DNA of 59,516 bases, the filler included, from Sphacelaria rigidula (Eukaryota), in assembly GCA_964200075.2 (NCBI GenBank). It is 7 parts of 7 records of this genome, joined end to end, with 100 filler letters (N's around TTAATTAATTAA, not from the genome) between each part and the next. Parts side by side here need not be neighbours in the genome. Positions count along the whole stretch, not along the records: positions 34,069 to 42,485 come from CAXNAA020011215.1; 6 more parts are not named here. One strand, written 5' to 3'. The notes beneath the pieces are model-generated. The model saw only the letters and a list, made by a program, of their open reading frames with translations. It did no database searches and was not told where the DNA came from. The position numbers and the translations under genes were made by a program. Positions 1 through 59,516 of this stretch are shown here, piece after piece (within the stretch, counting starts at the first letter, position 1; each line of letters starts with the position of its first letter).

Positions 1-286
1 ATCAGGCGCTGTATGGCCATTTTTTTCGTGACACTTTTAGCTGGTTTTGGGGGGGGGCTATCGTAGAATTTGTCATGTCCACATACATGCTCTTGAACAA
101 AAAGGCGTTTAGGGCTGTGATGAAACGACTGTCCTGAAACCCAGATGTGGCATCGTTAATCTGACTCCATGTGAGGAGCGTCTGTATTGTAAAAGTCAAA
201 CTTGTACCTTCGTCTTGCATAACTGCATCTAGAATGCGCACAGCGTGAACCGGGTTCGAAAATACAAAAAACGTGAATACGGTAAT

Positions 287-572
287 CAACATTTTGGTGA
301 TATTGAGAGTAGAGCGCTGATTGAGAGTGGCTTTGAACATTCGCTTGAACTTAGCTATTTTTGCATTGCGTGTGTGCTTTTCTTCGCCTCCATCAGTACC
401 CGTCGATATCCTACTCAGGGATAACAAGGGCCTCCGTGGCAAGCTACTACAGAAAGCATTTATCGGGCCTCATCATGGACGGGCATTTTGGATCTGAAGC
501 GATTCATTCACCAAGTGACTGATTTTCACTCTCATCAATCGCATCCTCTACTCTCAATTTCACGAAAACCTT
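287..572. mobile_element. MITE of about 290 bp with TIRs (..GTGATATTGAGAGTAGAG..)
   Basis: Terminal inverted repeats. Full second copy at 47514-47812; terminal fragment at 59448-59516; related internal pieces at about 18880-18980 and 36470-36600 (reverse). Confidence 0.75.
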
Positions 573-2473
573 ATTGGTATAGTCGACGTTTGACTATGTA
601 CACGACGCAGCACAGCGTGCGATCACTTTTTTCCCGGACCCGACTTCATTCTGTTCCACGTTCATGACTCTTACATTAAGTATCATCATCACTCGGAGCC
701 CGTGAATCTCCTTTTCTCTGGGGGTGGGCCGAGGTGAACAATTTTCTGTTTGGTGAATGATCGGCGCCGGCTTGCAGCATAGCACCATTTGGGGGGGGAA
801 TTGTCACTGTTCCGCGGCGGTGTAGCGTGTTGTTGACCTTTGCTGCTGTGGATACGCACTCAGTTTTTTGTACGTGTTGCTTGGGTTGTGGTCCGTCAGT
901 CACGGCGATCAAGCGCTGGTCTGGAAGGAACAAGTGTGCAACGGCAGCGATCGGAGGCAGACACTTGGTTGTACAGTCTGCGCCGTTCGCTTCAAGCGTT
1001 TTTACTCCGATACGGAATCCGGTCGGTGTCCATCTCCGTTTCCGAGCCGCAAATTCCAGCTCCGGCAACGGTCTGACGTTGTCTCCGCATGATGCCGTTC
1101 GGGCTGGTGTGTCGGCAAGATGTTCACCCATGTTCGTTGGATCTTTGTGAGCTCCGGCACACAAGCGACCTGTATGCATCGTCGGATCTTCCGGGTCTTC
1201 GGACCGACCAACAGGGGAGCTACACTCTTCTGGTCGTTGGGTTTCGACCTTTTTTGGTGGGGTATAAGTTTACCGAAAATGGCTATGGTCGTGACTGCTC
1301 GGCGTAACGTGTGCTGAGACGGCGGTACGGTCACCACTTCACAAAAAAAGGGTCACTACTTCACAGAAGAGGGTCAACAGGAAAGCAAAAAGGGGTAGAT
1401 ATAACTTTTTAGCGGAGGGCAGGGTGTACCCTCCTGGTTTACTCACACAAAAGTGTACTCTCACAGGCTCTCATTTTCGGCGCCGTAGTTCAGCCCAGTA
1501 ACACTTGTTGTGAAAATGAAAACAATGAACAGTTATGCTGCCCAGGCACCCTGGACGTGGGGCTGAGGTGCTGGAACGTGTTTTCGAGGTGTTCAGCCAG
1601 CGTGCAGCGCCGCGCCCCAAAGCGAAAAAAGCGTTACCATTTTTTGTTCCAAAAGCACCAGGGTGTACCCTTTTTTGTATATTGCCCATTAATCAATCAT
1701 CAATGGCAGTCGAAAAAACGGATCTGTACGCAGATTAGGGGACCTCAGATCCGGAAACGCATTGTATGGACCCCAATTTGAACCAAATCGGGGAAGCTCC
1801 GATTCGTTTGTCACGATTTCAGAACGGTTTTACACGAATCTGAGCCCAGATCCGTGGAAAATCGAGGTCCCTCGAATCTGTAGCAACTGGAGTACGTATG
1901 TTGACGTACAATGATAGAGCAAGAGGCGTTTGGTATTTTTGAAACAACAGCAGCAGACGGTCTCGTGACAGCACATACAGTGCCTGCAAGCGCCGGCTGC
2001 TGGAGCAGCTCCGCACGGGGTTTGGCAAGCGGATAAGAAGTGTTGATGCCGTACCTGCGGTGATGGCAATTTTTTATGCTGCACTGTACTGATGTATGTA
2101 TGATCATCACGAATGGTACTGTACAATCCAGCACTCTGCTGTCGCGGTACTTGCAGGGTGATGAATGGCACTGCACTCATGAACCCTTGCCGCAAACTGT
2201 ACACTGTTCTCGCAATGCCGACTGTACCATCATGTGTTACCACAGGACATTATCGTGTACTGTGATTGTGGAGTGTACTGCACTGCATCATACCCTAGAG
2301 TATCATGGTACGACGCTGCTCTTGAAGGATGATTCCCTGCCTCCTTGTTCTTCGGCTTCACTGCGATACCACACCCGCCCAGAAAATGACCGTTCGTGTA
2401 CAGAACGATTTCAAAAATCTGTGAATCCATACAGGGGTACACACAAAAATTAATCGTAGAGATTGTCGACAAA

Positions 2474-2623
2474 CACCGCAGAAGGAAGGTAGGGTACTAG
2501 AAACAAATAGAAGAGAAAAAACTCCTGTGTTGGCCTTCCTCCTGTGTGACCGCGGCTGGTGCGCCCACATATACCGGAAGGTGCGGACTGGCGTCCAGAA
2601 TATATGGCATGACAACACACACA
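2474..2623 (+). mobile_element. 5'-truncated copy of the same SINE
   Basis: CACCGCAGAAGGAAGG..GGCTGGTGCGCCCACATATACCG..CGTCCAGAAT..GACAACACAC. Further partial copies at 3797-3886 (+) and 50805-50876 (-, next to (TG)n). Confidence 0.75.
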
Positions 2624-2803
2624 GAGGGGAAGGGCCCCTGGGGAACTCTTCTCGCGATTATAAGGGAAGGCATGTACCGCAGAAGGAACGCAGACTTCGC
2701 AAAACAAAATTATAGCTCTGGCCTTGCTCCTGTCTTGCCAGTACGTGCCTCTCTGTCTTCAAAATACAAGATGACGAAAATAAGAACAATACCCAGTAGT
2801 AGT

Positions 2804-3694
2804 GGTCGGTCGCCCCAGTGGCTTAATTCGTACCCTCGAATCCTTCTGACGGTTGGGTCGTTGGTTCGAATTTCGATGAAGTCACACGAACTGGAATTTC
2901 TCTCACACCATACCCAACAGTGAAGAGCGACTGTGTCGTGGGTATCCGAAGTTCGACTGCATGGTCGACGAGGGAAAGGGACTGCTGAATCCCTCTCGCG
3001 AAAAAAAAAATAAGGCAAGCACCAGGGGGCAGCACGAAAAAAAAATCCGGACACTTCCCCCCCGGCCCCCCCCCCGGGGGATATATTTTCGAAAATTGTC
3101 ATGATTTGCTTCGTCAACTTTGTTTGTCGCATCGCAAGAAATTGATCAATAAACACTAAAAAACAATTTCTATTACTTTTGTCACAAGAAATTGATGAAT
3201 GAATACAGACCAAAACCGAAAACTCTGGTGGGCTCTGCGGGGTTTGTATATATATTTGCTTCTGCTCGTTTATATATATATATTAATATACATATGTACC
3301 AGATACTTCTTGAAAGAATAATGTACGGGAGCATACGTACTGTGTATGATATTTACTTCGTATAATATAGTACTGTATATAAATTATAATAACACGGCTG
3401 GGGGTTCCCTCCCCCCCTAAAAAAACTCAAATTTTCGATTTCGGGACCTACGTGTCCCGGATTCTGTTTTTCGCTGCCCCTTGCAAGTACCGCAGAAGGA
3501 AGGTGGAGTACTAGAACAAAAAAATAATAATGAAACTCCCGCGTTGGCCTTCGCCTTGCGTGACCCTCGCTGATGCCCCCACATCCATGTATATATATAC
3601 ATATATATATATGTATATACATATACCGAAAGGACGTGTTGACTGCTGGAGTCCAGAATAATAGATGGGATGACAACACAAAAACACACACGCG

Positions 3695-3750
<56 letters not shown>
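2804..3750 (+). mobile_element. tRNA-derived SINE-like element with (CA)n tail, interrupted by a TIR insertion
   Basis: A-box-like TCGCCCCAGTGG (about 2810) and B-box GGTTCGAAT (2863); body runs to 3022, resumes at about 3491 and ends ..CCAGAATAATAGATGGGATGACAAC + (CA)n. The copy near 49270 shows the junction AAGGCAAGCACCGCAAAAGG uninterrupted. Confidence 0.7.
3023..3483. mobile_element. Non-autonomous TIR DNA element nested in the SINE
   Basis: Termini CAGGGGGCAGC.. and ..GCTGCCCCTTG with further imperfect inverted similarity (AATCCGGACAC / GTGTCCCGGATT); flanked by CAAGCAC / CAAGTAC, a 7-bp TSD with one mismatch. Confidence 0.7.
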
Positions 3751-3752
<2 letters not shown>

Positions 3753-3931
3753 GCACTGCTTGCTGACTGACAGCTACCGTACGCATCGATGCCCATCGCA
3801 AAAGGAAGGTGGAGTACTGAAAACAAAATGAAAAACTCCGGGGTTGGCGTTCCTCCTGTGTGGCCCGGGCTGGCGCGCCCACACATGCCCCTACTCTAAG
3901 ATAAACTGGCGCCCACTAACAACACAAAAGT

Positions 3932-4331
3932 GGATTCCCGCAAATGGGGTTGAAAAAATAAATAAGGTTCCACTTAAAAGCCGTGCTTTCCCTAACCAAA
4001 ATTCATGACAAATGACTTTCATATGGACGACTTCATCCCTCCCGACCTCCCTAAAACTATTTTGGGGGATTTCTAGCCTTCCCTTCCACCAGAGGGTATG
4101 CCCGAAAGCACACCATCGTCTCGATTTCGGGTTTGAAAAAGTACCCTTCTTGGCCCAAAAATTATACTTTCGCACATACCCTTTGGTTGAACGGAAGGCT
4201 AGAAATCCCCCAAAATAGTTTTAGGGAGGTCGGGACGGATGAGATTGTCCATGTGAACATCAACTTAGGTCAGGGAGCGCACGGCTTTTGAGTTGAACCT
4301 CATTTTTTTTCTACCCCATCTGCGAGAATCC
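3932..4331. mobile_element. Foldback MITE, about 400 bp
   Basis: Long inverted arms (CCCGACCTCCCTAAAACTATTTTGGGGGATTTCTAGCCTTCC / GGAAGGCTAGAAATCCCCCAAAATAGTTTTAGGGAGGTCGGG). Related copies at 4627-4965, 5543-5645 and 16834-16934. Confidence 0.8.
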
Positions 4332-6639
4332 CCTGTTCACTGTCAGTGCGAACAGGGGATGGTGGATGAAACTGAGCCATGTTTCTGTTGGCAGGTTCAA
4401 CTCCTACAAGCAGCGCTGCGGAAAATTCCATTTCAGCAAATAGATGTCAGCATAGATATACAACACACTGCTCCCCACCATCCCGGCTTATCTGCATCAC
4501 GTGCATACAGCGCACACTTCTGTACCCATAAGGAAGTAGGAGAGAAACCAGATCTGCATATATTCACAGAAAGATTCATATAAAAAACCGTGGTCCTCGG
4601 CGATGTGTGCGATACGAGTAATAAATACGACCTCCCCCAGAATCTCCCTGAAACGATTTGTGGAGTTTCGAGGCTTCCGTTCCCCCACAGGGCATGGCCA
4701 TGTGCAACAAACCATTATCGGGCTAAAAAGCGCCCCCCTTTTCACCCCCAAATCGAGGCCAAAATGTGTTTTCGCACATACCCTCTGCGGAAACGGAAGG
4801 CTACAAACCCCCCAAATAGATTCGGGGAGATCGGAGTGGATGAGGTCGTCCATATATGAAAGTAATGTGTCACTACTTTAGGTCAGCAAAGCACTGGTTG
4901 AAGTTTAACTTCATTTTAATGTTCAACCTGGTTCAACCCCATTTCGCAGGATCCTCCGTTAAGAGTGGTATATGGTCGGTGAGGTATCGTCGAACAACCC
5001 GGACACTTTTTTTCGAGGGCTGACCCCCCCCCCCCCCCCCCCCTCCCTCTGTTCCCTAGCGGTCACGCTTACTCCCTTCTTTCGTAGTGGCTACGTAAGT
5101 GCAGAGTCAGTATGTGCGCTGTGTGTCTTTGCTGGATATAACGGAGATATATATTCGGCGTGCCGTCGCTCTCACTGAACACAGCCAACTGCATGCTGCT
5201 GTGCCTCTGCTTATTAGAAGAAAACTCCGGATGTCCGTGGACTGTCAGCCTGTGAAACTGTTCCGAGGCGATGCTCAATGTCTAAGGGGTTTTGTGACAC
5301 CCCTTCCTTGGTATTCAGACGCTACATATACACCTCCACAACGCTGACACATCCCGGGGTTGAACGTTTTTCTCCGAGTTTTTTTTAAGCTTCCCTCAAA
5401 ATCTGCAGTGCTGCTGGGAGATTTTCCGGGAAGAGGATTGCTGGAGGTATCTCAAACTCGGGGTTCCCGGCATATTTGACGGCAAATTACTGTGAAACAT
5501 ACCGCGAACCTCGAGTTTGAGATACCCCCCTGCTGATTATACACATGAAAGTCAACGTCATTAGTTTAGGTCGGGAAGGCATTGCTCTGAAGTTGACCCT
5601 GATTTGAATGTTCAACGCCATTTCTCAGGATCCTTCGTCAAGAGTGGTCTCTGGGCGGTGACGTGTGGTCGAACAGCCCACACATGTCCCGGGGGATAAC
5701 ACCCCTCCCCGTTTAGCATCCCTAACGGTCATGCTTACTTTCTTCTTTCGTAGTGCTTACAGTTATCTGCTTAGATATCCCCTTGGACGTTTTCTCCCCA
5801 GTTCCCTCCGTCTGTGTTCATTTCCCATTTGCTTTGATTCAATTATATTGGGGGAGAGATGGGTTGATCCCTCGCGACCACGGATTCATCCCGAGAAAGG
5901 GGGGGAGTTCAAAGTGCGACGAAAAAAAAATTGAGGGCGGCGAACTGTAACCTTTCTCAGGGTACGTCCCGCGGTCATCAAAACAAGTCGGCAACGTACT
6001 TTTTTTCTACTTTTCTGAGGGGTTTTAGGGGTGAGCCTGAAACACATTCGAAAAAAAGGTAAAATCCCGGGATGTGTCAGCTGCGTGAAGGTGTATGTGG
6101 CGTCTGAATAGGGAGGGCGTGATTTCAACGCACGATTTCTCCGTGTCAAGGGTGTAGTTTCAATCTAGCGTATCCAAAGAAAGGAAGAAACATAGTCTGT
6201 GGTCGATAAAATGTCGTCGGACAGCCCGGACACTTTTCGGAGTTTAGCACCCCTCCGACTAGCACCTCATCTTGGGGTTGAAAGTCCTTATCTGCTAATA
6301 CTAATGAATTGGTTGAGGTCAGGGTCGCTTTTTGCTCTTGGCCATTTTAGTTCAAAGCCTCCACGTGTATGAGACCCGTCGTGTTGATACCTGCGGCACT
6401 GTTGCCACGCGCGTTAGCCGTGGCTTACCACTAGTTATCCTATGTATTATTAGCCAAAATGATGCGCCGCTTGATACTGGAATCAAGTAAGCGTGTGATC
6501 CTTCTCGGAACACTAATTTACATCAAAACAAAGCTTCCATTACTACAACAAAGTAAACGGCTAGGCAAGACTCGACAAAACAGAAGAGTCAACGGTTCGG
6601 CAAAAATCACAAAAAAGGCGTCGTCCCATTTTAAAAAAG

Positions 6640-6899
6640 AATGGCCTCTCCTGCCAGTAGAGGTTTTTTCACGTCCTCTGCCCGCCGTCCCATTTTCGGA
6701 AGAAGGGTGCAGAGGTTTGGAAACATAATGGCCTCCCCTGCCAGTAGAGTTTTTTCCACGTCCTCTGCCCGCCGTCCCATTTTCAAAAAAAGGGGCAGAG
6801 GTTTGGAAACATAATGGCCTCCCCTGCCAGTAGAGGTTTTTTCACGTCCTCTGCCCGCCGTCCCATTTTCAAAATAAGGGGGTAGAGGTTTGGAAACAT
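6640..6899 (+). repeat. Tandem repeat, 3 x 86-87 bp
   Basis: Unit AATGGCCTCYCCTGCCAGTAGAG..AGAGGTTTGGAAACAT starts at 6640, 6727 and 6813; no unique spacers. Confidence 0.92.
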
Positions 6900-8417
6900 T
6901 TTTCGACCCTTGACGGCAAACTGCCCGGTTTTTCCGCGTTTGTTTTGTTCTAGTTTTGCAAGTTTTCCCTCACATGTCGAAGAGTTTTGTCGTACGGTAC
7001 ACTATAGGGGAAGTCGCTCTGCAATTGCACTATCTTGAACCCAGGTTTTCCTATTAAGACCCATGTATCAGCACAGCGCGTTGAGGGTGCCTCCAGTTCG
7101 GAATACATCGAACAGACGTCACAGTATTACAGCGTAAATCATCGGTTGAGTATACCTCTACAGTCGCTCTGGTAACCGAACAGCTGCTTGCTCAAACGTA
7201 CGAGTAATGCAAACGGAATTGTCAACTTTGCTCAACAGGCATCACGGGAATGCACGACTGAACCGAGAACGTGGACGAATGCTGTTTGTTGACCTTGTTC
7301 CACATACCAGAATATATAGCACCACATTTTCATCGACATCAATAGCCCATGCATGCCTGACATTCATCCGTCTGTGTGGTTCATCTGTGTGAGGAGTTCG
7401 TCTCGCTGTTTCGCTGTGCGTGTGCTGCTCGCGCGATATGATCCGCGCGATACGCCCAAGTACATGACATCCCGGCACAAAGCACAACCCATGCGTACAA
7501 AATCATCCAGTTATGTGTAGTATTGAATAAAGACAAGAGCGGAGCAACACATGAACGGTCAGCAACGACACGTTTTCTACTCATGGTCAAAGAGCGTTTT
7601 GATAGTAATTTCCGGATCAATATCCCATCCATGTCTGAGATACGTCTGCGTACCGTATCGTATGCTGCGGGCGCGATATGATGCGCCGTCTTTTGTGTAG
7701 GGTGGATCGAAAACTGTATTGGTTGCGAGCGGCAGTACCCCAGTCGGGACACCATTCCGTTTGCAAGCAGATCAAGCCGGACACAGTGCACGACAGCCGC
7801 CGTCAATCCAGTATTTCCTCACCATTTGATCGTACCGCTCAGGATTTAGGCCCACCGATTCCTTTCAGCTTGCACCGCCGTCCCAAGATGAGCGGTTTCC
7901 TTCGGCAAGTATGGCATTGAGTAAGCGCCGAGTGTTCAATGTCAAGACAAAATACTCCCATGTGAAACCACGCGTGCTGCGCTTCTACCCTCGATGTATG
8001 TGCGTGTGTCTGATCAGGTTGCGTTGTAAAGGTGTAAAGTTCTTTAGTTATAATGTGTTTCAGTCACGCCCGTTGAGATTTTCCAGACCTGTCTCCGACT
8101 ACAAGTAGTTGTTCCGATTTTGAGTTCTTCAGTGCAAATTTCCTCCTGAAAACTCTGATCAAGTGCTCTCCTGCCACAAGTCATGTCCTGGAGGGTGTGG
8201 CGGCGAAACTCTCTTCGGCGTACCTGCTGCCTGTTTTGGGAAAGCATATGTTCCCCTCCGAGGTGTCCGGAAATTCCTTTTTCAAAAGGAGATTTCAGAA
8301 AGTGTTTTTGCGCTGCTTGAAATCCCCCCCAAACAGGGGATTTCTGCGCACGTTTGAGGATTTTTCTCTGGAGGGGGGGGGGGGGTATCGCAGCGATCAA
8401 TCAGCCATCGTTTTCAA

Positions 8418-8517
8418 NNNNNNNNNNNNNNNNNNNNNNNNNNNNNNNNNNNNNNNNNNNNTTAATTAATTAANNNNNNNNNNNNNNNNNNNNNNNNNNN
8501 NNNNNNNNNNNNNNNNN
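8418..8517. other. Artificial contig spacer (44 N + TTAATTAATTAA + 44 N)
   Basis: Identical 100-nt block recurs six times; TTAATTAATTAA gives stop codons in all six frames. Confidence 0.98.
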
Positions 8518-11182
8518 CCCTTACAAGATATGGCACGGAAATGATTTCCAAACAAAACTTTTTTCCTTTTTCTGTCCAAATTTTGCCCTTGCCCCCCCCC
8601 CCCCCCCCAATAAAAAAATCCATCCTCAATTTCGAGCGTCCCGTATTCTTCCGTAAACATGGAACCGGGTTTGATTCTTGGTGAGAGTCATTCTTTCCGA
8701 AAAGTCAGGCAACACCCTGAACATACCCGGTCAGCATAACTTCCTGAAAATATACGCCCACCGACTAGGTCCAGTAGGTCATGACAAGCATCCGTCAACA
8801 TGCGCCGTGATTGCCCCGGGGGCACCATTTACCTCTCGAATCATTGAGATGGACGACTTCCACTATTCTCACACGCACGCACACGAGGACCTCCTGCGCA
8901 AGACAGCCACGCAGCTCTGAGTGGAGCTCCACGGCGAGATGAGACCCTGCCGTTGATGCTCGGAGGGGAAAGAGCTCCGGCCCATCCCAAGATCGACACA
9001 CACCAGAGTAGCTAAGTCAGGATCCAGACTTTTCGTAGCTCTTACAGGGCCAAAACGAGTTGGATCCCGGGAGGGGGTGGTGGATTTCCCTCTTCCGTAA
9101 AACGAACAAAAGACGTGCGGAGTTCGATTCTCGACGGTGGGTATCCACTCTTTCTGAAAAGTCGGAAGGGCTGGAAGGATCTTTCCCTTGGTCGGGGAAA
9201 GCCGTTAGAGGCACTGGATCTTGTCAGCTGCAGCACTGGCGAGGGGCAACGCGGAGGATCGCGTCGAGGGACTTTCGAGCTCAAAAACACTCTTTTTGTT
9301 CGTTAGAGGGTTTTTACCACTAGGCCAAGTGATCAGCGCCGACTAGCTGGTCTAGTGGTGAGAACCCGCTATCTAACAAACCGTGTTCAAGAAGTGAACA
9401 GTTTACTCATTGTACCAGTGAGCGCTCACTGGTTCAAAGAGTAAACTGTTCATTTCCTGAACAAAAGATAATAAGTTCTGTGGACCGTTCCGGCATCATA
9501 CATCATCAGTGAGCCCCGGAGCTCCCAACCCCTCGCAAGCCTCACTGTTCACATGTCAAGTTTTCTTTTCACATTCGATCGCGCCAGGACTTGAACCGCA
9601 TATATTTCGTTCAAGAAGCCAACAGTTTCCCGTTGGATCAGTGAGCGCTCCGGAGATCACTGAAATGTCGTGTCGTGCCGATAGGGACGATCGACACAGC
9701 ATATTTTCTGTTCTGGAGACGAACAGTTTACCCATTGAACCAGTGAGCGCCACCTTCCACTCAAGACCGATACCACGCAGGGCTACGTGTATACTTTCGC
9801 GAGAAACCAGGGTGGGGCGTCCTAAGTCACAATTAACGTCCGACAAGGAAACGAGAACGTGGAAAGACAAACCGAAAGAAGTAGCTCTAACCGAGAAGCA
9901 AACCTCAAAACAAACAGGACCCGAAACGAACGAAACCAGAATAAACAATACTGAGACGAAGAAAAGCGAAGAGTAAAACCGATATGAACAAAATCCAAGC
10001 ACAAAAACAAAACAGAAGCTGCTGTTCGCTTTTTTAATTCAGGACAAGACGTCCTACTTGTATGCTCTGATCCGTCAAGAGCTACTCTCTGCTCCTTTCG
10101 CATTATCTTGTCGTCTCCTAGTTTCTAGCCGCCATTGCCACGGGCTTCCTCGGGTTCGGGGCCAACTGTTGCATGGAGCTCTCTACGTGACAGCTCCTCC
10201 CGATCCCCGCCGCTGTGTCCTACTCTCTCCAGAACCCATCGGCGTTGTCAACCACTCGCCCTCAATTTTGAGTGTCGCCTAATTCCTGAAACGACGTGAA
10301 ACTTGAGAGAAACCACTACGCGACAAGGGTGCGTGTCTCATCTCAAGGCGGTGCGAGTAAATCAGCGATGAGCGTAGTTAGTGGTGAGGTAAGAGCTCGA
10401 ACGGAGTTTGGTGGAGGGCAGCGATGCATCTCGCGACAAAGTATGGACAAGTACCAAGACGTCAGATGTAGTTTATAGCTTTCGGAAAGACATAATCTGA
10501 TCACACGCTACACCTGTGAGTCACATCGCTGCTTGTTGTTGTACCCAGATCCCTCCCACATATGTTCGCTTCTGCTTCAAAAGGGATTGTCGTGCTTGTT
10601 ACTCTGCCTGCTCCTGCTACCCCGTTCCTCCCCGAATATATCTATAACCTTTCAAAAAGGATCGTTTTGTTGGTTGATCAATCGCCGCTGTATCCGCGAA
10701 GTGGAGATCCGAAGATGCACTTGGAACACTTCCCCCCTGCGCAAAGCACTCCACACAAATCACAGCTACGCGGCCAACTATGCCCTATCTGAACTCTCGG
10801 TGACTGATCCTAACTTCCTGCTGACTCAAGTGCAGTCTATGGTGTTGGGTGTCCTCACACTACGGCCGTGCATTCCCTGTACCATCGGTGCCATTTGTGC
10901 TTCGGTTTTGTACAACACCATGTTCGGTTCTCGGATTGGTCACTATATTATGGATTGAGTGCTTCGAGTGTACATAGACCCACACATTACGAGGTATAGG
11001 ATCAAGCCGTATCGGCCGTGCTTGCCCTCAAGTGATATCATCAACACGAAAAAATACCAGTACTTATCAGTTTGAACTCGATGCACGTATCACCAAGCAT
11101 GGGATTTACAGCAGTAGGGAAAAGTCAAGATGGCGTTCTATGGTGGGGGATATTTGGATCCATGAAATAGAAATAGATTGCG

Positions 11183-14100
11183 ATGTGTCTAGGGCGCTTC
11201 TAATTTCAATATATTTCGGTGTTTGTGACGTTGCCGTCTCGGATTTCGGCGGTGATACCGGAGTGGTTTTAGCTGGGTCCTTCTACTCAAAAATGAAGGT
11301 CTGCCCGTAACTTATTTTGTAATTCACACGTTGTATTTATTTCCGTACGGTAGGTAGTGGAGGGACTGGTGGACTCGTTTCAGTACCAAAACGCCTAGGT
11401 ATTATAATGTATTAAATGCTTTGTCTTGTGTCTCCTTCGAATCACGTGTTCCCTGCTAATAATAAAAAGTGCCTGTACCACAGTATGAATGCGTCCTTGC
11501 ATTCCTCGACAAAAACTACGCTTGGTTCCCGCGCCTCGTACATAGTTCATAATGACCGGAGCATGTCGGTGGTGTTTATGTCCTGCATATCCGTTTTCGA
11601 ACTGGTACGGTATACTATTCGGTACAACACGCCGCATGCGGGAGTACCACAGTAGATCGAAAAAAAAATGGTTCACCACAGCTTCAAGTGCAACAGCAAT
11701 GAACTCGCTGGCATCTCTTCTGCGTGTTTTGGAATAAAGCGTGATGAAATATGAGAAGTACCATGACGGACTGCCACAGGGGAGTACAGCGTTTTAGTGC
11801 ACAAGCGCGCTGGCACGATGTCCGCAACACGGAAAATCGCGCTGGCGCTGGCTCGCGCTCCGCGCGTTCAATTAAATTCAGTGCGCTTTATTGAATTTCA
11901 ATGCAGAGGTTATACCCTGTGGGTCTGGAGCCGACACTGCATACGAACCGCAGCGTGACGCGTTCGCCGGTACTACCTGCGCACTGCTCAGCGGTGGGGT
12001 GCAGGGTTACAACCCACACCGCAGGACGTCACTTCCTCAGTCTATGCCTGTCCTGCATTGATTTCGCGTTGTTCTATGCAGTTCGCCACATCATGAACGC
12101 AGCCAGTTGTATCGCGGCCGACGTGTACGTAATATATCACGCCTCGCTACGCGCTATTTTTCTACGTCACATTTTGTAAAGCTATCCGTGTTGCAGCTAC
12201 AGCGTGCGTTTGCCCCAGGTGGCGCACGCAGGAGTCAAAGGCCGCCTCCGCCGCTGCAATGGCTGCCTATATCTTGGGCGAACCTGTATGGTAACACAGC
12301 CGCGGCTGGTGCACCCACATGTACCGAAAGGTGGAGACCGGCGTCCAGAATAGATGGGACGATAACACACTGACTTTGCTCAAAACACTTTCAATAACGT
12401 GTTCATACTGACTGTAGAAATCTTCCGTTCACGGTTGGGCACATTTACATTTACATATATAATGCAGGGTCTAGTACATCTCGACTTGTAATGTAACGGG
12501 GGGTCTGGTATATTTCCACCCGTACATGTATGTGATATCGAGAAAAAATCCGCAACATCTGGGTGAACTAAAGGTGAGGCAATCGCCAAAATATCCACAT
12601 GCAAACTCTGCTCCAGTGCACTGTACGTTGACATCGCTAGAAGAACACTACCATAACCACCTTGCCGGCTGCCAGACTGTCAGGACGTAGGATGCGCTGG
12701 CATTGCTACTGCCTGTACGGGGGTGTTGCCCCCTTGTCAGGTACGATTGGGAGCATGATACTAGATGAAGATCATCCTCCCTTGTACATGGGCACCAAAC
12801 GCTGGGGGTTTTCACTAAAGACTTCGATTTGGAGAATGATACTACGTAAGCAGCAGCAGCTGCTGTGTGCCCAGGTACCCCTTGGAGCAGGGTATGTTTG
12901 GTGTCTGTTTGACGAAGTTATCCCCAAAAAGCCAAAATCGATAGTGGTTTTGGGTGGAAAAATCTAGCAAAAAACACATCGCAAGAATCAAGTCGCAGAA
13001 ATCTCGACGCAAATAATCAGTTAGTCGAATTTTTACCCGCAGCATAAACCAACTTCACTTTGTTATTATGAAATTTGGCCTAGTCGCCTCCGAGAAGGCA
13101 GCCTCAGTACACTTTTGTCCTGTTATGTTTTGACGAACAGACGCTCAAGTCGTGTGTGCCAGGTTGCAATGCACAGTTGCGCAGTAACACACCCAACCCA
13201 GATCCAACCGCAATAGCAGATCAAATCCAGATGTTCGCAGAAACCAGATTATCTCCTTGTAGTTTACAGTACGGACCAGAGTCAATAGTTTCCCCACGAC
13301 TATCAAGCTCACTGGTGAGGACTCACTTGAAACTCAGAGCAACGGCGGCAAAGCTGATGATGTCCTGGGCCCAAAACAGAGTGCTCATGGTGGGCCCTCG
13401 GGGCGGCCGTGTGACTACCTTACGCAGGAATTACATCCATATCTTATCATGATACGATAACCAAAGAGCAGAAATCGTCCATCCAGCGAACGTTCCGGGA
13501 ACGTTATCCGTTGTGCACATTACCATTCGATGTGCAGACATCAACCATACTGTATCTCTCAACGACTTTTCAGGACATCAAATTGGATATTCCAACAAGC
13601 TGACATCTCTCGACGGGTAATCAAGATTCATATCAAAACGTTCATTTACTCCGAGATCTGCATGTCTAGAACGTTGCTGTACCTTATCGACGCTAGTCCC
13701 TTCAGATACCATATAACATTGTGAAATGTATTGCCCTGTGTCCAGGGCACTTCCAATTTCAATCTATTTCGGTGTTTGTGACGTTGCCGTCTCAGATTTC
13801 GGCGGTGAACCCGGAGTGGTCTCGGCTGGGCTCTCTACTCTAAAATGAAGGTCTGCCTGTAACTCATTTTGTATTTACACATGGTATTTATCTCCGTACG
13901 GTAGGTATTGGAGGGACTGGTGGACTCGTTTCAGTACCAAAACGCCCAGGTATCATCATGTAAAAGCTTTGTGTCTCGTTCGAATCACGTGTTGCATGAT
14001 AAACCACCTCTACTGCAGTATGGTTGCGTCCTTGCACTCCTTGACACAAACTACGCTTGCTTCCCGCGCCTCGTACAAAATACACTTCATGATAACCAGA

Positions 14101-15914
14101 GCATGTCGGTGGCGTTTATTTCATGCATATCCATTTTCGAACTGGTACGGTATACTAGTTCGTACAGCACGGAGCATTCGGTAGTACTAGATGAAAAACT
14201 GGTACACCACGCACCTGCAGGTACAAGAACGATGGACTCGCTGGCATTTCTTCTGCGTGCTTTCAAATAAAGCGTTACGAAACACGAGGAGCAATACCGT
14301 GACGGGCTGCCACAGGAGAGTACAACGCTGTAGTGCACAAGCGCGCTGGCACGGTGTCGACAGCACGGAAACGCTAGCGCGGGTGCTGCTCGAAAATCAC
14401 GCGCTCCGCGCGTGTAATTTAATTCAGTGCGTTGTATTGAATTACAATGCAGAGGTTACTTTGGGGGGGTGGAGCCGATTTCGTGTACCAACCGCGGCGT
14501 GACTACCTGCTCACTGCACAGCGGCAGGGTTCAGGGTGACAAAGCACACCGCAGGACGTCACATTCTTCCTCTATCCCTGTCCTGCATCGATTTCGCGTT
14601 GTCCCATGCAGTTCGCCACATCATGAGTGCAGCCGTTGTATCGCAGCCAAGGTGTACGCATGATATAAACCTCCTCGCCACGCGCTATATTGCCACGTCG
14701 TATTTCGTGAGGCTGTCCGTGTTGCAGCTACAGCGTGCGTTTGCCCCAGATGGCGCACGCAGGAGTCAAGGGCCGCCTCCGCCGCTGTAATGGCCGCCAG
14801 TATCTTGGGCGAAGCTGTATGGTAACACAGCCGCGGCTGGTGCACCCACATGTACCGAAAGGTGGAGACCGGCGTAATAGATGGAACGACGACACACTGA
14901 CTTTGCGCAGTACACATCCACACCGTGTTCGTACTGTCTGTGGACATTTCTTGTCCACGGTTGGGTACCTATTCCATATATAATGCAAGGGCAACGTCTG
15001 GGCGAATTTTGAAGGCGAAATATTCACCTGCAAGCTCTGCTCCAGTGCACTGTAGGTTGATATCGCTAGAAGAACGCTACCGTAACCACCTTGCCGGCTG
15101 CCAGACTGTCAGGACGTAGGATCTGTCATGGTACGATACTTACGACCTGGGTAGGAAGATGCCAGTTCAGTGGGCACCGGGGCTAGCAGGCCCAAACACA
15201 GTCTTTAGTATCGAAACCATTGAGTTCGATATTATCGAGTACGAGTCAGTCACCGCACCAGTGGTCAGGTGGCATGTCATGAGCCGTGCAGGCTGCAGCA
15301 CAACATGTGTTGCATGAAGGTCAGGCTTACATTTTGTGGAGACCAGAGAATCCTCTGAGATAGAAGTCCCTGATGGCGTAGATGCTCTTGTATTATTGGC
15401 GTACAGGCTAACTTGTGCTTAGCTAGTTGAGATGCATAGTCCACAACCGCTGTGACCCAAGAGGGCCGCCGAGTCAATCCAATAACACCCACCAGGTACC
15501 AAGCATGACAAAGTATGACAAATAGAACCCAGTCGACTGGAACATGCCCAATATATCTGGAACAGATCTGCTAGAATTGCTATACTGTAAGGTACGTTTT
15601 GGAGCATGATACTAGATGAACATCCTCCCTTGTACATGAGCACCAAACGCTGGTGGTTCTTACTCAAGACTTCGATTCGGAGGATGATACTAAGTGGGCA
15701 GCGGCAAATGCTGTTTGTTCAGGTCCCCCTTGGAGCAGGATGCGTTTAGTGTCCGTGTGACGAAGTTATCACCAAAAAACGAGATCGGTAGGGGTCTGAG
15801 TAGAAAAAAATTCAGATAATTATCGTAAGAATCCTGACGCAAAACGGAGTCGCTAAAGATCAGTTAGTCGGATTTTTACCCGCAGCAGAAACCAACTTCA
15901 CTTTATGAAATTGG
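11183..15914 (+). repeat. Diverged direct duplication of about 1.9-2.2 kb (11183-13078 and 13738-15914)
   Basis: Colinear from ..TTTCGGTGTTTGTGACGTTGCCGTCTC.. to ..CCCGCAGCA.AAACCAACTTCACTTT. The second copy has an extra segment at about 15120-15590 that is homologous to about 38870-39320. Confidence 0.88.
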
Positions 15915-16934
15915 AATCTGACATGAACTCCACGCAATGTTATCATACCCCTCGCAGTCTACCGCACTGTACACCACACTCTGGTGCAGTGTCATTTGGT
16001 ATACATTGTAGAGTACGATAAAATACGATGTACCGCCGTGTGCACTTCAGACTCGCTACCGTGCCGCGCTGTGCTGACTTCTACATTGTCGAATCGGATG
16101 GTTGATCACACACTTGGTGGGGAACCTGCGGCCAATCACGTAACGGCACACCAGATTACGTCAGCTTCTGTACTGAATTATGTTGAAGTTGCGCCGTTTA
16201 GTCTTCGCGCCCTAATCCTGAAAAGGTCTGTTATCTTTCCGAAACTCTGTCAATCGAGAAAACATTCTTGGAATGCATGCCACTATATGCGAGGAGTAAT
16301 CGGAATGGTCTGAATTGTATAACGGCATAAAGTTGAGAAGAATATTCCAATGGATGATGTACTCATTCCCCTCCTTGTGTTCTTCCAACAAAACACATCA
16401 TTTTTTCACTACTGTTACGAGAGTGATTAATTCTCCAATTTTTCGAGTGTTCCGCGACGTCATCGTCTTCATCCTTCGCCCGCTAGGGTTAGTGATTGGT
16501 TGAATCGGCATCATTTATCCGTGACATCTAGACCTGTTCTTGTCCCATCCATCCGTCGTGAAACATACAAAAACGTCTCCCCATCAAAAGCACACAGTCA
16601 AATGTGGCGAGAACGTTGTCTGTCGTACTACTAGGCGGTTATGACATATCAACTTCATCAGAATGTCGTTGTTCACCATGTGCCACAAAAAGCTGCCGCT
16701 CCGTTCAATACGAAGTCCACGCAGGCATTGTCAGGTAGCGAAAGCGAAAGCGAAAATACGAAAAGCCAGATAATGACCGTTCACAAAGACTCAACAGAGT
16801 TTTTTGGCGCCAATCTCGTCCTGTTACTACAGTAAACAGCCGATTTTCGAAAATGTGGTTGAAAAATAAAATGAGGTTCAACTCAAAAGTCGTGCTTTCC
16901 CTGGCCTAACTTCATGACAAATGACTTTCATATG

Positions 16935-17034
16935 NNNNNNNNNNNNNNNNNNNNNNNNNNNNNNNNNNNNNNNNNNNNTTAATTAATTAANNNNNNNNNN
17001 NNNNNNNNNNNNNNNNNNNNNNNNNNNNNNNNNN
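16935..17034. other. Artificial contig spacer
   Basis: Same 44N-TTAATTAATTAA-44N block. Confidence 0.98.
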
Positions 17035-17614
17035 CGTTTCCGGTGATGAGATATTGCTCTGCCAGGTTAAATTCGTTTCTGGGCTGGCCCAGCTCGTAGA
17101 AAATCATAAGATTTCCATGCCGGTTGGTGGTCCCGAAGTCAGGTTACATCGCGAGCACAGCATGTATATTGCACAAGATATTACAAATCATTCGGTAGCA
17201 GCACAGAACTACTCGTCGTACACCGCCCTCCTCAGCATGGCGGCCGTACCACTGCAGCAGCTTGGCCGGGGTGCGAAGTCGGTAACCGCCGGTCTCGCCG
17301 AAGCTAGCGCACTCACTACTCATTATCCAGCGATCATTGCGACTCCAAAGTCGTTATACAGCCGGCAAATTTGCTCCTCTACAGCCACAAGAAGGACTAA
17401 CCCACCACAACTCCTCGGTTTTGGGCTGCTCATGCCGAGGAGGACCCTAGGTGGTGCGATTGATCGTTTAATTCCGTATATTTGTCGAGAAACGGGGAGA
17501 AAAAGGTTTTTGCACAGCTGATGTGGTCATTTCTCCATTCACAATCCCTTGGGGGGGGTTGCCCAGGTGCCGTGATCTCCCGCTATGGGGACCCTTGCCC
17601 AGAACTGACTTTTC

Positions 17615-18096
17615 GGCCCCACTCTAATGGGAGTCGTTCAAAATTCCTTCTTAGAACTGCCTTTTTGGCCCTTCTCCGCCGTTTATCCGCCCGAAAAGAA
17701 GGCTAGGCGGATGTTGAAGCCTTGGAATGACTCACTCTACTCATTGAGACCGCGTTCCAGGGCAACTTCGCATTTCCCGCTGGCCGTACTTTCTACATTT
17801 TAGCCCAACACAGATTTTCAATCAAAAACGGTCAAGCGATCAAAAACCGGGGCGAAATTTTCATCACCTGACCGTTTTTCGCTGGAAATCCGTGTTCGGC
17901 CTGATTCGGCCAAAAACGAAACTGCAGCCAGCGGGAAATGCAAAGTTGTCCTGGAAAGGTCTCAACGAGTAGAGAAAGTCATTCCAAGGCGTCGACATCT
18001 GCCTAGCCCTCTTTTTGGGCGTAAATCGAGGGAGAAGGGTCCAAAAGGCAGTTAGTTTTAAACAGGAATTTTGAACGGCTCCCATAAGAGTTGGCC
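17615..18096. mobile_element. Foldback MITE with GGCC termini (PIF/Harbinger-like)
   Basis: The element is an imperfect palindrome: GGCCCCACTCTAATGGGAGTCGTTCAAAATTCC .. GGAATTTTGAACGGCTCCCATAAGAGTTGGCC. Confidence 0.8.
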
Positions 18097-18234
18097 TTGG
18101 AGCATTACGAGTATTTATCGATCTTTAAATGTGCTGTGGAAAACGAAATTGCCTATCCAATAGGTCGTGGTTTCAACTATCGTAGTTTTATTTGGGAGAT
18201 GACTAAAATCACGACCTATCAGATCGAAATTTTT

Positions 18235-18491
18235 CACACGTCGGACAGCTCATGAGCTACCTGGATATTACTTCTTATTAGACTACTGATCCGGATCATG
18301 AGCTAGCTCATTTGGCCACAATTTCCGCATTAGGTCCCGACAGCGACGGACACCGAGCACGCCGTGTAGCGAAAAGGTAACGCTTTGGCTTCTCGGACAC
18401 TGCTGTCACGTGTTGTGTGTTATTGTACAATGAATATGAGAGTTTTTTTCGAGTCGCTATTTCAGGTAGCTCATGAGCTGTCCGACGTGTG
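18235..18491. mobile_element. 257-bp MITE with perfect 29-bp TIRs and 8-bp TSD (hAT/P-like), nested in another MITE
   Basis: TIR CACACGTCGGACAGCTCATGAGCTACCTG and its exact reverse complement; TSD AAATTTTT at 18227-18234 and 18492-18499. The host (about 18095-18550) resembles the family-A MITE at 30148-30337. Confidence 0.88.
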
Positions 18492-19011
18492 AAATTTTTG
18501 TCCTCCACCGCACATCTTCGATCGGAAAGTAATGTGCTCATGAATAAGGCACGCCCTGATATGGCAAACAGAGAAGGGGATTCGTGAAAGCGCTCTACTG
18601 GGCGGGTTGACGGGACCGGACCAATAGTGAGCGGGTCGGGTCATACGCAGGTGATGATCTCACAACACCCTTCGCATGTCGCTACTGCTATATACAGCAC
18701 CCGAGGACGATGGGTGCTGTCTACCTTACACGGGACAGAGGGCGTGCAGGTGACAACTTCCCGTTCAGTTTAGGATGTACGGAGCATATCACGGTTACGG
18801 GACGTGGGCTTGGAAGCGGTAAGATTTGCAGAGTCAAGGCTTGAGAAAGTAAATGGAGTAACAGACTGTGGGCGCCGAGTGCAGAAAGCATATCGGGCCT
18901 CATGGGGAGGCATTTCGGAACTGAAACTGTTCATTCAGTAATCGACCGCTTTTCCCTCTCAATAGTATCCGCTACTCTCAGCCCTGCGCAATTGAACATG
19001 GAATGTAAACA

Positions 19012-19300
19012 GGGGGAACGAATTTTATTCATGAAAAACTTCAATGAAGTTCGGAACTGTGAGAAACGGTACGCCACGAAGGCGCCTTCGAGGAGTGTAG
19101 ATTTTCTTGTTTCTTTGGATGGTCTTGAGATTCGTGGGTAGTGACATCTTTGGAAGGCATGTTCGAGTGAACTAGAGGTTCGAAACAACTTTTTTTTGAG
19201 GGGGGGGGGCTCAAGTCCCCCCGAAGGCACCTTCGAGAGGTACCATTTCCCACAATTCCGGAAAGCAAAACAATCAAGTCCCATCGAGATTTGGTTCCCA
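19012..19300. mobile_element. Degenerate foldback element
   Basis: GGAACTGTGAGAAACGGTAC..CGAAGGCGCCTTCG is mirrored by CGAAGGCACCTTCG..GGTACCATTTCCCACAATTCC. Confidence 0.55.
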
Positions 19301-19820
19301 TTTTCCAGAACCCCTCGTTTTCCAAGCTTTTAGTCGGTAGCAACGCGCCGCAATGAAAGTACAGGTCTAAACGAGGTAGTAGTGCGTGGCCCTGCTACCG
19401 CTTGACTGGAAGGGCCGAAGAACGACCTAACCCCAGCCTGCTTGTTTCCGGTGATCATGTGGGCGTTGAGAAAGACCGTGCGGGCAGTACTTGGAACCCC
19501 GTCGGTCCTGATATGTCTGCACAGTACTTTGCTCGTATATTTCCGTCTCTGCGTCAGGTTCACCTCTCTGACCCGCGGTCCACGGGCAAGACATGTACGC
19601 GTGCACGGTGAATCTTATTGGGGTGGCGGGTTTTCGGTGCAGGCTGCTTGTACTACTGCACTATACGAGTACCCGACCGCATAGTTCAGGTCGGTCACCG
19701 AAGGTGTAATATAATTCATTCAGGACATGGCCCCGATGTAAAGTATGACAATACTCAATGTCGGGATTTTTGGTGTACCAGTACGAGAAGCTGGCATACT
19801 TTATATAGAGCGCATACTTT

Positions 19821-20270
19821 ATTTGATTGATTGATTGATTGATTGATGTACTTTAACTGACCCCCCAGGGGTCATGATCCAGCCGTGGTCTCATGATAGA
19901 CGTACCCAAGAAAAACGAAATAAATAGGGGTCGAACAGAACGACATAGCAGACGAAGTCGTGACAAAAAAAGTAATAAAAATTCAACACAAGCAAAGCAC
20001 AGAAATAAATGGCCGACCTGAAGCAAGAAAAAGGAAGACAAGAGGAAAGTACAAAGCAAATAAATATATACAATGAAACGATGTGAAAAAAAAGAAAAGA
20101 AAAGAAAAAAAAAGGAATAAAAAAGACCCAAGGGATTCATGGCAGCAGAGTAGATACAGACACACACCAGTGGGCACCGCGGAGCCACCGACTAAGGGCA
20201 TAATCAACAACAGCCGATATAAGAGGACAGGATTTTCCGATGGGCAGCCTTCAACGTAGCAGCCTCTCGC
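19821..20270 (-). mobile_element. Non-LTR retroelement 3' end with (ATCA)n tail
   Basis: Reverse-complement homologue of 22250-22706; pyrimidine-rich UTR-like body ending GGTCAGTTAAAGTAC(ATCA)n. Confidence 0.7.
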
Positions 20271-20472
20271 TTGTGACGTCGTTTTGAGTCTCATACAGGG
20301 ATACCCTACATATAGCACCCACTGTACAAAATTCTAGTGCGATCATATCCAGAAAACGCCTCGGAGGAATCAAAGGATCACCACCACCAGCATGTAGTGT
20401 GTTTGACACCATCAAAAATACTCGGGGACATTTTGGTGAATACACCAAGGCCAAGCAAACCACCGAACTCAC

Positions 20473-23400
20473 CGTTCCAGCTTCTCCGCCTCATCCAGCT
20501 CCAGCCTTTCCGGCCGCCCCCCGTCCCCACCAACAGCAGCAGCACTGGCAGGGTTCGTCTCAGTCGGCACCGCGGTCGCTGCACCGGCCGTTCCAAAGCC
20601 CCGAGCCACCAGGCTTTTGCCGAGCTCCTGCCCAATACACAGACGCCACGTCACTCACTTTAGACAGTCCAACCCATTTTTGAGAGGGAAGAAACAATGC
20701 TGCCCAAACCACAAGCAACGCCCGAACGGACTTCACGTTTGGGGACATGAACATGCGTCAGCGGTTAGTGGATGGTTTACAGAGAGACGGGGGTACAAAT
20801 TTGTACATATGGTCGGAAATTTCTTGTTTGCTCTCTGTCTCGGAAACTCTACTAGATCCATGTGAGGCGTTCTTTCTCGTGTGTTACCGTTTCCCTTCCT
20901 CTCCTCCGGGTGTTTCTTGCTTGTTCCTTTCTTCATGTGCTCTATCCCCTTTTTCTCGACTTTTCCTTGGCGAGTGTCTACGATTTGTTCACCTGAGGAA
21001 CGTCTTTCGCGTGACAACGGCGGGCTCCATTAGGGATCAGTCACGATGATATGCGATAATCAACAAATCAATCAAATCACATCAATCGAATGTGATGGAG
21101 AAGAAGAACGAGGTTGCGTTCTGTATAGGATATACCCGGCCGTAGTGCTCACCACTTGGTCCGTTAGAACCTTCGCGGAACTTTATTACTTGATTTGAGT
21201 GTGAACACCGATACTTGGATCTTTACCTGGGCTGACAGCCCTAGCAACCCCTCGCGTGCGCAGAACGCGTTTTCGTCAAAATCGGCGCCTGTGGCGCCGT
21301 TTTGAGTCTGCCAACGCCACATTTTGCCGAGGGAACGCTTTGACCCCCTCGTCCAGGGGTTCTCGATATTTTTTGGGTTTGGGTTAGGGTTAGGGTTAGG
21401 GTTATTAAAGAAAATACGTTTCCGAGAATTTGCTTCATCGCCTAAGTGGTGAACACACCTCATACCTGGAGGTGGGCGACTTTCGGATGGCACACCAAGC
21501 CATACCGGAATATATACCGAATATTCCGGTACGATTTGGCGGGGTATTAAGCCCTGTTCCGAACACTCCGCTATGGTTCGGGAGGATACTCGCCGACGAG
21601 ATACCCCTTCTACACTTCTACAAATAACCGGAATTCAGCCAGTATGCCCTACAAAGCACAACATTGAAAAGATGGCGTCATGTTTGAAATGGCAAAAGTA
21701 ACGGAGCAACCTTAAATGATGCCGATGCTGAAACTTCAGTGTCGCATCGTGTTTTGGTGGGATGCCCAAAACTTACTACAGTACTGCGGGGACGTATTGA
21801 TATCAGCTGTCAAGCGCTGCCATACCAGGAACAAAAGAAGCGATAGAAATTACCGCCTCGCCAGGGAATAAAAAAACGATTACGAAAGCGCGTCTGTCTT
21901 ACATACTTGAGAACAGCCAACCTAACAACCAACAACGGCCGAGCATACTTTGCAGGTGGTCTCCGCGCTGAGCGCTACTTGGTAAACAACAGCTGCCTTG
22001 AAATCCGGGACATCTTACTACAGCGCTTCGCATTCGAAGGGCTCGACTACTGTATCAAGCGCTACAGAGCAACAGGCATCCCACATTAAGTTGTGAAAGC
22101 TCTTTGCGGGCGTATGTCCTTGTTCTAACCAGGTATTGTTGATCCGCCCTTCCGCAGGCTGTTGCTGAAGTCACATTCAAGCTCTCAAAACAGAGGACAT
22201 AATTCGATTAACCATGCACGGTGCAATTGCACGGTGGTACCCTTGCTGCGTCGAGGGCTGCTAATCGGAAAATCCTGTCTGCTCATATCGGTTGTTGATT
22301 ATGTGCTTAGTCGGTGGCTCTGCGGTATCCACTGGTGTGTGTCTTGATCTACTCTGCTGCCCTGAATCTCTTGGCCTTTTTTGTTTGTTTGTTTGTTTTA
22401 TTTTCTCCTTGTTTCATTGTATTTTTGTTTCATTTGCTTTGTACTTTCCTCTTCTTGTCCTTTTTTCTTGTTTTAGGTCGGCCATTTCTCCCTGTGCTAT
22501 GCTTGTGTTGACTTTCTTATTACTTCTTCTCCTGTCACGACTTAGTCTGCTATGTCGTTCTGTTCGACCCCTCTTTCTTCTTTGTTTCTGTTCCTTCTTT
22601 TTTTCTCAGAGCGTGTTTCAGTTTCGTTTTTTTTGGGTACGTCCATCATGAGACCACGGCTGGATCATGACTCCTGGGGGGTCAGTTAAAGTGCGACAAT
22701 CAATCGAATAAAAAAGTCGCTCTGCCCCCCACCCAGCCCCGTCTCCTCCCATCCTCCGTCCCGCCTGCCCTGCTCGCATACACACAGGATATACACTCGA
22801 AAGCTGCCACCCCAACAGCAATACCCATCTCACCGCAGCCACAGCTTCCAAGTTCGCAGCAACATCTCGGGACTGCTCTTTGTCATGCTTCAGCTTCCCG
22901 GCACCCACACGCGGCACGTGTTCGTTCACATCCTTCCCCGGATCGTCCGCCGCAACACCAACCGACTCCACCGTGCCGCCGCTACCATCCCTCCCGCCCG
23001 CACTATCCCCCGGGCCCGCGGCGCTCGATGCAACGCCGGCACGATCGCTACCGACGGTATCACCGCTGCCGATGGTATCACCGCCGCCGACGGTATCACC
23101 GCTGCCGCGGCCTGACGACGACGAAGCCGCGCCAGGACCAGCCACCAGCGAACCGCGAGAAGACGAGAAAAAGTCGGGTGCTGCAACGGTAGAAGTCGTT
23201 GACGAGAAGTACGTGCTCGTTTCGGATGGTCGGGGGTAGTCACCGCTGCCGCCGTAGGCGTTCTCTATCCCGCTGTCGGCGGTTGAAAAGAGGTTTTGAG
23301 ATATGGTTCCGTATGATGCTCTCCTCCCGCACCCGGCTCCACCGCCCCCACTGCCGCTGCCGCCGCTGCCGCCGCTGCCCTTCCCGCTGCCGATGCCGCT

Positions 23401-24501
23401 GCCGCCCCCGTCGGCCACGCCGGTGCCAAGCACACCAGCGGTGGAATTTCTGTCCCGCGGTGGTATCATGCGCACCATCTCGTTGGATTTTCTCGACGTG
23501 TTCAACGCCGCTGCTGTTTCTCCCGCCACCTGGCTCCCGTCTGTACGTCAGGATGAGATTTTGTCATTTCCGGTAATATGAGGGTGTTTATCAAGGTTAA
23601 CGTGTTGTTTTGTTTCGTTTTCATGCATTGCATGCCATGGTGCACGTGTCTTGGGGTAACGCTTTTCGACGTCCTCGTTCGTGTGCACACTCTATGCCCA
23701 GTTCAGTACTAGCGTTATCGTGGCTGAAAGGAACACTGTGACAGGGCTCGACTTTCACCCATGTTTCGCGCGGCATGCATCAATTACAGGTATTGTAGGT
23801 GCACATGCTCACCACACACGGGAAAAAAACAAGCACGAAAAAAAAGAGCAGCGTCGTCGAAACACCAGAGGCAGCACTTGTGCTACTTGAGCAGATACTG
23901 AACAAATACATCACATCCACACGCACGCACGCACGACACCAAAAAACGAACCACCCTCATGATTTCGTCGGCGTCACACAGTGACCCATGATGCCCTCAG
24001 AGACACCTCTCCTAACGCGCATACCCGATGGTAGTGCTGCTTCTTCGTGAAATACCACACACCTGAGCCCATCACAGCAACACTCTCAGCCGCGCTGTCA
24101 AACACCCCTTCGTTACGCCTCCCCGATTCAGCGCTTTCGCGTGCATCGCCCACCTCCCCCACGCTGCCGCCGTAGCTGCTATCCCCACAAAATGCCAAAG
24201 GAGGCGGTGGCGGCGGAGGGGGGGAAACCAGCCCATCATCCTCAGGAGGGGACGAAAGGCCACCACCTGCTCCCTTAACCCCGCTTGCCTCGGCGGGCTG
24301 CTTGCCAACTGGTGTGACCGCCTGCCCTCGTAGGGCGGAGGTGGCCGGGAGGCTGCTGTCATCGTTGCTTCGTGCGGGCAGAGAGCCCGACAATCGCGCC
24401 GGATTGGTGCCCCGGCTTCGCGGGGAGAAGGGCGAGCGCCTGCCGCCGGACAGTGTCCCGCTGCTGCTTGTACCGTTGCCTACTGAGGAGGCGGTCAACG
24501 C
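20473..24501 (-). CDS. Gly/Ser/Pro-rich low-complexity protein, internal exons
   Basis: GC-rich exons with matching phases: 24501-24063 (ends phase 1), 23540-22834 (G|AC GGG AGC CAG.., ends phase 0), 20627-20473 (ELGKSLVARGFG..ELDEAEKLE, ends phase 2). Canonical CAG acceptors and GTG donors. No domain recognised. Confidence 0.7.
21213..21420. repeat. Dispersed repeat containing interstitial (TTAGGG)n
   Basis: GGGTTTGGGTTAGGGTTAGGGTTAGGGTTA at about 21375-21404. A diverged reverse copy with CTAACCCTTACCCCAACCC lies at about 49960-50140. Confidence 0.65.
22250..22706 (+). mobile_element. Non-LTR retroelement 3' end, same family as 19821-20270
   Basis: Ends GAGACCACGGCTGGATCATGACTCCTGGGGGGTCAGTTAAAGTGCGACAATCAATC. 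Confidence 0.7.
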
Positions 24502-25451
24502 CTGTGTTCAAGGAAGACGGGAGGGAGAGGAGGCGCTTGAGAGGCGCCAAGCTGCACTGTGAGCCGCAATTTCTGACTGATGACTCGACACATGCGAAAT
24601 GGGGGTGGGCAGACGAGGGAGGGCGTACTGGGCCGGGAGGTATATACAGGAGAAGGGGTGGGTGAGGTAGGAGAGCAATGAAATGAAGCAGGGTTCAAAT
24701 CACGGCCTCGTGGAGGAGGGGCGGTGAAGTCACGGTAGACGTATATACCCTGACTGATTACTCATTACCCGATGCCGTGGAGACCCCCACGCCGTCGTGC
24801 TAGAAGTCGTGCTTGTCGAGGGTACACGGGACCGGGGCGGTTCAAGTGGTTAGGCTCAGGGTACGGGGGTGGAGGGGAACGTGCTGACACGTCGGAATTC
24901 CCGCTCTGGACGATCGTAACGCCCTATTTGCGCATATTGCGAATACACGAGAAGTATCAGAGATTTCTTCAACCCTTCAGCCAACCATGTGCGTCCTACC
25001 TGCTAAACCGGTACCCACGTCTACTCATCGAATGACTCATGAACAGTCATCCGCCGGCGGACGCTCCAAGTTCCCACGATACGTCAGACCGCGGATCTGA
25101 GCGATTGGACTATGGTGACCTGCCTTACTGCCCCCAAGATAAAAATGACTCGAGATGCGCACCTGATGCATGTTGTAACGGCTCCGAGGCGGCGACAAGG
25201 ACACGGACATTACATGCCCATCATTAGGGACCGATACGCTGTGCTCCGGCAACGAGGAAGGCGGTTGAAAGCGCTCACTTCTGCTGGCGAAGCCTTCACG
25301 CAGGGTACTAGGAGTGCGATTCTCAGAATCTGGAATGTGGCAAAACGAAGCAAGCAGGATATGGGCGCCGAGGGAAGAGGGGGGGGGGGGGGGGAGGGGG
25401 GTTGATGTAGGTGTTGGTTTTGTTTCGGGAAAGGACAATGCAGGACTTCCA

Positions 25452-25551
25452 NNNNNNNNNNNNNNNNNNNNNNNNNNNNNNNNNNNNNNNNNNNNTTAAT
25501 TAATTAANNNNNNNNNNNNNNNNNNNNNNNNNNNNNNNNNNNNNNNNNNNN
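25452..25551. other. Artificial contig spacer
   Basis: Same 44N-TTAATTAATTAA-44N block. Confidence 0.98.
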
Positions 25552-26483
25552 GTCCCGGCTTTGTAGGGATGCGAGGTCAATGGTCTTATGACTATGGCAT
25601 GCATGATCACGAGTACACCCCCGTCAAGAATCAGTCTAAACCTGTCACGAATCAAACCTTCATACAGCGCCTGATGTTTGGTTCATGCTTCATGAAGCAC
25701 CACATATGGGCGACATTGGCGAAAACGAACTCAAGCGTGGAAATTCCAAGCTACTCGATGTGCTCGGCTTTGTTTATTTCGATTTACGGGTAGATTTAGC
25801 TCCCCAAACCAGCCACTTTTGGGGGGGGGTGTACTTATGGTCATGCATGCCATAGTCATGAGGCCATCGGCCATTGTCACTTTTTTTTTGGGGGGGGGAG
25901 GCTATCGTAGAAAGAGTCCGATCCGAATGACGTGTCACACTCAGGTGTGTTATCTGGGGGTATCTAAATTGCATCATGCATGAAAAAATGACCCATTATG
26001 TCTGGAGGTACTTCGTACTTTTTACTCCAGTGCAACAGTACACTACCGTTGTAGTCCATATACTGCAAGCCAAATCAGCGCGGACGCTCGTGAGATTTGA
26101 TTTTGCCGTGTACGAATAGATTATCCTACACAAAGATACCGATATCCCTAGGTCAAACCGCTAATACAGGCAACAGCTGTTTATCATATCTGAAGGCGCG
26201 CGATACAAAGTATCAGTGGGTCCCCGGAGGTGAACCCCATTTTCAAGCCATGTGCTCCCAGTCATTTTCCAGTAACGAATCCATATGAAGACAACGAGTC
26301 CATACACAGATACTGAATAAACAAGAACGCTCTCCATTTGAATAAGATACGAACATCCCAATCGGCCCGCAGTGCAAAGACTTGACGGCGAGCACTGATC
26401 CACCCTTTCCGCACTGCCAGCGCAACGTGTGTATATTATAAATGTGTGTGTGCAGGTAGTCCCGCGAATTAAGAATTGCTCAC

Positions 26484-29400
26484 CATTTGAGCACGCGCCA
26501 TGACGTAAAAGCCTAGCAGCACTTGGAAGCAGGCTACGGCCATGGTGACTTCAGAGTAAGTGATGAGGAATGGCAGCACCGAAGGGAAAGCGAAGCTGAT
26601 GCTCAGCCGATCATCGTCGAACTGACGCACAAGGACGAGGTGCAAGGGGAATGAAAAAATGAAACAAGATGGAGGAAGAAGGAACAAAAAATGGTCAGTG
26701 GTCAGGAAATATATGAATATGGTGTTCTTCACTGTTTCTTCTTTGCTACCGTTGAAAGTCTGTGGGTTTTTCATTTGTGCGTTTGGGTTAGTTTTGTATA
26801 ATCATACACTAGTATTGCGGTGCGTATTGGCATATAGATATGCTGGCCCAACTTCAGAGTTTCAGGGGTGATGAGCAGCGGATGTGATATCACTTGCACT
26901 GGGGCAACGAACGACGGCAAAGTGAGCACCGAAAAACATGGTCTCATAAAGAAGCACAAGACAATAGCACCGTCTAGTTGCCGTTAAATACTTCAGCTAC
27001 AGAATCGAATGGGTTACCTGTATCTTTTTGAGTGTAAAGGATGGTTGGGGTACGGTATGTACCCTCGCGTAAACCGGGTGTTCAGGCCATGTGATGTACT
27101 CAATGCTCAGGGTACCGACAGTACGCAGTACCCCAGGGCACCTAGGGGTACGGCCTATCGAACACTCTCCATATTTCAGGGTATCCAGGGTACCTCACTA
27201 TGGAAAGTATTCAGCATCAAAGGGGGCTTCCGGCACTCGCCCAAAGGGATACGCGGTGTGGTACCCGGAGTACTGAGCCCTTGTGCTCAGTACGTCGGGC
27301 ACCCAGGGTATCGATTGTCGAAAACAGTCAGTATTCCGCATAGGGTGCCTCCGGTAGCCGCCCCTCGGGATACCCTATGTGGTACCCGGAGTACTGAGTC
27401 CTGGTGCTGAGTACCTCCGGCAATCAGGGTATCGATTGTCGAAAATACTCAGTATTCCGCGGTGCCTTGGGCACCTACCCCCCATAATACCCGGTGTGCT
27501 GCACCCGGGGTACTGGCTGTATGCGAGGATACCCTGGGTACTCAGGGTACCGAGTATACACTACTCAGCAATCCATCTTACGTAGGGTACCTACTGTGGA
27601 GAATACTCAGTATTCCATGGTACCCAGGGCATGGAATGTCGAAAGAACTCGGCATTTCTAGGTTACATATCCCAGTACTGGACAATAAACTGTACCGGAA
27701 AGCCAGGCGACGAACATGATGTTCTGAATATTGTTGCCTGCACAAAAATAGCGAAGTACTTTATCGTACTCTGAATTTTACAGAGTTTCACGTATTTGCG
27801 CTGAGCTTTGTGGGAGATGGATGGATTTTCTTCGCAGTCCACTGTCGTGCCGGTTACATATAGTAAGTAGACGTATGTCGAATTTTCATGCGTCGAGTTT
27901 AGATGTGCCGAGTGAAGTGTGTCAGCGAGTCCGGTCGTTGAACTTGGTTTCATCGACGCTGCTATGTTCATGCGAGGGAAGACGTCCCAAGAAAACCGGT
28001 CTCAAGCATACAAGCAGGGTTCCACAAACAGAAAGCGCTTCATTTCCGCTTCCACAATCATGAACCTACCTAATACAGTACAGAACTCTAGGGTACCCAG
28101 GGTAGCGACCCCCGAAAACACTACTCCAGGGTAAGCCGGGTATCGAATACCGAAAGTACTGAATACCTGCGGGTACCTCACGTACTCATCCACCGAAACC
28201 CCTGCTTTGATACCCAGAATGGTCAATATATACATATATATATATACTCAGTCTTCAAGGGTATGCAGGGTATACCGACCGCGACGAACACGGAGTATTT
28301 TCGGGTACTTGGAGTATCCACAGCCAAAAATACACCGTATTTTGAGTATCTAGGGTACTCAGGGTGTCGACACACGAAGAACATGAGTCTGTATCTTACC
28401 CTACCCTGACCACCACTCTCTTGCGTCTTCCACGGCATACATACAGTACCGCGCATTATTTGCCGTGCACGACATGACGTTTGTTACATGTTTTGGGGGG
28501 ACATGGTCTAGACTGATCAAGTATTGTAGTGCTGGTTTGTTCGATGTCTATGGCGTACAAGTGATATCGTTGCCCGTCATCTTATCTTCCGTTACACATA
28601 CTTTGGGGATACTCTTGAGTAACTTTTTCAAGTGCTACTTTGTTGTGTGTATATGGCGTAGAAATGCTGTTGCTGCCCATCATCTTGTCTTTGTTACATA
28701 TCCGTGGGACCGCGCGACATTTTCTTAGATGAGCTAGTGCTGCTTTGGTGTGTGTATATATGCCGTAGAAGTGTTGTTGCTGCCCGTCACCTTGTCGTAC
28801 ACGTAGGCGCCGAGAGCCAGATGCACCACACCGGCCAGCAGAGTCAGGAAGCCGTAGAAAACCAGAGGCGTCTTGTAAAAGCCGCTGTTGTACGTCGACC
28901 AGTTCCCGCCCTGGAGGCGCCACATCTACGATTTAACAAGAGAAAAAAAGCGAGATATATACGACAAAAATGCGGAAATCGCGATGAACGAGCAATTGCG
29001 TGCTTTGCCGTCCACATTATACTGTAGTAGAAAGCACACACACACCGACACACACACACAAAGATAGCGACGCCTTCCGTGCCGGCAGGGTTCGTTCGTG
29101 TTTCCACCCGGGACTTCTGAAACAAAAGGCAGGAGAACGTTTTACGATGGTACAACGTGCCGCCTGCATTTGCGCACCCGCGCCGCACGGGAGGTACGTG
29201 ACCCTTTGATTTCACCGCGAATCAAGTCGTCATGTTGTAGTCGCGCACTTGCTGAGTCTCTATTTTTTTTTTTTTCGCGCTTACGAATCGATTGTCTCCG
29301 CAGTTGAGATCCAACAGCCTCTGCAGTCACAGCGTTGGCGAGGAGGAGAGTACATGAATTTCGTGTGAAGGGGTACAAAACCTCGGCACATATACTTTGT

Positions 29401-32400
29401 GGTGGGATACTGCTGCGCATTGTATAGGTGGCACAGGGATGCAAGTATCTCGGACTTGAAAAAAATTTCAAGTACAGATCCACGTGCATACGGCTAGTTA
29501 TTGTGCTCAGCAGACCCATGATGTTGTTCAATGAATAGTGACGTCTTGACAGCAATGAACAGCACAAATGATACTCCTGAAAAATGAGGATCACTACAAC
29601 GAGCCAAGACTTCCAAAGAGTTCACCCCACCACAGCACAATACTATTTATTACATGGGGCATCGACGATTCAGATCCTTCCGTACAGCCGGGTAGAGCCT
29701 TTCTTCTTCTGACCCAGTTCATGTATGAAAAAGGGTCGTTTAAGAGGATACCGCACGTTTTTCATTGGTTGGGAGGAGGGCCAGACTCAAGAGAAACCGG
29801 ACTCCATTCCTATCCATGGGAGGGGGGAGTACGAATGAGGACGGGATAACATGCCAACAGTGGAAACTATTGATGGGAAAGCCAGCTGGGCACCCCATCA
29901 CGAGAAAAAAACAGCCAGAGCATGGCTCCTGCTGTTTTGACACTCCCTTGCGCATCCTCGTCGGATTGTTCCTCCATTCTCACATGTTTCAATCACTTGT
30001 TTTTGTGAGAGTAATTTCCGAGGTGATGGGAACGGGCATCAGCCCTCAACCAATCGGAAGGATAATAAACGAACACAGAAACCACCACAATCATTCTCGT
30101 CCTTACCTTGTGTTCTCATTCTTTTTTCTCGCTAAGGCCGTGGCTTAGGTCGTGTCTTAGCACACTATTTTTCGATCGAGAAAGTGCGGCGGAAAAGCAG
30201 AAATCCCGATCTGATAGGTCATGATTTCAACCATCTTCAAAATTGACGACGATGGTTGAAACGGCGACCTATCAGATCGGGATTTCTGTTTTCCACCGCA
30301 CAATTTCGATCGAAAACTAATATGCTAAGACAGGCCCTTAGCACATCATTTTTCGATCGAGAAAGTGCGGCGAAAAAAAAAAAGTCCTGATCTGATAGGT
30401 CGTGATTTCAACCATCTTTAAAATTAACGACGACGGTTAAAATTACGACCTATCAGATCGGGATTTCTGCTTTCCACCGGACTTTTTCGATTGAAAAATG
30501 ATGTGCTAAGAGTCTGTGTTAGGCCGTGTCTTATCGAATTGTTTTCGTGTAGAAAATGTGCGCTCGAATCGAATTCCCTCGTTTCTGATTCGCCCACGCC
30601 CTTTATTTTCTCAGATGGTTGAGAACATGGATGCCGTGGACGTATCAGGTACACGAGCAAATTCGATTTCCATCGTAAACTTTCGAGTCGAAAACAATTT
30701 GATAGGACACGGCCTCAGCACATCAGTTTTCGATCGAAATTGTGCCGATGGAAAGCAAAAATCTCGATCTTACAGGTCATGATTTGAACCATCGTCAAAA
30801 TTGATGATGGTTGAAATGACGGCCTATCAGATCGGGAGTTTTGCTTACCACCACACAATTTTGATCGAAAACTAATGTGCTAAGGCAGGCCCTAAGGCCG
30901 TGTCTTGTCAAATTGTTTTCGTGTCGAAAACGTGCGGTCGAATAAAATTTGCTCGTTTCTGATTCGTCCACGCTATATATATATATATATATGTATTCTC
31001 AGATGGTTGAGAACATGAACGCCGTGGACGTATCAGGTACGAGCAAATTCGATTCCACCGTACGTTTTCGAGCCGAGAAAAAAAAATGAGACACGGCCAA
31101 ATACACGCCACACGCCCTCAGACGGGACCCAAACCACCAAAGTTGAAGAACCAATCAACCATCAGGCCAACCGACGGACAAACCAACGAACGGACCGACC
31201 GACAGACCGACCGACCAGCCAACAACTCAGAAAATAACATGAAAGGAAATAACGGAGTATATCGAACCATGCGAGCAGGACAACAACTTCGCTTTTTGAT
31301 TTTCCACGTATTAAATTCTTGCCGTACTGACTAACACAGTACAGCAGTTACTGCACAGCACAGCACCTTGAAGTTGAAGTGAACGATAGCTCCGAAGTTG
31401 GTGGCCGCGTAGGCGATGTAGCCGATGATGCCCATGGTAGCAACAGAGCGGTTCTGTCAAACAAGGGGATGGAGCGCGCGCCCGGGGGGAGGGGGGGGGG
31501 GCGGGGGGGGAAAGAGAAAGGAATCAGGTTGCCGGAGAAAAGCCAATTTGAGAATTTCCGCAAATGCGAACACACGAGGCAAATGTGCTGTACTCGAAGC
31601 AACGAGAAACGATATACGAAATACGATATGTTTTCGATGTCAGGTGCCATCACTTCATGTTCTTTGGACGTTCATTTTCTTTACTGTTCACGCGTGGGAT
31701 ATACGAACGATGGCCCGGGATGGTGAAGATAATACGTGGTTGTGTAATGGTAGGAAACAAAGGCTACGGCCGAATCGTGCGTGTTGTTCTCGTGTCTGTA
31801 GTGGTGTGGCGTCTTCGCCCCCGAATCGGGGCTTATGGTACTACTTGTATTCTTTGCCGATCCTCCTATTCAGCGCGGAAACTTTCGATATTTGCCGCGA
31901 GACAAGATCAGAACAGTTTTGCTTCAGTTCCGTCGTCTCGTACCTCTGCTGCTTCTTGTTCTTTGTTCTTCTTTACCGCGCGTTCGACAGACCGCCCCCC
32001 TTATTCCTCGGGACGGTTCGTACTATCATTGGAGATAAACCCCCATCTCCCCCCCCGATACATGCCTGACATTCCGGTATCGCGGATCGGCTCAGCACCG
32101 CCTCACCGCGTCCTTTCTCGTCGAATGTTCCTTGGCTACTCATGTCTTCACATTTCCAATGAACGCACAACAGATTCTGCTCGAGAACAGCGAATCTGTC
32201 GGGATTTGAATCCGCAGCCCCCTGCCCTCACTGGCTATTGGTGCGCCAGGTATACCACTGGGGTGCGGCCGGAAAATACTTCTGGAGTATGAACACTGTA
32301 TAAGTACGTTTTTTATTCTCTTGGGTACATCTATCGTGTGACAAACGGCTGAATCCCAGGTGGATCAGTGAATGTGCGATGATCAATCAAATCAATTAGT

Positions 32401-32674
32401 CGATCACGAGACCTCTTGCTTCAGGTGATTACACGTGAAAATACCATACTCCACGGGGTTGCCACCTCACCTCTCTGGTGGATCCATTGTAGATGGAGGG
32501 GACGAAGTCGAAATTTTCTTTGGCGGCCTCAAAAGACACATGAGACACCACGACTGCGAACGTGAAGAGGGAAAGTAGACTCAGCAACGCGCTTAGCCCC
32601 GTCCACTTGGCGCTGCCACCACCACACACCAGGTACTGGAAGCCGACGAGCATCGACATCAGACTGAAGACCAC
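26484..32674 (-). CDS. Unknown multi-pass membrane protein, internal exons
   Basis: Three phase-0 exons with AG acceptors and GT donors, each hydrophobic: 32674-32471 (VVFSLMSMLVGFQYLVCGGGSAKWTGLSALLSLLSLFTFAVVVSHVSF..), 28925-28791 (MWRLQGGNWSTYNSGFYKTPLVFYGFLTLLAGVVHLALGAYVYDK), 26621-26484 (FDDDRLSISFAFPSVLPFLITYSEVTMAVACFQVLLGFYVMARAQM). Family not recognised; start and stop not located. Confidence 0.72.
27050..28400. repeat. GTAC/AGTACT-rich complex repeat with two oppositely oriented arms
   Basis: Iterated GGTACCCGGAGTACTGAG and GGGTATCGATTGTCGAAAA units at 27050-27710, with related units at 28080-28400; intronic. Confidence 0.55.
30136..31098. mobile_element. Cluster of five nested palindromic PIF/Harbinger (Tourist)-like MITEs of two families
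   Basis: Units of about 190-200 bp, each a hairpin with GGCCGTGTCTTA-type TIRs and TTA/TAA junctions: A1 30148-30337, A2 body 30341-30509, B1 30522-30714, A3 body 30718-30892, B2 30896-31098. Confidence 0.88.
32030..32265 (-). mobile_element. tRNA-related SINE fragment
   Basis: The minus strand reads CCCAGTGGTATACCTGGC .. GCGGATTCAAATCCCGACA (A/B-box-like) with no full cloverleaf. A similar B-box head (GGGTTCGAAATCTC) lies at about 46125-46195 (-). Confidence 0.45.
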
Positions 32675-33021
32675 CTGTATATTTTTTCGAAACATGTATC
32701 GTTGTAGAGGGCACACGTCATCTCTCGCGCGGACGTGTTTGCATACATATGTCTGTATACATGGTCAGTTAGGGGAAGGGGGCGCGAGAGAGCAGCGTTT
32801 ATACAACTTATAGAGAAGCAAAAAGAGATGTACAGCGAATGAGAGATGAACAACGACCGGTCGAACATCCATCGGTTCTTTCACGGTCACACCGGTATCT
32901 TACGCACGTCTGTCGCGAACTGCACTGTTGTGTGTACCGTGATTTGTGCTGTACTGATCGATACAGGGGGTTATTACCCTTCCTGCGTAATTTCATGTGC
33001 ATACATGTTGCGGAAAATAAT

Positions 33022-33025
<4 letters not shown>

Positions 33026-33094
<69 letters not shown>

Positions 33095-33099
33095 CAACA
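33026..33099. repeat. (TAA)n microsatellite
   Basis: About 22 TAA units followed by (CAA)n. Confidence 0.95.
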
Positions 33100-33968
33100 T
33101 GTATGGGGTGTGCTCAGCGATTACACCGTAATGTTGCCCCGTCCACGGGTATCTGGCTCAGCGCCTTCATTGCTTGTGGCATGCCTGCAACAGGGCGCAA
33201 CATGAACATGTCGATGAATGGTTTGACTTGCCAATGGAAACGCAAAATTTGGCGCGAGCCTCAATTGTACTTCATAGCTAATCCAATGAAGCGTGATGCG
33301 AATTCGGGTCAATGAACTAATTCACCAACGGGCGGGGTGCGCAGCATGAGAACGAGAGGGGGCGGGGAGGGGGGGGGGTCGTACTCATTTGTTGCTTGCC
33401 GTAGTCGTGTGACCATTGACCACGCAAGGGGGTCATCAACTCCGTCCCCTCCGAGACGGGGTACTCGTTTATCCCCCGACTAGAGGATTATGGGTAAACG
33501 AGTCACAAATTATTTCACTGTGCGTATACGGTTGTTCCGAGTAGTACCGTCGGATGGTAGTCCTGGCAAAACTCCAGGAGGTAACTTTTGGGGGAAGCGT
33601 GGAGTCGGGAGGGGAGCGGGCTGGGGGGTACGAAAATCGATACATGTCACGGATCCAATATTTCCGTTATGTCAATGAGGGCCGCAGATCGATCTCGCGT
33701 GCCATATTCGGGAACAAAACGAGGGTTTATAAACGCACGTCCACATCATATTAACCCTCCCCTGCTGTCCCCTGGCCAAAGGCCCTATTATGAGAAGCCC
33801 TGACGAGGAGGAAAACACGGAAACAGAATAGGCCGACGGCAATCATTTTTATAATGGAAGCCCGAAGAAGAATGTTCTCCCTGGAGAAATTGGGTAAGAC
33901 TTGTCCAATCATACCATGCAACGGATGAAGTGTGTCCAATTATATCCATCGACAATAATTAGCAAAAC

Positions 33969-34068
33969 NNNNNNNNNNNNNNNNNNNNNNNNNNNNNNNN
34001 NNNNNNNNNNNNTTAATTAATTAANNNNNNNNNNNNNNNNNNNNNNNNNNNNNNNNNNNNNNNNNNNN
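33969..34068. other. Artificial contig spacer
   Basis: Same 44N-TTAATTAATTAA-44N block. Confidence 0.98.
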
Positions 34069-36717
34069 CCCCCCCCAATCTTACAGGATAGTGAATGGGT
34101 ATGAGAGCAGTGAAACCAGGGTGAATTTAAAATACAGTCTCTTGGGGGAAGGTGTTGGTGATGCCACGGTCAAAGTTTGTGCGAGAAAATAACGCTTGCA
34201 ATCGTCGTTGATAACAGCAACGGCAGTTCGAACGCGCCTGCTTCCGACATGTAACGCTCACTCATACTGTTTGATATCGCTTTTACCCAGATACGAGGGC
34301 ACCGTGAGTGTGTTGGGTCGTCTGACGCACCTATGAGCTCATTTTTTCGTGGAATCGAAACCCCCTCCCTATTGTAGCATGACTCTCTCGTGTTATCTAT
34401 TTTCTTCATTTATCTTTCCCTCTCCCCTCCCATGTTTCCTCTCGCGATTGTGTTCGTCTGTTTTTCATTTGGTACATTGGTTCATGTTGTGAATACGGCT
34501 ATATCCGTAGCGAATCAGTTAATGTGCTCCAATCAATCAATCATTTTGTCAATCGTTTTGTCAATCATTTTATCAATCAACTCATCAATCGATCACTCCC
34601 ACCAGTCAGTTTGAGGCTATCAAGGGTGCCTGAGGTGTTCCCCGTCTCTCACCCATCCCGCCGCACCCGTGACACCGTTGGCCCCTGCATGCCCGCCCTT
34701 AGGTTTTCATCGCCCGCAACTCGTGAATGGGAGAGCCACGCAGCTGCTTCATCTCAGTCTCTACACGCGCCATCCCTTCGTTCATATACTTCAGCATGAA
34801 TGGTTTCATTGATTGGTCCATTGATGTAACGCCGTCGTTAGGACGCACGAGTGAATCAAGTCCTAGGTCCGACCAACCAAATCGGCATTTCCTTCGTTTG
34901 TGTGAGTATTATCCTTCGAGAGTGATGCAGCAAGTCCGGAGGTGTGTAGTATATTTTAGCGTGTTTCGTCATCATTCACGACCAATCATAGGGTGGCTGT
35001 AAAAGTGAGACATGAGTCCGCTTACATTGTCATCTAGATGCCGCACCGGCTATTCCGAGTAGGTATCATCATGTCAACGGATCTGGCCAGATAGGGTCCC
35101 GCAAATCTATACTACGGGTCCGCCAGGTACTCATAGATCTTGCGAGCCACATCCGAATTTCTACATTCTGCAGATGTGCAGTGACGTGCCGTTTTTTGTT
35201 GAAGTGCAAGTTTATGCAAGGAACAAGGAACTTGAGCATTTGCTTCATAGCTAGTGGGACCAGAATCGCCAGGTAATGTGCAAGTGGAGAAAATACCTGC
35301 AGTGAAAGAAATATGACTTTTTTTGGCCTTTGAAAAAGCCTTGAACTGTACGTGCTTCATCTCATCAATCGTCTGCCGGATACCGTCAACAGATGGCCCT
35401 CTCTGATGTTGATGCAGACCTCCGTCTCTTCTATTGAATAATCGAAGCGACTCTACCCGTCGGCCACCTCGTCACATTTTCTCGGCACCTCGGAAGCCAG
35501 TCATTGGTCGGGGAAGGGGGGACAAAAAACAAGGAAAAGTGATAACTGTGTACAATGCTCACCTCTGTACGTTCTCGGTTCCTGTGGCACACATTTGGTT
35601 GGAGGGCCGCAAGTTGTGTCGGAAGTAGGTCCCGGTAACAAAGTCGAAAAGAAACATAATAATCGTCAATAAAAAGAAGGGGTTTACTTAAATACATGGA
35701 CGTCCATGTACTTGGCATGATCCTATTTCAAACTTGAAGTTGAAGACCTTCAATTTCGCCGCATTTTTCTCGGCGGAAGGCGGAAGAAAACGGCTTCCAA
35801 AAAGATATTTCGAAAACGCAAATCGGAAGTTAGTTGAGTTTGACGTAGGGCCGTAAGAATCAACGTAAGAGCATCGGGGCGGGCTGTTGAGCAGATTGGC
35901 CTCTCGGCCTTGATTACACGACCAATGAGAAGTGCGGGTCTTGGCCCGGTTCGTCTGCGACGATGGGATATGGCTGTGAGAGCCTAAACCCGTCCCAAGG
36001 CTTGCCGAGCCCGTAGTAAGCAATTCGAACACTGGTGCCATCTACTGCGGTGGTGCACCTTGCAGCTACGCACTCTTTTCTTGCCGTTAGGCACAAGTAT
36101 CGGATTAAGTACGAGTATGTCGCACGGAATGTATGGTGGTACGAGCAGGGCTCCTCGGCTGTTTCCTTTTTCGTCGCATTTCCAATCCCTCCCGTTCTTC
36201 GGGACGCGTGTGTTACGGTGCAAATACATTGTCCCACATCGTGCGTACACGTTGTCCCATATCGTGGACACTGGTAAGAAGGGTTTTTTGTTTTTGCTCC
36301 CGGAGAAGGAGAGCAAAACGACCATGATCGGACCCACTGCTTGCTTAAGCTGCCGTTCGGCCGCATGGGTCAAGTACCAACTGTAATATATATATATATA
36401 TATGTTAGCATCACTCGAAAACCAAAAAACAAATCTGACAAGGTGACGGTGCCCGTACAAACATAACTACCCGGAGATTGAAAGTGGAGGATGCGACTGG
36501 GAATGATAAGCGGTAAATTACGGAATGGACAGGCTCAGTTCCGAGATGCCCCTCCATGAGGCCCGATATGCTACCTGCAGTTTCTTGCCCCTGGAGCCCT
36601 TTATATCCTTGAGAATGATATCGGTGTGTAGCTGTAAGCGCACGCAAGTGTTACAGGCGAAGAAAAGCACACACAGAACGACGATTTGGTCAAGTTGAAG
36701 CGAATGACCGAACCCAC

Positions 36718-36940
36718 TGTAATGCGTGAGAGGGCGGCGTGCTTGGAAGACCGCATCAGAATTTGATCATCCCTGTGGTTAGGGTTAGGGTTAGGGTTAG
36801 GGTTGGTGTTGGGGTTGGGGTTGTGGTCAGGGGCGTGGTACCTCCAGGGACTGACCCGATTGGTTTGGAAAAACGTCGATCCTGAGGTGTTTTGAACTAC
36901 GGCGCGGTCCTCCAAGCACGCGGTCCTCTCACGCATTACA
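36718..36940. mobile_element. TGT..ACA MITE with internal telomeric (TTAGGG)n and 5-bp TSD
   Basis: TIR of about 37 bp: TGTAATGCGTGAGAGGGCGGCGTGCTTGGAAGACCGC / GCGGTCCTCCAAGCACGCGGTCCTCTCACGCATTACA. TSD CCCAC at 36713-36717 and 36941-36945. Confidence 0.88.
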
Positions 36941-37477
36941 CCCACTCTCGATCGACGCTCTACTCTCAAAGTAACGACAACATTGTCGTAAGTGTGGTAT
37001 GGTGTAAAGAGGCGATACGAGTAGAAACCCCGTTACTCTGGAGGGTGTTTCCGACCGTGAAACACAGCTGTGGTGCGATCAGTACGAACAAATTCAAATA
37101 AACGAACCCGTACATTACTTCACACGAGTGATGCTTCGGTAGGGGTGCACAAATATTTTCTGAGGTTGGAATTATCAGGAACCCTCTATCTCATGCAAAA
37201 ACACAGCCTATCTATGAACAAATATGAAAGTACGCCAGGACTACTACTCCAATGTGCTGGGGATATCCCGAATGAATTTGCAAACGGGGTTGCCCTGACC
37301 CATATTTTTGTGCATGTAGAATCATTAGGAGCCCCCGAACTAGACATAATTTCGCGAAAAAAATGCACCCCTACCGTAGCATTGCTCATACGTTGCTTCT
37401 CAAATACGATTGTGACAGGCTCGATCGACCGTAAATACCGCAGGGTCAAAAACTCTACTGAAAGATGGTAAACCCCC

Positions 37478-37688
37478 TGTGATGCATGAGAGGGCCGCGT
37501 GCTTAGAGGACCGCACCATAGTTCAAAATACCTCGGGATCGACGTTTTTCAACACCAATCGGGCCAGTCCCTGCAGGGACCATTCCCCTGACCCTAACCC
37601 CAACACTAACTGTAACCTCAACCCTAACCATCGGGGTGTTGAAATTCCGGTGCGGTCCTCTAAGCACGCGGTCATCTCACCCATTACA
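37478..37688. mobile_element. Second, inverted copy of the telomere-repeat MITE
   Basis: TGTGATGCATGAGAGGGCCGCGTGCTTAGAGGACCGCA .. degenerate CCCTAA units .. CATCTCACCCATTACA; flanks CCCCC / TCCCC. Confidence 0.85.
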
Positions 37689-39351
37689 TCCCCTATCATT
37701 GGCCAGCCCGTAAGTCACTGACTACTGAGTGAAGATGGATGTATTTTATTGAAATGTGCGGCGGATACCAGTATGTTGAGATCCTCAACGTCATGCGCGG
37801 TGGTATTCGGTACAGCCTAAGAAACTCGCCAATCGCGAAGAAATTACACAACGATTGGTTGAGGGAGCCACCACCATAATATATTACTTAGTACGTAATT
37901 CATCTACACTGGACACACAGTATCGAATTTCGAGTTGCGGCACGTTTCTTCATGCTGCTCTCCCACCTCCTGTGCACCTCCGCGCGGCAACATACTAGAA
38001 CGGACCGCGTCGCAAATCGTTGAGCCATACACGTACTGAAGTGCTGAAGTCTATCACGCGCTTCCGTCAGTGCGTCCGAATGCGTCATGACGTCGACTTG
38101 ACTCTCCCTCCCTTCAACCATTCGCACATCAATTACCGAATGACCACTTGTGGATTCAGATCTGCGCCGTAACCCTCGCAAACATCCGCCTCGCCGCAGC
38201 TGGATCCTGTGCTGAAGAACCCATCGAACGCCCCCATGATACCAACGTGCGTCAATCCTGCCACGATCTCACACCGACAAGCTGCTGGAGCCCTCCCGCG
38301 CGTGCGCTTTCTTCCAGTCAAGGATTACCGAAGAAAGGGTTATTCAGTCACGGGTTACCCGGTCAAGGTTTCAACACTGAAGGTTTACTCACTAAAGGTT
38401 TACTCCCTGAAGGGTTATTCGCGGAAGGGTTTGGAATAGAGACGTGGGATGGCGGCGAGTCGGGGGATAGCAGGAGCGCACCGGGCTCAACGGGTGAAGA
38501 TGCAGGATCCGAGTCTGGGTACGGCTGGTCATCGGAGTCGTCCTGTGATTCCGAGGGGGGCGGGGTCGGGGACGAGGTGGTCCGACATTTGGCACGGGTT
38601 ACACTCGCGTGATGGAGTGGGAGCGACGCTGAAGTGAGATGCTGCGTAAACATGAGGTGCTGTCATGAGGATCATGTGCTGCGCAGAGGTATAATTTATT
38701 TGCTGTATTTGTGTCTTGATGTCGGTTTCGGATTTGTAGCAATTATGTATCCAACTCAATTACTCCCCAAATGTTGGCTCGGTGTCAGCAGACGATTTTC
38801 CGTAGATGTAGGTCGGGATTATCTACGCATCGGTAGCGCTCAAGCCTGAAAAATAAGGAGTATCTGTCATGGCTCGATACTCTAGCTGGGAATGGTGCCA
38901 GTTCAGTGGGCACCAGGCTAGCGGGCTCATACACAATCATTAGTATCGAAGCCATTGAGCTCGATTTACCATGTGGGGAGTCAACCCACACACCAATGAC
39001 CAGGCGTCATGCCCACGGTTCGCGCCGGAGGCAAGACCTATATGTTGCGTGCAATGCGGGCTTACATTTGTGAAGACCAAAGACTCCTCTGAGATAGCCG
39101 TCCGTGATGGTGTTGATGCTTCTTGTATTATTGGCAACCGGCTGGTAGCTGCTATTCGCGCGTTGAGATAAGTTCCCAAAAGACTGTGCCCGAGTAGGGG
39201 GGCACTGTCGAAATCAATCAGACTCAGAATGACCCATGACCTGTCGGGCTAGACAACGCAAGAGTACGACACATGGAATCTACTCGACTGGACCGTAACC
39301 GATAAATCCGGAACATCCCCCCAGCCTTTTAAGAAGGCTAAGCGAAAGAAA

Positions 39352-39956
39352 TGTGGAAAACGAAGCCTGTGCATCAACACCTGAAATAAGGAAACGAGAA
39401 AATTCTGCCACTAATGTTGAAGGGGAAAACTCGGTATCTAATAGATAGGTAAATCCCGTTAGACGGGGAAAACCCTATCCGTTAGGAAAGGAAAAAAATC
39501 TCTAGCGCCCTTTCCAATCGAGAGAAACCGCATATAAGGGCGATCGCTGTCGTTTTCCCGGGATCTCTGTTAGACTGGAGAACGATTAGCTAATTAGCTT
39601 CATGGCGCGTCGACACCCGAGATCAGTTACACTGAATTCCAGGGTAGTGCGGGGCTTTAACCACATCCAACTTACGTTGGATTTGCTAAAAACAACTTTT
39701 CCACGAACTCATCAGTAGATACAGGAGTGCAGCTTTTGGGAAGTGCTTCCCTGTAACTACTGATGTTTATGCAACGAAGAATAGAGCCCATGCGCCTTGG
39801 CTCATAAATGTATTTGCATGTTACAATATGGGAACCAGACAAGGCCAAGGAACGACAAAAAAAGAAGAAGAAACAAAAACAGGCACACTCGCATTTCACA
39901 CTGAAGAGTACGGTACCAACAATCCTTCTTGCTTATTTTACAACCCCCTTTCCTGT
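39352..39956 (-). mobile_element. Putative polypurine tract and 3' LTR of the Gypsy element
   Basis: On the minus strand AGGAAAGGGGG (PPT, about 39954-39944) is followed after one base by TGTAAAAT at 39942. A candidate distal end ..TTTTCCACA lies at 39352, close to where an unrelated repeat starts. No second LTR is available, so the distal boundary is uncertain. Confidence 0.5.
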
Positions 39957-40056
39957 GAAATGATATCCTGTACCATTTCATATACCGACTAGTCCTACAC
40001 ATTCCCACTCCAGTTCAAAGTAGGGGTCCTTTTTCCCGCGTTAAGCGGTATAGTTC

Positions 40057-42485
40057 CTAGCGGGATAGCTCCTCCCAGTCTCCGTCTTCGTATCGTACTC
40101 GCCAAAAGCGACACCCGTAGTCATACACCTGACCCTTGACCTTGAGACCTCGAAAGTCTTTCCAGAAAGTAACACCTATTGGGAAACGCTTCAAGGCGTC
40201 ACTACGCGACAGGGGAGCGGGGTGCTTCTTGGAGTGCGGGGGCGGATTGGGTGCAACTGCGGGGTTGTATAGGTGCCAAAGTGCGTGGAAAGCGTCTAGT
40301 TCCAAAGAGGAAAAGCTGTTTCGGAGCTGACTCTCTGGCAGCCAGGCTGACACCTTCCCTTCCAACGACCTGGCCTTGTATTCTCATTATTTCGTGCCGG
40401 TCATGGAGTAGATCTCTCGGCGGTCCACCAAAGTGACGAACTCGTGAGTTTGGGGAGGAGCGGTGTTGGATTTGCGATCTGAACCCCATACGTATTGAGC
40501 GAACTCGTCGGCTATCGAGTGCCTGAGATGCGGTGGGCGAACATGGAAGGGTTTCACGTCGGAGACTGCTACTCTACGTGTACGACGTTTGCGCCCCTGC
40601 ATGACTACCTCTACACTGAGGCCGGTCATCAGCACTTCCTTCACTCTCCAGGGCCCCGTGTACCTGTCGTGTTGCAGTTTCCTACCCTTACCGTCCCGAT
40701 GTATCGTGCTGTGTGATTCGCGTACCATGACCAGACCACCTTCTCTCGCCGCCACTCCGGCAGAAGGTCTCAAGATTGAGGCGTTCATCTTCGCACAAGT
40801 CGATTCTTTCGCGGCGTGTCTTGTGTCAACAGCTAGACGTACCTCCTTGAGGTTTTGTCTACGTTGCTCCACGAAGGCATCCAGACCGTTACTTGATTCC
40901 TTCTGGTTCAGGGGAATGAGCGAATCTAGAGACGTGCGGGGTTCACGACCGAACAAAAGCTCAAACGGATACATGTCTGAGGGTAGGGAAACGTCTGGCA
41001 AGGTACGCTTGATCCAGAGCGCTGGGGAGACGTACTCGTCCCATCTCTGCGGCCACGACCTACACAGCTCTGCCAGCATGTCTAGTAGCCATCCCCCCAG
41101 CCTCTCGACTTCTCCTTGGCCTCTGGGGTGATCAGAGGGCCCAAAAGCAATGTCTGCTTTCAGCCACCTGCACAGGTGTGTCACCACCTCCGCTCTAAAT
41201 TCCTTTCCTCCATCACTGCGGATTTTGCGGGGGACGCCGAATGTCAAGTAGAGTTCAGCAAGGATGCGAGCTACACTTTCAGCCTGCTTTGTTTGAAGTG
41301 GGAAGCCGAAGGGAAACTTGGAGGCTCGGTCTACGATCAAAAGAATGTACTTGTTGTTCGTAAGCAATGCAGTGTCTATGCTCAGCAGGTCCATCTCAAA
41401 CTCTTTCCATGGTTATACGGCTCGTCCCGGTGTCATTGCGATCTTACAGCTATTGGACCTCTTCCTTCTTCTACAGCTGCAAGATAACACGTACAGTCTG
41501 GTATCCTTTACAATTGACGGCCAGAAAAAGCAATCTCGCATCAAAGACAGCGTGGTTCCTACTCCGATATGGCCATGTAGGGAGTGTACCAACGCCAAGA
41601 TGTCAGGTACCATGACCGAGGGGATGGCTAGCAACGGTTTTTAGTGTCCTTCGTTAGCCACGCCACACTTTGATCGTCTAGACTGTATTGGTGTGCAACG
41701 TCGTCACTCACCCTAATCTTGACATCATTTTCCGTACTGGGTTCCTCTGGTACCTCGTTGGCACTCGCCACAATCTCGCAGTCTGCATCCCTCGTATTGG
41801 GCACCTCCTTTCCCCCCTGTACCTCGTCTGTACTCACCGTACTCTCGCAGTCTGCATCGCTCGTATTGGGTGCCCTGCACCTCGTCTGCACTCATCGTAC
41901 TCTTGCCATCCTTGCCATCTTCGCCATTCGTACAGTGTTCCTTCTCTGCCTTTAGTATCGATCTCACCTGCCCCAGGAACGGGTCCTCCTCCTGTGCGCG
42001 TTTCAGCGCGGATGCGTTTGTCAACATCTGGATCGCCCTCTTGAATGGCGACGTGTCTACTGCAGTTTTCACCGTAGACGAGGGTTTGTCTTCCCCGGCG
42101 ATGAGCACCTCTTCTACTTCCGGCCTTTCACTGACCGGGGCAGGGGTGATGGGAGTAGGCTCCCTCGTTGGGGCTTCGATAGGTGTGATACCTACCGACG
42201 GCTGAAGGTTCATCTGAACATCTGTGGGCACGGCATGTATGCGAGCAGCGCCTGGGAACTGCAAGCGTACGTACGGACGGCGAATTTTGGGGGAACGACG
42301 GGGTGATTCGTCCTCTATCGACGCGTAGTCAGCGAACGGGAGCGATCGCGAGGTGCTTACGTATCTCGTCTCATCTATAACCTTCCTTCTCCCGTGAAAT
42401 CAAAAGGTGACAATTCCGTCAACCATTTTCCGTCTAATTGTGGACCGCAAGACCTCGCGGTTTCCGAGGGTGTGCTGGCGGTAAA
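40057..42485 (-). pseudogene. Decayed Ty3/Gypsy pol 3' half: linker, integrase (HHCC, DDE, GPY/F), chromodomain-like and Tudor-like C-terminal modules
   Basis: AQEEDPFLGQVR; zinc-binding region VHSLHGH..FFWP..LSCSC (41413-41634); rve core MDLL..LLIVDRASKF..IRSDGGKEF..GQGEVERL and YTGPWRV (40387-41394); terminal WRVRYEDGDWEEL (40057-40365). In-frame stops at 41413-41415 and 40384-40389; frameshifts near 41640 and 41870. Truncated by the contig end. Confidence 0.93.
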
Positions 42486-42585
42486 NNNNNNNNNNNNNNN
42501 NNNNNNNNNNNNNNNNNNNNNNNNNNNNNTTAATTAATTAANNNNNNNNNNNNNNNNNNNNNNNNNNNNNNNNNNNNNNNNNNNN
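42486..42585. other. Artificial contig spacer
   Basis: Same 44N-TTAATTAATTAA-44N block. Confidence 0.98.
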
Positions 42586-44224
42586 AACCGACCGAGGCAA
42601 AAAAAAAAGAAGACCCCCCCCCCCCCCCCCCCCCCCCCTAGAACATAAGGTTTTTTTCGGTACCATACCGCTACCTAAAGTGCAGTACAGTGGGGGGGGG
42701 GGGGCACAGCGCGGTCGAATTTACTCAACACGAGTCCGATCTGCTATACTGTTATCAATTCATTATATTACATGGTACTAACTATACTAAAATAGTGAAG
42801 AATTCCAACATGGTGCATTCCTCCAAAGTGTGGGGCTCAACCACAGTGCAGGCAAAAAGCACTCGACACAAGTTCGACCCTTTATACTAATATCAAGTAA
42901 TATGTATTTCTACCAGTATAGTGCGGTCACACCCAACTGGCGACCCAACGCAATATGCCGGGAATCTCAACGTACATCGTGTAGCACCCCCAAATAATAC
43001 CCGTGGATGTCAACACTACGCCCCCGTGATATTGTATATACCTTGACATCGTAATCGGCTTCCGTGTCGAAATCAATCGGCCATTTCGCTCCGTCCATTG
43101 CGTTTGCAGGGAACAGCTGCAAATACCCGTACGGTGCATGGTCAGCGATGAGGGAAATAAGGACGGGACGTGGAATGCGGGATATGGGAGGGGGAGGGGC
43201 GTACTCATTTGTTGCCTTCATCATTTGGTCATTGACTACGCATCCCTTTCAAAGACGGAGCACCGTCTCGAAAGGGATGCACGGTCAATGGATGTGGGAC
43301 GGGGGGGAAGCGATTTCTTGCATAGAACGGTCAAGGTTTGCCCCGTGGCCCAGAGAACTTCAGTACATGGACCATGGTGTACCTCGTACTCTCTGGTCTT
43401 GCTTGACGGGTGGAGTATGACATGATATCGGTGCACACACTAGTAGATGTGGCCGAAAGCATGAAAACTTCCGAGCAGCTTCTTGTGAGCAGACATTGCG
43501 ATTTTGTTTGATGACCACAATCTGATCTTTGGATAACGACTGACAAAGCGCAATCTAATTCAAGGCGGGAGGGAGGAGGGGGGGGGGAGAGTGAATTGGG
43601 TCCAGAAGAACGAGTGACACAGACATGGGTGTAAACGGAGGAGACGAGAAAAAATATGCATATTTTGTGGCTTAATTGAAAAAGGGATCCGCGTTTTGGT
43701 TCTGAAACTGACGCTGCGAAATTCCGGGAGAGAGTGCAAAATACCATTTCTTGGTGTCTGTCCACCCCTATTCCGGATGTGATTGATTTATGTTCTGTGT
43801 TCATGTCTATATGTACGTTTGTACGTATACGTGCATATCATATTTGAATGGGAATTGATCACCATCATAAGACTGCGGTAAAAGCAATATTTCGAGCAAT
43901 ATTTTGTTCTTTGTTACTCGGACTTCGCTTGGAAATCCTGCAGCGATGAAAATATGGAGGACAATATCTCAGAACGACCGAAATGGACCGAATACGCTCA
44001 TCTGTGGGGGCCTGGGTTGGTATATAATCAATTTGTTCTCGCGCATTAACTGATCTCCTTCGAATTTGAGCCGCGATCGCAATGTACAGGCTGGGCGGCC
44101 CAAGACGCAAATAGGCATATTGACACGCGATTATGCTGCTTAATTTGATGTCGTATTCAACAATTTTTTGACACGATCTACAGGATTTATGTGCGAAGGC
44201 TGCATGTTCCACGATCATTCAAGA

Positions 44225-44790
44225 AAAAAATTCCGTGAGTTATTTTCGATTTAGTTCCGAAAAAACTGTTCTAAAATGTTCCGTCGCCAATAACTCACGA
44301 CAAAAAAAAAACAGGGGAGGAAAAACGGGGTCTTCGCACGTACGTCCCGTACATCGTGTCAATTTTCATAGTAAACGACTCAAAATTGAGCAGCATAATC
44401 GCGTTTTCGTATCGAAAACCGGTTCCTATAGGGAGATGGACCAGCCACGACGCGAACAGGAAACGATGAACCGCCGTTACGCTGTCCAATTTCAAGTTTT
44501 TTGCCATGATTTTTTTCAAATTTGACACAGTGCGCATGAGGTATGTTCGAAGACCGTCCCCCCCCCCCCTCCCTGACTTTTTTTGTTTTTCAATGAGTTG
44601 TCGATGATTTTGTACTGGAAAAATGTTCCGAAATATTGATCACCGATAACCCACGAGAGGAACAACAAGCGAAGGGATAACAGTAGGGGCTTTACACATA
44701 CCTCATGTACATCGTGTCGAAATTTCATGGTGAAAGACTCAGACGTGAGCAGCGCAACCGCGTTTTTCTGTCGAAAACCGGTTGACTTGC
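44225..44790. repeat. Degenerate foldback/direct repeat cluster
   Basis: 44240-44425 is repeated directly at 44600-44785 and in inverted form at about 44480-44605. Confidence 0.55.
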
Positions 44791-44861
44791 TTTTGGAGTA
44801 CAACAACCTGAGCAGCCGAAACGTTGACGTTTTCCACAAGCTTTCTTCGCCCACTGCTCAC

Positions 44862-44947
44862 CGGTCCACACACTACTACCAGACACCTTGGCGCGCTGGG
44901 AGCCTCGTCTGCGTCCCATCTCAGACACTGCGCGCCTACAGTACGAC
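44862..44947 (-). CDS. Possible coding exon (RTVGAQCLRWDADEAPSAPRCLVVVCGP)
   Basis: tgcag acceptor and CCG|gtgagc donor around a GC-rich open frame. VVCGP resembles NAD-binding FNR-family motifs, but the match is weak. Confidence 0.25.
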
Positions 44948-45663
44948 CTGCATTGTTGTACAACCACAACTTGTGCGGCACCACCAAAATTGCGGCCGCG
45001 GCACAACCGACCCCGAAAAATTGATTTCAGCCGGATTTGTTTTCCCCTAATACCGCCGCAAATGTCACCCTTCACCCGCTACCCTTCGCAGCTGACTACA
45101 GTTTGGTATATCGCTTGATGGGAAGCTGTCGGCTCGCAGTGCTACGTGGATTGTGCAGATTACTACGATATGCCATGGTAGGCACAACTCGGGATGCATC
45201 ATCAGTTAGAACGGACTGAACGAAAGTGGGCTACTTGGGCGGCCCAGCCTGTACAAGTGCCCAGCGCCACCGAGCCCTGGTGGTCCAAAGTAAATTGGTA
45301 CAACTGGCACGGTTAGGGCGGGAGAATGTTTCTTCAATTAGATATCCGAACTCCTCGATGGTGGAAAACAAAACGGAATGAATGAACGTCTGTGCGCATG
45401 GCCAAGCTCAGCTATACGCGTTGGTTCCCCAAAAAGCCAGTCTCGTAAACAATCCGGGATCACAGGAGGCCAGGACAAAAAAAGAATAATAATACCTTGC
45501 CTCTCACAGATACGATACACCTCCGCTGCTCATGCAGTACGTTGACTTCACACATCAACAGACCGTGCGAAAAACAACTTGTGGATACATACAGTGAAAC
45601 CATATTTTCTCTTTGTCGCGCATTTTACGATGCCATGAAAGCAGTCAGATATGGCGATCGTCA

Positions 45664-45728
45664 TTCGTTCCGTTCCGTTCCGTTCCGTTCCGTTCCGTTT
45701 CGTTCCGGGCAAGTGTGTGTGTGTGTGT

Positions 45729-45760
<32 letters not shown>
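45664..45760. repeat. (TTCCG)n plus (TG)n microsatellites
   Basis: Seen directly. Confidence 0.95.
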
Positions 45761-46889
45761 TTGTGTTTTGGAAGATTCCCAATTCATGACTCTGCAACTG
45801 GATTATGATTTATCATCTTACTTTCGTGACTGATCCGGTACAAAACCATCAGCGGTGGGAAAACAATACAATGATGGATACATTTTTTGTTTTGCTTTGT
45901 CCTAGCATTAACATAACGGTATCACTCCTTCTCGTCGGGGATGAGTCCGCATTCCCACGGGATCAATCGACCCATGGTGTCCAACGGTACATGTACATGT
46001 GCCCAACATTTTGTGGTCAACGATCGGACCAATCAGCACTTATTTTCACCAATACTGGCCTCGACATGCTTTCAATGGAAGGGAAAGACAAAAAGGGAAA
46101 TAAAGTGCTGATCAGGAAAAAACGTCGCTGTCGAGATTTCGAACCCGTACCCTTCCCTGCCGTAGCTGAAATATTGCTCCACCGTTTTTATCAAGAACAT
46201 CGGTGCGCGGCGATGCGAAAGTACCCAAGGCACTCATTATTACTAGGCAAACGAAAAAGCACCGTTTGCTGAAGGAGCCTCGAGATAAAAAAGGGGCAAA
46301 AGAGAAAAAACGAGATAGAGACAGAGAGAAGTGACAAAAAAACGACACGGGCAAAGAACGATCCTGAGAAAATCCCGACAGGCCTCCCACCTCGGCTCCA
46401 TGCAAGATATCGTATGAAAAAGCAAGGCGTAGAGAGCAGATTGTGAGCCAGCTACCTCGAAGAAGGTATGGATACGGGAGAACCTCTTGACTGCGAGGTC
46501 TGAGAGCAGGAGAGCGATACAAAACACTTTTGTAGATGGCAACACGAAACATATACGGGGAATATAACACGGGGAAAAAAGGAAAAGAGAAAGGAAAAAG
46601 AAAACGCAGGAAGAGGAAAATAATAGTATAATAATAATAAGAAGAAGAAGAACGAAGTGTAAGAAAAAGATATGAAGAAGAAAATAAAATAAACCAAGAA
46701 AACGAAACGAAACGAAGAACATGAACAAGAAATGTAACAGAAAAGAGGGAAAAAAAATAAAAATGCTAAAAAGAAATAAGCAGCAGAAGCAAAATAGTTC
46801 GACAGGAGATCGAATACTGTGTGATGATCAAACGAAAGAAGGAAAAAAAACAAAAGAACAGAACAAACAAGAGGCAAGTGTAGTATTAC

Positions 46890-47019
46890 CTGGATCATGG
46901 TCGGCAAGCGAACTTTGTCCATGGCGACTGTAGCTCCGAGCACCGAGCTCTTGCCTGCTTCTGGGGTGGCCGTTATCAACAAGCTAGCACCGGTCGTTTG
47001 ATCTTCGCTATCCATAAAC
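46890..47019 (-). CDS. Probable isolated coding exon of an unknown gene
   Basis: Strong acceptor (T-run..gctgtgcacag) and donor (CAG|gtaata); open frame FMDSEDQTTGASLLITATPEAGKSSVLGATVAMDKVRLPTMIQ. Confidence 0.45.
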
Positions 47020-47513
47020 CTGTGCACAGCAAAAAAAAAACCCGCAAACGATCGAGTGAAAAAACGCTCGTGCTCGGAGATATTTCAATCTTTTTGTTTG
47101 TGGCACTTATCATCCAGCATCTCCGACATTCCCACCACTCGTGGGCACAGACAGGAAATATCGGAGATGCGGGATGACTATCAACAATATCTGTTTAGGA
47201 GCACAACATAACCCTCAGACTGCGAACCCCCCTCAGATGGACTCAGATGGACGATGCCACATGTGGGATTCAGAACAGCTATTTTTCATTACACAGAACG
47301 CCGTTTTTCATGAACATGTAGATGTTGGCATCTACGTCGCAAAGAGTTCCAGAGAGCCCTTGATCGGTTTTTACCCTGCAGTCAAGTGCGTGCAGCGTCA
47401 TTGTGTACGTTGTATGCCTTCGCTGGAAAAACATCGGCAAGGAACAGTCAGCCTGCCTGCCATCGCTGTCCACTGAACATGGTTTACTTCACGCTGCTGA
47501 TGTCTTTTACTTA

Positions 47514-47812
47514 AACAACATTATCGTGAGATTGAGAGTAGAGCGCTGATTGAGAATGGATTTGATCATTCGCTCTAACTCAACGATTTTTCATCTCGTG
47601 TGTGCTTTCCTTGGCCTCCATGACTGGCGGGTGCTTCCAGCTACATGTCGATATCCTACTCAGGGATATCAAGGGCGTCAGTGCTAAGCTACCACAGAAA
47701 GCATATTGGGCCTCGTGAGGGGGCATTTCGGAACTGAAATGAAGCATTCACTAATTGGCCGCTTTTCACTCTCAATCGCATCCTCTACTCTCGATCTCAC
47801 GAAAACATTGTT
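47514..47812. mobile_element. MITE, same family as 287-572
   Basis: TIR AACAACATTATCGTGAGATTGAGAGTAGAG / CTCTACTCTCGATCTCACGAAAACATTGTT; interior colinear with 287-572. Confidence 0.78.
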
Positions 47813-48449
47813 CTTGGTGTTCTGCAACAATGGTACAGTATGAAGCTACCGTATGCTGGCAACACAAGAGGGGTCAGGCAGGCGGCGTAGACCACGAGCA
47901 AAATACAAAACAAGTTATTTGTGCCCACGCTGTCCATGGTTAAAAGCTCATGACCAAAATGGGAAATATGGTTAGACTGCCAGGTAGTCCATCTGGGATG
48001 TGGCATATTAACTTTTCTGACCAATCACAGCTCTTATAACCGTCACTTAGCCCTTCCTGGGCCTCGTTCCTGGCTGGGAATTTTCCGTGAAAAACTTTCA
48101 GATACACGAGGTTGACTTCGTGAATTTTTCACCTGATGTGCGAACAGAGCCCCACCCCCCTGTCGACCCCCCCACCCGGCGCCCCCTGGAAACCCCGGGA
48201 TGTCCCCGGACTGTAAGCCGGTCAAGCTGGTCCGAAGGGACGCTCGCAGTCTAAGGATTGACAGAGGTTGGATATCCTTTTATTTTTTATTTCGCCTCTA
48301 GTTCTTATTCAGTTTATTCCGTTTGGTGTATATTTTTACTTTGTCTTCTCCATTTCTGGACTTTCCTTTCAGCGAATATTTCCGTTCATACGTTCATCCC
48401 ATCTCGAGACCACAGTTGGATACCTCGGGGATCAGTTCATCCGCGACAA

Positions 48450-48702
48450 TCATTCAATCAAATCAAACCGAACCAAACCAAACAAACCAAATCATACCAG
48501 ATCATACCGGATAGAACCAGATCATAACAGATAGAACCAGATCAAACCAAATGGAATGAAATGAAACCAAACCAAACCAAACCAAACCATATCACATCAC
48601 ATCACATCACATCACATCACATCACATCACATCATATCATATCACATCATATCATATGACATGAAATGAACCGAACCGAAATCAAATCAAATCAAATCAA
48701 TC
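48450..48702 (+). repeat. Compound pentanucleotide microsatellite ((AACCA)n, (ATCAC)n, (AAATC)n), probably an expanded retroelement tail
   Basis: Directly follows GAGACCACAGTTGGATACCTCGGGGATCAGTTCATCCGCGACAATC, the shared non-LTR 3' motif. Confidence 0.85.
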
Positions 48703-49189
48703 TACATCTTCCAATTCGCGTCTCGAGACACCTCGGAAGAGCACAGCGCACAAGCTGGTACTACTGTATTTGTTTAATCCCAAGGGAACCACGTTACGTT
48801 CATGGAGGCATTTCTGCGTACACCTCACGTACTCCTCATCTTACTTTTCATTCTTCTTCCCTATCGTTTGTTCTGAGAGGAAGGTTTTTGGGGCTCGACC
48901 TTCAATTTCGTGCGTTAAATACCCGAGTTTGGAATCCCCCGTGTACGATGCTTCAAAAAAACCAAACGGGCCCACTCGTACTCAGCCGGAAAGCGACCCG
49001 CCACAGCCTTTCTGGGAGTTGTTGCTCGTAGAACCTCAGCAAAACACCATTTTCTCAAGGGAAAATACGGCGTTTCTCGTGTGTCGAGCGAATGTTTTGC
49101 TCAGGATGGTATGTGTGCTGTTCTTTGTTGGTGTTGGGGAAAGAAAAACAAGTAAACATTTGTTTCGTGAGTGACGCCGCGACAGCCCC

Positions 49190-49418
49190 CTCCTGCACCC
49201 AAAAATTTGACTCAACGGTTTTCGAGGAAAAGGGAGTGCTGAACCCCTCCCGCGATAAAAAATTGAAGGCAAGCACCGCAAAAGGAAGGTGGGGTTCTAA
49301 AAGCAAACAAGAACGAAAAACCTCCTGTGTTGACCTTACTCCCGTGTGACCCCGGCTGGTGCGCCCACATATACCGAAAGGTCTTCACCGGCGTCCAGAA
49401 TAGATGAGACGACAGCAC
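49190..49418 (+). mobile_element. Copy of the same SINE family
   Basis: Aligns by eye to 2940-3022 plus 3491-3680. Confidence 0.75.
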
Positions 49419-50305
49419 ATCCCCAGAAAGTGGCTGGTTCGAGGAGGCAAAATCTACATGCGAATCAAAATGACAAAAGCCGAGCACATCCAGCAGCTGG
49501 GAACTCTCACGCTTGGGATCGCATGCGCCGATGTCGCCCATATGAGGCGCCTCATGCATTCTGAAACCAGTCATCATGCGCTGTATGTTCATTTTCTCCG
49601 TGACAGTTTTGGGGCTTGTTTGGGGAAAGGTTTTCGCGACATCACTTTTTAATTTACGCGAATCAATCGGGGACTTATTTACCCCCAAAAGCCATGCAGG
49701 ATCGAAACGGCGACGGAGAGGAAGAGTTGACACTATTTATAATCTGTGTCGGAAAGTTCTTCTTCGTTTACAACGCGGTAGAGCATTCGACGAAACCTTT
49801 GGATGAAATGAGAGTAGCAGCAAGCAGTTCCGAAAAAAAGGGATATATATATTTATTTATTTTTGGCTGAGCGCTCCTGTCGTCCTGAGGTGGGTGGGTT
49901 GGCGTCCGCTAACGCCGTTGCCATAATCTCATGATTGAAAAGAGTTTAATCTTCGAACACTAACCCTTACCCCAACCCAAGGCAGACTGAGAATCCTCAA
50001 CCAAGGGGGTACGGACGATGCCCTAGGCGATGGTGCGCTGACAGCACCCAAACTGGCGCTGCAGACGCCGATTTAAGCCAAACCGCATACTATGCACGCC
50101 GGCCAAGTACTAGGGACTATCAGGTCCTACGAGATCCAATGAAGTGGAGGGGGGGAGGGGGAAAAAAAGATGCAACAAATTGTGCGAGTATTGCATATCG
50201 CAGGAGATATGTTGTCGAGAATTGCCAAGTTTAGCACTCCCACAATTTACATGCTGATATTGCACTGCGTTGTCTCTTACTTAACGGAACAAAAAGGGGA
50301 AAGCG

Positions 50306-50478
50306 TTTTCGCAGCGAACATCCCATACCCTGGACAATAGAATACACGGTCAAAAAGTGTACTGCGTACAGTATGGAATCTATTGTCTATTGCAATAGAC
50401 AAAAGATTCCATACTGTACGCAATACACTTTTTGACCATGTATTCCTTTGTCCAGGGTATGGAACATTCACTGGAAAA
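50306..50478. repeat. Near-perfect loopless palindrome, about 170 bp
   Basis: Centre GTCTATTG|CAATAGAC at 50392/50393; arms CCATACCCTGGACAA..GTCAAAAAGTGTA.TGCGTACAGTATGGAATC mirrored with few mismatches. Confidence 0.9.
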
Positions 50479-50801
50479 TTATTCATTTCGGCATGAGGAG
50501 AAACAAATTTATAATATATTGATCTTGTTTTTGTCGTCGTCGTCCTCGTCGTTGTTGATCACATGGCTCATTTCCAGAAATCTAGCACTCGCAGTCACAA
50601 AGCCATGGCACACAAAAACAGAATACGAGGGGGGGGAAATATTGCGCACACGAATAGGAAAACACGGTGCCCCGAAAAGTGGGATTCTACGCACACGTCA
50701 GCGAAAAATAAAATACAAAAAAAATGCGTACGACCCGAAAGAAAAAACTGAAATAAGGAAAGGTGTCGGCTACATGGTTACGTGGGCCATGCGTATTCCG
50801 C

Positions 50802-50839
<38 letters not shown>

Positions 50840-51001
50840 GTCGTCCCATCTATTCTGGACGCCGGTCTACAGGTGTGGATTATAATCCATAGGAGCAAAA
50901 AATGACGACAAAACTGCCTGTCGAGGTTTTTACAGGTCGGACGAGTCATTACTCGTTTAGACGAGTGCGCTCGTGGGTGTTTTTCCAAAACACAACGAGC
51001 A

Positions 51002-51101
51002 NNNNNNNNNNNNNNNNNNNNNNNNNNNNNNNNNNNNNNNNNNNNTTAATTAATTAANNNNNNNNNNNNNNNNNNNNNNNNNNNNNNNNNNNNNNNNNNN
51101 N
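51002..51101. other. Artificial contig spacer
   Basis: Same 44N-TTAATTAATTAA-44N block. Confidence 0.98.
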
Positions 51102-51250
51102 GAAAAAATGGGCGGGGCACAGCCATATTGGCGAGCGTTTGGCGTCTTGGCCGGCCCAGCTCGTATATATATAATATTACGGGATTTATTCGAACCGAAG
51201 ACATCCGCTGTCCTCTCCTCTCTCATTGTTTTCGTGCGCGTAATTTGTAG

Positions 51251-54200
51251 CAAGCAGCTCTGGCTCGCGTGACTTTGGTGGGTGGCATCGTGGACGTAGA
51301 AGATGATGATGAACTGATCCAGCTCAAGTGAGTTCATAAGTTGTCAGCATCTCAACCAAGTCCACGCTGTGCCAGCGCCAGATGGACAAGGCATACCATG
51401 TCCACAAACAAGCGTCATTTTATTTTTTGTTGCACCGAAGAGTTGCTGGATCCTTCGTCGGCTACTCGTAGCGCAGTATACTTACTCTGTCAGATGATAG
51501 TGCGTGCTGCTGAAACCAGGCAGCTGTTATGCTACAGAATGATGTGTCGCATGATGTCCAGGACACGGGATCGCGAAGTTTGTCGTACGCCGGTTGAGCT
51601 GGTGTCGCGCTAAACACATTCAATTCATCTCGTTCCAGGGGTCTCGGTTTGGTTGATGTGAAATACAGGATGACCTCGTGCACTCAAATCTCTGGTTCCA
51701 ATATGTGCCTGCTTTTTCCCTCCGCTTCGTGCAGAGCATCCTTTTCGTTGGTGCACACCTACGCCGACCAGCTCACCCAGTCACCCAGATTCAAGTTTTA
51801 CAAGGTGAGGTCATGGCCTCAGTACTCCCATGAGTACGCCCGTGTCGCGGAGATGCACGCACCATGTACTCCCTTTTGTTTCTGAACGTGTACCTTGCAC
51901 CTTTTCCTCGGTACTACTGCCCGGCGCGTTAATTTTGCGCGGATTGCAATTCCTTTGCTTCAATGTATAGCCGGCGTATTCCTAACCTGGCCCACATGCT
52001 GTTCTCCATCCCTCGTTGCAGTTAAAGCCGGATAGGGTCTACTACGTGGGTGGGTTCGGGGTGCTATCCAAGTGGCTTTCGGTCAAAGAATATGAGGTCA
52101 GTATCATTGTACATCAACCGCACTTGTGTCTTCGAGTCGCTTGTTACATCAGCATCATGCTTGGCGAAGTGCGTGATTTTTGCCGTGGGTTTGGAAGTAA
52201 GGGGCAACTTGTCATGGAATCTCCCATGGTACTCAGTGCCGAAGATTATTTTGGCTGGTCTGTTCGATCCATGTCTGTTTCTCCAATATCCTACCACATG
52301 CTGTTGCGCTCACGGGCCACTGCGATTTCGCCTGCATTTGCAGTTGGTGTCAACAACTGACCGGTCCCGAACAACCTGGGTCCGTTGTTCACCCATAATT
52401 TGTATTCCAATCGATGCTTTTCTCACAAATTGTCCACTCCGTAATTACTTCCTGGCCTCGTCCCACCAAGCCAAGGCAACATATCTAGCGTAAAGGCGCC
52501 ATTGTACATGCGTCATGGTTGATGTTACACGGTGCAGAATCGCCTTGTAGTTTGACGTGGACTTTCACTTTCTTATACCCCCTCACATGCTTGGCACCTG
52601 CAGACCGCGAAACCGGATATCTTGGCCGACGAAGCTTCGTCCATCGTGTCCAAGATCAACAGCGGCAAGTAAGTCACCTCGTGACGTTCTCTTGGGGTTA
52701 GGAAATATGCGTCTAGCATGGCGGTGTGTCGAATATTATTGGCCCTTTCTTAGCTCTTGGGTTAGACCCGCTGAAATCAGGGAGAGAACCATCACATGAG
52801 ACATGTCCTGTTTCACTGTGCTGCAGCCCAAACACGCCCACGACCTCTCTCATGTGCTGTAGCTGTCACTGCGCTGTGGTGTGTCCAGACCTTTGCGGAG
52901 ACGCTTTGGCCTCCGCGGGATCTGCTCGAGTTGCTTCATTATCATTGATTTCGTCTTTAATAAAAACAAAATTATAGTCGGTACGTAGTGCTGTCGACAC
53001 ACCATTGAAAACATCATCACGTGTCGGCTGTTCCGTCTTCCTTCAAACGAACAAGGCGCTTCCCACACCCATCATTTCTGCGCTGCTGTTGCCGCTATGC
53101 TGTTGTGCATTCAAACACTCTACAGCGAACATGGTGTGATGTGTGCTGCAGAGTGCCTAAACAGTTGTACTGCTGAATGCGGTGTTTCGGTCTGCACAGA
53201 CTTGGGGTGGGATGAAAATGCTGTCTATACAAGTTGAAACATTCACGTGACGGCTGTGCAGCTGTCTGTTGCGCCTTCTTTTGTACTTCGGTTGTGGTCG
53301 GGTGCTGTGATCGGGAAAGACACGCAAGGTTGGGTCAAACAAACTGAGACAGCACGGAGCTGCTGTATCCTCAGCGATTGATGGTCGCAGCTGTCTGTCT
53401 TGCAGCTGCGCAATGTGGGGTCACCCAAAGATATTTTTCTACTCATACGTCACCCGTTTCTCTCATCTGATGGGTGGAAGGCCGCTGCATTGTCGTGTAG
53501 TGAAAGTCTCTGATCGAAAAACCTGGTCAGTCATATGTCTTGCCCCTTTCTATGGACCCAGTGCCTCATCGTTACCGACGCTCCCTGCACTCTCCAATTG
53601 TGGATCAGCCACATTACATGCGCGTGTGTTCTCCCTTTTGAAGCCTCAATAGTTGGTTACCTTCCAAAGGACTGATGCTGGCAAAGTTCATTTGTCGTGA
53701 AACATATCCCATCCAGGAAAGAGGAGCTCATGGCGGTGTGTAAGCATTTTCTCAACAAGGCTTCTCCGGACACAGTGACAGTAACCACCGTAGATCGTCT
53801 TGGCTTGGACTTGCGAGTGAAGGCCAAAGAGCTGACGGATGAGTTCAGGATTGGATTCCGACAACCGGTGAGAATGGAAACTTGATAACGTGGCTTCGCA
53901 GCGTTTGTGGGTTGTATACACTAGATGTTTCATGCAAGCGTTGAATCTATGAAATCATTTCACCTCCGTTTGCAGTTTCACCCATGCATTTCAACCTTAC
54001 GGGATGTCCATTATTCAGTATTGTGAGTGAAGCTCCTGTCAGGATGGCAAATATATTGGAAATATTTTCACGGTGTGGTTCAGCGTGAGTATTGGACATG
54101 CTGACTGCACACGAGGTTCCTTGGAGTAGGACTGCGCTTTCGCACTTGACTCTGCACCCCATGCCTTGTACCGTTTCTCAGGTACTCTCCGTTGAAGATG

Positions 54201-54316
54201 CCAAAAGCGAGATAGTGAAAATTTTCCAAGAAGCGTGGGAGAAGGAGCATGGATTTGAGTGGGAGGACCAAGGGCCAGCAGTTCAGCGTTATGCCGAGGA
54301 CATATTGCGATCGTGA
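51251..54316 (+). CDS. Glutamyl-tRNA reductase-binding protein-like / HugZ-family split-barrel + DUF2470 protein; 3' part of a spliced gene
   Basis: Six phase-consistent exons with GT-AG introns: 51251-51327 (QAALARVTLVGGIVDV..), 51735-51804 (ASFSLVHTYADQLTQSPRFKFYK), 52022-52096 (LKPDRVYYVGGFGVLSKWLSVKEYE), 52604-52668 (TAKPDILADEASSIVSKINSG), 53717-53867 (..VDRLGLDLRV..FRIGFRQP), 54182-54316 (VLSVEDAKSEIVKIFQEAWEKEHG..TGA). RVTLxG, VGGFG, EYxxAxPD and DRLGxDLRV are motifs I recognise from the HugZ/GBP family. Confidence 0.88.
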
Positions 54317-55080
54317 TCTGGACCGTCTCTCGCGAAAATACGAGATACGCCTTCGGAACGACTTCACGCCACGTGCCCTGTTCTAATTCTGCAGTGAACT
54401 GGTCCCGCGTCGTCACGCTCAGCGGGGCAAACTGGTTTCGTTGTTTGACATGCCAAACAAAATGAAGGAGGCACGCAACTGGCATTTAGCTTTGACTTTT
54501 GACCTCCGATTTTAGTAGAAGTCAATCGTCCAACCCCAGTAGGCCTCTTGGGGAAAGAAAGTTGGACATGAAATTTCGGGGATCGGAATCGTTGTTTTTG
54601 GTCGAAAGGGAAAATGAGCGCATGAATATAACACGAAGCGAATATTCAAGCGCATAAACACACCCGCGTTTCAATTTCTTGGAACGTGTGTCACGATAAG
54701 CAAGAGGACATTGGCCACTTGAGTATAATGAGCAAGCGCGGCGACTGCGCCAGCAATACACCTGGAAAACAGTGTCCAGAATATACATGAACCGGCACCG
54801 CTCACCCTTTCTCGACCCGCGAACTTTTGTCCATCACCCGTGAAAAAATAAAAATGTACACTCCACCTCCATACACCACCGTGCAAATTCGCTGCACACC
54901 CAACCTGCAAAGACCGATTGCCAAAAACTTGTGGAACTGCCATCGGTTCTAGTCGGGACGAATACTTTGAGCGGAAGGGGCACAGCTCTGTACATGCACA
55001 TAAAAGGGCTCACTATGTGACATGAATTATGAATTGTCTTCATCTTACAAATAAACGATCGAAATGTCGCGGACACCCAA

Positions 55081-59222
<4,142 letters not shown>

Positions 59223-59516
59223 CTGCAACCATCAAGGTTTCCGTCAAGTATGCGAAACACAACGACACAATTTAGCTGCGCCCAGGGCAACAATAATAGG
59301 GCATTCAGTATTTTTTCGTCGGGAAAACCTGTTTTGAATCTGGCAACCTCACGTGATCGGCGAGAACGCATCTCGCATTGATCTCCTTGCATTGCTAACG
59401 CCATAACGACACCCATGAAAGGCACCCTATGGAGTTCAGCATGCTCGAAACAGTGTTTTCGTGAGATTGAGAGTAGATGATACGATTGAGAGTGAAAAGC
59501 GGTCAATCAGTGAATG

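Follow-up and report, generated by a model that had tools for sequence, protein, structure and literature searches.

The window analysed here, a 59,516-nt stretch of Sphacelaria rigidula DNA (GCA_964200075.2; seven parts joined end to end), contains, in the part from CAXNAA020011215.1, a decayed piece of a Ty3/Gypsy pol gene ending in an unusual integrase tail. Following the direction of translation, its features are:

41878-42482, minus strand: decayed RNase H-to-integrase linker of a Gypsy Pol, the 5' limit of the fragment, adjoining the N mask at 42486-42585
41750-41870: 69-nt tandem duplication (repeat D8), reported with the decayed linker
41416-41640, minus strand: integrase H2C2 zinc-binding domain (PF17921, E 5.4e-12, 46.1 bits, above the Pfam cut-off)
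41413-41415, minus strand: in-frame TAA separating the zinc-binding domain from the catalytic one, from translation
41137-41379, minus strand: integrase catalytic core, rve (PF00665, E 1.3e-8, 35.4 bits, above the cut-off; residues 12-92 of the ORF at 40390-41412)
40525-41136, minus strand: integrase C-terminal region, from translation, with 60-67% identity to the integrases of the family
about 40648-40656, minus strand: GPW motif, a variant of GPY/F, upstream of the tail, from a motif search
40261-40440, minus strand: module 1, predicted chromodomain-like strand-strand-strand-helix (tail residues 29-88; AF2 and Foldseek)
40384-40389, minus strand: adjacent in-frame TAA and TGA within module 1, from translation
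40213-40260, minus strand: Pro-rich variable linker (tail residues 89-104; pLDDT <50 at residues 93-100; mean pairwise identity 0.19)
40060-40212, minus strand: module 2, PTM/DIR17-like Tudor barrel (PF21743) with a short helix before it (tail residues 105-155)
40057-40059, minus strand: TAG closing the frame inside the final conserved segment of the Tudor module, probably premature
40030-40056, minus strand: remnant of the family's C-terminal end past the TAG (tblastn HSPs against the last residues of P0018, P0021 and P0006)

Translation of 40054-41640 on the minus strand gave ...FVTLVDRREIYSMTGTK, two adjacent stops and EYKARSLEGKVSAWLPESQL, then a Pro-rich stretch, NPAVAPNPPPHSKKHPAP, and finally IGVTFWKDFRGLKVKGQVYDYGCRFWRVRYEDGDWEELSR with a closing stop, exactly reproducing the strings and the adjacent stops quoted in an earlier note on this DNA. 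The integrase tail, comprising two conserved modules interrupted by the TAA and TGA, occupies 40060-40524 of this strand, and the GPY/F motif that the note placed before it is present as the GPW variant. The note also had the frame end at the TAG. That codon is indeed there, but it is probably premature too, since tblastn alignments of relatives cross it to 40030-40042 and, of the 48 profile positions, the Pfam match in the window gets as far as 40 and that in relatives as far as 46-48.

The integrase-plus-tail frame carries four in-frame stops, which include all three kinds, and extra stops and frame changes occur in the RNase H-to-integrase linker. The second of the adjacent stops sits where tryptophan is invariant in 24/24 relatives. 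An alternative genetic code reading the stops was rejected, considering that all three kinds of stop are present and that the relatives have ordinary residues at these positions. In tblastn searches with full-length relatives, residues 766-975 of P0019 and 814-993 of P0023 aligned to the linker at 41878-42482 with 36-47% identity, and no Pfam family was found there; homology starts abruptly, just past the RNase H position of full-length elements. Neither Pfam scans nor tblastn found RT, RNase H or protease elsewhere in the window. Since no Pfam family (E<=0.1) appeared in the three minus-strand frames of 41641-47000 or of 36000-40056, with stops read as X, RT and RNase H have not merely been displaced. 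No other pieces of the element were found by tblastn of seven relatives against the whole window. Within 30000-50000, no direct-repeat pair flanks the fragment, no LTR was found and a solo 3' LTR was not recognisable; missing flanking LTRs are expected, since the copy is 5'-truncated. Ten long ORFs elsewhere in the window matched no Pfam family except a low-complexity GLTT repeat, and megablast of the fragment against phage records returned nothing. Since RT and RNase H are missing upstream and several in-frame stops interrupt the frame, one of them on the invariant tryptophan, the window copy is a dead 3' fragment of an element, without function of its own.

The missing neighbouring RT and RNase H, together with the integrase-only gene models common among the database relatives, would also fit a host gene with chromatin-reader domains, derived from an integrase by domestication, instead of transposon debris. 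However, full-length members of the family are complete RT-RNase H-integrase polyproteins that occur in many near-identical copies (e.g., a cluster of 57 members), and the stops, the linker frame changes and the abrupt start of homology all argue against such a gene. We rejected domestication on the stops and the abrupt start, and regard it as extremely improbable.

When the 155-residue tail was searched against 1.84 billion representatives, 216 proteins matched at E<=1e-3 and 73 at E<=1e-10. Considering these 216 matches and a Tudor part that, on the 108-aa and 155-aa pieces, scores above the Pfam threshold, the tail is, on sequence grounds, not a product of chance. Among mid-length candidates, 16/124 matched the tail (E 2e-47 to 9e-26), 14 of them over 100% of its length and two over 91-95%, as did 8/99 long candidates, all with 100% coverage. 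Both modules were present in all 24 of these relatives, although P0010 and P0016 end inside the Tudor module in the alignment; the frame of intact relatives continues past GPY/F and includes both modules, a point on which the earlier note's proposal depended. In each of the six full-length relatives scanned with Pfam, RVT_1, RNase H, H2C2 and rve were found, with PF21743 at the extreme C-terminus. The whole tail also occurs in a more distant subfamily with 41-53% integrase identity (P0226, P0227, P0229 and P0230), whereas 17 Gypsy relatives further away (24-31% identity) have no part of it. The family members with species names are from brown algae, namely Ectocarpus sp. CCAP 1310/34, Cladosiphon okamuranus and Nemacystus decipiens; the Ectocarpus protein CAB1110846.1 (P0204, 1881 aa) combines RT, RNase H and integrase with a PF21743 match at its C-terminus. 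Mean pairwise identity among the 24 relatives was 0.51 for module 1 and 0.59 for module 2 versus 0.19-0.20 for the spacers, which bears out two discrete modules separated by a variable Pro-rich linker.

The second module is supported by Pfam as a Tudor domain of the PTM/DIR17 type, the assignment that the earlier note had drawn from a residue pattern and that PF21743 matches in the tail and in relatives favour. In the 108-aa piece, PF21743 matched the last 38 residues of the frame with E 1.2e-6 and 28.7 bits against a cut-off of 27.2, and the 155-aa tail scored 27.6 bits against the same gathering threshold (27.2). The match fell under the cut-off in the 528-aa read-through (24.0 bits) and in 6/6 full-length relatives (14.3-26.0 bits), and it was present in 23/40 tails at E<=1. 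AF2 predicted strands at 119-124, 127-137, 140-145 and 150-154, i.e., a small, SH3-like antiparallel beta-barrel, with a block pLDDT of 71-79 in the two-module model. PF21743 is also the model of cellular PTM/DIR17-like Tudor proteins, and multi-repeat, non-transposon proteins with 3-6 PF21743 repeats matched the window Tudor with E-values of 1.6e-8 to 3.3e-7. Unlike these, the window family has the domain only once, where a retrotransposon Pol ends. The literature found on PF21743/DIR17 consisted of classification and domain-listing mentions and named no ligand.

For module 1, the description as chromodomain-like is partly supported: it holds for the predicted fold and for language-model features, and not for a sequence model. 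AF2 modelled the module with a pLDDT of 92.9 and a pTM of 0.75, placing strands at 4-10 and 24-28, bridges at 33 and 37 and a helix at 48-61, a predicted three-stranded sheet with a C-terminal helix, as in chromodomains. In Foldseek, its closest PDB folds were chromo and chromo-shadow domains (TM 0.50-0.62), with E-values of 0.25-2.2, which are not significant; such domains made up 23 of the 46 PDB rows listed, including all 14 with TMq>=0.50. Against BFVD, the module gave only weak matches to phage proteins (E 0.14-1.0), with no listed row above TM 0.47, so that the chromodomain matches do not surpass unrelated phage proteins in E-value, and TM-scores alone separate the two. By language-model features, the closest Atlas clusters were Chromo (0.85-0.89), and the ten best clusters with a family all belonged to the same family or clan as the top one. 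Pfam Chromo (PF00385), however, was not found in the window read-through (E<=10), in the six full-length relatives (E<=0.1) or in any of 40 tails (E<=1), and a profile of the 40 tails run against PDB sequences matched no chromo or Tudor chain, its sole match being a NUDIX hydrolase (E 0.33).

Whether module 1 reads histones is a separate matter. The best E-value belonged to the chromo-shadow domain of Swi6 (1e0b_A, E 0.25), which was also top in probability (0.90), and that of Chp2 was listed as well. Chromo-shadow domains serve dimerisation and do not read methyl-lysine. Thus, module 1 could instead be chromo-shadow-like, or a structural extension of the integrase CTD serving in dimerisation, docking or nucleic-acid binding, with the Tudor alone reading, if anything does. 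The failure of Pfam Chromo across the tails favours such a role, as does the variability, in the family alignment, of the position that we take to be the first cage aromatic of canonical chromodomains. Against it, TM-scores were higher for true chromodomains (CDY1 0.59, MPP8 0.61, Rhino 0.58, CDYL2 0.55-0.56) than for chromo-shadow domains (0.49-0.50), and the best Atlas clusters share the Chromo family or clan. Furthermore, W47 and W61 are invariant (24/24 relatives) and Y/F49 is conserved (Y in 18/24), where the tentative mapping to cage positions follows HP1 and not a structural alignment. A published description of a Tudor-bearing lineage, discussed below, names only the Tudor in the passages available (PMC12477816), which would again suit a non-reader. 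On balance, we consider this role for module 1 rather unlikely, although it is the most serious of the alternatives.

Alternatively, the two modules might read one ligand together, combined into a tandem Tudor or a SAWADEE-like double barrel. The top Foldseek matches of the two-module model were indeed multi-Tudor SETDB1 (E 2.9e-3 to 1.6e-2, prob 0.85-0.98, 120-203 aligned columns) and the tandem SAWADEE modules of SHH1 and SHH2 (E 0.016-0.15). Still, no match reached E<=1e-3, and a pTM of 0.49, TM of ~0.24 and rmsd of 12-16 A point to no matching inter-domain geometry. In addition, the 16-20 residues of linker are unconserved and predicted to be disordered, and module 1 is modelled with three strands and a C-terminal helix instead of a five-strand barrel. 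A composite unit is therefore improbable.

A Gypsy lineage bearing a Tudor domain has been published for Ectocarpus as Gypsy-10_Ec32 (Genome Biol 2025;26:320; PMC12477816). The suggestion in the earlier note that the architecture was undescribed thus fails with respect to the Tudor. Since only one such lineage is reported in the available text of that paper, we infer that the window family is the same lineage; the link is an indirect one, through family members with names from Ectocarpus sp. CCAP 1310/34. The paper also mentions a homologue in Tribonema. As described there, Gypsy-10_Ec32 shares with the window family a brown-algal Ty3/Gypsy Pol in which a Tudor is fused C-terminally to the integrase, exactly as P0204 shows. 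The two differ in that the description, in the passages available, gives the Tudor alone, with the chromo-like module before it unremarked, whereas the window family has both; the window copy, moreover, is a decayed fragment whose integrase is at best 67% identical to any database protein, which may reflect an old subfamily or a different brown-algal source. Only the extra chromo-like module may therefore be new, and of the literature found on integrases combining chromo and Tudor modules, PMC12477816 alone was relevant. The note had further set out from chromoviruses with their one chromodomain and supposed that this lineage may have added a Tudor-type reader. A chromovirus with an added Tudor appears to be the wrong frame, since the same source, in the part available, calls the chromodomain-containing lineages of Ectocarpus unrelated to chromoviruses or Chronos and treats the Tudor element as a separate lineage.

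Comparison with other integrases nevertheless suggests what the tail may do. Chromoviruses and other chromodomain Gypsy elements (MAGGY, Tf1, CRM, Chronos and ECR-1) likewise carry a small reader of the Royal-family/SH3 fold in cis after GPY/F, with a presumed role in tethering integration to chromatin, according to the text available of PMC11541908 and bioRxiv 10.1101/2021.11.30.470311. Guidance of integration by chromodomains is cited in PMC12477816 and PMC11541908, both of which, in the passages available, point to Gao et al. 2008. Unlike the module of those elements, that of the window family is unrecognised by Pfam Chromo, its three-aromatic cage is not demonstrably intact and a Tudor follows it. 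For HIV, marked chromatin is connected to the integrase by a Royal-family reader, the PWWP domain of LEDGF/p75. This reader comes from a host protein distinct from the integrase, whereas in the window family it would be built into the integrase.

Taken together, the explanation that we favour, and consider likely as a whole, is as follows. At 40030-42482 on the minus strand, a brown-algal Ty3/Gypsy LTR retrotransposon appears to have left a 5'-truncated, dead remnant of ~2.45 kb; the element probably belongs to the lineage with a Tudor-ending integrase published as Gypsy-10_Ec32. In every complete member examined, the integrase is followed by a predicted strand-strand-strand-helix module closest to chromodomains, a Pro-rich linker and a putative Tudor barrel of the PTM/DIR17 type. 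In active copies, the two modules would tether the intasome to chromatin in cis, binding the tail of a modified histone or some other chromatin protein and thereby biasing where further copies insert; by analogy with chromovirus chromodomains, we infer that the family tail may guide integration in this way. The window copy itself would be unable to tether anything, since it is without RT and RNase H, stops interrupt its integrase as well as each module, and its linker requires changes of frame.

A transposon most clearly encodes the choice of its own landing site when a reader domain is fused to its integrase. Conservation of the tail across a large family, divergent subfamily included, is independent confirmation that the window adds to the published lineage. 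The brown-algal lineage is reported to be without H3K9 and H3K27 methylation and 5mC in the portion of PMC12477816 available. Since brown algae are thus reported to do without the usual heterochromatin marks, a Tudor, possibly with a chromo-like partner, would point to a different targeting code, an idea already published for Ectocarpus. Targeting through H3K79me2 or H4K20me3, the marks that the earlier note linked to Ectocarpus repeats, would be speculative. More tentatively, and in our estimate doubtful, the tail could be a bipartite reader in which a divergent chromodomain and a PTM/DIR17-type Tudor, joined by a flexible linker, each recognise a chromatin feature of their own, so that a combination of marks steers integration. 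If true, the integrase would be the first to encode two readers in cis, and this would matter in a lineage reported to lack those marks. What the window adds is the testable suggestion that the tail of this family may hold two modules instead of one.

Translation of 40054-41640(-) placed both the integrase and its C-terminal tail on the minus strand and recovered exactly the sequence strings from which the earlier note had read a Gypsy integrase ending in chromodomain-like and Tudor-like modules, confirming that observation. The frame contained the following features:

within 40054-41640, minus strand: H2C2 zinc-binding stretch (Pfam Integrase_H2C2, E 5.4e-12)
41413-41415, minus strand: in-frame TAA (translation)
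within 40054-41640, minus strand: catalytic core (Pfam rve, E 1.3e-8)
within 40054-41640, with the catalytic core, minus strand: GPY/F motif in its GPW form (translation)
40384-40389, minus strand: adjacent stops TAA and TGA, after ...FVTLVDRREIYSMTGTK and before EYKARSLEGKVSAWLPESQL
between EYKARSLEGKVSAWLPESQL and IGVTFWKDF...YEDGDWEELSR, minus strand: Pro-rich stretch (translation)
40057-40059, minus strand: TAG directly following IGVTFWKDF...YEDGDWEELSR (translation)

At the end of the frame, 38 residues matched PTM_DIR17_Tudor (PF21743) in Pfam (E 1.2e-6, 28.7 bits, cut-off 27.2), a match that classes module 2 (residues 105-155 of the 155-residue tail) as a Tudor domain. When the stops were replaced by X in a read-through of 528 residues, the Tudor score fell to 24.0 bits, below that cut-off. 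Chromo was absent from the read-through, even at E<=10.

In tblastn searches of the whole window, homology to seven relatives was confined to a stretch from about 42482 down to 40030-40042, the upper limit lying just past where RNase H sits in full-length elements and bordering the N run at 42486-42585. Pfam searches of the three minus-strand frames of 41641-47000 and 36000-40056 returned no family at E<=0.1. Considering these homology limits and the flanking frames, the fragment is the 3' part of a Pol truncated at its 5' end and lacks RT, RNase H, and protease; since the N run abuts its 5' limit, the exact truncation point is hidden. At intervals of ~8517 nt the window contains paired N runs of 44 nt (8418-8517, 16935-17034, 25452-25551, 33969-34068, 42486-42585, and 51002-51101), which are masks, not assembly gaps or features.

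The window copy has decayed. The second of its adjacent stops at 40384-40389 sits on a tryptophan kept in 24/24 relatives, and the linker upstream of the integrase contains further in-frame stops and requires frame changes to track the relatives. The TAG at 40057-40059 is probably premature as well, judging from the alignments of relatives, which continue across it (tblastn), and from the Tudor match, which ends at position 40 of the 48-position PF21743 profile where relatives reach 46-48. A direct-repeat search around the fragment found no LTR pair. Within its RNaseH-integrase linker, a 52-nt unit is repeated at 41750-41870 (69-nt spacing, 85% identity); translated in the 41725-42399 frame, this yields a peptide repeat. 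GC is 0.535 over 40001-42000 and 0.47-0.50 on both sides, consistent with a foreign or transposon composition; GC ranges from 0.45 to 0.54 in the window, and a value of 53.5% is given for Ectocarpus (PMC11541908).

The tail was searched against several sets of proteins. It matched 16 of 124 candidate proteins of 290-924 aa (E 2e-47 to 9e-26, 40-59% identity), 14 of them at 100% tail coverage, and 8 of 99 candidates of 925-2640 aa, each over 100% of the tail. When 1.84 billion representatives were searched exhaustively with phmmer, 216 matched the tail at E<=1e-3, the majority being short fragments; 73 of the matches reached E<=1e-10 and 6 reached E<=1e-30. All six full-length relatives scanned with Pfam carried RVT_1, RNase H, H2C2, and rve, with PF21743 at the extreme C-terminus (E 7.7e-6 to 0.036, all under the cut-off) and Chromo in none. 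Named members come from Ectocarpus sp. CCAP 1310/34, Cladosiphon okamuranus, and Nemacystus decipiens, and the full architecture is present in Ectocarpus CAB1110846.1 (P0204). Searches with the integrase part resolved a tight family (57-67% identity), a divergent subfamily (41-53%), and a next drop to 24-31%; the best integrase identity of the window copy to any database protein was 67%. A tail profile found complete tails in 6 of 26 newly returned proteins, four of these belonging to the divergent subfamily; another protein breaks off after 17 tail residues, and two members of the family stop short of the tail. Since the tail was found in the tight family and the divergent subfamily and was undetected by the profile in all 17 distant proteins, the two-module tail is coextensive with this integrase clade.

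Both modules were present in 24/24 relatives aligned with the window copy, although P0010 and P0016 terminate inside the Tudor module. Among relatives, mean pairwise identity reached 0.51 in module 1 (tail residues 29-88) and 0.59 in module 2; in the spacer ahead of module 1 it was 0.20, and in the Pro-rich linker 0.19. AlphaFold2 modeled the whole tail from a 25-row alignment (mean pLDDT 75.2, pTM 0.49), with module 1 as two strands, short bridges, and a long helix (block pLDDT 88-90), module 2 as four strands (pLDDT 71-79), and a linker predicted to be disordered (pLDDT <50 at residues 93-100). That the two modules form one composite tandem reader is less likely, because the linker between them is disordered in the model and unconserved. 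Foldseek found no PDB match to the whole-tail model at E<=1e-3; the top rows were the SETDB1 multi-Tudor region (E 2.9e-3 to 1.6e-2, prob 0.85-0.98) and the SHH1/SHH2 SAWADEE tandem modules. Since TM was only ~0.24 and rmsd 12-16 A, the predicted tail matches these proteins in the kinds of domain and differs from them in domain arrangement.

Modeled alone (window 40261-40449, 40-row alignment), module 1 reached pLDDT 92.9 and pTM 0.75. Foldseek returned nothing from the PDB at E<=1e-3, and chromo or chromo-shadow domains made up 23 of the 46 rows listed. Among these rows, all 14 with TMq>=0.50 were of this type (CDYL2, CDY1, Rhino, MPP8, Oxpecker, cpSRP43, and the Swi6 shadow domain; rmsd 2.7-3.9 A), and the best non-chromo row listed had a TM of 0.41. 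Because viral predicted structures gave similar E-values (0.14-1.0) and no TM above 0.47, the E-values are without weight and the TM-scores carry some. In the ESM Atlas, module 1 of the intact relative P0006 was closest to Chromo clusters (0.85-0.89), a result graded by the tool as 'lead only'. The predicted fold of module 1 is chromo-type on structural comparison. Sequence searches provide counter-evidence: among 40 tails, Pfam detected Chromo in none and PF21743 in 23 at E<=1, and the tail profile, run against PDB sequences, picked up neither chromo nor Tudor chains. Either module may bind chromatin and steer integration; the main rival is that module 1, whose best structural rows include a shadow domain, has a chromo-shadow-like or structural role.

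Similar Tudor domains occur elsewhere. The non-transposon proteins P0128, P0132, and P0156 carry 3-6 strong PF21743 repeats (E 1e-38 to 2e-48), match the window Tudor at E 1.6e-8 to 3.3e-7, and are possible cellular relatives or sources of a captured Tudor domain; weak matches to Pan_kinase and Bro-N are seen in P0156 as well. P0120 (974 aa) has a Copia-type RVT_2 match, and its residues 422-476 are 59% identical to the window Tudor module; this may reflect a nested insertion, a gene model that is chimeric, or a second class of transposon that carries this Tudor. Elsewhere in the window, a direct-repeat cluster at 30156-31040 (45-175 nt, spacings of 181, 374-377, and 388 nt, 79-96% identity) resembles a short array of tandem or satellite-like repeats. 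Two 55-nt copies at 36895-36949 and 37643-37697 (84% identity, 748 nt apart), adjoining simple-repeat tracts that translate as N-P dipeptide runs (36,7xx and 37,6xx), probably represent a small repeat element present twice.

Ectocarpus Gypsy elements form four lineages, all with chromatin-reader domains; three carry putative chromodomains and are unrelated to chromoviruses or Chronos, and the Tudor-bearing lineage has a homologue in Tribonema minus (PMC12477816, Genome Biol 2025). Passages of that paper describe the latter with a Tudor domain only, and its figure or supplements may show more. The centromeric ECR-1 element has a canonical chromodomain (PMC11541908), and the transposon fusions listed in a chromatin-evolution preprint are mostly with Chromo and PHD (10.1101/2021.11.30.470311). 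Our literature search turned up neither a paper in which chromo-like and Tudor modules occur together on an integrase nor a ligand for PF21743. The interpretation in the earlier note is partly right but largely anticipated in print (PMC12477816). The locus is probably debris of this published Tudor-bearing brown-algal Gypsy lineage, and the window copy is a new, dead member of an already known lineage type, to which the present analysis makes one modest addition: a chromo-like module, conserved in the family, that precedes the Tudor.
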